Positions 1-40,229 of a stretch of DNA of 40,229 bases are shown in pieces; position 1 is the stretch's first letter, and each line of letters opens with the position of its first letter. The translations under genes and the position numbers were made by a program. Source of the stretch: Cyanobacteria bacterium UBA7694 (GTDB lineage Bacteria; Cyanobacteriota; Sericytochromatia; UBA7694); contig DLGM01000366.1 in assembly GCA_002482705.1 (NCBI GenBank), forward strand, positions 1 through 40,229. Reading direction: 5' to 3'. The notes below the pieces were generated by a model. That model was not told the DNA's origin, searched no databases, and was given only the letters and a program-made list of their open reading frames with translations.

Positions 1-1512
1 GGCCACAATCCCATAACCGGCAAACACCACCTCGCTGCTAGGAATTGTTCCCGTGCCTGAAAAAGCGAGGGGTCGCCAATCCTGATCGAGACGCAAAGAG
101 CCCAGCTTGCTGGTCGCATCAACAGAGGCCCCAGCTTGGAAAGCAAAGGCTTGAATATAAGACTTGTCACCGGCCGGAAGCAGGCCCATACGCTGGAATT
201 CGGACGCTAGATAGGTCGTGGCTTTGCGTTCACCCGCACTGCCTGTCAAACGCCCCTCCAGCTCCGGGGAAGCCAAATAGGTGACATGCCGCCGCAGATC
301 ATCCGCATGGATTTCAGGATGGGTAGGCACTTGGGAAGCCGAAATATGGGCCACCTCAGGAGTGGAGCCTTTTACACGCGGTAACCCTAAAAGGCGGCGG
401 GCCTCGGCATCATCCCAATCGCCCAGAAAAATATGCGAGCTGTGATCAGTGGTTCGATTGCTGGTCCAGCTCAATTGTGTGCCATCCGGGGAAAAGGTTG
501 GGAGGCTGTCAAAGCCTTCCGTATAAGTGACCCGCACCGGCTCTTTTTGCCCGTGGGAATCTACAATATACAGCTCAAAGTTCTGGAAACCTTGGCGATT
601 GCTGCCAAAGATTACATAATCTCCTGAAGGATGGAAAAAGGGAGCCCATGACAATACCCCCATGCGGGTGATCTGTTTCTGATCCGATCCATCCACATTC
701 ATGGTGAAAATCTCAGCCGTTTCACCGCCCTCAGAAAAGCGCCGCCACACAATTTTTTTGCCATCTGCACTATAAAAAGGCCCGCCATCATAACCAGGAG
801 TGGTCGTTAAACGCCGTACATCCGAGCCATCGGCATTCATGGTGTAAATATCCATGAAATAGGCTTTGTCCCGTTCAAACACCGTCTGTTCTTCAGGGGT
901 CAGCTTGCGTTGGTAGGCTTCACGGTTAGAGGCAAATACAATCCGTTTGCCATCGGGGGAATAGGCACCCTCAGCATCATAACCCATAGTTTGGGTGATA
1001 TTCACCGGATTTTTTCCCTGGGCATCGGCCACGTAGATCTCGTACTGTGGATCATAGTCCCAGCTATAACGACGGGTTTGGCCCGAGGCACGGAAAGCGA
1101 TTTCATCCCGTTGCAACTGCACTGAAGCAGGGTCAGCATGGGTCGAGGAATACATCAAGGTCTGACCATTGGGGTGAATCCAGCCACAGGTGGTTTTACC
1201 CACTCCCGGAGAGACTCGCTGAGTTTCTCCGGCTTCAAAATCGAGCACATACATTTGGTAAAAAGGGTTGTTGGGTTCACGCTCACTCTGAAAAATCATG
1301 CGTGTGCCATCGGCACTGAAATACCCTTCGCCCGAACGCTTCCCCCCAAAAACCAGTTGGCGGGCATTTTTGATCAGGGCCGTTTCAGCCGCTGCAGGAG
1401 CTTGAGTCAACTGCTGTGCAGCTGGCTCAACATCTTCAGGATGAGCAACGGCGGGAGACGCCAACAAGCAGGGAAGCAGCACAAAAAGAGAAGCTAAAAA
1501 GCGATATTGCAT
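1..1512 (-). CDS. Secreted TolB-like (PD40) beta-propeller protein continuing into an M28-peptidase/PA-domain-like region. The C-terminal part runs off the window.
   Basis: This ORF is absent from the ORF track because it is open to the window edge. Hand translation of the reverse strand from ATG (complement of 1510-1512) gives MQYRFLASLFVLLPCLLASPAVAHPEDV, a signal peptide. PD40-like units follow: GEGYFSADGTRMIFQSEREPNNPF, EGAYSPDGKRIVFASNR, GGPFYSADGKKIV and LPTFSPDGTQLSWTSNR. Next comes DLRRHVTYLASPELEGRLTGSAGERKATTYLASEFQRMGLLPAG...SSEVVFAGYGIVA, typical of the start of M28 aminopeptidases. There is no stop codon down to position 1. Confidence 0.8.
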   Translation of the reverse strand, partial: MQYRFLASLFVLLPCLLASPAVAHPEDVEPAAQQLTQAPAAAETALIKNARQLVFGGKRSGEGYFSADGTRMIFQSEREPNNPFYQMYVLDFEAGETQRVSPGVGKTTCGWIHPNGQTLMYSSTHADPASVQLQRDEIAFRASGQTRRYSWDYDPQYEIYVADAQGKNPVNITQTMGYDAEGAYSPDGKRIVFASNREAYQRKLTPEEQTVFERDKAYFMDIYTMNADGSDVRRLTTTPGYDGGPFYSADGKKIVWRRFSEGGETAEIFTMNVDGSDQKQITRMGVLSWAPFFHPSGDYVIFGSNRQGFQNFELYIVDSHGQKEPVRVTYTEGFDSLPTFSPDGTQLSWTSNRTTDHSSHIFLGDWDDAEARRLLGLPRVKGSTPEVAHISASQVPTHPEIHADDLRRHVTYLASPELEGRLTGSAGERKATTYLASEFQRMGLLPAGDKSYIQAFAFQAGASVDATSKLGSLRLDQDWRPLAFSGTGTIPSSEVVFAGYGIVA

Positions 1513-1516
1513 AAGT

Positions 1517-1933
1517 TTATTCCTGTTGAATAGCCGGTAGCCACTTCCGTACACGCTCAAGTAAAAACGCGTCATCACATGATTTGAGGACATAATCAGC
1601 CGCTCCGCTCTGAATGGCGGCTTGCACCGTTTCAAGACGGTCATCACCCGTTAGCATAATCACTGGGATATGTTGCGTGCGCTCCATAATTTTGAGCTGA
1701 CGCAGAACATCTACCCCATCCACCTCGGGCATCTGATGATCGAGCAGAATCAAATCGGGGGTCTTGGTCATGGCCAAGCGGAGGGCTTCACGAGCATCAT
1801 TGGCTACCAAAATAGTCGGGACATAAGGCTCGAGAATTTTAGAGGTTAAAAGCGTCGCCATCGGGTCATCATCGACGACCAGCACAGTGCTCGTATGTTG
1901 TGATGGAGCCGCATCAGGAAACAGATCGCGCAT
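1517..1933 (-). CDS. Stand-alone response-regulator receiver domain (CheY-like)
   Basis: 138 aa. The sequence shows VLVVDDD (acidic pocket), LILLDHQMPEVDG (phospho-acceptor Asp), VIMLTG and YVLKS (conserved Lys). There is no output domain. Confidence 0.9.
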   Translation of the reverse strand: MRDLFPDAAPSQHTSTVLVVDDDPMATLLTSKILEPYVPTILVANDAREALRLAMTKTPDLILLDHQMPEVDGVDVLRQLKIMERTQHIPVIMLTGDDRLETVQAAIQSGAADYVLKSCDDAFLLERVRKWLPAIQQE

Positions 1934-2061
1934 GGGCTAGGCACAGCCTCTTTAATAAAGCAGAGATAAACACTGCCGAAATAATCTCACATGCAAATAT
2001 TAACATATGTTCAGCTTGATTCCGCACCGGGCGAATTTATGTCTCCACAAAACCCCTGGCC

Positions 2062-3267
2062 TTAGTGCTGCAAGACAAAATAGTGTTCCAGCAGCGCTTG
2101 CATCAATCCCCGTAAACCTACCTCAGTGTCAACCTCAGAAAAACCCAGGGACGGAGCCAAAGCGAAACAGATCTGCCGCCAACTTTGTTGGCCATCAATC
2201 GCTTTCCAAAAGGCACGGGAAACCTCAGTGAGGGGCAATTGTTGACCCAAACCATTTTCGAGGATCGCTTGCTCTGCAGACATACGAATCAAAGGCGAAG
2301 GCTCGGGAATTGCATCTGGGAGCCAAGTCAAAGCCGGGCGTTCAAACGCTTGGGGAGAGGCGTAAAAGGTATAGTTGCGATCGGTCCGCAACCGGTCTAC
2401 CAAAGCGTATCGCGCTGGGAGAGATAAAGCGGCAACATAATCTGGCAAACCAGGAAAAAAACGCTGTGCCGCCCAATCCGCCTCATCAAGAAAACGTAAA
2501 AAACAGAGCTGTTCAACGGCCAACAAAGCAAAAACATCTGGCAGGTACAAGGCCTGTTCACAAACCTGTAAATAGGTATCCACCAAAAACGCATCTGAAT
2601 CAGCAAACTCTGCGCCAAAATTGTCAGCTAATACTTTTTTCTGACGCTGATAATCCTGTTTGTAAGGATGCTCTGTAGGCAAACCCGCCCAGAAAGTACG
2701 GCAGACCATCAAACCTTCGGAAAGATCTTGACCATCCCATAACTGACGCAAGAGCTGCTGTACTTCACGGATGAGGGCCCGGCCGGGGCCACTGTAAAGC
2801 ATCAAGCACATCACACCATCGGGTTTCAGACGGCTCTTAAGTTGATTTAAACCCCGCTGTGGTGTGGGTAGATGGTGTAAGACACCCGTGCAGTGAATGT
2901 AATCGAAAGGGGTTCCCAAGTCCGATAAGTGCTGCAAATCCGCCTGTAAAAAGGTGACGGCATCCGAACCATAACCCGCTGCCGCTAAACGCGCCTGGGC
3001 GCGCACCAATGATGCCTCACTCAAATCAACCGCCACAATCTCAGCATCAGGATTGGCTTGGCGCAGTTTGAGGGTCGAAAAACCGGTTCCACAACCGGCA
3101 TCAAGAATACGCACCGCCTGAGTCGCAGGTAAACGATGCGTGCAATAATAATGACCAAAGCGGTAACTGGAAGGCCCCGGAGTCAGATCCGCGAGCGCCC
3201 CAAAAGGGAGGTCGGGGAAAGGGAATGCTTCATACTGTTGGCGTACAGCCGCAGTAGCCTGATCCAT
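2062..3267 (-). CDS. Class I SAM-dependent methyltransferase with an about 200-aa C-terminal extension of unknown function
   Basis: 401 aa. It has SAM motif I (RILDAGCGTGFST), then VAVDLS and IHCTGVLHHL. The C-terminal half has no motif I recognise. The start codon directly abuts the pfk stop (TAAATG on the minus strand). Confidence 0.85.
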   Translation of the reverse strand: MDQATAAVRQQYEAFPFPDLPFGALADLTPGPSSYRFGHYYCTHRLPATQAVRILDAGCGTGFSTLKLRQANPDAEIVAVDLSEASLVRAQARLAAAGYGSDAVTFLQADLQHLSDLGTPFDYIHCTGVLHHLPTPQRGLNQLKSRLKPDGVMCLMLYSGPGRALIREVQQLLRQLWDGQDLSEGLMVCRTFWAGLPTEHPYKQDYQRQKKVLADNFGAEFADSDAFLVDTYLQVCEQALYLPDVFALLAVEQLCFLRFLDEADWAAQRFFPGLPDYVAALSLPARYALVDRLRTDRNYTFYASPQAFERPALTWLPDAIPEPSPLIRMSAEQAILENGLGQQLPLTEVSRAFWKAIDGQQSWRQICFALAPSLGFSEVDTEVGLRGLMQALLEHYFVLQH

Positions 3268-4293
3268 TTAGCTAGAGGGGGTCAGCTTTTGGGACATCAT
3301 AATTTCCTGTTCTAAATAGGCTTCATAGAGTAAGCGAACACGCTCCTCACGGCCTCTGGTCGCCACATCTTCAAGCGGACAGGTGACAATTTCGTTCTTG
3401 AGTAACCCCATCATCACGTCTTGGTTACCTGCGACCATTTGGCGAACGGCATGAATTCCCATTTTACTGGCCAAAATGCGGTCAAAAGCGGAAGGTGCTC
3501 CCCCGCGCTGAATATGGCCCAAATTGGTAAAACGGATGCTAAGTTGCTCAAAACCGCGCTCCGCCATATACCCTTTGATCATGGTCTTCAGTGCTTCGTC
3601 GTTTTTGCGCTGAAAACCTTCAGCTTTGATAATAATCGCGTGTTTCTTTGAGCGGCGGAATGCCTTGTGAATGAGGTTACAAAACAGCTCTTCGCTAAAG
3701 TCAGACTCAATCTCCGGCATGAGTACCGCCAGAGCACCACAGGCAATCGCACTCATCAGAGCCAGATAACCACAGTTTCGTCCCATCACTTCGACCACAA
3801 ATAAACGGCTATGAGAAGAAGCGGTATCACGGATTTTGTCGACGTTATAAACAATCGTGTTCAGGGCCGTATCCACCCCAATCGCCATGTCCGTACCATA
3901 CAGGTCATTGTCAATCGAAGCCGGAATCCCAATCACAGGAATGCCTGTTTCTTGGTGTAACAAGTGAGCCCCAGTCAATGACCCATTTCCACCAATCACA
4001 ATCAGGCCATCAATATCACAGTGCTGAAGATTGCGAAAAGCCTTCATGACATAGGGTTTTTCTTGGAATTGGGGGTAACGGGCAGTCCCTAAAAGGGTCC
4101 CCCCATGTTGCAAGGTTCCGGCAATATCGTGGTTGGTCAAGGGCAAAATATGCCCTTCTACCAGACCTTGATAACCATCATGTACCCCATACACACTGAT
4201 ATCGTTAAAGCTGGCCTCACGTACGATGCCCCGCAAGGCAGCATTCATACCGGGGGCATCCCCGCCACTGGTCAAAACAGCTATTTTTTTCAT
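3268..4293 (-). CDS. pfkA: ATP-dependent 6-phosphofructokinase
   Basis: 341 aa. Signatures are KKIAVLTSGGDAPGMNAALRG, GIPASIDNDL, VVEVMGRNCGYLA and LGHIQRGG. The start overlaps the upstream deacetylase stop (ATGA). Confidence 0.95.
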   Translation of the reverse strand: MKKIAVLTSGGDAPGMNAALRGIVREASFNDISVYGVHDGYQGLVEGHILPLTNHDIAGTLQHGGTLLGTARYPQFQEKPYVMKAFRNLQHCDIDGLIVIGGNGSLTGAHLLHQETGIPVIGIPASIDNDLYGTDMAIGVDTALNTIVYNVDKIRDTASSHSRLFVVEVMGRNCGYLALMSAIACGALAVLMPEIESDFSEELFCNLIHKAFRRSKKHAIIIKAEGFQRKNDEALKTMIKGYMAERGFEQLSIRFTNLGHIQRGGAPSAFDRILASKMGIHAVRQMVAGNQDVMMGLLKNEIVTCPLEDVATRGREERVRLLYEAYLEQEIMMSQKLTPSS

Positions 4294-5354
4294 AGGTGGC
4301 TCCTTAAAAGTGGTTGCAGCTGAGATATCTGAGCTAAAAGTTCGTGGAGGGTTTCATGGGTCACAACGGGCGTAGGGCTCATAAAAGGCTCCTTAACAGG
4401 CACAGCCTGCTCTTGCATCAGGGTTTGGAAACTGCCCAATACAGAGAGGGCCAAGGCATGGGTGTGATAACCCCCTTCGAGAATAAAACCGGCTCGCCCA
4501 CTACAATGGCGATCAGCCAGTTTCATGACCTGCTCCGTTAACAGCGAAAAACCCGTGGCATTGAGGCCCATATGCGAGAGTAAATCGGCATGATGGGCAT
4601 CATAACCCGCAGATACCAAAATCAGCTCCGGCTGAAAACGCGCTGCCAATGGGGTCACGAGGGTCTCAAAAGAGGTCAGGTAGTCGCCATTGTCACTGCC
4701 GCGCGGCAATGGAATATTGACGTTGTAGCCATATCCCGCGCCGACCCCCATATCGGTGACAGCCCCCGTGCCCGGCCAGTTGAGATGTTGATGCCATGAG
4801 ACAAATAAAACCCGTGGATCTTGGTAGAACATATGCTCAGTGGCGTTCCCGTGATGGGCATCCCAATCAAGGATCAACACCCGCTTGAGCCCCATCACCT
4901 CCAGGGCATAAAGGGCCGCCAGAGCCACATTATTAAACATACAAAAGCCCATGGTGTGGGTGGGCATGGCGTGGTGGCCCGGAGGGCGCACCAATGAAAA
5001 AGCGGTCGTGTAGGGGCCGTCCAAAATAGCGCGGGTCATGTCTACCGCCGCCCCTGCCGCCTTGAGTGCCGCAGGGTAAGTGCCTGTGGAAACCACGGTG
5101 TCTTCATCAATCCGTTGGCCCACCTCACCGGCTTCCCGGCTAAAGCGCTCCAACATGTGGACATATTCAGGATCATGTAAGCGATAGAGCAGCGCTAAGT
5201 CGATCGGATCCGGTTCTTTGCGTGGCAGTCGTGAGAACAAATCGGCCTGATCCAAAGTGTTCAGGATATGGCGCAAACGGTCAGGAGATTCGGGGTGGCC
5301 CGCTGTCTGGTGCTCCAGAAACTGCGCTGAATAGAATAAAAGGGGCTGTGGCAT
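4290..5354 (-). CDS. Zn-dependent histone-deacetylase-family protein (AcuC / acetylpolyamine or protein-lysine deacetylase-like)
   Basis: 354 aa. Motifs are RPPGHHA, LILDWDAHHGNATE, VSAGYDAHHAD and ILEGGY. Confidence 0.9.
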   Translation of the reverse strand: MPQPLLFYSAQFLEHQTAGHPESPDRLRHILNTLDQADLFSRLPRKEPDPIDLALLYRLHDPEYVHMLERFSREAGEVGQRIDEDTVVSTGTYPAALKAAGAAVDMTRAILDGPYTTAFSLVRPPGHHAMPTHTMGFCMFNNVALAALYALEVMGLKRVLILDWDAHHGNATEHMFYQDPRVLFVSWHQHLNWPGTGAVTDMGVGAGYGYNVNIPLPRGSDNGDYLTSFETLVTPLAARFQPELILVSAGYDAHHADLLSHMGLNATGFSLLTEQVMKLADRHCSGRAGFILEGGYHTHALALSVLGSFQTLMQEQAVPVKEPFMSPTPVVTHETLHELLAQISQLQPLLRSHL

Positions 5355-5361
5355 TCAGGTT

Positions 5362-5709
5362 TCACTCTTCCGCAGCAGAGGCATCGGGCAATAAATCGGT
5401 GGGCCCAAGCAAGAGCGAACCGGGCCGAGCCAAAGCCTGCTCCCCAAACAGCGTTTGGGGGGAGCGCATCTCTTGCGGGGGAGGCGCCGGGCGGATCGAG
5501 ACATTGCGAAACAGCGCCTGAGGATCGGGGAAAGCCGGGCGCACACGGCGCAGCTCCTGGGGCGTCACCAAAGGGGCTGGAGCCGGCTCATCGGCAGCGC
5601 CAATTATTTTCATCACCGCATCTGAAAGCGTCCGAGGAACAGGTTTATACTTGGCCACGTCCATCCTGATTTCCGTAGAGGTTAAAGGCAATCTCTGACC
5701 GTCACTCAA
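5362..5709 (-). CDS. Hypothetical Pro-rich protein. Coding status and start are uncertain.
   Basis: This 115-aa ORF starts with TTG, with an alternative ATG at MDVAKYKPVP. It ends 7 nt upstream of the deacetylase start. The region is GC- and Pro-rich, and two other frames are also open. I recognise no motif. Confidence 0.4.
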   Translation of the reverse strand: MSDGQRLPLTSTEIRMDVAKYKPVPRTLSDAVMKIIGAADEPAPAPLVTPQELRRVRPAFPDPQALFRNVSIRPAPPPQEMRSPQTLFGEQALARPGSLLLGPTDLLPDASAAEE

Positions 5710-5813
5710 TTATAGCTGAACAGCCGCGCTGACGCCAAAGAAACGGGTCTTGGCTTAGGGGAGAGAAAATGTTAATATTGTGACAAATTACCCTTAAACT
5801 TTCAAGGTTCTTT

Positions 5814-6893
5814 ATGCAACCAGCCCACCTGCTTCCCTGTTCGCTTGCTCTGCTGTTGCTTTTTGCCTGCCAAGGCCCGCTCGCTTTGCAACCTCCGGCC
5901 CCAGGGGCAGTCACCGCCGCCAGCCTGTCAACCACAGCCGTCAACAGCCAATTGCATCGGCTGCGTCAGCAGCAGTTTCAAGAGCTCGATCACAATCACA
6001 ATGGCTCCCTTGAAAGCCAAGAGGTTCCCCATCTTTCAACAGCCACCTTCCAGCAATATGATCGGGACCAAAACCAGCAGTTGAGCTTGGCCGAACTCTA
6101 TCCCCAAGCCCCCAATCAACCCACACCTGGCTTATTGCGCAAAGAACTCGAAATCTTATACCGGCAAGTACAACAGGGACAAGCCCGCCAAGAAAAATTT
6201 CCTGACTTGCCAAACCCCAATCAAAGTTATGCAGCCTTTGAGCAGGCCTTCTTGCGCGAAGTAAGCGAAAGTGCCTTTGTCAAACAAACGGCAACCCCAA
6301 GCCAATACCGTACACCAGTTCTACTTGTGCCCGGTTATGCCGAACCCAGCTGGTATTTTATGTACGGTCTCTACCGCATGCTCAAAAAAGAAGGCTGGGC
6401 CGTGGAAGGTATCAACCTTTTCCCCAACTTTGCCAGTGCCGAAGAACAAGCCGCCAAAGTCAAAGCCAAAGTTGCAGAAATGCAAAAAACCTATGGCAGC
6501 AGCAAGGTGCATTTGGTGGTCCACAGTTTTGGGGGATTGATCAGCCGCTATTATATTCAGGCTCTGGAAGGGCAAGGTGCGGTTGATCAATTGATTACGA
6601 TTGCTACCCCCCATTTTGGAACGTATACGGCCTACCTTGGCCCTGGTAAAAGTGCCGAGCAACTGCGTCCCAATAGCCCCTTCATTCAACAGCTCAACGC
6701 GCAAGGGTTTATCCACCCACCCGTTCGTTATACCTCAATTTGGTCAAATGTTGACGAAATTGTGATTCCACCCCGCCATGCAATTATGCCCGGTGCCCCC
6801 ACCCATGAAGTGAGCTGGACCGGGCACCTCAGCATTATGTTTAGCGAACGCACCTATACCCATGTCAAAACAGCGCTCAAGAGCAGCCCCTAG
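5814..6893 (+). CDS. Lipoprotein: N-terminal EF-hand pair fused to an alpha/beta-hydrolase lipase/esterase domain
   Basis: 359 aa. The signal peptide has a lipobox-like LLLFAC. Two canonical 12-residue EF loops are present (DHNHNGSLESQE and DRDQNQQLSLAE). The nucleophile elbow is VHLVVHSFGGL (GxSxG-type, resembling small secreted lipases). Confidence 0.8.
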   Translation: MQPAHLLPCSLALLLLFACQGPLALQPPAPGAVTAASLSTTAVNSQLHRLRQQQFQELDHNHNGSLESQEVPHLSTATFQQYDRDQNQQLSLAELYPQAPNQPTPGLLRKELEILYRQVQQGQARQEKFPDLPNPNQSYAAFEQAFLREVSESAFVKQTATPSQYRTPVLLVPGYAEPSWYFMYGLYRMLKKEGWAVEGINLFPNFASAEEQAAKVKAKVAEMQKTYGSSKVHLVVHSFGGLISRYYIQALEGQGAVDQLITIATPHFGTYTAYLGPGKSAEQLRPNSPFIQQLNAQGFIHPPVRYTSIWSNVDEIVIPPRHAIMPGAPTHEVSWTGHLSIMFSERTYTHVKTALKSSP

Positions 6894-6979
6894 ACGATAC
6901 CCTTGCAGTGACCCAAACCTCTTTTTAAAATAGAAGTATCAGCACCCTTCATATCCGTCCAGACAGGGAGTGTTAGCCA

Positions 6980-7207
6980 ATGGCTGCCAAAACCAAAAAA
7001 GTGATCTTCAAGTGTCCGCTCGTCAAAAAGAAAGTGTGCCTTGATGTCAACAGTGACGAAGAAAAAGGCCTGCTCAGCACCAAAATCCACGCTCAGACTG
7101 TGCTCAAATGTGATTTACAATCAATGGGCGGCTGTAGCCAACGCATTGATGCGTTTGATACCAAATGCCCCGCTGTGGCCCAGGCCCATAAATGCAGTCT
7201 CAAATGA
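6980..7207 (+). CDS. Small Lys/Cys-rich hypothetical protein (three K-C-x7/8-C units), translationally coupled to the downstream J-protein
   Basis: 75 aa. GGGAG lies 9 nt upstream of the ATG. The stop TGA (7205-7207) overlaps the ATG at 7204 of the DnaJ-like gene. Cys pairs are C12/C20, C44/C52 and C63/C72. Competing short ORFs in other frames lower the confidence. Confidence 0.5.
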   Translation: MAAKTKKVIFKCPLVKKKVCLDVNSDEEKGLLSTKIHAQTVLKCDLQSMGGCSQRIDAFDTKCPAVAQAHKCSLK

Positions 7208-8142
7208 ACTACAGCGACTATTATGCGGTTTTGGGCGTGGACAAAACCGCCAGTGAAAACGATATTCGTAAGGCTTATCGGCGCTTGGCCAAACAGTACC
7301 ATCCCGACACTCACCCCGGCGACAAAGCAGCCGATAAAAAGTTCAAAGAGATCAACGAAGCCTATGAAGTGTTAGGCGATAAAGACAAACGGGCACGTTA
7401 TGATCAACTCGGTGCCAATTGGCAACAGTATGAAGATCTGGGCAGCATGTTCAGCGGCTTTGGCCAAGGCGGTCGCCGCGGACGCCGTGTCGAATTTGGC
7501 TCCCAAGCCTTTGACCTCAACTTCAGCGACTTTTTCGAAACCTTCTTTGGTGACAACTCCAACAGCTTTTGGGATAAACACATGCACAGCCAGCCCCGCC
7601 ATGAAGGACGCCACTGGCAGCAACAATCCCCGCGCTCCCAGTCCACTCCGCCCCCCCAAGAAGTCACCACTGAAGTCACCCTTGAGGAGGCGCTCTCAGG
7701 TTCAAAACGCCGTGTAGCCTTAGACGGCGGCGAACGCACCCTAGAAGTGCGCATCCCACCAGGCGTCAAAGAGGGTTCAAAAATTCGTATTGGAACAGGC
7801 AATGGGGATATTCACTTGGTGGTGAAACTCGCTCCACACCCTGTATTTACTGCTGATGGCAATGATTTGCGTTGTAAAGTGACCGTCTCGGACTATGATG
7901 CACTCTTAGGGTGCAGTACTACCCTGACCACCCTCAGTGGCAATAAACTACAGCTCAAAGTCCCTCCCGGCAGCCAAAATGGCCAGATGTTTCGCATCCG
8001 TGAACAGGGTTTGCCTGATCTCAAAGGCACATCCCGAGGCGACCTGTTCGCCACCTTAGAGGTAAAGATCTCGCGCCATCTCGACAGTGAAGAACAAGCC
8101 TTGATCGCACGTTTTCGCGAACTGCGCCAGCAAAAAGTTTAA
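7204..8142 (+). CDS. cbpA: Class II DnaJ-family co-chaperone (CbpA-like; J domain, G/F region and C-terminal substrate-binding domains, with no zinc-finger domain)
   Basis: The sequence is MNYSDYYAVLGVDKTASENDIRKAYRRLAKQYHPDTHPGD...EINEAYEVLGDKDKRARYDQLG (J domain with HPD). A GF-rich linker follows, then DnaJ C-terminal beta domains (EVRIPPGVKEGSKIRI, LKVPPGSQNGQMFRIREQGLP). No CxxCxGxG repeats are present. The ORF track starts 12 nt earlier (7192). I prefer 7204 because of J-domain spacing and the ATGA coupling. Confidence 0.9.
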   Translation: MNYSDYYAVLGVDKTASENDIRKAYRRLAKQYHPDTHPGDKAADKKFKEINEAYEVLGDKDKRARYDQLGANWQQYEDLGSMFSGFGQGGRRGRRVEFGSQAFDLNFSDFFETFFGDNSNSFWDKHMHSQPRHEGRHWQQQSPRSQSTPPPQEVTTEVTLEEALSGSKRRVALDGGERTLEVRIPPGVKEGSKIRIGTGNGDIHLVVKLAPHPVFTADGNDLRCKVTVSDYDALLGCSTTLTTLSGNKLQLKVPPGSQNGQMFRIREQGLPDLKGTSRGDLFATLEVKISRHLDSEEQALIARFRELRQQKV

Positions 8143-9332
8143 CCGGCCTGAGGCGGTGGCCCAGGCAGCTTGCGGCGGCGGAAAGGCTTTAAGATCAGGG
8201 CAAACGGCAACCACAAAAGTTTGCCCAGCATTTGCACAGGCCACAATAAATTAACGCCTTGCATTTGCACCAATAGGATAAGGCCAACACCCCCAAAGGC
8301 CAAGTTCTGAACCCAAGCGGCTAAAAAGGGTGGGACCTGGCCCGTGATCCCCAAATTGCTAAACATTGAATAGGTCACGTACCAGATAAAAACCAGGGCA
8401 ATGCTAATCGCCACGCCAAAATAGTTGCCCATCTTAGAAAAACGAATGCCAATCGGTGCCGCCAATAGGATCGTAAAGAAGGTCGCCAGGGGCAGGGAAA
8501 ATTTATTGTGGTAATCGACTTCGTCACGGTTGGTATTCTGCCCCTGGGCCCGTTTGTCTTCGATCAGCTTGCGTGCATCACCACTGGCCAACTGGCGTAC
8601 ATCTAACTGATTGGGAAAGACCGAATCGGAGTTGATGTTCATCTCAATTTCCATACGCTTAAAACGGATTTCGTGGTCAATATAACCCTGGGTATCTAAC
8701 TTGCGCACAATGCCATCACGCAACTCCCACTTGGTATCTTTACGGACTGCTTTTTCCGCTTGGATCAGTTGCGGAAAGCCGCCCTTACTTTGATCGATGA
8801 CATACATCTCGCTGAGAATGCCCTGCTCCCGATCCACTTCACCCACATAAAAGTTACGCTTGTCCGAATTGAGAAACTGCTTGGCTTTCACTGCCTGAAG
8901 GGGCTTTTTACGCAGCATGACCTTGATTACCTCAACCGTTTGACGGTTCGCCCAAGGCACGACCGATTCATTGAGCCAATAACCCACACCACTGATTAAT
9001 AAAGAGACAATGATCACGGGGGCAATACAACGTGTCAGGCTGACTCCACAGGCACGAAGGGCAATGATTTCACTGTCCCGGCCCAAACGCCCCAAAGCCA
9101 GCAAGGTCGCAAACATATAGGCCACAGGTAAGGTCACCACCACAATCGCGGGTAAGCTGTAGAGCAACATTTGGGTTACGGTCCAGCCATCGATGTTGTT
9201 TTTGACGATCAACTCCATAAAAATATAGAGCGTATTTGAAATCATAATGATCAGAAATGCCACTACTCCCGCTACAAAGGGCTTGAGCAGTTCCGCAAGA
9301 ATATAACGATCAATGGTTTTGAGAAAAAACAT
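8139..9332 (-). CDS. LptF/LptG-family (YjgP/YjgQ) LPS export permease
   Basis: From the preferred start the protein reads MFFLKTIDRYILAELLKPF, the typical family N-terminus. It has six predicted TM segments flanking a large periplasmic loop. The track ORF extends to 9419, but that extension would overlap the divergent carboxylase gene. Confidence 0.85.
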   Translation of the reverse strand: MFFLKTIDRYILAELLKPFVAGVVAFLIIMISNTLYIFMELIVKNNIDGWTVTQMLLYSLPAIVVVTLPVAYMFATLLALGRLGRDSEIIALRACGVSLTRCIAPVIIVSLLISGVGYWLNESVVPWANRQTVEVIKVMLRKKPLQAVKAKQFLNSDKRNFYVGEVDREQGILSEMYVIDQSKGGFPQLIQAEKAVRKDTKWELRDGIVRKLDTQGYIDHEIRFKRMEIEMNINSDSVFPNQLDVRQLASGDARKLIEDKRAQGQNTNRDEVDYHNKFSLPLATFFTILLAAPIGIRFSKMGNYFGVAISIALVFIWYVTYSMFSNLGITGQVPPFLAAWVQNLAFGGVGLILLVQMQGVNLLWPVQMLGKLLWLPFALILKPFRRRKLPGPPPQAG

Positions 9333-9403
9333 AAGCTTACCTGCTCTATTGTACGCTGAAAAAGGGCCGCTGAGACCGGGCATGGACATGTTATACTGCC
9401 TGC

Positions 9404-11011
9404 ATGTATCAGTTGACATCCACCCTCAATCTCCATTCTCCTGAAGCACAGCACAACGAAGCCCACTACCGTGAGGCTATCGCTGGCTTAAAAGCCAAGT
9501 TACAACAAGCGCGTGAGGGCGGTTCTGCCAAAGACCGCGACCGCCACCAACAACGCGGAAAGCTCTTGGTACGTGACCGTATCCGCCAGCTCTGCGACCC
9601 TGGTACCCCCTTCCTTGAATTAAGCCCTTTGGCTGCGGAAGGCGTGTATGATGCAGCCGTCCCGGCTGCGGGAATCATCACCGGCATTGGTGTGGTCGAA
9701 GGTCATGAAGTCATGATTGTCGCCAATGACGCGACCGTCAAAGGGGGCACCTATTTCCCCCTGACCGTCAAGAAACACATTCGCGCTCAGGAAGTGGCGC
9801 TCGAAAATCGTTTACCCTGTATTTACCTGGTCGACTCAGGGGGTGCGTTTTTACCCAAACAAGACGAAGTGTTTCCAGACCGCGACCACTTCGGACGCAT
9901 CTTTTATATGCAAGCGCAAATGTCAGCGCGAAATATCCCCCAAATTGCCGTAGTCATGGGTTCTTGTACCGCCGGAGGGGCCTATGTTCCGGCCATGTCC
10001 GACGAAACCATTATTGTGCGCGAACAAGGCACGATCTTTTTAGGGGGACCGCCACTGGTTAAAGCCGCTACTGGCGAGGTAGTCACCGCTGAAGAACTCG
10101 GCGGCGCGGACGTTCACTGCCGGATTTCAGGGGTCGCTGACCATATGGCAGCCAACGACCAAGAAGCCCTTGAAATCGCCCGCCACATCGTGAAAAACCT
10201 GAATCGCCGCAAATCCATCCACCTCGAAGTGAAACCACCCCAGGAACCGCTATACCCAGCGGAAGATCTATATCGGATTGTCCCCGCTGACGAACGTCAA
10301 ACCTACGACGTACGCGAAATTCTGGCCCGTTTGCTCGATGGCAGCGAATTTCATGAGTTCAAAGCCCTGTACGGTAGCACTTTGGTCTGTGGATTTGGCC
10401 GGATTATGGGTTACCCAGTCGGTATTATTGCCAATAACGGCATTCTCTTTTCTGAGAGTGCCCTCAAAGGCGCCCACTTCATTGAGTTGTGCAGCCAGCG
10501 CGGAATCCCACTTGTTTTCCTGCAAAATATCGTGGGCTTCATGGTGGGTAAAGACTATGAGCGCGGCGGCATTGCCAAAGATGGAGCCAAGCTGGTGCAA
10601 GCAGTGGCAACCACCTCTGTGCCCAAATTCACGGTTGTTATTGGTGGCTCTTACGGAGCTGGCAACTACGGCATGTGTGGCCGCGCCTACAGCCCACGGT
10701 TTTTATGGATGTGGCCCAAAGCCAAAATTGGCGTCATGGGCGGCGAACAGGCAGCCAACGTGCTGCTCACCGTCAAACGGGACCAGCTACAAGCCAAAGG
10801 ACAAGATTTGGATGAAGAAGCCCAAGCAGAATTCAAAGCCCCCATCTTAGAAAAATACGCCCAAGAGAGTAGCGCTTATTATAGCAGTGCTCGCCTTTGG
10901 GACGACGGTATTATTGACCCAGTAGATACACGCAAAGTGTTAGGCTTGGCCATCTCCGCCAGCCTCAATGCCCCGATTGAGGACACGCGCTTCAGCGTGT
11001 TCCGCATGTAA
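9404..11011 (+). CDS. Acyl-CoA carboxylase carboxyltransferase (beta) subunit, methylcrotonyl-CoA carboxylase (MccB/LiuB)-like
   Basis: 535 aa. The N-terminal region ([28 protein letters not shown]) and two crotonase-like halves ([66 protein letters not shown]) match the family. Confidence 0.9.
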
Positions 11012-11877
11012 TGCAGAAGTTGTGGTACGGCCTAGGGGCCGCTTTTAGCCTATGCTTTAGTGCTTATGCTGCCGAGATCGAAGTCAAACCAAGCACAACG
11101 CTCATTCAAGGACAGCCATTCCAAGTGCGCATAGCTGTAAACGAGAGTGACCCTACGCCCGCTCAGCTCACCTTTGGCACCCAAAAGATCCCCTTGAGCC
11201 AGGATGAACAAGGGCCGTTTGCGTTTGTCAGCAGCGCTGGCGACCAAAAGCCCGGTGGTTACACATTACGGATTTTGGACGCAGAAGGGCAAGTGCTCAC
11301 ACAGCAGCTCATCGAAATCAAAGCCGGAAGCTTTTATACCCAAAATATTCGTTACCGCGCACCGGTACCCAATCCCGAACAAAAAAAAATCTTAGACCAA
11401 GAAGAAGCCCTGGTTGACAAAGCTCGCTCGGCTTGGAGTCCGATCGCACTCTGGGGAACACAAGCCTTTACAGTCCCTGTGCCCCATCGCATCAGTGCCG
11501 TCTACGGGACGCGTCGTTATCTCAACGGCACTTATAATCGTTATCATTCAGGCGTCGATTTTGCCAGCCCTGGCGGTTACCCGATCAAAGCACCCGCTGC
11601 CGCCACCGTGACTTTAGCGCGCTATTTTTCACCCTTTAACTCCAATGGCAACATTGTCTTTCTGGATCATGGCGCAGGCATTACTTCTGTTTATATTCAC
11701 CTGAGCAAATTGGGTGTCAAAGAGGGTGAGCAGGTCACAGCCGGGCAAACCATAGGTTACATCGGGAGCACTGGCCGTTCTACCGGCCCTCATCTCCATT
11801 GGGGCCTGTATGTCCATGGGCAAAACACCGATGGCCTCGGCTGGATCAAATTGACACAGGCCCTAGCGAAGCCCTGA
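11011..11877 (+). CDS. M23 (LytM-type) metallopeptidase with signal peptide
   Basis: 288 aa. Motifs are YHSGVDFASPGGYPIKAPA and GSTGRSTGPHLHWGLYVHG (HxxxD and HxH). The start overlaps the carboxylase stop by 1 nt (TAATG). Confidence 0.9.
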   Translation: MQKLWYGLGAAFSLCFSAYAAEIEVKPSTTLIQGQPFQVRIAVNESDPTPAQLTFGTQKIPLSQDEQGPFAFVSSAGDQKPGGYTLRILDAEGQVLTQQLIEIKAGSFYTQNIRYRAPVPNPEQKKILDQEEALVDKARSAWSPIALWGTQAFTVPVPHRISAVYGTRRYLNGTYNRYHSGVDFASPGGYPIKAPAAATVTLARYFSPFNSNGNIVFLDHGAGITSVYIHLSKLGVKEGEQVTAGQTIGYIGSTGRSTGPHLHWGLYVHGQNTDGLGWIKLTQALAKP

Positions 11878-12489
11878 TCCCGCCAAAATTCGCGCCAGCT
11901 CCAACGCATCTACCGCCGGATTCCCAAGTGTTCCCTGAGCCTCAGACTGCTGTAACTCAGCCATCACCGTCCCAAGTTGTGACTGAAAGCGCCGCAGGGC
12001 ATTTTGCTGGTCACTTTGCTCCAGGGCACTGGTTTCTTGGATATCTGCTTTTAAATGCTGCACTTGGGGTAAAATCTTTTCATAATAATGGCGCTGATTC
12101 GCCTCCATCATTTTGCGGGCATATTCTAAGGAGCGATCCATGGCATCGAGCAAAGTCTGGATATTTTGCTGCTCTGCATCGCGTACCACAGCTAATATTT
12201 CAGCGACCTGTGGATCATTCCCATCCAATTGTCCCCGGGCCATCAGATCTGTCAGTGCATCACTGCCCGAAGCCGATGAATCCGCAAAAGAAACAGATTT
12301 GGGTTCGCCGCTGTGGGCCAAAGGCAAAGGGCTCACCCCATTGTGATCGGGGCTAAAAGTTGGCGTTTCAGAGGGTGAAATTGCAGGATTGGCACTATTC
12401 CCAGGAGTAAGAGGTACTGTAGGCCCGACCACTGGAGGCATTCCCGATACCCCCTCATGGTGATTCCCTGCCAGATGTAAGTGCGTCAT
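11863..12489 (-). CDS. Hypothetical protein with a Pro/Ser-rich N-half and a Gln-rich helical C-half
   Basis: 208 aa. A strong SD is present (GGAGG, 5 nt, ATG on the minus strand). The antisense + ORF 11799-12356 is W/C/H/P-rich and looks spurious. The 3' end overlaps the M23 gene end by 15 nt (convergent). Confidence 0.65.
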   Translation of the reverse strand: MTHLHLAGNHHEGVSGMPPVVGPTVPLTPGNSANPAISPSETPTFSPDHNGVSPLPLAHSGEPKSVSFADSSASGSDALTDLMARGQLDGNDPQVAEILAVVRDAEQQNIQTLLDAMDRSLEYARKMMEANQRHYYEKILPQVQHLKADIQETSALEQSDQQNALRRFQSQLGTVMAELQQSEAQGTLGNPAVDALELARILAGSGLR

Positions 12490-12828
12490 AGAAGCCTCCT
12501 ATCACTGAAACATGAAGGTATTGTACCCACCCTTGACTTTCTTTAAGCAAATGAGCGATCCCGATCACAATTGGGATCTGAGTGGTGATATAAAAACCAG
12601 AAAAACAAGACCATCATTGATTTACACATCATTTTTCTAATTGTTAAATTTATTTAGAAACCGTTAAGTCTGAGGCTGATTTGCTAAAGATGTTTAAATG
12701 ATCGTTTTTTTCAGCAAGTTTTGGGGGTGGGTGGCTATAGTTATTATGTAAAGATTAAAACGCTTAACTCAAGCTTAACCAGCACGGAAAGCAAACGACA
12801 GATTTAGACCATGTATGCGGAGGACCCC

Positions 12829-13182
12829 ATGAGCATCAACAGACTTAACGGAAACAACAGCAGTTTCGATTTTTCCGTTTCCAAGAACAGCCGCGCGGCT
12901 AAGGCGGGCGCAGCCGCTGGTCAAGGTGGATCCGTTCAGTCTGCAGGCGCAAAACCATCTGCCCAAGGCAACGGTGACATCCTTGCCATTAGCACCATCG
13001 CAGGTGCCGCTGGTGGTGGCGTTGCAGCCGCTCAAGTATCCCTCGGTGGCGGCAGCCTTCCTTCCACCACAGCCATCAGCGCCCTCAAAGGTGCAGCGGT
13101 CGAAATGACCAAAGAAAATCGTGAAAATCAAACCATCATGGCTTTGGCACAACAAATCGTCAACGACATGTTTGCCGCTTAG
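12829..13182 (+). CDS. Hypothetical Gly/Ala/Ser-rich, probably disordered protein with a C-terminal helix. A FlgM-like layout is possible but unproven.
   Basis: 117 aa from MSINRLNGNN. GGAGG at 12819-12823 lies 5 nt before the ATG at 12829. The track start at 12811 has no SD. It is the first gene of a tightly spaced three-gene set. Confidence 0.55.
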   Translation: MSINRLNGNNSSFDFSVSKNSRAAKAGAAAGQGGSVQSAGAKPSAQGNGDILAISTIAGAAGGGVAAAQVSLGGGSLPSTTAISALKGAAVEMTKENRENQTIMALAQQIVNDMFAA

Positions 13183-13193
13183 GAGCCAGAATC

Positions 13194-13565
13194 TTGAGCG
13201 AGCCAGCCATTGTTATTAACCTTGATGACGGCAAAGAAGCTCTCGTTCAACAGGTTAGCGAGATCTTAAAACGTTATTCCGTATACCTTAAAGAGGGGGA
13301 CATCAACCTCTCTTTTATTTTGCGTAAGAATGGTGAAAAAGATCGGGAATTCAGTTATAATTTCACCAAGGATGGGTATGAAACTAAGGAAAAAGACGTT
13401 GTCTTTCCTGTAGTGGTCCGCGAAATTCTACGCAAAGAGTTCCCTGAAAAAATTGCTTCCAACCCCAAACTGGTAAAGCATGTCATGCAGGATCTCAAAA
13501 ACGACCCTTACTGGTCTGACAATGTGGTCAAGTTACTGGACGCCATCCAGACCTACAGCAAGTAA
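13194..13565 (+). CDS. Hypothetical small charged cytoplasmic protein
   Basis: 123 aa with a TTG start 8 nt after AGGAG (13181-13185). It is AT-rich relative to its flanks. I recognise no motif. Confidence 0.6.
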   Translation: MSEPAIVINLDDGKEALVQQVSEILKRYSVYLKEGDINLSFILRKNGEKDREFSYNFTKDGYETKEKDVVFPVVVREILRKEFPEKIASNPKLVKHVMQDLKNDPYWSDNVVKLLDAIQTYSK

Positions 13566-13576
13566 GGAGAAGTAAC

Positions 13577-13891
13577 ATGGCGATTATCCCTATCTCTGAT
13601 TCAGGTCCGATGAAATCAGAAGTAGCCAAGCAAATGGGTACCCAAGCAAATCGGGATGCCACCAACCTTAAGATAACCCCCGCCCTTGAGCAAGTGGTGC
13701 ACCAAACTCCTTACGGCAAAGATGGGATGTTACTCTCCAATAAAGATCAGTACAGCGCACTGTCTACCATTCTGCCCAACTCTGAACTGGAAAAATCTCG
13801 CCAGGAACTCAAAAAAGAGAAGAAAAAAAAGAAAAAAGACAAAGAAGAAAAGAAGAAACAAAACTTCTGGCAGTGGCTGTTTTCTAAGTAG
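13577..13891 (+). CDS. Hypothetical protein with a poly-Lys tract and an aromatic C-terminal tail
   Basis: 104 aa. AAGGAG lies upstream of the ATG. The C-terminus reads ELKKEKKKKKKDKEEKKKQNFWQWLFSK. Confidence 0.6.
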   Translation: MAIIPISDSGPMKSEVAKQMGTQANRDATNLKITPALEQVVHQTPYGKDGMLLSNKDQYSALSTILPNSELEKSRQELKKEKKKKKKDKEEKKKQNFWQWLFSK

Positions 13892-13915
13892 TAATGGCCT
13901 CAGATATCACGTCTT

Positions 13916-13934
13916 AGCCCGGCCAGTCCGGGCT
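13916..13934 (+). terminator. Intrinsic terminator-like hairpin after the three small genes
   Basis: The hairpin is AGCCCGG-ccagt-CCGGGCT, followed by ttctacatttt. Confidence 0.6.
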
Positions 13935-13977
13935 TTCTACATTTTCAGCCTCAATTATCCACTATTTGCTTAAAATA

Positions 13978-14006
13978 TAGAAATAGACTTGAAAAAATGA
14001 TACAAT
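13978..14006 (+). promoter_or_regulatory. Extended -10 promoter candidate for the rod/hook-like gene
   Basis: TGaTACAAT lies at 13998-14006, with a weak -35 (TAGAAA, 13978-13983) at 17-bp spacing. It sits about 35 nt upstream of the ATG at 14042. Confidence 0.45.
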
Positions 14007-14041
14007 CATAGAACGTGAAGCAAGAATGGTGGAGGTACCCC

Positions 14042-15043
14042 ATGGCCGGAAGCGGAATGAATGGAATCAGAGATGCCCTCAAGGCAACCCAACAAATTAT
14101 TGGTATTGAAGCCTCTAATTTGGTACGCAGCCAAATCCCGGGTGCCCAAGAAGTCCGAGCCACTCTCAGCAACAACAATACCGTTCAGCTTGGTAACGGG
14201 AAACAAGCCGGTGCCGCAGGCGGCAGTATCTCAGCCACCACCCTCGCCTTTAACCAAGGTTCGATCCGCCCCACAGGCTTCACCACTGATTTGGCCATTA
14301 ACGGCAGTGGCTTCTTTATTTTACAGGCCTCTAACCAACAGCTCTATTACACCCGCCGGGGCGACTTCCACTTTGATGCCAGTGGGCAATTGGTCAATAA
14401 CGATGGTTTAAAGGTCATGAGCCTGAACCCCAGTACAGGCAAGCTGGAACCCATGACGGTCGAAGTCTCACCCACCACCACCGAAAATGGGGGTCGGATT
14501 CTCGACTTATTACGAGAAAATGATTCCCTCAGTGCCGCTGAGATCGAAACCGCCCTCGGATTACCCCCCGCTACCGTCAACGCAGAAATTGGCATTCTTC
14601 AAGCCTCTGAGTACATTGTCACCTTTAACCAAGCTGGGGTCACCCGTTATGCCAGCAACCTTGGCAAAGTGGGAGATCAGGTCGATTTTGACCGTGATGG
14701 TTTTTTGGTCAATCAGACCCGGGGCTTGCGCAAGGGCAACCAGTTGGCTTTGGCTGTTTTCCCCAACCCCCAAGGGTTGGCCCCCACCCAATTTGGAGGT
14801 GAGGTCTATAAAACGACAGATGCTGCTGCCCCTGGGGGCGTTCCCGATATTGGGGGTCCAGGAGATATCGGTTTAGATCTTGGCAGTATTCAAAGTCAAG
14901 CGTTAGAGAGTTCCACCAGTGATGTTCCCAATAGCCTTACAGCCATGGGAATCTGGCAGCGAAACTTCACGGCAACAACAGCCGCTCTGAAAACCTTTTT
15001 AGCTGCCTGGGATGATTTGGTTAACACTTTCCGCGCCGCATGA
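14042..15043 (+). CDS. Divergent flagellar basal-body rod / hook family (FlgF/FlgG/FlgE-like) protein with an internal winged-helix-like insert
   Basis: 333 aa from MAGSGMNGIRD. GGAGG at 14031-14035 lies 6 nt before the ATG. Family blocks are GIRDALKATQQIIGIEASNLV (N-terminal rod helix), TTDLAINGSGFFIL, YYTRRGDFHFDASGQLVNNDGLKV, QLALAVFPNPQGLAPTQFGGEVYKTT, and C-terminal ALESSTSDVPNSLTAMGIWQRNFTATTAALKTF. The insert (nt 14483-14656) reads ENGGRILDLLRENDSLSAAEIETALGLPPATVNAEIGILQASEYIVTFNQAGVTRY. Confidence 0.75.
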   Translation: MAGSGMNGIRDALKATQQIIGIEASNLVRSQIPGAQEVRATLSNNNTVQLGNGKQAGAAGGSISATTLAFNQGSIRPTGFTTDLAINGSGFFILQASNQQLYYTRRGDFHFDASGQLVNNDGLKVMSLNPSTGKLEPMTVEVSPTTTENGGRILDLLRENDSLSAAEIETALGLPPATVNAEIGILQASEYIVTFNQAGVTRYASNLGKVGDQVDFDRDGFLVNQTRGLRKGNQLALAVFPNPQGLAPTQFGGEVYKTTDAAAPGGVPDIGGPGDIGLDLGSIQSQALESSTSDVPNSLTAMGIWQRNFTATTAALKTFLAAWDDLVNTFRAA

Positions 15044-15510
15044 TTTTGTTATCCCTGCTGATGGGCTGTGGGCTATTATTAATTACCTGCAGCCTGATCG
15101 GAGGGGGGTTCTCACGCGAATACCGCTGGGTTCCGGCAGGAGTAGGCATGCTCTTGTTGATGCAAACCGGAATTTTGAGCATCAGGCAGCCACGCTCCAC
15201 ATCACCCCCACCAACAACAGAACAAGCAGCCATACGCTCCCTACATGACCCCAAGGCTCAAGACTGGCTCAATGCCTCCCCTGCTGTCCGTCAAGCTACC
15301 GCCATTCAATGGCTCAAGGATTTGCGTCTCCGCGGCACATTCGTTTTGACCATCCGCAGCGAAACGGAATATACGCAGTGGGCAGCCGCATTAAACCGTT
15401 GCCTAGAGCATAAGGCCGAGAAACTGAGTGCACAGACCGAACTCCTCAGTTTTGTAGAAACACAATGTTTACCCAAACTAAAACATTATCGTTATGGCAA
15501 AAACCCATAA
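15040..15510 (+). CDS. Hypothetical membrane-anchored protein, translationally coupled to the rod/hook-like gene
   Basis: 156 aa. Its ATG overlaps the upstream stop (ATGA, 15040-15043). It has two N-terminal hydrophobic segments and then a soluble domain. I recognise no motif. Confidence 0.6.
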   Translation: MILLSLLMGCGLLLITCSLIGGGFSREYRWVPAGVGMLLLMQTGILSIRQPRSTSPPPTTEQAAIRSLHDPKAQDWLNASPAVRQATAIQWLKDLRLRGTFVLTIRSETEYTQWAAALNRCLEHKAEKLSAQTELLSFVETQCLPKLKHYRYGKNP

Positions 15511-15546
15511 AAAATACCCGAACTACACAAGGTAGCCGGGTATTTT
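15511..15546. terminator. Bidirectional intrinsic terminator between convergent transcription units
   Basis: AAAATACCCG (15511-15520) pairs with CGGGTATTTT (15537-15546). An inner CTAC/GTAG stem is also present. The A-tract and T-tract flanks would allow it to work in both directions. Confidence 0.7.
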
Positions 15547-15558
15547 AATTAAGCTCTA

Positions 15559-16140
15559 CTACAAGCTAGCGAGATAAGCCGTCAAATTCGTGAACTCTTC
15601 ATCAGTCATGCTCGCGCGCATAGGCGGCATAGCAGGGGGGAAACCCTCTACAACGTGCGCATTAGGATTTTCAATCGATGTTTTAATGTAAGTTAACGCA
15701 TCCTGACCAGCAACACGCTTAGCCGCCGTAGCCCCAAGCCCATCCAAAGCAGGCCCAATGGCACCGTTGGCGCCTTGAAGACTGGAGATTTTATGGCAGG
15801 TTGCACAGGTTTTAGCCAAGAAGACCTTGGCACCCGCTTCTACATCACCTGCTGCCACGGGCGTCGCAGCGGGTTCATTCGCTGCGGTATGTCCGCTCTC
15901 CGTTGAAGCATGTGTACTGGGTGCGGTTTCAGTTTTAGTTCCATGCTCGGGAGCATCAGCGCTATGGCCCGAAGCAGCCGCATGGGTTTCCGTTTGCGCC
16001 CCATGGTCACCGCCTTCGGCACTGTGATGGCCTGCAACGGCATTTGTAGTTACCACGGAAACCACAAACAGCACACCCACGATGGCTATCACCGAGAGGA
16101 ATGAGAGCGCAATGACCTTGAGTTGATCGATAGGTTTCAT
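15559..16140 (-). CDS. Membrane-anchored mono-haem cytochrome c with a His-rich linker
   Basis: 193 aa. It has an N-terminal TM helix, a His-rich spacer (GHHSAEGGDHGAQTETHAAASGHSADAPEHG...) and a C-terminal CATCHK haem-binding domain. Confidence 0.85.
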   Translation of the reverse strand: MKPIDQLKVIALSFLSVIAIVGVLFVVSVVTTNAVAGHHSAEGGDHGAQTETHAAASGHSADAPEHGTKTETAPSTHASTESGHTAANEPAATPVAAGDVEAGAKVFLAKTCATCHKISSLQGANGAIGPALDGLGATAAKRVAGQDALTYIKTSIENPNAHVVEGFPPAMPPMRASMTDEEFTNLTAYLASL

Positions 16141-16169
16141 GAGTTATATTCCTTTTCTAAAATCGCACG

Positions 16170-16382
16170 TTAGTGGTGCTCACCCGCACCCTCATGCGAG
16201 GATGTGGTTTCATGGCCTGTTGAACCATGGTCTGTATTGCCATGGCCTTCTTCATGATGAGCATCGGCTTTAGGAGCCGGATCAGGCATAGCCATAGACA
16301 GGGCACTCAGGGCGCCAATCATGACCAACACAGCGGCAAGACCCGCAAAAATAGGTTTAAGTGACTGCTTATTAGACTGCAT
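16170..16382 (-). CDS. Small single-TM protein with a His-rich C-terminal tail
   Basis: 70 aa. One TM segment (IFAGLAAVLVMIGALSALSMA) is followed by HHEEGHGNTDHGSTGHETTSSHEGAGEHH, which has 8 His in 29 residues. It lies between ctaG and the cytochrome c gene. Confidence 0.6.
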   Translation of the reverse strand: MQSNKQSLKPIFAGLAAVLVMIGALSALSMAMPDPAPKADAHHEEGHGNTDHGSTGHETTSSHEGAGEHH

Positions 16383-16412
16383 AATTGCCTCTTTGAATTC
16401 GGTAGTTGACTA

Positions 16413-17318
16413 TCATATTTTAACTGTAATCGAGTTCGAGTCGGAGAGCCCTTGGATAGAGGTGGGCTCTTTTTGGCGTTCGCTGCGATACCATTTGGTA
16501 AATACACCAATGAAAACGAAGCTGAAAACACCCATAGAAACAAGCTTCATGAGTACTCCCCCCATTTGCTGATCACCCAGCGCAGACACCCCAATTAAGC
16601 GTGGAGCCAGCTCATAGGTCGGATAAAGCACATAAGATGAAAAGGTGACATAAGCAAATACGGGAATCTGAGCCACCGTCAGTGACAGCAAATAAAGCAT
16701 TTGTTTGGGATAAGAAAGCTGATAACGCTCCAAAGGCCCCATGATGGGGAGCCACATCAGTAACGCAGTTGAGATAAACGTGATGTGCTCAAGGTTATGC
16801 ACCATTCGATCTCGCAAGGCCCAATCATACAGGAATGGGATATGCCACAGGGTAAACACCATATTAAAAGCCAAACAGGCAAAAATCGGGTGAGTGGCAA
16901 AACGTAAACCCTTTTTTAATAACGGATAACGCGCAATAAAAGGGTCTAACATCCAGTTTGGTACACCAGATAAGATCAAGCGAGGTGCCAAATACATAAA
17001 CAGATTGTGCTGAAACATATGCATGGCAAAAAGGTACTGTTCACCAATTGCGTCAATGGGAGAGGCAATCCCCGTATAAATAACGCTCCAACCCAAAACA
17101 AAACGCACTGCCTGACCCCGGGTTAAAACCGTTTCGGAAGAGCGGACGCGCGCCTGATGAGCAGCACGGAAATAAACAAAAAAGAGGGCTAGAATGGCCG
17201 CCAATGGCACCCATTCTAGCTTCCACTCCCACCAGATAGAGATTGGTACGTCATCCATCGGCACGGCCGCGAAACCGTGGGCCAGAGCCGGTGGAGATAA
17301 CCAGTCAAGCAGGAGCAT
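16413..17318 (-). CDS. ctaG: Cytochrome c oxidase assembly factor CtaG (caa3/Bacillus type, polytopic membrane protein)
   Basis: 301 aa, polytopic. The sequence shows FAMHMFQHNLFMYLAPRLILSGVP, WHIPFLYDWAL and HNLEHITFI, typical of the Caa3_CtaG family. It sits in the oxidase cluster. Confidence 0.8.
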   Translation of the reverse strand: MLLLDWLSPPALAHGFAAVPMDDVPISIWWEWKLEWVPLAAILALFFVYFRAAHQARVRSSETVLTRGQAVRFVLGWSVIYTGIASPIDAIGEQYLFAMHMFQHNLFMYLAPRLILSGVPNWMLDPFIARYPLLKKGLRFATHPIFACLAFNMVFTLWHIPFLYDWALRDRMVHNLEHITFISTALLMWLPIMGPLERYQLSYPKQMLYLLSLTVAQIPVFAYVTFSSYVLYPTYELAPRLIGVSALGDQQMGGVLMKLVSMGVFSFVFIGVFTKWYRSERQKEPTSIQGLSDSNSITVKI

Positions 17319-17326
17319 AATAACCC

Positions 17327-17959
17327 TTATAACTTGGCCAAATAGGCCACAAGGTCATTATATTCGGTGTCAGACATGCTCTGACGCAGGTTAGCAGGCA
17401 TCAAGCCGGCTGGGAAGCCCTCTACCACATAGGCATTGGGGTTTTCAATCGACTCACGGATATATGCCGTGACATCCTTACCCGCCAGTTTATCCGCAGG
17501 GCGCTGAGACAAGCCGTCTAAAGCCGGGCCCACCGCACCCACAGCCCCAGCGAGACTGCTGATTTTATGGCAGGCGGCACAACCTTTGGCTGAGAAAACA
17601 GCCGGACCATTTTCAGGATTGCCTTGGGTCATTGCTTGCAACTGCTTCGTATCTTTGACGCTAATTGCAATTTTAGTGGGTTGATAGTTAATCAGCGCCA
17701 CCATGGCAACCATCGTGCCAAGAGCAATGGTAAAACCACTGAAGAAAATACCCGTCAGCAGTTTATTGTCATACTTCAAGTGCATGAAGTAGGCCACTAC
17801 CAAACCAAATTTAAACGCTGCCAAGACATACAAACCTGTAAGCATCAAGCTATCAGGGATAGCAATGTAAAGGATAGCAACTTCAACAGCGGTCACAACA
17901 GCCAAAATTCCGGCCATTGCCCAATAGGTTTTAGAGTGATCGTGATGTTCGCCGCTCAT
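17327..17959 (-). CDS. Cytochrome c oxidase subunit IV (prokaryotic type) fused to a C-terminal mono-haem cytochrome c domain
   Basis: 210 aa from MSGEHHDHSKTYW. Three TM helices end in AYFMHLKYD (the COX4_pro-like part), followed by CAACHK and a domain paralogous to the 193-aa cytochrome c. The ATG at 17959 lies 2 nt after the ctaE stop. The track extension to 18040 overlaps ctaE. Confidence 0.8.
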   Translation of the reverse strand: MSGEHHDHSKTYWAMAGILAVVTAVEVAILYIAIPDSLMLTGLYVLAAFKFGLVVAYFMHLKYDNKLLTGIFFSGFTIALGTMVAMVALINYQPTKIAISVKDTKQLQAMTQGNPENGPAVFSAKGCAACHKISSLAGAVGAVGPALDGLSQRPADKLAGKDVTAYIRESIENPNAYVVEGFPAGLMPANLRQSMSDTEYNDLVAYLAKL

Positions 17960-17961
17960 GG

Positions 17962-18585
17962 TTAACCCCCTATGCCCACAAATTCGACCAAGTAGATCAC
18001 TGTAAAGATAACAATCCAAACAATGTCTACAAAGTGCCAATACAATCCCGTCGACTCAATATCTACGGCCTTGTCACTTATATCTCCAAAATAGGAGTAG
18101 ACAAACCAAGAGAAGAGCCAAAGGACGCCGATCGCCACGTGTAAACCGTGGGTCCCGGTCATGGTGTAAAAAGTCGAGCCAAATAGGTTTTTCTGGAGTG
18201 TGACACCCCGATGGAAAAACTCGGTGAACTCAAACGACTGGAAACCTAAAAATATCAGGCCGAAAAAAGCAGTGGCAAAGATCCAGAGACGGGTTTGACC
18301 AATGTCTTTACGGTTGACTGCAGCCACTGCCAGTGCCATAAACAAACTGCTCATCAGCAGCACAAATGAACTGGCAGTGGTAACGGGAATACTCAGCACT
18401 TCGACTGGGTAAGGCCCAACTAAACTTTTGCCGTGATAAATAATGTAAGTGGAGATCAACGTTCCGAAGAACATACAATCCGAGGCCAAGAAGGCCCACA
18501 TCAGAACCTTCTTGTTCGGAATACCCGTATACGAGTGCTCCACGTGATGATGCTGATCGTGTTCAGCGATAGCTGCGTGACCCAT
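17962..18585 (-). CDS. ctaE: Cytochrome c oxidase subunit III
   Basis: 207 aa and five TM segments. Typical sequences include FFGTLISTYIIY, FYTMTGTHGLHVAIG and YWHFVDIVWI. It overlaps the ctaD stop by 1 nt (TAATG). Confidence 0.92.
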   Translation of the reverse strand: MGHAAIAEHDQHHHVEHSYTGIPNKKVLMWAFLASDCMFFGTLISTYIIYHGKSLVGPYPVEVLSIPVTTASSFVLLMSSLFMALAVAAVNRKDIGQTRLWIFATAFFGLIFLGFQSFEFTEFFHRGVTLQKNLFGSTFYTMTGTHGLHVAIGVLWLFSWFVYSYFGDISDKAVDIESTGLYWHFVDIVWIVIFTVIYLVEFVGIGG

Positions 18586-20501
18586 TAGTTGTGAGCCCCA
18601 CTTTCTTTGGATGGATCAACATGGTAGCCACCGGGGCCTTCCAAGGCCCAGCCGTAAACCCCAAAGATCAGAGCCAACATGCCAGCGCCAGCAATCAGAA
18701 AACCACCAGGAGCATCTTTATAAATCATGCCCATTGCCCAGACAAACATACCGATACCAACAACCATAGGGTAATAAGAAGCGGCAGGCATGTGGATCGG
18801 ATGACCATCATACTGCGGCTTGGGTTTACCCGTTATTTTACTGTGCCAGAAGTCGTCAAGGTGGGTGACCGTCGGAATCGCAGCAAAGTTGTATTCCGGC
18901 GGAGGAGAAGGAATACTCCACTCAAGGGTGCGAGCATCCCAAGGGTCATCTCCGGCAATAGCTCCTTTTTTGAGACCCATTGCCATATTGATAAAGAAGA
19001 ACAACAGACCAAAAGCCAGGACAAAGGCACCGATGGTACACACCAAGTTCCAGAAATTCCAGCCCATGTCACCTGAGTAGGTGTAAATGCGGCGGGGCAT
19101 TCCGTTCAAACCCAGAATGTGCATCGGGAAGAAGGTGACGTTAAAGCCAATCATGATCGTCCAGAAGGCCACTTTACCAAAGGCTTCGTTCATCATTCGG
19201 CCTGTGATTTTAGGGAACCAGTAAGCCAGTCCGCCTAACAGGGCCATCAGCGTGCCACCAATCAGAACGTAGTGGAAGTGAGCAACAACAAAATAGGTAT
19301 CGTGCTGTTGGGCATCAGCCGCTGCCGCAGAGTGCATCACGCCGCTGAAACCACCAATGGTGAACATGGCAATAAAACCGGTAGCATAGAGCATCGGTGT
19401 GGCAAAACGGATATGACCGCCCCACATCGTGCCGATCCAGTTGAAGATTTTAACGCCTGTCGGAACCGCAATGATCGAAGTGGTGATCGAGAAAGCCAGC
19501 GTAGCAATCACGCCCATACCCGTGGTGAACATATGGTGGCTCCAAACGGCAAAGCCCATGAAACCAATAAATGCACCGGAGAAAACAATCAGCGGATAAC
19601 CAAACAACGGCTTGCGTGAGAAAGTCGGCAGAATTTCAGAAACAACACCCATTGCTGGCAAGATCAGAATATAAACTTCGGGGTGGCCAAAAATCCAGAA
19701 CCAGTGTTGCCAAAGGATGACAAGACCACCTGCAGCCACGTTAAAGAAGTTGGCCCCAAACATCCGGTCCATCATGAGCTGGATCAGCGCAATTGTGATC
19801 GGTGGGAAAGCCAAAAGAATCAGAATATTGGTAATGAATGTCATCCATACAAACACGGGCAAACGCATCAGGGTCATACCCGGAGCGCGCATATTAATGA
19901 TGGTGACGAAGAAGTTCAGTGAAGCGGCCACAGAGGCAACCCCCAAGACCAGAAGACCCATTACCCAATAATCGGCACTTAAACCAGGGTTAAATTGTTT
20001 CGAGGTAATGTTGGCATAACCCACCCAACTCGCGTTGGGGGCACTGCCGGTTAACCAGCTCACGTTGAGGAGCGCGGCCCCGGCCCAAAACACCCATAAA
20101 CTGAACGCATTCAGCCTTGGGAATGCTACGTCCCGAGCCCCAATCATCAGGGGCACTAAGTAGTTAAAGAACGCAGAACTCAATGGCATAATCGCCAAGA
20201 AAATCATGGTGGTTGCGTGCATGGTGAACATCTGGTTATAGATGTCCGCAGGCAGCACGCTCAGATTGGGAGCAGCTAGCTGCAAACGCACCAATAACGC
20301 CTCAACTCCCCCGACAACGAGGAAGAAGAGTGCGCTCAGGCCGTAAAGAATGCCAATGCGCTTGTGGTCAACGGTGGTTAACCAGCTCCACAGCCCTGTC
20401 TTTGCGACCGGGCGAGGGCCTAGAACGCCGAGCTCCCGGTCTGTATCGGAGTGCCCATGGGCAGGCGAGGCGACCCCTATTACATCCGCACTTGTTGCCA
20501 T
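18585..20501 (-). CDS. ctaD: Cytochrome c oxidase subunit I (A-family haem-copper oxidase)
   Basis: 638 aa. Signatures are WFWIFGHPEVYILILP, WSHHMFTTG and HFHYVL. Confidence 0.97.
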   Translation of the reverse strand: MATSADVIGVASPAHGHSDTDRELGVLGPRPVAKTGLWSWLTTVDHKRIGILYGLSALFFLVVGGVEALLVRLQLAAPNLSVLPADIYNQMFTMHATTMIFLAIMPLSSAFFNYLVPLMIGARDVAFPRLNAFSLWVFWAGAALLNVSWLTGSAPNASWVGYANITSKQFNPGLSADYWVMGLLVLGVASVAASLNFFVTIINMRAPGMTLMRLPVFVWMTFITNILILLAFPPITIALIQLMMDRMFGANFFNVAAGGLVILWQHWFWIFGHPEVYILILPAMGVVSEILPTFSRKPLFGYPLIVFSGAFIGFMGFAVWSHHMFTTGMGVIATLAFSITTSIIAVPTGVKIFNWIGTMWGGHIRFATPMLYATGFIAMFTIGGFSGVMHSAAAADAQQHDTYFVVAHFHYVLIGGTLMALLGGLAYWFPKITGRMMNEAFGKVAFWTIMIGFNVTFFPMHILGLNGMPRRIYTYSGDMGWNFWNLVCTIGAFVLAFGLLFFFINMAMGLKKGAIAGDDPWDARTLEWSIPSPPPEYNFAAIPTVTHLDDFWHSKITGKPKPQYDGHPIHMPAASYYPMVVGIGMFVWAMGMIYKDAPGGFLIAGAGMLALIFGVYGWALEGPGGYHVDPSKESGAHN

Positions 20502-20528
20502 ACAGTCCTCTCTAGGTTTCCTAACACG

Positions 20529-21566
20529 TTATTTCAAACTCTTAAGGTATGCGACCAGCGCATTCACATCGCGGTCAGACAAAACCATATTGACCTGCTC
20601 AAGATTCATCAGGTTCCCAGGTTTCATACCTTTGGGATCACGAATCCATTTGGCGAGGTTTTCATCTGTATTGTCATAAATTGCCGAGCCCAAGGTTTCA
20701 CGGCTACCAAAGTGCGTGAGGTCAGGCCCCACAACGCCCATGGCACCAGTGCCTTTGACGGCATGGCAGGAGTTACAACCCTTCATAAAAATCTGCTGAC
20801 CATTAACTTGGTCAGGACTTTCAGGTTTTACCCCATCTTTTTTCTGGTCTCTAACCCACTGGTCAAAATCAGCTTGCTCGTGTGAGTACACCAGAAAGCG
20901 CATATTGGCGTGGGAGTCGCCGCAAAATTCGGTACATTGACCGTAAAACTTATCGGCTTTATCGGCTTTAAACCAGATTTTGTTGATTTGTCCAGGGACA
21001 ACGTCCATTTTACCAGCTAGCTTAGGAACCCAGAAGCTGTGCAAAACATCTGCAGACTTCAGGTCGAAGTCGACCGGACGGCCAGCAGGAATATGCAATT
21101 CATTGGCTGTTGTAATGCCTAGATCAGGGTACTGGAATTCCCACCACCACTGGTGACCAATCGCCACAACTTTAATGGGCTCACCTTCCTCTTTGGGAGG
21201 AGCCTCCATTAAGAAAAGGGCTTTAGCGTTGGGTACAGCGATGACCAACAGCAAAATACAAGAAGCAATAATCAAGGCGATTTCTACGTTTGCATTGCCG
21301 TGACTTTGTTCGGGAACCGAGTCCTCTTCGCCCGGCTTGGAGCGAAAACGAATCAGGGTGTAAAAAAAGACGCCACCCACCGTCAAGGTCAGGAATACAA
21401 CAATGGCCAAAGTCCACCAGAATACGTGTAATTGTTCACGCGCAACGGGACCTTGGACATCAAAAGTAGACATGCCGTCCATTAAGGCAAAAGCATTAAA
21501 CTGGAGGAAGAGGGAGTAACAGAACACCAACAGTGTCTGTAATAGGCGTTTCGATTTTGTGTTCAC
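20529..21566 (-). CDS. ctaC: Cytochrome c oxidase subunit II with a fused C-terminal cytochrome c domain (caa3 type)
   Basis: It has the CuA motif CTEFCGDSHANM and a C-terminal CNSCHAV haem c site. I prefer the GTG start at 21566, 6 nt after GAGGA. The track's TTG at 21572 directly abuts the SD. Confidence 0.93.
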   Translation of the reverse strand: MNTKSKRLLQTLLVFCYSLFLQFNAFALMDGMSTFDVQGPVAREQLHVFWWTLAIVVFLTLTVGGVFFYTLIRFRSKPGEEDSVPEQSHGNANVEIALIIASCILLLVIAVPNAKALFLMEAPPKEEGEPIKVVAIGHQWWWEFQYPDLGITTANELHIPAGRPVDFDLKSADVLHSFWVPKLAGKMDVVPGQINKIWFKADKADKFYGQCTEFCGDSHANMRFLVYSHEQADFDQWVRDQKKDGVKPESPDQVNGQQIFMKGCNSCHAVKGTGAMGVVGPDLTHFGSRETLGSAIYDNTDENLAKWIRDPKGMKPGNLMNLEQVNMVLSDRDVNALVAYLKSLK

Positions 21567-21922
21567 TGTCAATCCTCAGATGATCTAATTCTAAGATTGT
21601 TCTACGTCAAGAAGTGGGTCTAACGCAACTTATTGTTTCAGCGTGAGGAATAACCCTTAGTAACATAACTTTTCTAAATATAGATACAATCCACTCATAT
21701 ACACTTTAGCACAGGTAGCTTGCAATATGACACGCCCTTAGCCCTTAAGGTTGGGTCGCGCATACACAGGAATAGCGAGAGCTTAGCATATACATGACGT
21801 GGAACATTGTATTAAAATGGTGGGTGTTGGGGCTTGTAACTCTTAATCGAACTTTTAATTTATCTTGAGCAAACATTAGCCTTAGCCCCCCCCTATTAAA
21901 ACGTTTGAGGAGACCATACTGA

Positions 21923-22834
21923 GTGAGTGCAAATACCTCCGTCGTTACGGGTACATCACTCAAGTCCTTCCGTAGCGTAGCCCACGACATCTATGAACTG
22001 ACTAAACCCCGCATCACCTTTCTGATGCTGATTACGACCTTTACCGGGATGTGGCTTGCAGCCAGAGGCCTTCCGCCCCTGCTCACAACCCTCTACACCA
22101 TGATTGGGGTCGGTTTGGCTTCTGCCTCGAGCTGCGCACTGAATAACTACATTGATCGCGAGATTGACCGGGAGATGACCCGTACCCGTAACCGTCCTCT
22201 CCCAGGGGATCGCCTGGATCCCAAAGTCGCCATTTATCTCGGTTTTACGCTAGGACTTTTGTCTTTTGTCCTATTGGCCACCACGGTCAACCTCCTGACC
22301 GCCAGCCTGGCACTGTTTACCAATTTCTTTTATGTTGTCATTTATACCCTCTGGCTTAAGCGCACAAGCCCTTTGTGTACCTCAATTGGGGGCATTTCAG
22401 GCGCGCTACCCCCCGTGATTGGCATAACCGCTGTCACTGGCACCATTACTCCCGCAGCAATTGCACTTTTTGTGTTTATGTATCTTTGGCAACCGCCTCA
22501 CTTCTGGGCCCTGGCGATCATTCGCAAAGACGAGTATGCGCGCGTGAACATCCCCATGCTCCCCGTTGTGAAAGGGGATCGGGTGACCAAACGTCAAATG
22601 CTGATTTATACGGTCGCACTCATTCCTGCCAGTATGGCCCTGACTTGGTTAGGCGTTACTGGCTGGATGTACGCAGCCACAGCTCTGGTCATGAGTTTAA
22701 TTTACTTGGGCTTGACCATTGATTTTGCCCTGCGCCCCGTCACTGCCAAGTACTCTTACCGCCTGTTCTTTTTCTCTATTCTGTATTTGTGTTTGCTGTT
22801 CGTCATGATGTTTGTCGACTGCTTGCCAGCCTAG
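21923..22834 (+). CDS. ctaB: Protohaem IX farnesyltransferase (haem O synthase)
   Basis: 303 aa with a GTG start, preceded by GAGGAG. UbiA-type motifs include NNYIDREIDREMTRTRNRPLP. The protein is polytopic. Confidence 0.93.
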   Translation: MSANTSVVTGTSLKSFRSVAHDIYELTKPRITFLMLITTFTGMWLAARGLPPLLTTLYTMIGVGLASASSCALNNYIDREIDREMTRTRNRPLPGDRLDPKVAIYLGFTLGLLSFVLLATTVNLLTASLALFTNFFYVVIYTLWLKRTSPLCTSIGGISGALPPVIGITAVTGTITPAAIALFVFMYLWQPPHFWALAIIRKDEYARVNIPMLPVVKGDRVTKRQMLIYTVALIPASMALTWLGVTGWMYAATALVMSLIYLGLTIDFALRPVTAKYSYRLFFFSILYLCLLFVMMFVDCLPA

Positions 22835-22842
22835 AGGGTACC

Positions 22843-23496
22843 ATGTCCGAGTCAAATCGCAATATACGTTTACCCTTTGCCCTGGTTTTGGCCATGTTCT
22901 CTCTGGGCATGGCCGCCGTTTTTGTCTATCAAAATCTCAAACCAAGTCAGTCTCAGGCACTGCCAATATACGGAACCGTAGCAGACTTTGCTTTTACGGA
23001 ACGATCTGGACAAACCTTTGACTCCAAGCATCTGCGCGAGCAATTTTGGGTGGCTGACTTCATCTTTACCACCTGTCAGGCCGAGTGCCCGATCATGAAT
23101 GCAGAAATGACCCGTATTCAGCAACATTATGCAAAAGAACAGCGCTTAAAACTGGTTTCATTTAGTGTAGATCCTGAAACTGACACGCCCGCGGTGTTAA
23201 AAAGTTATGCCGATAAATTTGCGGCCGATCCCAACCGCTGGTTTTTTTTAACGGGGGATCGCTCCAAACTCCATCAATTGGCAACGGAAAGCTTCAAGTT
23301 GGCGGTGCAAGATTTGGGCAATGCCCACGCCAACCACCACGACGCCAAACAGCCCACGCGTGGGCCTTTCCTGCATAGTCAAAAGCTGGTTTTAGTCGAT
23401 GACAAATTCCGCATTCGCGGCTATTATGATGGAACCCAGCGGGACGAGGTTGAGCGCCTCATACAGCAAGACTTGCCTCGTCTCCTCAAACAATAA
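22843..23496 (+). CDS. SCO1/SenC-family copper chaperone (thioredoxin fold)
   Basis: 217 aa from MSESNRNIRL. It has a TM anchor and FIFTTCQAECPIM (CxxxC), plus a downstream conserved His region. It starts 8 nt after the ctaB stop. Confidence 0.88.
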   Translation: MSESNRNIRLPFALVLAMFSLGMAAVFVYQNLKPSQSQALPIYGTVADFAFTERSGQTFDSKHLREQFWVADFIFTTCQAECPIMNAEMTRIQQHYAKEQRLKLVSFSVDPETDTPAVLKSYADKFAADPNRWFFLTGDRSKLHQLATESFKLAVQDLGNAHANHHDAKQPTRGPFLHSQKLVLVDDKFRIRGYYDGTQRDEVERLIQQDLPRLLKQ

Positions 23497-23507
23497 GGAG
23501 AAGCTCG

Positions 23508-25292
23508 GTGGCAACCACCTCGCCCAAGCGAGTCTCTTTTGCCCACAGATGGTATCGCACCCCCACCCATCCGCGCGTGCTTTGGCTGGTTGCCGTCTGT
23601 GGCCTTTGTATTTCGCTCTTGATTGGACGGCTGTTTTATTTGCAAGCCCTCAAAGGCCCCGAGTTCCTGAAACGTGCCCAAGAGAATCAGATGCGTGGAG
23701 TGCCCCTCATGGCGGCACGGGGTACGATCTATGATCGCCACAATCGCATTCTTGCAACAAACGCCATCGCTTACTCCCTGTTATTTTATCCAGCGCGGGT
23801 CTCAGAACAGGCCTTACCTGGGGTATTAAGCCAGCTAGGAGCACATCTCAAAATTCCGGTTTCGGACTTACAGCGCCGCTTAGAATTTCGTACCAATGGG
23901 GATCCCATTTATTTGGCACACAATCTTCCCCCAGAAACTCTGGCTCTATTATTAGAAAACCGCGCTAAGATTCCGGGGTTTGAAATCACAACCAGTCTCA
24001 ATCGCAGTTATCCAGAGGGCGCACTGGCTCCGCATATCTTGGGCCATGTGGGCCAAGTCACTGCCGAAGAACTGGAAAAAGAAGCCTACAAAGACTATTA
24101 TCCAGGGGTCATGATTGGCAAAAGTGGCCTCGAAAAACGTTTAGAAGCCAAGTTGAAAGGAAAAGATGGACGGCAATTTTTTACGCTGAATCCCAAAACC
24201 CGCAAACGTGAATTTTTAAAAGATCAGCCTGCGATCCCGGGCCAAAGCATTCGCCTGACCCTTGATAAAGAGTTACAACGCCATTGTCAGCAGTTGCTAA
24301 AAAAACGAAGTTACCGTGGCGCCATTGTTGTCATGGACGTGAATGATGGCAGTGTATTGGCCCAAGTCAGCGAACCGGGATACGATCTGAATATGTTCAC
24401 CCGAGGTCTCACACAAGCTGAGTGGAATAAGCTCCAACAGGCAAATACCCACCCCTTCATGAATCGTGCCTTGAGCCCTTACCCCCCAGGCTCTATTTTT
24501 AAAATGGTCACCACCCTAGCCGCTCTTGGCGAAAATTATCTAACCCCCTCCCAGAGCTTTATCAGCCGCGGGTTTCTGAACGTGGGTGGGCATATTTTTT
24601 ATGATTGGAATCGCTCTGGATTCGGAACCGTAAACATCTATAATGCCCTGGCCCACTCTATCGACACGGTCTTTTATGAGCTGTCGCTCAAAATGGGGAT
24701 TCAACCGATCAAACGTTACGGGGAAATGTTTTTGCTCAATCAAACCACAGGCATTGAAAGCGCCGCAGAAAGTGCAGGGCTCTTACCCGACCAAGCTTGG
24801 AAACGTCAGGCATTAGGCCAGGCCTGGTTACCAGGCGACACAGTTAATGCCTCGATTGGCCAAGGCTTTATCCAAATGACGCCTCTGCAAGCGGCAATGA
24901 TGACAGCCCTGATTGCCACACGGGGCAACACCCCTCTCCCCCACCTGCTGGAAGGGCCTTCCCGCATTGCTCCCACCCATTCAGCATTGGCAACCATTCC
25001 TCAGGAGCACTGGCAAATTGTACAACGGGGCATGGAAGAAGCTGTCAGTTATGGCACAGCCAAAGCGCTGCGTGTGCCCGGTTATAAAGTTGCTGGTAAA
25101 ACAGGAACGGCAGAAACCTCCCCAGGTAGACCCACACATGCTTGGGTCGTCGCTTATGCACCGGCCCAATCCCCTCGTTATGCGGTCAGCGTATTTTTGG
25201 AACATGGGGGAAGTGGTGGAGGAAAAGCGGCCCCTATTGGCCAACAGGTCCTTGATTTCTTACTCAATGCCCCATCCCCTACGGCCCCATGA
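23508..25292 (+). CDS. mrdA: Penicillin-binding protein 2 (elongasome transpeptidase)
   Basis: 594 aa with a GTG start after AAGGAG. It has a TM anchor, the dimerisation-domain sequence RGTIYDRHNRILA, SIFK (SxxK) and KTGTAE. Confidence 0.92.
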   Translation: MATTSPKRVSFAHRWYRTPTHPRVLWLVAVCGLCISLLIGRLFYLQALKGPEFLKRAQENQMRGVPLMAARGTIYDRHNRILATNAIAYSLLFYPARVSEQALPGVLSQLGAHLKIPVSDLQRRLEFRTNGDPIYLAHNLPPETLALLLENRAKIPGFEITTSLNRSYPEGALAPHILGHVGQVTAEELEKEAYKDYYPGVMIGKSGLEKRLEAKLKGKDGRQFFTLNPKTRKREFLKDQPAIPGQSIRLTLDKELQRHCQQLLKKRSYRGAIVVMDVNDGSVLAQVSEPGYDLNMFTRGLTQAEWNKLQQANTHPFMNRALSPYPPGSIFKMVTTLAALGENYLTPSQSFISRGFLNVGGHIFYDWNRSGFGTVNIYNALAHSIDTVFYELSLKMGIQPIKRYGEMFLLNQTTGIESAAESAGLLPDQAWKRQALGQAWLPGDTVNASIGQGFIQMTPLQAAMMTALIATRGNTPLPHLLEGPSRIAPTHSALATIPQEHWQIVQRGMEEAVSYGTAKALRVPGYKVAGKTGTAETSPGRPTHAWVVAYAPAQSPRYAVSVFLEHGGSGGGKAAPIGQQVLDFLLNAPSPTAP

Positions 25293-26590
25293 TCACATCC
25301 AAGCCGCCGAGAGCACCACGTTCTCAGAAACACCATCCGCTGCACTTATTCTGTCTCTTTACACTCCTGACGCTCAGCAGCCTATGTGTCTGGAGTACGG
25401 CAGGTTTAGCTGACAATAATCCCAGCTTATTTTTGCGTCATGTCATCTCCATCCTTTTAGGGATTAGCGTCTTCTTTGCCATCAGCCGTTATCCCATTCA
25501 CCGTTTACAGCGCTGGATTGTACCCATCTATATCTTGATGACCCTTTTGTTAATCGGGGTTTTGTTGATTGGCCCTGAAGTTGCGGGTTCCCGACGCTGG
25601 TTTTATTTTGGCCCGGTTTCATTTCAACCCTCAGAATTTACCAAAGTGGTTTTAATTCTGACCCTGTCTACCCATTTGGCGTCATTGCATCGCCCTCAGA
25701 TCAAAGACTTTGGCCTCTTGGCTCTGCACCTGTTATTACCTTGTGCTCTGGTGTTTAAACAACCCGACTTGGGAACTACGCTCATGATAGCGGTGATATT
25801 TCTGGGGATGCTCACGGTGTCTCCCCTTTCTACCCCAGTTTTATTAACCTTGATCACACCTGTCATCAGTCTGGCTCTTTTTTTTGGTGCCCCGGTAGTC
25901 TGGCAAGTTTATTTGACGCTTTTATTTGTACTCGTTTTAGCACGCATCCTTTACCGGCGTTGGCACCGTACCCACACCCTCCAGCAAATCACCTTTGAAA
26001 GTAGTCTGGTGCTCTTAAATTGGGGGGTTGTCTGGTTAACCGAGCTGGCTTGGTCCCTCTTAAAGGGTTACCAGAAACAACGCATCCTCAGCTTTATTGC
26101 CGCGCAACCGGATGAACTCAATGCCGGTTATCAGGTCATGCAATCGAAAATCGCGGTGGGTTCTGGCGGTTGGTTCGGCCAAGGTTTTTTTCAAGGTTCA
26201 CAAACCCAATTGGGCTTTGTGCCCGAACAACATACCGACTTTATTTTTTCAGCCCTTGGTGAAGAAGGGGGCTTTTTTATGAGTAGCTTAATTGTCCTAC
26301 TGTTTAGTGCCCTGATAGCCCGCACCCTATGGATTGCCTATCGCAGTGAAAAGCTGAGTGAACTCTATCTGTGTACGGGCGTAGGCACCATGTTATTAGC
26401 CCATGTGGCTGTTAATATTGGGATGAATCTAGATCTCTTACCCGTCACCGGTGTCCCACTCCCACTTTTTAGTTATGGGGGCAGTTCGATGCTCATTCAT
26501 ATGGCATCATTGGGGTTGGTAGAAAGTGTTTATCTGCATCAGCAGCTTGGACGTTCTCTGCCAGTATCCCCCGTTGAGAGGACGAGTTAG
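25289..26590 (+). CDS. rodA: Rod-shape-determining SEDS protein RodA
   Basis: 433 aa in the FtsW/RodA/SpoVE family. Matching sequences are FQPSEFTKV, EQHTDFIFSALGEEGGF and GVPLPLFSYGGSSM. ATGA overlaps mrdA. Confidence 0.92.
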   Translation: MITSKPPRAPRSQKHHPLHLFCLFTLLTLSSLCVWSTAGLADNNPSLFLRHVISILLGISVFFAISRYPIHRLQRWIVPIYILMTLLLIGVLLIGPEVAGSRRWFYFGPVSFQPSEFTKVVLILTLSTHLASLHRPQIKDFGLLALHLLLPCALVFKQPDLGTTLMIAVIFLGMLTVSPLSTPVLLTLITPVISLALFFGAPVVWQVYLTLLFVLVLARILYRRWHRTHTLQQITFESSLVLLNWGVVWLTELAWSLLKGYQKQRILSFIAAQPDELNAGYQVMQSKIAVGSGGWFGQGFFQGSQTQLGFVPEQHTDFIFSALGEEGGFFMSSLIVLLFSALIARTLWIAYRSEKLSELYLCTGVGTMLLAHVAVNIGMNLDLLPVTGVPLPLFSYGGSSMLIHMASLGLVESVYLHQQLGRSLPVSPVERTS

Positions 26591-26591
26591 C

Positions 26592-27752
26592 ATGTATCAA
26601 AAAATAACGATCACAGCCCTTATTTTGCTCCTGTCAGGCTGTGCCGCACAGCGAGCCTGGGTCGAAGAATGGCCCACCCACCGTTATAACTTAGCACGTC
26701 GGGCCGCCCTACCCGAAGGCCCCCGTCCCCCCTTACGGCTGCGCTGGAAACATGCCACCGAAGGGCGGATTATGTATGCGGCAGTGGCTGATGCCGAACG
26801 GATTTACATCGGTTCACGGGATGGAACGCTGATTGCCTTAAGCCATGAGGGGGCCTTGTTATGGAAACAAACCATCGAGCAAGGGGGATTGTATCAGAGC
26901 CCCAGCCTACAAGGAAACGAAATTCTGGCTGGGAAATGGTCCCCCTATTATCACATTTATGGTTTTGCCCGCAGCAATGGTGAAAAACAATGGGAACTGG
27001 AAAGTGGAGAGCTTGAGAATCGCCCCCCATGGGTCAGTGCGGATGATAAGCAGATTATTTATAGCGCTGACCCGCCCTACAGTGCTGAGAACCTTGAGAA
27101 AAGTGCCTTGGTCGCTTTAGAGCGAACCAGCCGTACGGAACAATGGCGGACTATTTTACCGGGGCAACTCGGGGGGATAGCCACTTGGAGCCCCACTCAT
27201 ATTTATGTAGGCACCCAATCCCTCTCGGGCAACTATATGCTGGCCATTGAGCGCGCCAGCGGAAAAATCGCCTGGACACACCCCCTCACGGGAGCCCCCA
27301 CGTCCGCTCCCATTCTCACCGCCAAAGCAGCTCACATAAGCAGCGAAAATGGTGACATATATAGCTTTGATCTACTTTCTGGAACCCTCAACTGGCGCTT
27401 TACTTTGACCGGTGATCATGTCACCTCTGACATGGCATTGGGAGGGGACACGCTTTATTTCACCAGCCACACTCAGCACCTGTATGCATTTGATCTGAAT
27501 AACCGAGAAGTCTTATGGAAATTCCGCGCCCCACGCCCTTTGGGTGCGCCGATTGTCACCCAAAAGCATATTTATGCCGGTTCTGAGAACCGCATGTTAT
27601 ATGCATGGGAACACTCCGGGCGTCTAAGCAGCGTTTACCCCACCGGAGGTGCGCTGACTGCCCCCCCCATCATTGTCAAAGACCTCTTGATTATTGGGGG
27701 GGAAGACGGCGTGGTTTATGCCTTTGAAGAACAGGCATTGCCCACTAAGTAA
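26592..27752 (+). CDS. PQQ-like beta-propeller repeat lipoprotein (BamB-like fold)
   Basis: 386 aa from MYQKITITALILLLSGCAAQ (lipobox). It contains repeated '...G.LYAFD..SG...W.F' blades (IYSFDLLSGTLNWRF, LYAFDLNNREVLWKF, VYAFE). Confidence 0.8.
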   Translation: MYQKITITALILLLSGCAAQRAWVEEWPTHRYNLARRAALPEGPRPPLRLRWKHATEGRIMYAAVADAERIYIGSRDGTLIALSHEGALLWKQTIEQGGLYQSPSLQGNEILAGKWSPYYHIYGFARSNGEKQWELESGELENRPPWVSADDKQIIYSADPPYSAENLEKSALVALERTSRTEQWRTILPGQLGGIATWSPTHIYVGTQSLSGNYMLAIERASGKIAWTHPLTGAPTSAPILTAKAAHISSENGDIYSFDLLSGTLNWRFTLTGDHVTSDMALGGDTLYFTSHTQHLYAFDLNNREVLWKFRAPRPLGAPIVTQKHIYAGSENRMLYAWEHSGRLSSVYPTGGALTAPPIIVKDLLIIGGEDGVVYAFEEQALPTK

Positions 27753-27753
27753 A

Positions 27754-29625
27754 TTATTCGTCGTTGAGTACCCGGCTGAAACGGGCCGTTTTAACTGGTG
27801 CTTGGGATATCGCCCCAGGGCTGCGCAATTGATTGATATACTTTTTCCGCTGCGGCAAATGCACAGCGGAAAGCTGAAACTCTTGCACCATTTCGCGTAA
27901 TTCTTCGCCAAATTCAGCCACAGCCCGGGCCGATTCAAGGGTTTGTTGAGCAATACGATCATTCCCGTGAGCTACCTTTTCAACCTCTGAAACGGCGGCC
28001 TGGGTCCGCTCAATCGAAGTCACCTGACGGGCGGTATCCAAACGAATCGCCTGAGAGGCCTTGCTAATATCAGCCGTTGCCTGCACAATCTGCTGATTGC
28101 TTTCTTCTTGGCGCTCAGTGGCCTGCACAATTTGTTTGATCATCTGACTGACCTGCTCAATCGTTTGGACCGTGTTTTCTGTATTAAAGGCCTGGGCTTT
28201 GACTTCTTCGGTAACTTTGTTGACCTGATGGCTCATGTCTTCAGCACGAGCGGCAATATGCTCAGCAGCGCGGGCCTGTTCTTCGGCCCCCTCTCTGATT
28301 TGTTCAATCAAACTCACCGTAGTCTCTACGCCCTTGATAACCTGATTAATTTTACCGCCTGTTTCAGCAGCCAAACGAGCCCCTTCTTCTGCCTGGTTTA
28401 CCCCACCACGGACAGTTTTCACCGCACCTTCAGCCTCCACTTGGATACCACGAATCAGCTCCGAGATTTCTTTAGTGGCACGGCTGGAACGCTCAGCCAG
28501 TTTGCGCACCTCATCAGCGACCACAGCAAAACCTTTCCCATGCTCACCAGCCCGAGCCGCTTCAATCGCAGCGTTAAGCGCCAATAAGTTAGTCTGATCA
28601 GAGATATCATCAATAACATTAATAATTTCACCGATTTTCTGGGTGCTAGCACCCAGATGCTCAATAACACTAGAAGCTTCTAGAACAACCTCTTTGAGAT
28701 GGTTTATGCCGTGAATGGTCTTTTGCACCGAGGCACTGCCTTCAAAGGCCGCTTCCTGCATATCTTGGCCCAAACGGGCACCCTCTTGAATACTAAAAGA
28801 GACCTCATTAAAACTGGAGGAGAGCTGATTAATGGCCGCTGAGACATCCGCAGTGCCTCGGCTGATAAACTCTGCACTGCGACGGATTTCATTAAAGGCA
28901 TTAAAGTTTTGGGAAACAACGATGGATACTTGGTCACTCGCATTAGAAAGCTTCTGAATGCTGCTGGTCGATTCCGTTAGATTTTTTGCCACCTGCTCAA
29001 TTTGGCGATTGGTTTCGGTAGCACGCAAAGCCAGAGCTGAGGCCTGTTCATCAATACCGCGCACCGATCGGCTGACTTCTTCCATAGAGCCCGATATCTC
29101 AGAAATAGCCGAAGCCTGTTTGGCTGCACCCGTCGCTGTTTCGCGGGCCAAAGACTGAATTTCCCCAGAAGCTTGGGCAGTTTGGTTAGAGGTTTCTAAG
29201 ATGCGGCCAAATTTTTCATTGAGGTTATGGGTCATCTCATTAAAGGTATGGGCCAGTTCGGCAAATTCGTCCTGGGTACGCACTACCGCTGTGCGCGTAA
29301 GATTCCCACCCGCAATTGAGTTGGCAACTTGGTTGACCTCCTTGAGGGATCGGGTAATCTGACGGGTTTGGCGGAAAGCCAGAACCAGCAAAATCAGTTG
29401 TGACAACCCAAACCACACAACGGTAGGCCAAAATATTTGTGACTGAATACGCACACTTTCTTGATAAAGACGGGTCGTCTGCTCAGTTTTAACATCAATG
29501 TGCGTATACATTCCCTGAAGCTTTTGGCTCAGTTGGCCTAGCCCTGTCAAACTGATAATAACAATCACCAGCAGCGAAAACGAGGTAATCGAGAAACTTA
29601 CCATCAGCTTGGCAAATATTTTCAT
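27754..29625 (-). CDS. Methyl-accepting chemotaxis protein with a minimal periplasmic loop, a HAMP domain and an unusually long signalling domain
   Basis: 623 aa from [11 protein letters not shown]. Its ATG overlaps the cheW stop (ATGA). It has two TM segments separated by about 35 aa, and a HAMP domain ([19 protein letters not shown]...[13 protein letters not shown]). The conserved hairpin tip is [40 protein letters not shown]. The track extension to 29787 overlaps cheW. Confidence 0.92.
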
Positions 29626-30080
29626 ACAGCCTCCTGTAGTTGAGGGGTTAAGTGATAATCCTGTAAGACCGTATCGAGAGAAAGCACCATAAAAATCCCA
29701 TCCTTGAGGCGTCCAACCCCCAATACAGCATCTTGATAAGCGAGCGCACTGGTAACCGGTTCGAGGGGGATTTCTGACAAAACCCACACTTCCATGACCT
29801 GATCGACCACCAAACCAATGCTTTCATCTTGGCTGCGGACAATAATAAAACGGGTAGAAGCCTGAAGCGGCTCAGCACCCAAACCTAAACGAGGGGCTAA
29901 ATGAATCAGCGGGACAATTTGACCCCGCAAATTGATGACGCCAGCAATCCAGTTTGGGGTGAGTGGAACTGGGGTAATCGGCAACGGGCGAATAATCTCT
30001 TGCACATTGAGAATATCGAGGGCATAACGCTCCGCCGCCAAACGAAAGCTGACCACCTGTTGAATGGTGCTGAGTGTCAT
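29622..30080 (-). CDS. cheW: Chemotaxis coupling protein CheW
   Basis: 152 aa. The sequence [32 protein letters not shown]...[14 protein letters not shown] is typical of the CheW fold. Confidence 0.9.
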
Positions 30081-30568
30081 GGGGTTGGCCTCCGGTATAA
30101 CAGAGCATGCACCGAGAATGCCCCCTGTTCAGTGGCAATCGGCACTGCAAAATGTAACCATGGGGGAGGCAGCACATGGGCAGGAGGCTGTACTCCCGCC
30201 AAGTCAAAGACTTGGGGCAGCCCAATGCTAAAGAGATCTTGACGTTGTTGGGTTAAGGCCGTTTTAATGCCGCCAGCAATCATATTGGTAACTTCAGCCA
30301 CCGCCTCAAGCACTTCTTCATTCACAGTCATTAAGGGTTCTTGTAAAAGACGTGCAGCCAGCTCAATCGCCAGCGGGTAAGAGAGCTGCAGAGAGAGAGA
30401 CCCGTTGAGCTGCCCATGAATATCGATGGTTCCCAACACTTCTGGTGGGGGTAACTCAGGATTGACATCTGGCAAAATCCGCAGGGGAATCATCGTAGAA
30501 AACAACTGTTTCACGGAAATTCTCACTGCGTCGATAAAGGCACGCTCCTCCAGCAGCACTGCTCCCAA
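30077..30568 (-). CDS. cheX: CheX/CheC-family CheY-P phosphatase
   Basis: 163 aa. It has EAVAEVTNMIAGG (the E-x2-N catalytic motif in the CheC/CheX/FliY family) and sits between cheY and cheW. The start is uncertain: TTG lies 3 nt after the cheY stop and there is no clear SD. Confidence 0.75.
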   Translation of the reverse strand: MGAVLLEERAFIDAVRISVKQLFSTMIPLRILPDVNPELPPPEVLGTIDIHGQLNGSLSLQLSYPLAIELAARLLQEPLMTVNEEVLEAVAEVTNMIAGGIKTALTQQRQDLFSIGLPQVFDLAGVQPPAHVLPPPWLHFAVPIATEQGAFSVHALLYRRPTP

Positions 30569-30571
30569 CCG

Positions 30572-30964
30572 CTAGACGCGTAGAGGCACAACTTTTTTGA
30601 GTGTCTTGGTCAGCGTTTCAGCCGTAAAGGGCTTCACGATATATTCATTGACCCCCGACTCCATGGCCTCCGTGACTTTATCAATGGTGCCTTCAGTGGT
30701 AATCATAATAATCTGTACAGGTTTTTCCCGCGCACTGGTGGCTTCATATTCGCGCAGTTTACGCACAAACTCTAGGCCATTCATTTTCGGCATATTCCAG
30801 TCGCTCAGCACCACATCAAGGGTTTCTGATTTGAATACTTCGAGCGCCTTCTCCCCATCGGGAGCCTCAAGGGTATGTGCATTGGCATAAGGGCCGGTAC
30901 TGAGGTGCTTCTTGATGACTTTGCGGGTTACGCTCGAGTCGTCTACGATCAAAATCGAGGTCAT
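30572..30964 (-). CDS. cheY: Chemotaxis response regulator CheY
   Basis: 130 aa. Motifs are ILIVDDSS, VVLSDWNMPKMNG, IMITTEG and YIVKPF. GGAGG lies upstream. Confidence 0.92.
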   Translation of the reverse strand: MTSILIVDDSSVTRKVIKKHLSTGPYANAHTLEAPDGEKALEVFKSETLDVVLSDWNMPKMNGLEFVRKLREYEATSAREKPVQIIMITTEGTIDKVTEAMESGVNEYIVKPFTAETLTKTLKKVVPLRV

Positions 30965-31130
30965 GTGGTGGTCTTTCCTCCCATTCAGACCGTTCGGCAG
31001 CGGAACGCCAAGCGGCAGATAATGCAGAAGTATAACACCATTTGAGATGCATCAACAGAGCGGCTACCCAGCAGATTAAGAGGCCCTTAACGCCTCATTG
31101 CCATGGCTCCTGCCACCGCTTCCAATCTTA

Positions 31131-31159
31131 TTGGGGAATAGGTTTCCATAGGCTATAAT
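31131..31159 (+). promoter_or_regulatory. Sigma70-like promoter candidate for nuoJKLMN
   Basis: TTGGGG (31131-31136), a 17-bp spacer, then TATAAT (31154-31159). It lies about 50 nt upstream of the nuoJ ATG. Confidence 0.45.
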
Positions 31160-31207
31160 GATTTAGCTTTATTCGTTTTAAGTGAGACATTTTTCAAGGC
31201 AGCAATC

Positions 31208-31714
31208 ATGGAGACCACCCTTTATTTCATCATTCTTGCAGCCGTTGCGGTCATCGGCGGGCTTCTTACGATCACCAGAAGTCATCCTCTGTCAGCGACC
31301 CTTTCGCTGGTCGTTACGCTGATCGCCCTGGCAGGTCTGTATGCCCTGCTCTCAGCTGAATTTTTATTTGTAATCCAAATTTTGGTATACGCCGGGGCGA
31401 TTATGGCCCTGATGGTCTTTGTGATCATGCTCCTCAATGTCCGTGAGAGCAGCTTTCCCAAAGAGACAGGGTTTGAGGTCAAGGTTTTATTAACTTTCGC
31501 CTTGAGCAGTCCGCTCCTGCTCACCACCTTGTGGGCCATTCACCAACATTTTGGCGACAGCACTTTCCCCGCTCTGTCCGCTAACGGTTTTGGCTCAATC
31601 AAAAGTGTAGGGCTTGAACTGTATACTCAGTTCTTTTTTCCCTTTGAAATCGTATCTATCCTTTTGTTAGTCGCCTTGGTTGGAGTGGTCACCTTGGCCA
31701 AGAGAAGAGCTTAA
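31208..31714 (+). CDS. nuoJ: NADH-quinone oxidoreductase subunit J
   Basis: 168 aa and five TM segments. The sequence LSAEFLFVIQILVYAGAIMALMVFVIML is typical of NuoJ/ND6, and the gene sits before nuoK. Confidence 0.9.
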   Translation: METTLYFIILAAVAVIGGLLTITRSHPLSATLSLVVTLIALAGLYALLSAEFLFVIQILVYAGAIMALMVFVIMLLNVRESSFPKETGFEVKVLLTFALSSPLLLTTLWAIHQHFGDSTFPALSANGFGSIKSVGLELYTQFFFPFEIVSILLLVALVGVVTLAKRRA

Positions 31715-31716
31715 CT

Positions 31717-32019
31717 ATGCCTGGTTTAACCCACTATCTCTCCGTCAGCGCCATCCTCTTTTTTCTGGGGCTGACAGGCTTTCTAAGCCGCAAAAATATT
31801 TTTATTATGTTGCTCTCAATTGAGCTGATGCTCAACGGCATTAACCTGAGTTTTGTTGCCTTTGCCCGCCACTTGAATCAAATGGACGGGCATGTCTTTG
31901 TATTTTTTGTCATTGGCGTTGCGGCCGCAGAAGCGGCAATTAGTCTGGCCTTGGTGATTCTACTGTTTAAAAACCGTGACACCATCAATGTCGATGACTA
32001 TAACGCCATGAAAGGTTAA
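31717..32019 (+). CDS. nuoK: NADH-quinone oxidoreductase subunit K
   Basis: 100 aa and three TM segments. SIELMLNGINL and AAAEAAISLALV are typical of NuoK/ND4L. Confidence 0.92.
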   Translation: MPGLTHYLSVSAILFFLGLTGFLSRKNIFIMLLSIELMLNGINLSFVAFARHLNQMDGHVFVFFVIGVAAAEAAISLALVILLFKNRDTINVDDYNAMKG

Positions 32020-32024
32020 CCGCT

Positions 32025-33992
32025 ATGACAACATCGTCCTCTCATGATGCAATCCTTCACACTGCGGTGACACTTCAAGATACCCCTTTGCTGCCAGCCA
32101 TTCTCGCAGCCCCCCTTTTGGGAGCTGTGGTATTAGGTCTGCTGACACTCTTGAACACCCGTAAAACACAGGGACCTTCCGAGCAATGGGTCACCATCAT
32201 TGCTTGTGCAGGCCCGGTATTGGCCACTCTCCTCTCAGGGGCCCTGTTCATCCAAATGTTGGGGCAACCCGATTTGGTCTTCCATCAGACGCTATTTAGC
32301 TGGATCAAAACCAGCAGCTTTGACCTGCAACTGGGGCTGACGCTGGATCGCCTCTCTGGGCTGATGGTACTCATGATCACCTTTATTGGCTCATTGATCC
32401 ATGTCTTTTCCAGCGCCTATATGCACGGTGACCGGGGTTTTAGCCGTTATTTCACCTATCTAAACCTCTTCCTTTTTGCCATGCTGATGCTGATTTTGTC
32501 CGACAACTTGGTCGGGCTCTTCATGGGCTGGGAAGGAGTGGGGGTTTGTTCCTTCTTATTAATTGGCTTTTGGTTTAATGACCCCCAAAAAGCCGCCGCC
32601 GGAACCAAGGCCTTTGTGGTCAACCGGGTAGGTGACTTTGGTTTTATCCTCGGGATCTTCCTGCTTTTCCAAGCTGTTGGAGCTTTCGACTTCATTCATA
32701 TTCAAGAAAAAATTGCCACTATCTCCCCCCTGCAACTAAACCTGATTGCCCTGTTACTCCTGATCGGTGCTTTGGGTAAATCGGCCCAAATCCCTTTGCA
32801 TGTGTGGTTGCCCGATGCAATGGCAGGCCCGACCCCCGTCAGTGCCCTGATCCACGCTGCAACGATGGTCACGGCTGGGGTATACCTGATTTCGCGCATG
32901 CATTTCTTATACGATTTGACCCCAGTTGTGGGTGCATTGATTGTCACCATTGGCGGATTAACCGCCCTGATGGCCGCCTCCATTGCCCTGGTACAGGACG
33001 ACATTAAAAAGGTGCTGGCTTATTCCACCGTCAGCCAACTGGGTTATATGTTCATGGGTGTAGGCGCTGGTGCCTATGCCGCAGGCATCTTTCACGTCTT
33101 TACCCACGCCTTTTTTAAGGCCGCCCTGTTCTTAGGCGCTGGTGCCGTGATTCATGCCCTGCACCATGAACAAAACCTCTGGAAGATGGGCGGGTTACGC
33201 CCGTTATTAAAAGTGACGGCCTTTGCCATGGGGGTTTCGACCCTGGCAATTGCGGGGGTTCCACCCTTTGCAGGTTTCTTCAGCAAAGACGAAATTTTGT
33301 GGGCTCTTTGGGAAAATCACTACTACTTCTTTTGGGGAGTGGGTGTTCTCACCGCAGGCCTGACGGCCTTTTATATGTTCCGCCTGTATATTCTCACCTT
33401 TGAAGGCACACGCCGCTCGACCGTTGAAGTCCATGCTGAACCCATGGCCATGAAACTGCCCTTAATCTTGTTGGGTATTGGAGCCATTAGTGTGGGAGTG
33501 CTGGGTTTGCCTGGTACCCTAGGTCTGCCAAACTGGATCTCCCATTGGATGGAGCCCGTCTTTGGTGCCCACCATGCTCCTGACAATGCCTTTTTATTGT
33601 CGTTGGGCTTGATGGTAGTTTCTTTAAGCGCTGCAGGTTTGGGCATTGTAATGGCCTTTAGCCAATTTTATAAAGCCGATGTACAGCCCCCCGCAGATAA
33701 CTTTAACCCAGTCACCCTTGTGCTCAAAGCCAAATATGGGTTTGACCTGGCCTACAGTTATGGCATTGTCAAACCGCTGATGATGGCTGCCCAACTGCAC
33801 AAAGAAGTGATTGAACCCATGCTCATCGACGGTGCAATTGTCATTGGCAGCAAGGTCTATTATGTCCTTTCACTGATTGTGCGCACATTACAATTTGGCA
33901 ATGTGCGAGCCTATGGCTATTACATGCTGATAGGCATGATTTTGCTGGCATGCTTCTACTTCCTGCTGCGCCAGCCAGGAGTCACCTTATGA
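32025..33992 (+). CDS. nuoL: NADH-quinone oxidoreductase subunit L
   Basis: 655 aa. It has WLPDAMAGPTPVSALIHAATMVTAGVY and the long C-terminal amphipathic region typical of NuoL/ND5. Confidence 0.95.
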   Translation: MTTSSSHDAILHTAVTLQDTPLLPAILAAPLLGAVVLGLLTLLNTRKTQGPSEQWVTIIACAGPVLATLLSGALFIQMLGQPDLVFHQTLFSWIKTSSFDLQLGLTLDRLSGLMVLMITFIGSLIHVFSSAYMHGDRGFSRYFTYLNLFLFAMLMLILSDNLVGLFMGWEGVGVCSFLLIGFWFNDPQKAAAGTKAFVVNRVGDFGFILGIFLLFQAVGAFDFIHIQEKIATISPLQLNLIALLLLIGALGKSAQIPLHVWLPDAMAGPTPVSALIHAATMVTAGVYLISRMHFLYDLTPVVGALIVTIGGLTALMAASIALVQDDIKKVLAYSTVSQLGYMFMGVGAGAYAAGIFHVFTHAFFKAALFLGAGAVIHALHHEQNLWKMGGLRPLLKVTAFAMGVSTLAIAGVPPFAGFFSKDEILWALWENHYYFFWGVGVLTAGLTAFYMFRLYILTFEGTRRSTVEVHAEPMAMKLPLILLGIGAISVGVLGLPGTLGLPNWISHWMEPVFGAHHAPDNAFLLSLGLMVVSLSAAGLGIVMAFSQFYKADVQPPADNFNPVTLVLKAKYGFDLAYSYGIVKPLMMAAQLHKEVIEPMLIDGAIVIGSKVYYVLSLIVRTLQFGNVRAYGYYMLIGMILLACFYFLLRQPGVTL

Positions 33993-35512
33993 ATTCCATC
34001 TTGCTTTCACTACTGATCTTTTTCCCGCTCCTTTCGGGAGCCGTGCTTTTGTTATTGCCTCGCCGTTTTGGCGCTCAAGTGCGGATGGCCGCTGTAGGTA
34101 TAGCCGCCCTTGAAGCTGTTTTAAGTTTGGTCTTATTCTGCCAATTCCAAGCCCAACCCTCTTTGCAATTCACAGAACAGCGCCCCTGGATTCCCAGTTT
34201 GGGGATTGAGTATCATCTCGGCGTAGATGGTTTGAGCCTGATGCTCATCGTGCTGACAACACTGTTTACAGTGATTGCCATGTTAGCAAGCTGGAATCAG
34301 GTTGAGCATAGACCCGGCTCCTACTTTTCACTCATTCTGCTCTTTGAAGCAGGGCTGATCGGTACCGCTCTGGCGGTCGATTTGGTGCTGTTCTATCTCT
34401 TCTGGGAATTGATGCTGATCCCTGTGTTCTTCCTCATCGGCATCTGGGGCGGCGCTAAACGCATCCAGGCCGTGACTAAATTTGTCATTTATACCATGGC
34501 TGGTTCGTTGGTTTTACTGTTGAGCATTCTGTATCTGGGTGTGCAGTACCACCAAAAAACGGGCGCTTGGACCTTTAACCTCCTCGATCTGTATCAAGTG
34601 CCCATGGGCCTGCATTGGAGCGCTGAGCTTCTGTTCTTTGGATTTGCTCTGGCCTTCCTGATCAAAATCCCGATTTTCCCTCTACACACCTGGTTGCCAG
34701 ATGCTTACGCAGAAGCCCCCACTCCGATCACCTTCTTGTTATCGGGGATTATGGCCAAGATGGGCATTTATGGCCTACTGCGCATTAGTCTACCGCTGTT
34801 CCCAGAAGTGGTTGCCAAATGGGCTCCGATTTTGTCCATTGTAGCCATTATTGGTTTGGTCTATGCAGCAGTGACAGCCCTGGCTCAAACCGATATCAAG
34901 CGCCTGATTGCGTATTCGTCGATCAGCCACTTAGGCCTGATTGCCTTGGGGGTGTTTACCTGGAATCTGTCGTCACTCAACGGCACCCTGTATCACATCG
35001 TCAACCATGCGGTTGCAACAGGCGCCCTCTTCCTGTTGGTACATCTGCTCGAAACCCGCACAGGCACGCGTGACATTCGGGAGCTGGGGGGGCTGGCAAC
35101 CTCAGCCCCAATCTTTGCCGTGATTTTTATGCTCATGACCTTTGCCTCGATTGGCGTTCCGGGGCTCAACGGCTTTGTGGGTGAGTTCCTCATCCTTTTA
35201 GGTGTCACGACCCATCAGCCTATCCTGGGTGCAATGGCAGCAACAACGCTGATTTTCTCAGCTGCATATATGCTTTGGTTAACCCAGCGCTTCTTGTTTG
35301 GGCCCCAGACAGAGCTGGTAAAAACCCATGAAAACCTCGAACTGGCTCCCCGTCAGGTGCTCTTGCTCACGCCGTTTATTTTGGCCGTAATTGTCATGGG
35401 CGTTTATACAGCTCCCGTGATCGATCGGATCGAACCCACGGTCAAGCAATACCCGCACAGCCAAAACATCCAACTCCACGTGGCCCTGCCGGGAGAAGCT
35501 CTTTATGAATAG
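33989..35512 (+). CDS. nuoM: NADH-quinone oxidoreductase subunit M
   Basis: 507 aa from MNSILLSLLIFFPLL. Its ATG overlaps the nuoL stop (ATGA). HTWLPDAYAEAPTPITFLLSG is typical of NuoM/ND4. Confidence 0.93.
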   Translation: MNSILLSLLIFFPLLSGAVLLLLPRRFGAQVRMAAVGIAALEAVLSLVLFCQFQAQPSLQFTEQRPWIPSLGIEYHLGVDGLSLMLIVLTTLFTVIAMLASWNQVEHRPGSYFSLILLFEAGLIGTALAVDLVLFYLFWELMLIPVFFLIGIWGGAKRIQAVTKFVIYTMAGSLVLLLSILYLGVQYHQKTGAWTFNLLDLYQVPMGLHWSAELLFFGFALAFLIKIPIFPLHTWLPDAYAEAPTPITFLLSGIMAKMGIYGLLRISLPLFPEVVAKWAPILSIVAIIGLVYAAVTALAQTDIKRLIAYSSISHLGLIALGVFTWNLSSLNGTLYHIVNHAVATGALFLLVHLLETRTGTRDIRELGGLATSAPIFAVIFMLMTFASIGVPGLNGFVGEFLILLGVTTHQPILGAMAATTLIFSAAYMLWLTQRFLFGPQTELVKTHENLELAPRQVLLLTPFILAVIVMGVYTAPVIDRIEPTVKQYPHSQNIQLHVALPGEALYE

Positions 35513-36995
35513 TGCACTTTTTACCTTTTTACCTTTAGGGCTGGTTATTACTTGGGGCATTTTGTTGCTCTTGTTGGGGGCTTTTTTACCCAACGAACGG
35601 CGCAGTCTGCTCACTTCCATAGCCGCTTTGGGCGCAGCAGTCAGTGGTGTGGCCACCCTGTTTAGCTACCAGCAAATGCTCAAAGCTGGGGGCACATTGG
35701 CTCCACTGGGCAATTTTTATGTGCTCGACACCTTCGCCGTCTTTTTCCATCTGCTCACGCTCTTTGCCTTATTGGTCACAGTCCTGATTTCGTCGTTTTA
35801 TTTAGAACGAGAAAACCTACAGCGGGGTGAATATTTTGCTCTGCTCTTTTTCAGCCTCAGCGGCATGATGATTTTGGCTTCGTCCAAAGAACTCATGACC
35901 CTGTTTGTTGGCCTCGAAATTGTTTCCATGTCGGTCTATACCTTGGTGGGTTACCAACGCACCAGCCTGCGCTCCAACGAAGGGGCATTTAAATATTTCT
36001 TGCTGGGTTCTTTGGCCTCCGCCATTTTGCTTTATGGCATCGCCCTGATGTATGGTGTGACTGGCACCACCCAACTGGCAGGGCTGCGCGATTATTTCTT
36101 GTCGCGCGCCCATACACCCCTGTCAGGTTTAGCCATGATTTTAATGCTCAGTGGTTTGGGCTTTAAGATCGCTGCCGTTCCCTTCCACACCTGGACACCA
36201 GATGCTTATGAAGGTGCACCGATGCCGATCACGGGTTTTATGGCCACCGCCGTCAAAGCGGGTGTATTTGCCCTGCTGATCCGGGTTCTTGGTGAGGGCT
36301 TGGTCGATCTTCGTGCCTACTGGGTTGACCTGATTGCTATCTTGGCTGCTGTCACAATGCTCGTTGGCAATATGATGGCCTTTGTACAAACCAGCTTTAA
36401 GCGCATGTTGGCCTATTCCAGCATTGTGCACACGGGTTATTTGTTAGTGGGTGTAACCGCTTTAAGCAACCAAAGCAACAATCAAGCCGTGTCAGCTTTG
36501 CTCTATTACCTCTTGATCTACGTGCTCAGTTCTTTGGGTGTCTTTGCCGCCCTGACGTTATTGAGCGCCCGTCGCGAGGCACACACAAAATTGAGTGATT
36601 ATGCCGGTTTGGCCTCTGAATACCCCTTTGCAGCTTTTGCCTTGAGCCTATTTATGCTGTCGTTTATTGGGGTACCCCCATTGGGTGGTTTCTTTGCCAA
36701 GTATTACCTGTTTGCAACCACCTTAGGAGCCCAACAGGTGCTGCTAACTGGCTTTGCCATTCTCAACAGCGTGCTTGCCATTGCCTACTATCTGCGGGTG
36801 GTAACCACCCTGTATATGCAGCCCACTGGTGAACATTGGGCCCAACAACAGGCGCGTCCAGTGGCGATCACGGCTGTGCTTGCCATTACTGCCCTGACAG
36901 TGTTTTGGGCCGGGTTTGGCCCCTTTAACCTGGGAGTGTTCCCCGGTATTAACAGCCTGATGAATTGGTTACAAACGGCCAGTTTGGTGGGTTAA
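35505..36995 (+). CDS. nuoN: NADH-quinone oxidoreductase subunit N
   Basis: 496 aa. It has FHTWTPDAYEGAPMPITGFMATAVK. It overlaps the nuoM end by 8 nt. Confidence 0.93.
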   Translation: MNSALFTFLPLGLVITWGILLLLLGAFLPNERRSLLTSIAALGAAVSGVATLFSYQQMLKAGGTLAPLGNFYVLDTFAVFFHLLTLFALLVTVLISSFYLERENLQRGEYFALLFFSLSGMMILASSKELMTLFVGLEIVSMSVYTLVGYQRTSLRSNEGAFKYFLLGSLASAILLYGIALMYGVTGTTQLAGLRDYFLSRAHTPLSGLAMILMLSGLGFKIAAVPFHTWTPDAYEGAPMPITGFMATAVKAGVFALLIRVLGEGLVDLRAYWVDLIAILAAVTMLVGNMMAFVQTSFKRMLAYSSIVHTGYLLVGVTALSNQSNNQAVSALLYYLLIYVLSSLGVFAALTLLSARREAHTKLSDYAGLASEYPFAAFALSLFMLSFIGVPPLGGFFAKYYLFATTLGAQQVLLTGFAILNSVLAIAYYLRVVTTLYMQPTGEHWAQQQARPVAITAVLAITALTVFWAGFGPFNLGVFPGINSLMNWLQTASLVG

Positions 36996-37014
36996 CCCTT
37001 CCGTTTTTGCTGTG

Positions 37015-37045
37015 CAAGACCCCTGACAAATTGTCAGGGGTCTTG
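37015..37045 (+). terminator. Strong hairpin terminator after nuoN
   Basis: A perfect palindrome, CAAGACCCCTGACAA-a-TTGTCAGGGGTCTTG, lies 20 nt after the nuoN stop. The downstream T-tract is weak (gcatttg). Confidence 0.65.
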
Positions 37046-37191
37046 GCATTTGAAATACATGATCTCGGCTTGTTCTATAGGCCTACACTTATTAAGTGTA
37101 CGTTTTCCACTTGCTCTTCAAGTTGTGGTAAAATAGGCGTAGAATTTGCAGATTCCACCCACCCGTTTTGGCCTAGCCAAAGGAGGTCTTT

Positions 37192-38508
37192 ATGACTCGC
37201 CCACGTATTGCAATTATCGGAGGGGGTTTTGGCGGTTTATATACTGCCCAACATCTGCATCATGCCCCCGCACAACTGACGCTCATTGATCGTCGCAACT
37301 TTCATTTATTTCAACCGTTACTCTACCAAGTCGCTACCGGCGGCCTCTCTCCGGCAAATATCGCCGCCCCCCTGCGCGCCATCTTAAAACACCAGACCAA
37401 TACCGAAGTCTTGTTGGCAGAAGTCAGCACCCTTGATCCGGCAGCCCGCCTGATTCATTTTAGCGATGGCGAAAGCCTAAGTTATGACTATTTGGTGGTT
37501 GCCACCGGGGCCAGCCACAACTACTTTGGCAATGCCCACTGGGAGCAACATGCGCCTGGCCTGAAAACCTTAGAAGACGCCACCGAAATCCGCCGTAAGG
37601 TCTTATTGGCCTTTGAAAGCGCCGAACGGGAAACAGACCCGCAGCGCCGCCAAGCCCTGCTCACCTTTGTGGTCGTAGGGGGTGGCCCAACAGGTGTGGA
37701 GTTAGCTGGAGCCTTAGGTGAAATCGCTCACCAAACCCTCAAAGGCAACTTCCGCCGTATGGATCCGGCTCAGGCCAAAATATACCTCATTGAAGCCGGA
37801 GAGCGTATTCTTCCCCCTTATGATCCCAGCCTTTCGGCCCAAGCGGTCATTTCCCTCGAACAATTAGGTGCAACCGTACGAACCCGTACCCAAGTGATCG
37901 ACATCCAAGCGGATCATGTACGCCTGCGCCATCAAGATCAGGAGGAAGTCTTGCCCACCCATACCGTACTCTGGGCTGCAGGGGTTCAGGCTTCCCCCTT
38001 GGGGAAAATATTGGCTACGGCCACCGGGGCCGAACTAGATCGGGTCGGACGTATCAAAGTCAACCCCGATTTGACGCTGCCCAATCACGCTGAGATTTAT
38101 GTCTTAGGAGATTTGGCCCACTGTGTTGGGCCCAGTGGCCAACCCCTCCCGGGTGTTGCGCCTGTAGCAATGCAACAAGGCACCTATGTCGCACAGCATC
38201 TCTTGGCGCGCTTACAGGGACAGACCCACCCACCTGAACCCTTTGTCTATTTTGACAAAGGCAATATGGCGACCATTGGTCGTAAGCTGGCGGTCGTTGA
38301 AAGCGGCAAAATGAAGGTCAGTGGTTTCTTGGCTTGGCTGATGTGGTTGTTTATTCACATTGTTTACCTGATCGAGTTTGGGAACCGTGTCCAAGTGGTC
38401 TTGCAATGGGGATGGAACTATCTGACTCGCAACCGCTCAGCCCGCTTGATTACGGGTGCAAACAGGCTTCCTGGCAGTACCCACAATCAGGATAAAATAG
38501 CCCGCTAA
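37192..38508 (+). CDS. ndh: Type II NADH:quinone oxidoreductase (NDH-2)
   Basis: 438 aa. Two Rossmann motifs are present (IAIIGGGFGGLY and FVVVGGGPTGVELAG). A C-terminal amphipathic/TM region is also present. GGAGG lies upstream. Confidence 0.92.
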   Translation: MTRPRIAIIGGGFGGLYTAQHLHHAPAQLTLIDRRNFHLFQPLLYQVATGGLSPANIAAPLRAILKHQTNTEVLLAEVSTLDPAARLIHFSDGESLSYDYLVVATGASHNYFGNAHWEQHAPGLKTLEDATEIRRKVLLAFESAERETDPQRRQALLTFVVVGGGPTGVELAGALGEIAHQTLKGNFRRMDPAQAKIYLIEAGERILPPYDPSLSAQAVISLEQLGATVRTRTQVIDIQADHVRLRHQDQEEVLPTHTVLWAAGVQASPLGKILATATGAELDRVGRIKVNPDLTLPNHAEIYVLGDLAHCVGPSGQPLPGVAPVAMQQGTYVAQHLLARLQGQTHPPEPFVYFDKGNMATIGRKLAVVESGKMKVSGFLAWLMWLFIHIVYLIEFGNRVQVVLQWGWNYLTRNRSARLITGANRLPGSTHNQDKIAR

Positions 38509-38978
38509 GAAGCTGGCTGAGTAGGAGCAGCACTGGCAGGTGGCGGGGCCCGCATTTCCGCCCCAATTTTAACGGCGGACACCCAGCTCCGTGCGGTAAA
38601 GGTAACGGTCATTAAAATCAGGAAAAAGAGATTGGGCACCAACCAATCGGGCAGCGGGCGGCGGCGAAAATAGAGCAGCGTTCCGGCTCCCGCTAAGCCT
38701 GTGACCAAGGCGCCCACCAGGGCAAATTTGGTCATGCGATAGTGTTTGTCGATGGCCAGTTCAGCCACTTGGGTATGGGCTGGCATTTGTTGCCGGGTGG
38801 GATGCCCCGAGAGGTAAAGAGGTACCATACACAGACCCGCCAAACCAAAAGCCACACAAGCCCAACGCACAAAACGCTCTTGGCGCTTCAATGCTCCCCA
38901 GAAAAAAAGCACTAGGGCTGTGCCCAAACACAATAAGTAGGGAACAAACGAAATATGATGAAGCTGTGTGGCCGTCAT
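38505..38978 (-). CDS. Hypothetical four-TM membrane protein
   Basis: 157 aa with four hydrophobic segments and a Pro/Ala-rich tail. Its 3' end overlaps the ndh stop by 4 nt (convergent). I recognise no motif. Confidence 0.6.
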   Translation of the reverse strand: MTATQLHHISFVPYLLCLGTALVLFFWGALKRQERFVRWACVAFGLAGLCMVPLYLSGHPTRQQMPAHTQVAELAIDKHYRMTKFALVGALVTGLAGAGTLLYFRRRPLPDWLVPNLFFLILMTVTFTARSWVSAVKIGAEMRAPPPASAAPTQPAS

Positions 38979-39029
38979 AGTACCTCAAATCCACACCTAT
39001 GATAGCACGGGGCAAGGGCTGAAGGCCTA

Positions 39030-39038
39030 TGGTATAAT
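39030..39038 (+). promoter_or_regulatory. Extended -10 promoter candidate upstream of punA
   Basis: TGgTATAAT lies at 39030-39038 with no good -35. It would give an about 120-nt leader. Confidence 0.4.
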
Positions 39039-39165
39039 TGGCAGTTGTTTGTGGTGTTTAACAAAAATCACCCTTACAGGCTCTCCATGGGAGTATTCCG
39101 CGAATTTGCGCTCCTTGAGCGCAGCTGGCAAGGCAAGCCTACCAGCACCATAGAAAGGCACTTTA

Positions 39166-39987
39166 ATGACGTATCCCAAAGAACATCTTGAAAATACCGC
39201 TGCATTTATTCGTAAACACACCTCTATTCAACCCGAATATGGCATTATTCTGGGCTCCGGTCTGGGCGTGATTGCTGAAAGCATGGAAGAAGCAGTCCGT
39301 ATCCCCTACAGCGAAATCCCCCATTTCCTGAAATCTACTGCCCCTGGTCATGCGGGCAATCTGGTGATTGGCAAACTGAATGGCAAAGCCGTCATGGTCA
39401 TGCAAGGGCGCTTTCACACCTACGAAGGGTATACCCAACAGGAAGTCACCTATCCTATCGCTGCCATGAAAGAAATGGGCGCCCACACCCTGATCGTCAC
39501 CTGCGCCACCGGGGGCCTGAACTATAACTTTAAAGCGGGCGATATTATGTTGATCCGCGATCATATCAACTTTACCGGTAGCAACCCCCTGATTGGTCAT
39601 AATGACGAAGCTGTGGGCCCTCGCTTCCCCGTTATGTTTGATGCTTATACCCCCGAACTGCGAAAAGTAGCTCACTCCGCCGCCTTAAAAGCAGGCATCC
39701 GCCTCCATGAAGGCATTTACTGCGGCATCACCGGCCCGGTGTTTTATACCCCAGCCGAACTGCGCATGCTCATGCAGTGGGGTGCTGACTCGATTGGCAT
39801 GTCCACAGTTCCCGAGGTGATTAATGCCGTACATCGCGGCATGAAAGTCATGGGCTTGGCCCTGATCAGCGATATTGCCATCCCCGACGGCGGGCACCAC
39901 GCCACCGGGGATGACGTGCTCCGCACCGTTAAAGAGAGCAGCGAAACCTTTACCCGCTTACTCAATAGCATTATGGCTGAGCTCTAG
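39166..39987 (+). CDS. punA: Purine nucleoside phosphorylase (trimeric PunA/PNP type)
   Basis: 273 aa. Motifs are GIILGSGLG, MQGRFHTYEGY, VTCATGGLN and GADSIGMSTVPEV. Confidence 0.93.
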   Translation: MTYPKEHLENTAAFIRKHTSIQPEYGIILGSGLGVIAESMEEAVRIPYSEIPHFLKSTAPGHAGNLVIGKLNGKAVMVMQGRFHTYEGYTQQEVTYPIAAMKEMGAHTLIVTCATGGLNYNFKAGDIMLIRDHINFTGSNPLIGHNDEAVGPRFPVMFDAYTPELRKVAHSAALKAGIRLHEGIYCGITGPVFYTPAELRMLMQWGADSIGMSTVPEVINAVHRGMKVMGLALISDIAIPDGGHHATGDDVLRTVKESSETFTRLLNSIMAEL

Positions 39988-40229
39988 TGATCACCCAGGA
40001 TTTAATCACCCCAGCTCGGGAACAAAGCTCCTGGGCACTCGTCAGCAGACGCATGCTGCGCAATAAGTCCTTCATGTTAGGAGGGCTGATCGTGGTCCTC
40101 TTCTTGCTGCTGGCTTTTTTCCCCCAGCTCTTTAGCCAATACAACCCCACTCAGGGTGATTTGGCCAATTCACGGCTGTTGCCGCCTTCAGCCATGCACT
40201 GGTTTGGAACTGATGACCTCGGTCGTGAC
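39987..40229 (+). CDS. Oligopeptide/dipeptide ABC transporter permease (OppC/DppC family). Only the N-terminal fragment is in the window; the gene continues beyond the window end.
   Basis: Hand translation from GTG at 39987 (which overlaps the punA TAG by 1 nt) gives MITQDLITPAREQSSWALVSRRMLRNKSFMLGGLIVVLFLLLAFFPQLFSQYNPTQGDLANSRLLPPSAMHWFGTDDLGRD. The HWFGTDxLGRD block is characteristic of OppC/DppC N-terminal regions. Confidence 0.75.
   Translation, partial: MITQDLITPAREQSSWALVSRRMLRNKSFMLGGLIVVLFLLLAFFPQLFSQYNPTQGDLANSRLLPPSAMHWFGTDDLGRD

Follow-up and report, generated by a model that had tools for sequence, protein, structure and literature searches.

A hook-type axial protein with a predicted winged-helix insert in a conserved gene block of Sericytochromatia

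In flagellar rods and hooks, the D0 helices and the β-rich D1 domain form the wall of the tube, and the D0 helices serve to assemble it once type III export has taken place. Between lineages, hook proteins can vary in their outer part: In Campylobacter jejuni (79-kDa FlgE fragment, PDB 5az4, 5jxl) and Poribacteria (722-aa FlgE, loci L015–L018), β-rich domains are added to the D0/D1 core, and the genes sit in flagellar clusters. Flagellar type III substrates are almost cysteine-free; among the small proteins of these systems, FlgM acts as anti-sigma-28, and FlgN, FliS, and FliT are export chaperones. We compared with these systems a block of six genes, A to F, in the window, that is, the whole 40,229-nucleotide stretch of DNA analyzed here. 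On one side, the block is flanked by genes for an acyl-CoA carboxyltransferase and an M23 peptidase, the latter overlapping the 3′ end of gene A by 15 bp; on the other side lies a caa3-type oxidase cluster. A first-pass annotation had described the flanks as unrelated housekeeping genes (M23 peptidase, cytochrome oxidase cluster), both of which we found, and all six genes, the spacer, the hairpins, and the promoter-like site lie where it had placed them.

The product of gene E (14042–15043, plus strand) is a true axial protein of the FlgE/F/G family and is nearest to the hook protein FlgE. With 333 aa, its length falls between those of FlgG (260 aa) and FlgE (402 aa). It scores 120 bits against the NCBIfam profile TIGR03506 (‘FlgEFG_subfam’; cut-off 70) and matches the Pfam D1 domain PF22692 above cut-off (4.9e-14). 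Alignment with the E. coli proteins by hhalign gives probabilities of 98.4% for FlgE (E = 6e-15), 97.2% for FlgG, and 74.6% for FlgF; in Foldseek, FlgE, FlgG, and FlgF chains are the best matches of the E model (E down to 6e-12), and all 44 matches with E ≤ 0.001 are flagellar hook/rod structures of these three kinds. The rod/hook-like nature previously proposed for this central gene is thereby borne out by sequence, profile, and structure. As in FlgE, the protein comprises D0 helices (residues 4–30 and 300–332) and a D1 domain (residues about 83–137 and 211–285) and is free of cysteine. About 32 protein clusters have this form, every named one coming from Sericytochromatia/Blackallbacteria genomes; their consistent length of ~330 aa at 52–59% identity and their invariant residues, which gather in D0 and D1, we count as evidence of selection. 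Named homologues at this identity, together with the gene order they share with the window, lead us to assign the window itself to a bacterium of the Sericytochromatia/Blackallbacteria type, a non-photosynthetic relative of cyanobacteria. Unlike in FlgE, the N-terminal rod motif PF00460 and the C-terminal domain PF06429 of Pfam are unmatched across the whole family, whereas both are present in every canonical match; no canonical FlgE or FlgG labelled Sericytochromatia was among the matches to E.

A further difference from FlgE concerns domain D2. At residues 148–205 (14483–14656, plus strand), the AlphaFold model of E contains an inserted fold of ~65 residues with the topology H-S-H-H-S-S, its core (residues 151–200) being modeled with a pLDDT of 84–91. 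By hhalign, E 55–134 aligns on FlgE 46–124 and E 209–321 on FlgE 284–393, boundaries that place the insert exactly where D2 enters D1 in FlgE. Topology and sequence pattern (ILxxLxxxGxxxxxxIAxALGxxxxxVxxxLxxLxxxGYV) are shared with winged helix-turn-helix regulators of the MarR/ArsR/MecI type: Foldseek superimposes the insert on MecI, ArsR-type, and SqrR repressors with an rmsd of 1.1–2.7 Å over 54–66 aligned columns, and Pfam HTH_24 scores 21.3 bits, just under its cut-off of 21.9. In contrast to these regulators, the insert is embedded in another protein and carries an acidic charge (net −2 to −9, pI 4.1–4.8), with basic residues nearly missing from recognition helix and wing, which makes DNA binding unlikely. 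It is also the least conserved region of E, and both its acidity and its variability are to be expected of a surface domain. The model thus indicates that in this hook-type protein a small acidic winged-helix fold has taken the place of D2; among the solved hook/rod structures returned by our Foldseek or PDB searches, none has an outer domain of this type. Like the hook proteins of Campylobacter jejuni and Poribacteria, E retains the D0/D1 core beneath a variable, lineage-specific outer part, which in E has shrunk to a helix-turn-helix-type fold. A 252-aa relative, P0033, is without the insert; its neighbors are a CxxCxxCC gene and a DUF58 gene.

Gene F (15040–15510, plus strand; 156 aa) is coupled to E by the overlap of its ATG with the TGA of E (ATGA). 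At the N-terminus, its product starts with one or two membrane helices, in keeping with the coupled membrane protein annotated earlier, and it ends in a domain of ~100 aa that carries two invariant cysteines and the motif IRS..EY.PW..AL..C; Pfam, NCBIfam, and PDB searches gave no match. In locus L013, E and F overlap by 4 bp, and in L039 an F homologue follows E despite the absence of A–D (hmmsearch E = 5.5e-18); in the L006/L010/L012 clade F is absent. Taken across these loci, F is the most consistent partner of E. A consensus scan finds a sigma-70-like promoter at 13978–14006 (plus strand; TAGAAA-17-TG-n-TACAAT), 36 nt 5′ of the start codon of E: It recovers the extended −10 element noted at 13998–14006, albeit as a consensus match only, and relatives carry a loose GATAA-like element at this position. 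Between F (plus strand) and the cytochrome c gene of the oxidase cluster (minus strand), a bidirectional terminator hairpin at 15511–15546 folds strongly on both strands (−15.8 kcal/mol, z = −4.2 on plus; −22.7 kcal/mol, z = −5.5 on minus; no shuffled sequence folds equally well on either). The terminator after D, the promoter-like site, the E–F coupling, and the E–F pair of L039 all speak for separate transcription units, with E and F apparently transcribed together from their own promoter.

We favor, with a probability of about one half, the reading that E is exported via a type III gate and polymerizes as a hook-like tube. In an unfolded state, E would leave by a flagellar-type III export gate whose genes lie in another part of the genome and would assemble via D0/D1 into a tube whose surface would be studded with the winged-helix domains; F is a small membrane protein made together with E, its cysteine-pair domain probably facing the periplasm. 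The family match, the insert at the D2 site, and the absence of cysteine count for this reading. In 18 members of the E family, 5907 residues include no cysteine, with the insert being no exception, and A–D contain about 3 in about 6800 residues. Within the window, A–E comprise 885 consecutive residues without cysteine, for which a Poisson estimate at the cysteine frequency of the window gives an expectation of ~0.15%; the mean of the 28 other window genes is 0.73% Cys. A–E also lack any hydrophobic signal sequence or membrane span (19-residue window, Kyte–Doolittle mean above 1.6), which we count as an export-like composition. A CheY-CheX-CheW-MCP cluster lies 12 kb off in the window and provides a motility-related context, CheX-type phosphatases usually accompanying flagellar systems. 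Against export as a hook speaks the genomic setting: Unlike flgE, gene E lies outside a flagellar cluster and has neither flgD nor fliK as neighbor. E. coli queries found no other flagellar genes within ±10 kb of E in 13 distinct Sericytochromatia loci, nor in the 40-kb window and about 10 kb past its right end, whereas in the Poribacteria and Firmicutes loci that served as controls, identical queries revealed complete flagellar clusters surrounding FlgE. The failure of PF00460 and PF06429, the lack of a canonical Sericytochromatia FlgE or FlgG among the matches, and the lack of a sigma-28-type promoter (none is conserved upstream at the block, and that of E is not sigma-28-like) count in the same direction.

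According to a different reading, possible though rather unlikely, there is no flagellum or export gate and an inherited hook-type protein has been kept under selection for another job, with F and perhaps A–D retained alongside it; the protein might, for instance, form a filament or tube of a non-flagellar kind at the envelope or in the cytoplasm, with the winged helix as a new interaction surface. On this reading, the isolation of E from flagellar genes at every locus seen, which P0033 shares, and the family-wide loss of the canonical Pfam motifs at both termini would follow naturally, but the D0 helices are conserved as strongly as D1. The fold that replaces D2 is typical of the cytoplasm, and yet cysteine is wholly absent from it as from the rest of E; moreover, the suggested periplasmic location of the F cysteine pair would imply export of E. 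Whereas the literature we found describes flagella among cyanobacterial relatives only for Melainabacteria, the other non-photosynthetic class, and not for Sericytochromatia, the CheX-containing cluster is present, and to our knowledge nearly all genomes with a FlgE/F/G-family gene are flagellated. A final point in favor of such repurposing is the stable company of orphan families found almost nowhere else.

Gene A (11863–12489, minus strand; 208 aa, AGGAGG Shine–Dalgarno sequence) is transcribed divergently from B–C–D. Its product begins with a variable, disordered half rich in proline and serine and continues with ~60 aa of conserved helical core (DPxV..LL..VR..E..NIQ.LLD.MQ.SLDRA....YY...LP), after which comes a coiled coil rich in Gln and Glu. 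A profile search returned only 16 clusters, all lineage-restricted; Pfam, NCBIfam, and PDB gave no match, and no flagellar protein of E. coli reached a probability of 1% in hhalign. The operon B–C–D encodes proteins of 117, 123, and 104 aa with gaps of 11 nt each, the same values as reported before. B (12829–13182, plus strand; in-frame alternative ATG at 12811) is basic (pI 9.4); behind a short N-terminal segment, its middle is of low complexity and rich in Ala and Gly, and a D-x-L-x-LS motif precedes a helix at the C-terminus. Its MSIxR start, NSRAAK, and C-terminal helix superficially recall FlgM, an assignment we rejected: Pfam on nine members gave no FlgM, a PDB profile search returned nothing, and comparison with E. 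coli FlgM gave 0.2% probability in hhalign and E = 0.35 in BLASTP. C (13194–13565, plus strand; TTG start, AGGAG Shine–Dalgarno sequence) is the best-conserved protein of the block (67–81% identity vs the 52–59% of E), with the motif DVVFPVVV.EIL.KEFP...A.N..L..HV...L..DPYWS and a predicted α/β N-terminal and helical C-terminal half; distant members (34–45% identity) occur in B–C–D trios of other lineages. Its low-confidence AlphaFold model (pLDDT 61) fits no chaperone fold, and neither Foldseek nor PDB gave a significant match. In D (13577–13891, plus strand; pI 9.7), invariant [IV]SDS, YGxDG, and TILP motifs come first and a poly-Lys linker next, and FWxWLF forms the C-terminal tip; Pfam, NCBIfam, and PDB gave no match, and an exhaustive phmmer search of 1.84 billion representatives returned only 5 hits.

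Judged by these searches, A, B, C, and D are tiny orphan families. None of the five partners (A–D and F) could be placed by Pfam or NCBIfam, by PDB profiles or Foldseek, or by hhalign with the flagellar proteins of E. coli, in agreement with the earlier statements that none has a nameable motif and that the set resembles no described one; in particular, no ordinary FlgM, FlgN, or FliS emerged from the profile searches. Small size, the lack of cysteine in A–D, and the disorder of B and D are shared with FlgM, FlgN/FliS/FliT, and FliE; however, the partners show no homology to these in Pfam, NCBIfam, BLASTP, hhalign, or searches with PDB profiles and have no sigma-28-type promoter.

The divergent spacer between A and B (12490–12828) is, as described, 339 bp long and AT-rich (37.8% GC vs 50.7% in the whole window); a consensus scan places sigma-70-like sites on both strands (12621–12650, plus; 12772–12743, minus), and no Rfam family matched. 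The initiation regions of B and E are indeed alike (GGAGGaCCCCATG / GGAGGtaCCCCATG). We rejected a shared regulatory element, however, since relatives keep GGAGG but not CCCC upstream of E, so that the likeness amounts to a strong Shine–Dalgarno sequence plus chance. Behind D, the proposed terminator hairpin (13916–13934, plus strand) has a 7-bp GC stem (GCCCGGC-CAGTC-CGGGC...) followed by a T-rich tract. Taken alone it is statistically ordinary (z = −1.2), but each of the nine related loci that we inspected has a GC hairpin with T-run 3′ of D, every time with a different sequence, so that the position is that of a real and conserved terminator.

Thirteen distinct Sericytochromatia loci have flanks long enough for comparison; in 12 of them A-B-C-D-E are adjacent, and this order is kept across four different flank arrangements, so that a chance juxtaposition does not account for it. 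The units nevertheless come apart in L039, L026–L028, and L034, and in other lineages B–C–D is followed by a phosphodiesterase-like or convergent gene instead of E. The block thus splits into three separable units, A, B–C–D, and E–F, of which B–C–D is a separate, older operon ending in the conserved terminator. Of the compact late-flagellar or type III-substrate operon proposed at first, the axial gene, the shared neighborhood, and the cysteine-poor composition of A–E have stood, and the single operon-like unit has not. This separability would agree with inherited gene order in a little-rearranged region as the only bond between functionally unrelated units, and the carboxyltransferase and M23 peptidase upstream and the oxidase cluster downstream are co-linear in most loci too, a sign that local order is generally stable; we nonetheless consider this unlikely because A–E remain intact where both flanks have changed (L010/L022 clade, L001, L038) and because joint cysteine depletion would be improbable among unrelated neighbors. 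Although the conserved adjacency and cysteine-poor soluble proteins, the disordered look of B (mostly low-complexity) and of the N-terminal half of A, the charged linker of D, and the small size and very high conservation of C would suit one six-gene module, with B and D as secreted substrates, C as chaperone, A as regulator or ruler, E as axial protein, and F as membrane partner, such a module is quite unlikely given the terminator that B–C–D has of its own, the different genes after D in other lineages, E–F alone in L039, the poor model of C, and partners unlike FlgM, FlgN, FliS, FliT, FliJ, FliK, FliE, and FlgD.

Since B–C–D occurs without E, E–F without A–D, and F can be lost, what suggests a functional link of A–D to E is their adjacency, conserved within one bacterial class, to which their shared near-absence of cysteine may be added. 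A–D may serve the export pathway proposed for E as substrates or helpers specific to the lineage, and E itself is possibly either an unusual, divergent hook or a repurposed axial protein.

Gene E (14042–15043, plus strand, 333 aa) encodes a hook-type axial protein that carries a winged-helix fold in the position of D2, the outer hook domain. The subfamily model TIGR03506, which covers FlgE, FlgF and FlgG, scores the protein at 120.2 bits (cut-off 70.25), and the Pfam model of the D1 domain, PF22692, at 52.7 bits (cut-off 27). Its AlphaFold model, computed with 18 homologues, comprises terminal helices (residues 4–30 and 300–332), a beta-rich D1 core and an insert at residues 148–205. All 44 Foldseek matches with an E-value of at most 0.001 are FlgE, FlgG or FlgF chains, the E-values for these three ranging from 6e-12 to 5e-5. 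In profile comparisons with the E. coli proteins, hhalign pairs E with FlgE at a probability of 98.4% (E-value 6e-15), with FlgG at 97.2% and with FlgF at 74.6%. Residues 55–134 of E thereby align with 46–124 of FlgE, and residues 209–321 with 284–393: Since these two blocks flank the insert, the winged helix replaces D2 exactly. The equivalog models of FlgE, FlgG and FlgF all stay far below their cut-offs (e.g., 98 versus 400 and 96 versus 350 bits). Moreover, neither the N-terminal rod motif PF00460 nor the C-terminal domain PF06429 is reported for E, even at an E-value of up to 1; both are missing from 33 of 33 E-family members in the precomputed Pfam column, while all canonical matches carry both. 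The terminal helices are present nonetheless and can be aligned by eye as well as by the NCBIfam model PRK05682 (residues 13–131). Homologues of E form about 32 clusters with 52–59% identity and a uniform length of about 330 aa, and all those with an organism name stem from metagenome-assembled genomes of Candidatus Sericytochromatia or Blackallbacteria. The protein is under purifying selection, and the core of the finding is a variant within a known family, not a new kind of system. A distant family member of 252 aa without the insert (P0033; 1078–1836 of locus L021, a 62%-GC contig) is flanked by a gene of the CxxCxxCC family on one side and a DUF58-like gene on the other, with no flagellar genes around it.

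The insert has the topology helix-strand-helix-helix-strand-strand and is modelled with a pLDDT of 84–91 over residues 151–200. In Foldseek it separately matches the winged-helix repressors MecI, ArsR-type and SqrR at 1.1–2.7 Å rmsd, so that model topology and structural matches both identify a winged-helix fold; the Pfam model HTH_24 reaches 21.3 bits at a cut-off of 21.9. In all 17 members that possess it, the insert is acidic (net charge −2 to −9, pI 4.1–4.8) and contains only 2–5 lysines and arginines per 71–75 residues. By charge, none of these 17 members has a basic recognition helix or wing for DNA contact, which makes DNA binding by the insert unlikely. It is also the least conserved region of E, and together with its acidity this fits an exposed surface domain rather than a DNA binder.

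The six genes around and including E, their spacing and their signals agree exactly with what had been read from the sequence at first pass. Gene A (11863–12489, minus strand, 208 aa) diverges from B (12829–13182, 117 aa), C (13194–13565, 123 aa, TTG start) and D (13577–13891, 104 aa), which lie on the plus strand with gaps of 11 nt between them and a Shine–Dalgarno sequence before each. The 339-bp spacer between A and B has 37.8% GC, compared with 50.7% for the window. Behind D follow a GC hairpin of 7 bp (13916–13934) and a promoter-like site with an extended −10 element (13978–14006), then E and F (15040–15510, plus strand, 156 aa), which are joined by an ATGA overlap; a strong bidirectional hairpin (15511–15546) ends the block. 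No Rfam family was found in the window. The shared initiation region GGAGG..CCCCATG was ruled out as a regulatory signal because relatives do not keep it. The 3′ end of gene A shares 15 bp with that of the M23 peptidase gene, which runs towards it (11863–11877; 4 and 23 bp in L001 and L002), and therefore no space is left for a terminator between them. An in-frame ATG upstream of B (12811–12828) would add MYAEDP to its product, and in L005, L001 and L004 the predicted start of B is likewise preceded by related peptides (MYVEDN, MCVEDK); this conservation probably reflects the GAGGA Shine–Dalgarno region rather than coding sequence. Most loci (L001, L002, L004, L005, L006, L010, L012 and L013) show, about 85–95 nt ahead of the start of E and directly behind the terminator of D, a semi-conserved TTAAA-N4-5-CAT[CA]AA, which might serve as a regulator site or belong to the promoter; its equivalent in the window, at about 13950–13970, is weak.

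The five partner families were compared with known proteins. The first-pass annotation could name no motif in them, and neither Pfam nor NCBIfam yields a match for any of the five. When hhalign compares these families with 26 flagellar proteins of E. coli, all probabilities are below 3%, and profile searches of the PDB returned either nothing or coiled-coil noise. Protein A combines a variable, disordered N-terminal half with a conserved helical core, and a profile search finds its family in only 16 clusters, all of the same lineage. Protein B is basic and mostly consists of Ala/Gly low-complexity sequence ahead of a conserved C-terminal helix. Its MSIxR start and C-terminal helix, together with the shared hexapeptide NSRAAK, had suggested FlgM, an identity that failed in all comparisons: The FlgM model PF04316 matches none of nine B members at an E-value of up to 10, hhalign gives a probability of 0.2%, BLASTP against E. 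coli FlgM an E-value of 0.35, and the PDB profile search with B finds no FlgM. Within the block, protein C is the most strongly conserved (51 clusters, each at least 67% identical; 67–81% identity across the class), and its structural model, which is poor (pLDDT 61, best Foldseek match with an E-value of 0.43), corresponds to no known fold. Neither A nor C shows likeness to the chaperones FlgN, FliS, FliT or FliJ in Pfam, NCBIfam or hhalign (below 3%), and hhalign probabilities below 3% each led us to reject A, C, D and F as chaperones, FliE, FliK, FlgD or FliL. By these three methods the partners are not the ordinary FlgM, FlgN or FliS that had been considered as the alternative. For D, searching 1.84 billion representatives exhaustively yielded five proteins. 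Protein D has the invariant motifs [IV]SDS, YGxDG and TILP and ends in an invariant FWxxLF tip, preceded by a linker that is poly-Lys in Sericytochromatia and poly-Glu in distant relatives (family alignment A6). The tip looks like a tethered peptide motif, and the combination of charged linker and hydrophobic tip recalls tethered docking peptides. Protein F combines one or two membrane helices with a C-terminal domain in which two cysteines are invariant, suggesting that this domain is periplasmic. The five families around E are genuine unknowns.

Conservation of gene order bears on whether the block is a single module, as the first-pass annotation had proposed. In 12 of 13 distinct Sericytochromatia loci with enough flanking sequence, genes A (minus strand), B, C, D and E lie side by side, and the block is thus syntenic in relatives across four flank arrangements: carboxyltransferase–M23 genes on one side and the oxidase cluster on the other; TPR–GltX and the oxidase cluster, with F missing from the block; carboxyltransferase–M23 and asd-hemC-hemA; and carboxyltransferase–M23 and LssY_C-like plus helicase genes (L038). 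The carboxyltransferase beside the block, at 81–88% identity, and the gene order agree with the named homologues of E, and the window therefore most likely stems from a member of Sericytochromatia, a non-photosynthetic sister class of the cyanobacteria. After D, a GC hairpin with a T-run occurs in nine of nine loci inspected, the sequences being unrelated to each other; B-C-D therefore forms its own transcription unit, and E is transcribed apart from it and coupled to F. Distant trios resembling B, C and D were found on short contigs, three with 64–65% GC (L026, 1–1239; L027, 149–1358; L028) and one with 30% GC (L034, 1370–2812), and this very different base composition indicates that the trio is older and more widespread than Sericytochromatia. 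On L026–L028, D is followed by a phosphodiesterase-like or a convergent gene, not by E, and on L034 the sequence stops directly behind D. The product of the gene after D in L026 and L028 begins with ILGFDG and is phosphodiesterase- or pyrophosphatase-like. Conversely, locus L039 encodes an E that is 59% identical and has the insert, followed by a homologue of F (E-value 5.5e-18), with none of A, B, C and D within 10 kb, and F is missing in the clade of L006, L010 and L012. Hence the proposal of a single module is weakened to a less probable reading: The adjacency stands, and the block consists of [A], [B-C-D] and [E-F], usually neighbours within the class yet separable. As to the flanks, asd-hemC-hemA lies directly downstream of the block in L001 (11486–14812) and about 30 kb away in the species of the window (L024/L025, 17344–20640), with oxidase, cell-wall, chemotaxis and NADH-dehydrogenase genes in between, which points to segment insertion or rearrangement between lineages. 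The caa3-type oxidase cluster of the window (15559–21572 and 21923–23496), with several subunits fused to c-type cytochrome domains and with CtaG, CtaB (UbiA family) and SCO1, is convergent to the block in most loci, exceptions being L001, L004, L013, L038 and L039.

We evaluated the flagellar context by tblastn, using 41 flagellar and motility proteins of E. coli as queries. In the window and every Sericytochromatia locus, the only matches were E, CheY and the housekeeping sigma factor; the control loci L015–L020 (Poribacteria and Firmicutes, obtained in the same scan) have FlgD, FliG, FliI, FliM/N, FliPQR, FlhAB and MotAB around FlgE. The Pfam gene tables of the flanks likewise list no flagellar neighbours of E, and the 10 kb beyond the right end of the window contain no flagellar genes. 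The sole motility-related feature of the window besides E is a chemotaxis cluster on the minus strand (27754–30955) with a CheY-like receiver (about 30590–30955), a CheX phosphatase (30077–30568), CheW (29622–30080) and an MCP with a HAMP domain (27754–29787); CheA is missing from it. The idea that a sigma-28 (FliA) promoter precedes E or B was rejected for lack of a consistent, conserved match. L002 alone has a perfect −10 element of this type, GCCGATAA, about 45 nt ahead of the start of E and with no matching −35 element; 3 of 200 shuffles reach an equal score, and the other loci do not have it. Cysteine is absent from E (0 of 5907 residues) and scarce in A–D (about three per 6800 residues), compared with an average of 0.73% in other genes of the window; such scarcity is typical of proteins that leave via the flagellar channel, without being proof.

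At a probability of about 0.5, we favour a reading in which a flagellar-type gate, encoded elsewhere, would export E, which would then polymerise into a hook-like tube that exposes the insert on its outer surface. A less probable explanation is that these bacteria have no flagella and reuse the hook-type protein: Real room for it is left by the isolation of the gene, by the lack of the canonical terminal motifs and by the literature, which in our search described no flagella for Sericytochromatia and contained nothing on a flagellar export gate or basal body. Slightly more doubtful still is its extended form, according to which the export gate would be absent and E, having outlived the flagellum, would build together with F, and possibly with A–D, a non-flagellar structure that displays winged-helix domains.

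The finding itself is real, and the literature searched contains no earlier description of it. Should Sericytochromatia use E as their working hook, the outer hook domain would be swappable for a helix-turn-helix-type fold, and this would point to lineage-specific accessory proteins in a cyanobacterial sister group that has hardly been studied. If these bacteria lack flagella, E would be a clear example of an axial protein retained and reused after flagellar loss, and if the export gate is absent, it would represent the rare co-option of a flagellar tube subunit for another function, in the sister lineage of the cyanobacteria. Either way, five protein families without annotation emerge from the B-C-D trio and the E-F pair, and their boundaries, conserved motifs and gene contexts are now clear.

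Follow-up and report, generated by a model that had tools for sequence, protein, structure and literature searches.

What is a winged helix, a fold of DNA-binding transcription regulators, doing inside a protein of the flagellar rod and hook family, and does the protein that carries it still serve a flagellum? The question is raised by a single gene of Cyanobacteria bacterium UBA7694, a member of the Sericytochromatia, which lies on contig DLGM01000366.1 (40,229 nucleotides, referred to here as the window). The original prediction, made from the letters of the DNA, described the product of this gene as a divergent axial protein interrupted by a winged-helix-like insert, and proposed either a regulator that is removed from the cytoplasm by export or a scaffold repurposed after the loss of motility. 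The reading favoured here, to which an even chance is given, is that the protein, called FlgX, is an axial subunit of the hook type whose outer domain derives from a regulator and is blind to DNA.

The gene and its domain organisation

Translation gives the open reading frame originally described, with an ATG at 14042, a stop codon at 15041-15043 and a product of 333 amino acids. This ATG is preferred over a GTG upstream at 14015 because it has the support of the orthologue N-termini and of a GGAGG motif at the expected place of a ribosome-binding site. FlgX has neither a signal peptide nor another targeting feature, and its parts are arranged as follows.

14042..15043, + strand: FlgX, a 333-aa FlgE/F/G-family axial protein with an internal winged-helix domain
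14031..14035, + strand: Shine-Dalgarno sequence GGAGG, 6 nt 5' of ATG 14042, read from the sequence
14051..14128, + strand: N-terminal D0 helix, residues 4-29 (AF2 helix)
14150..14473, + strand: Dc and first half of D1, residues 37-144, with PF22692 at residues 85-137
14474..14659, + strand: winged-helix insert, residues 145-206 (H1 148-160, H2 165-172, H3 176-188, wing 192-205)
14660..14926, + strand: second half of D1, residues 207-295, from the profile alignment to FlgE
14936..15034, + strand: C-terminal D0 helix, residues 299-331 (AF2 helix), with the motif QRNFTxTxAAxKxFLxAWDDL

FlgX belongs to the FlgE/F/G family

The FlgE/F/G blocks recognised in the original prediction are real, FlgX scoring 120.2 bits against NCBIfam TIGR03506 (FlgEFG_subfam, cutoff 70.25) over residues 56-311 and 52.7 bits against Pfam PF22692 (LlgE_F_G_D1, gathering score 27), a model matched by 34/34 family members. 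The AF2 model has the D0-Dc-D1 architecture of axial proteins, with long terminal helices and a beta-rich D1, the termini being modelled at a pLDDT of only 50-73. Compared as a whole protein, this model matches FlgG chains with a Foldseek TMt of 0.75-0.83 (E ~1e-16) and FlgE with a TM of 0.53. The best sequence-profile match in the PDB is Salmonella FlgE at 84.8 bits, FlgX residues 55-144 aligning with FlgE 45-133 and residues ~194-326 with FlgE 268-398, so that the C-terminus of FlgX falls on FlgE 364-398 (ALEaSN...QRNYqsna; FlgE segment QRNYQSNAQTIK). The equivalog level is reached for neither protein: the best FlgE model, NF004238, gives 98.4 bits for a cutoff of 400 (the FlgE cutoffs being 365 or more), and the FlgG models TIGR02488 and NF009278 give 81.2 bits against 252.75 and 96.4 bits against 350.

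The claim that the most conserved axial signatures are degraded also stands, the canonical terminal models Flg_bb_rod (PF00460) and Flg_bbr_C (PF06429) each being matched by 0/34 family members at E<=0.01. The N-terminal motif EAsNLxRSQIPGAq occupies the position of ANNLANxxTxGFK, collinear with it and divergent, and among the 34 members N26, R29 and G34 are invariant and A24, S30 and P33 nearly so. At the other end of the protein, Q306, R307, F309, T310, A315, F319, A322, D324 and D325 are invariant. FlgX forms a distinct subfamily lacking the canonical terminal signatures, and their absence from all 34 members suggests altered packing partners.

A winged helix in the place of D2

The insert was originally placed at nucleotides 14483-14656, which are residues 148-205 of FlgX, and its identification as a winged helix is borne out by AF2 topology and Foldseek, with Pfam matches pointing the same way; a beta-rich domain of D1/D2 type with no wHTH match, named at the outset as the contrary outcome, was not seen. 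In the AF2 model the insert has the topology H-b-H-H-b-b (pLDDT 82-92, and 87 when it is modelled alone), and the best 50 Foldseek matches of the insert alone are all wHTH proteins (rmsd 0.8-3.6 A; TMq 0.68-0.86). Regulators of the ArsR/SmtB family (SrnR 7P6F, ArsR 6J05, HlyU 4K2E/3JTH, NolR 4OMZ, CzrA 1R1U, CadC 1U2W) rank first, their wHTH core superposing on the insert with TMq 0.76-0.83 and rmsd 0.8-2.2 A over 59-67 columns in the top-ranked cases, and the scaffold motif L..L+..G.V...G...Y is common to them and to FlgX. At the level of sequence, the FlgX insert gives 21.3 bits against Pfam HTH_24 (gathering score 21.9), a model matched by 8/34 members at E<=0.01 with a best E of 9e-7; MarR_2 and HTH_5 are each matched by 6/34 members, IclR is matched too, and the matches of the insert to HTH_5 and HTH_20 are weak but consistent, with a PDB ArsR at E = 0.0015. 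The insert of FlgX and the DNA-binding wHTH regulators are true homologues.

In the profile alignment, residues 145-206 take the place of FlgE ~134-267, which is the D2 domain, and both ends of the insert run straight into strands of D1. Salmonella FlgE (3A69, 6JZT, 6K9Q) thus resembles FlgX in its collinear D0-Dc-D1 and in carrying a domain at the same D1 loop. That domain in FlgE is a beta-rich D2 of ~130 residues (FlaE, PF07559), whereas in FlgX, which does not match PF07559, it is an alpha/beta winged helix of 62 residues. FlgG (7CBM, 7BIN, 8WKI, 8Z5U, 6JZR), the best structural match, lacks an outer domain altogether; without its 62-aa insert FlgX is of FlgG size, as claimed, and so are the relatives that lack the insert. 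No precedent for an axial protein with a winged-helix module was found in the literature, nor any regulator-derived winged helix serving as the outer domain of an axial protein.

Conservation, selection and copy number

The insert is conserved, being present in 33/33 FlgX orthologues found in Sericytochromatia (52-98% identity). The original prediction had itself raised the alternative that FlgX is simply the lineage-typical orthologue within a full flagellar regulon; the segment is indeed typical of the lineage, which is one half of that alternative. Mean pairwise identity is 0.69 for residues 1-36, 0.66-0.69 for the terminal helices, 0.69-0.70 for D1 and 0.48 for the insert. The dN/dS ratio is 0.01-0.03 overall, which rules out a pseudogene or decay of FlgX, and 0-0.04 within the insert, at dS 0.34-1.3; low values in each indicate that both the axial body and the insert are functional.

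The number of inserts varies between relatives. One variant (P0085) has the wHTH module twice in tandem at the usual site, other relatives of ~250-260 aa (P0033, P0086-88/90), rarer than the insert-bearing members, carry none, and P0089/P0234 have an unrelated insert of ~120 aa in a different loop. For the relatives without an insert, a single housekeeping protein at 60% identity gives a hint of their taxonomy. A copy number of zero, one or two, a position equivalent to D2 and an unrelated insert elsewhere together indicate that the insert behaves as an axial outer decoration domain. Flagellins, too, display hypervariable outer domains on a conserved D0/D1 core (PMC11532411), and these resemble the FlgX insert in being lineage-specific, diverse in fold, attached at a fixed loop and variable in number between relatives; that survey concerns flagellin, whereas FlgX is a hook/rod-type protein.

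The FlgX subfamily is very rare: in a set of 15 billion proteins its clusters count one or two members each. The homology search with FlgX returned no canonical FlgE, FlgF or FlgG attributed to Sericytochromatia, which is weak evidence since its candidates were preselected by shared words.

A solitary gene: flagellar part or relic?

Hook genes usually have flgD, fliK or further flagellar genes as neighbours. Unlike them, FlgX has no flagellar gene next to it: the original observation that no fli, flh, flg or mot gene occurs in the 40 kb holds for the 41 ORFs scanned, and FlgX proved genomically solitary in 9/9 independent contexts examined, no canonical flagellar gene lying within +/-10 kb in any of these nine subfamily contexts. 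The housekeeping genes that surround members of the subfamily vary by lineage. The layout of FlgX is that of a transcription unit separate from the three-gene operon upstream, and the following elements flank it.

13916..13945, + strand: terminator-like hairpin AGCCCGG-CCAGT-CCGGGCT with a T-rich tail, between the upstream three-gene operon and FlgX, read from the sequence
13978..14006, + strand: putative promoter-like site TAGAAA-17-TACAAT, TG-extended, from a consensus scan only (9/12 matches)
15040..15510, + strand: d156, a 156-aa product with two N-terminal hydrophobic segments, whose ATG overlaps the FlgX stop codon (ATGA)

The hairpin went unreported by the consensus scan because its T-run is interrupted. 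The small protein d156, which has no match in Pfam or NCBIfam, is encoded 3' of FlgX in 9/12 full-length orthologous loci and is missing in one subclade (L006/L010/L012). The products of the upstream trio (123, 123 and 104 aa), considered as divergent FlgB/FlgC/FliE or as FlgM and chaperones, found no support in either role, since nothing was matched in Pfam or NCBIfam at E<=10 or in PDB-sequence profile searches. The trio also occurs without FlgX in divergent Sericytochromatia, and it is excluded from the feature because of the missing family match, this FlgX-independent occurrence and the hairpin and promoter-like site in between. Two further candidates for flagellar partners were set aside: the upstream M23 peptidase, considered as FlgJ-like, best matches cell-shape and division endopeptidases and is syntenic with a carboxyltransferase gene, and the MotA/ExbB gene that adjoins the double-insert variant, considered as a stator, is TolQ/ExbB-like instead.

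Elsewhere in the window, at 27754-30568, lies an MCP-CheW-CheX chemotaxis cluster that had been overlooked before, and which implies a motility device under tactic control. In a different genomic context, near one of the relatives without an insert, a MerR-HTH domain is fused to FliG(M/C), a hint that parts of the flagellum are being co-opted in these lineages.

The strongest competitor of the hook reading is possible but clearly less probable: the flagellum and its export apparatus would have been lost, leaving FlgX as a solitary descendant of a rod or hook protein in another context, for example as a polymer or scaffold outside any flagellum that coheres through the D0 helices, with the winged helix as a protein-protein or DNA-mimicking module. 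Solitude in nine contexts with differing housekeeping neighbours, a promoter-like site of its own behind the hairpin, the subfamily's rarity and divergent termini, and the MerR::FliG fusion all fit such a fate, as does purifying selection too strong for a pseudogene. In axial proteins the termini, which are disordered in the monomer, matter above all for type III export and for assembly of the tube. In FlgX both D0 helices are strongly conserved and collinear with those of exported axial proteins, which argues against a relic, as do the lack of a signal peptide or other targeting feature, the chemotaxis genes of the window and an insert that behaves as an outer decoration. Should the lineage have no export apparatus, FlgX and its insert-less relatives might form an unrecognised family of free-standing, flagellum-independent descendants of rod/hook proteins that combines D0 self-assembly with a captured, DNA-blind winged-helix interaction surface in a new cellular role, a proposal ventured still more tentatively.

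Hook or rod

Within a flagellar structure, FlgX might instead be a distal-rod protein of FlgG/FlgF type, its winged helix turned towards the periplasm and its basal body free of a tight LP-ring bushing. The superiority of FlgG chains as structural matches (TMt ~0.8) and the FlgG-like size of the protein without its insert would suit this, and in the alignments Dc (residues 37-61) is longer than that of FlgE and nearer to FlgG in length. Sequence profiles, however, rank FlgE above FlgG (84.8 against 54.9 bits), the FlgG equivalog models remain far below their cutoffs, and in the Salmonella basal body the P and L rings would collide with any outer domain of the rod. The distal rod is enclosed by the LP ring, which is why FlgG carries no outer domain; it is on this ground that a hook identity is preferred for FlgX, leaving a rod protein as an improbable choice.

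The surface of the insert and the question of DNA binding

Homology to transcription regulators could mean that FlgX still is one. FlgM, on which this idea was modelled, is a small, disordered binder of sigma-28 and not an axial protein; it has no sequence similarity to FlgX, and the two would have in common only the proposed logic of removal by export. The insert is well conserved and under purifying selection, and its helix 3, the 'recognition helix', carries K187, which is K or R in 30/32 sequences. This is the sole conserved basic residue on the exposed faces of that helix and of the wing, conservation in the insert being limited to the hydrophobic core: the other exposed positions of helix 3 and of the wing are variable and often acidic (D or E), and no K or R is conserved in the wing. 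Each of the 15 orthologues tested has an acidic insert, with a pI of 4.05-5.4 and a net charge of -1 to -10. In the alignment with a solved ArsR regulator, the wing sequence SRREGK corresponds to TEFTQAG in FlgX, and the polar residues with which the recognition helix begins are likewise replaced.

Unlike the ArsR/SmtB regulators, then, the FlgX insert is acidic, lacks a basic wing and is embedded in the beta-domain of another protein, tethered in D1 at both ends. Its 62 residues comprise the three-helix-plus-wing core, with no room for the dimerisation helices alpha1 and alpha5, which are absent, or for the flanking elements of the metal or ligand sites. Acidity, core-only conservation and the loss of basic wing, helix contacts and dimerisation helices make a DNA-binding regulator unlikely, and the module is moreover doubled in P0085 and missing from close relatives with the same body, with no FliA/FlgM-type partners or flagellar promoters nearby. 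The idea that a working DNA-binding domain acts in the cytoplasm until secretion removes FlgX must consequently be considered very improbable, given the acidic surface, the conservation of the core only, the D2 position and the variable copy number.

A proposed hook-type subunit with a captured outer domain

The evidence is best accommodated if FlgX is a FlgE-like hook subunit and belongs to a flagellar-type structure that one clade of Sericytochromatia possesses. By retaining its D0 helices, Dc and D1, the protein would still be exported through the flagellar type III apparatus, the remainder of which would then be present, and would stack into a tube. An ancestor would have captured the winged-helix core of an ArsR/SmtB-type regulator at the D1 loop that carries D2 in FlgE, and the captured module would subsequently have lost its DNA-binding features, becoming acidic and shedding the basic wing, the polar helix contacts and the dimerisation helices. 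It may have been retained as an outer domain, compact and folded, at the polymer surface, where it would take over the role of D2 in providing lateral contacts between subunits and in setting surface properties. Two features sit awkwardly with this reading, the solitary position of the gene in all nine contexts and the missing canonical terminal signatures, and the low FlgE and FlgG equivalog scores weigh against it as well. Most likely, the insert of FlgX is now a structural surface decoration and not a gene switch.

Implications for axial proteins and the cyanobacterial lineage

Axial proteins of the flagellum are known for the evolutionary plasticity of their outer domains, and capture from a transcription regulator, followed by loss of the DNA-binding surface, would add a new origin for such domains. 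If this reading of FlgX is true, it clearly illustrates how a DNA-binding fold can be reused as structural building material.

To our knowledge, oxygenic cyanobacteria do not have flagella. Flagellated members do occur in the sister class Vampirovibrionia (PMC5877343, PMC6340189), a point in favour of the hook reading. No relevant literature report was found on flagella or motility in Sericytochromatia, Blackallbacteria or Tanganyikabacteria. Sericytochromatia, non-photosynthetic relatives of the Cyanobacteria, carry in FlgX an axial gene that is strongly constrained yet solitary and atypical, and which may belong to a functioning flagellum, to a reduced secretion device or to something novel. 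Whether an export apparatus is present or absent decides between an unusual hook and a repurposed relic; if it is absent, FlgX and the MerR::FliG fusion together would suggest that flagellar parts were co-opted wholesale once the organelle had been lost. FlgX bears in this way on the fate of the flagellum along the lineage leading to Cyanobacteria.

FlgX as an axial-family protein

The ORF at 14042-15043 (+) is genuine and encodes the 333-aa product FlgX, its start being placed at ATG 14042 instead of an upstream GTG because a GGAGG Shine-Dalgarno sequence (14031-14035) lies ahead of this ATG and orthologue N-termini read MSGSGINGIR.... The original prediction had assigned it to the FlgF/FlgG/FlgE axial proteins with degraded terminal signatures, and both parts stand. 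The NCBIfam FlgEFG subfamily model TIGR03506 scores 120.2 bits (cutoff 70.25) and the D1 domain PF22692 is the only Pfam match in the body; the NCBIfam equivalog models for FlgE, FlgF, and FlgG all fall far under their own cutoffs. PF00460 and PF06429, which represent the canonical terminal signatures, match none of 34 family members at E<=0.01. Despite this degradation, both termini are collinear with FlgE and FlgG, and residues N26, R29, and G34 at the N-terminus and Q306, R307, F309, T310 ... D324, D325 at the C-terminus are invariant in the family.

Modelled by AlphaFold2 from 16 orthologues (mean pLDDT 75), FlgX has long terminal helices at residues 4-29 and 299-331, with a beta-rich D1. 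Foldseek comparison of this model with the PDB ranks FlgG chains first (E ~1e-16, target-normalised TM 0.75-0.83), followed by FlgE hooks (TM 0.53); against PDB sequences, the family profile finds Salmonella FlgE first with 84.8 bits and FlgG with 54.9 bits. As modelled, the FlgX body has all the structural hallmarks of axial proteins that are exported and polymerise.

The winged-helix insert

Modelled feature of FlgX
14474-14659 (+), residues 145-206, insert with predicted H1-b-H2-H3-b-b order (AlphaFold2, pLDDT 82-92)

The winged-helix pattern first read by eye is borne out by prediction. Modelled independently from 28 sequences, residues 142-210 reach pLDDT 87, and all 50 top Foldseek matches of the insert-only model are winged-helix proteins (query-normalised TM 0.68-0.86, rmsd 0.8-3.6 A), led by the ArsR/SmtB regulators SrnR, ArsR, HlyU, NolR, CzrA, and CadC. 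In Pfam, HTH_24 is matched by 8/34 orthologues (best E = 9e-7), with FlgX of the window itself 0.6 bit under the gathering score; MarR_2, HTH_5, IclR, and TrmB are also matched among the 34, and the insert profile finds ArsR proteins and Z-alpha domains in the PDB at E ~0.0015. These sequence matches indicate that the insert is probably homologous to wHTH regulators, beyond likeness of shape. Profile alignment pairs FlgX 55-144 with FlgE 45-133 and FlgX ~194-326 with FlgE 268-398, which places the insert where FlgE has its outer D2 domain.

In comparisons of orthologues where dS is not saturated (0.34-1.3), the gene as a whole has a dN/dS of 0.01-0.03 and the insert one of 0-0.04. Mean pairwise identity, 0.66-0.70 across D0 and D1, drops to 0.48 within the insert, where it is the core positions (G150, L154, L157, L172, L183, L186, Y191, F203, N206) that are fixed. 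Each of the 15 orthologues examined has an acidic insert (pI 4.05-5.4, net charge -1 to -10). On helix 3, the exposed residues vary and are often D or E, the orthologue alignment has no conserved basic residue in the wing, and K187 is the sole conserved basic residue of the helix 3/wing region. Aligned with a solved ArsR-family protein, the insert retains the scaffold motif, with RQAAVSQQ replaced by EPLATVQAE and SRREGK by TEFTQAG, and its 62 residues leave no space for the ArsR dimerisation helices. Judged from these alignments, the insert seems to retain the fold and not the nucleic-acid-binding surface.

Distribution and relatives

FlgX has 33 further orthologues, all of which carry the insert: 32 (329-342 aa) share 52-59% identity with it and the other shares 98%. 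Those that are named all belong to Candidatus Sericytochromatia or Blackallbacteria, as do 11/11 matches in a species-representative genome collection. When 1.84 billion representatives were searched exhaustively with the profile, only 22 proteins came up at E<=1e-30, the best eight of which (172-546 bits) form the FlgX subfamily.

The eight subfamily proteins
P0001, P0085: insert form, two representatives
P0033, P0086, P0087, P0088, P0090: no wHTH insert, ~250 aa
P0089: no wHTH insert, 375 aa

The ~250-aa relatives agree with the early estimate that FlgX without its insert would be of FlgF/FlgG size, and the subfamily N- and C-terminal motifs are common to insert-less relatives too. Beyond the best eight, the matches listed are mostly longer proteins (many >400 aa) at 94-159 bits. 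Clusters of FlgX relatives are tiny, with 1-2 members each among 15 billion proteins. P0085 (405 aa; L022:1852-3069 (+)) has the wHTH module twice in tandem, at the D2 position that the insert occupies; its gene neighbours encode TrmD and a TolQ/ExbB-like protein, the latter being rejected as a MotA-type stator on this likeness. P0089, P0234, and P0235 (375-376 aa; L018:3319-4449 (+)) lack the wHTH and have another D1 loop expanded by an unrelated insert of ~120 aa, after the D1 strand GFFxL: …TFTVNGSTVVVNAATDTFQNVLDNISAATGGQVTAAYD….

Genomic context

The absence of fli, flh, flg, and mot genes holds for the 41 ORFs scanned in the window, where G+C is ~51%, composition is unbroken at the FlgX gene, and the surroundings are housekeeping genes. 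The 91-kb and 180-kb contigs of near-identical strains would lengthen this context.

Features around FlgX
upstream: DnaJ, LptF/G, acetyl-CoA carboxyltransferase, M23 peptidase
12811-13182 (+), s123a, first gene of a small-ORF trio
13194-13565 (+), s123b, second trio gene, 69-81% identity across loci
13577-13891 (+), s104, third trio gene, 66-86% identity across loci
13916-13945, hairpin with T-rich tail, between trio and FlgX
13978-14006, promoter-like site, between trio and FlgX
downstream: caa3-type cytochrome c oxidase operon, PBP2/RodA, NADH dehydrogenase subunits
27754-30568 (-), chemotaxis cluster MCP-CheW-CheX
27754-29787 (-), MCP with HAMP
29622-30080 (-), CheW
30077-30568 (-), CheX phosphatase

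The trio is an operon conserved upstream of FlgX in Sericytochromatia and restricted to that class, and its proteins have no family in Pfam, NCBIfam, or PDB sequences. Since divergent low-GC Sericytochromatia (L019-L021) carry the trio without FlgX, and the hairpin and promoter-like site intervene, membership of the trio in the FlgX unit is rejected and FlgX is taken as a separate unit with d156, the 156-aa membrane-type ORF (15040-15510 (+)) that usually lies 3' of FlgX, its start overlapping the FlgX stop. Both s123b and s104 are better conserved across loci than FlgX; s104 (104 aa) ends in a lysine-rich KKEKKKKKKDKEEKKK and an invariant aromatic FWxWLFxK, which resembles a tail that binds membranes or nucleic acids. 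A 208-aa ORF transcribed divergently (11863-12489 (-)), for which no family match was found, always separates the trio from the M23 peptidase gene; its N-terminal half is rich in Pro, Ser, and Gln, and its C-terminal half is helical and conserved (29-42% identity across loci).

Next to the caa3 oxidase operon, 15559-16382 (-) encodes two His-rich proteins: a membrane-anchored cytochrome c of 193 aa, the linker of which is rich in His and Glu, and a 70-aa protein ending ...HHEEGHGNTDHGSTGHETTSSHEGAGEHH; they may handle metal (copper) in oxidase assembly. The MCP-CheW-CheX cluster, absent from the original prediction, implies a taxis-controlled motility device in the host organism.

Relatives' loci (L003/L024, L015 on a 5.18-Mb contig, L016/L017, L018, L022, L025) are mutually non-syntenic, and these contexts contain no canonical flagellar genes. 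In one lineage (L003:303-2903, L024:8397-11884), an insert-less FlgX-like gene is flanked by a DUF58 gene and one or two CxxCxxCC-domain genes (weak matches to PF03692, a family that includes the flagellin methylase FliB), in a small, conserved neighbourhood unlike that of Sericytochromatia. A 314-aa MerR-type HTH::FliG(M/C) fusion (L016:6021-6965 (-), identical coordinates in L017) scores 48 bits with the CueR model and 115.9 bits with TIGR00207, covering FliG 145-331, and is encoded 3 kb upstream of P0086, a relative that lacks the insert; it is a second flagellar-derived module coupled to a DNA-binding-type domain.

Interpretation

The most economical reading, to which we give about an even chance, is that FlgX is a hook-type subunit in which a regulator-derived, DNA-blind winged helix would stand in for D2 and serve as the outer domain, because the insert occupies the outward-facing site, its copy number varies among relatives, and the fold is kept without the nucleic-acid surface. 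A hook is preferred over a distal rod because FlgE is the best sequence match and the rod, which the LP ring of basal bodies encloses, has no outer domain. Flagellin outer domains, diverse in fold, provide a published precedent (PMC11532411).

A repurposed relic in flagellum-less lineages is a serious rival, if a less probable one, because subfamily genes are solitary everywhere and rare, canonical terminal signatures are lost, and the MerR::FliG fusion lies near P0086. This reading is weakened by how strongly the D0 helices are conserved, as such helices serve chiefly type III export and tube packing. In the literature searched, nothing was found on motility in the class Sericytochromatia. 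The export-controlled DNA-binding regulator originally proposed is very improbable, being opposed by the acidic surface of the insert, its variable helix 3, the loss of a basic wing, and the lack of dimerisation helices.

The winged-helix feature itself is confirmed as more than chance. What is new, with the hook-type subunit as the favoured reading, is a protein of the FlgE/F/G family with a winged-helix outer domain, forming a distinct solitary subfamily.
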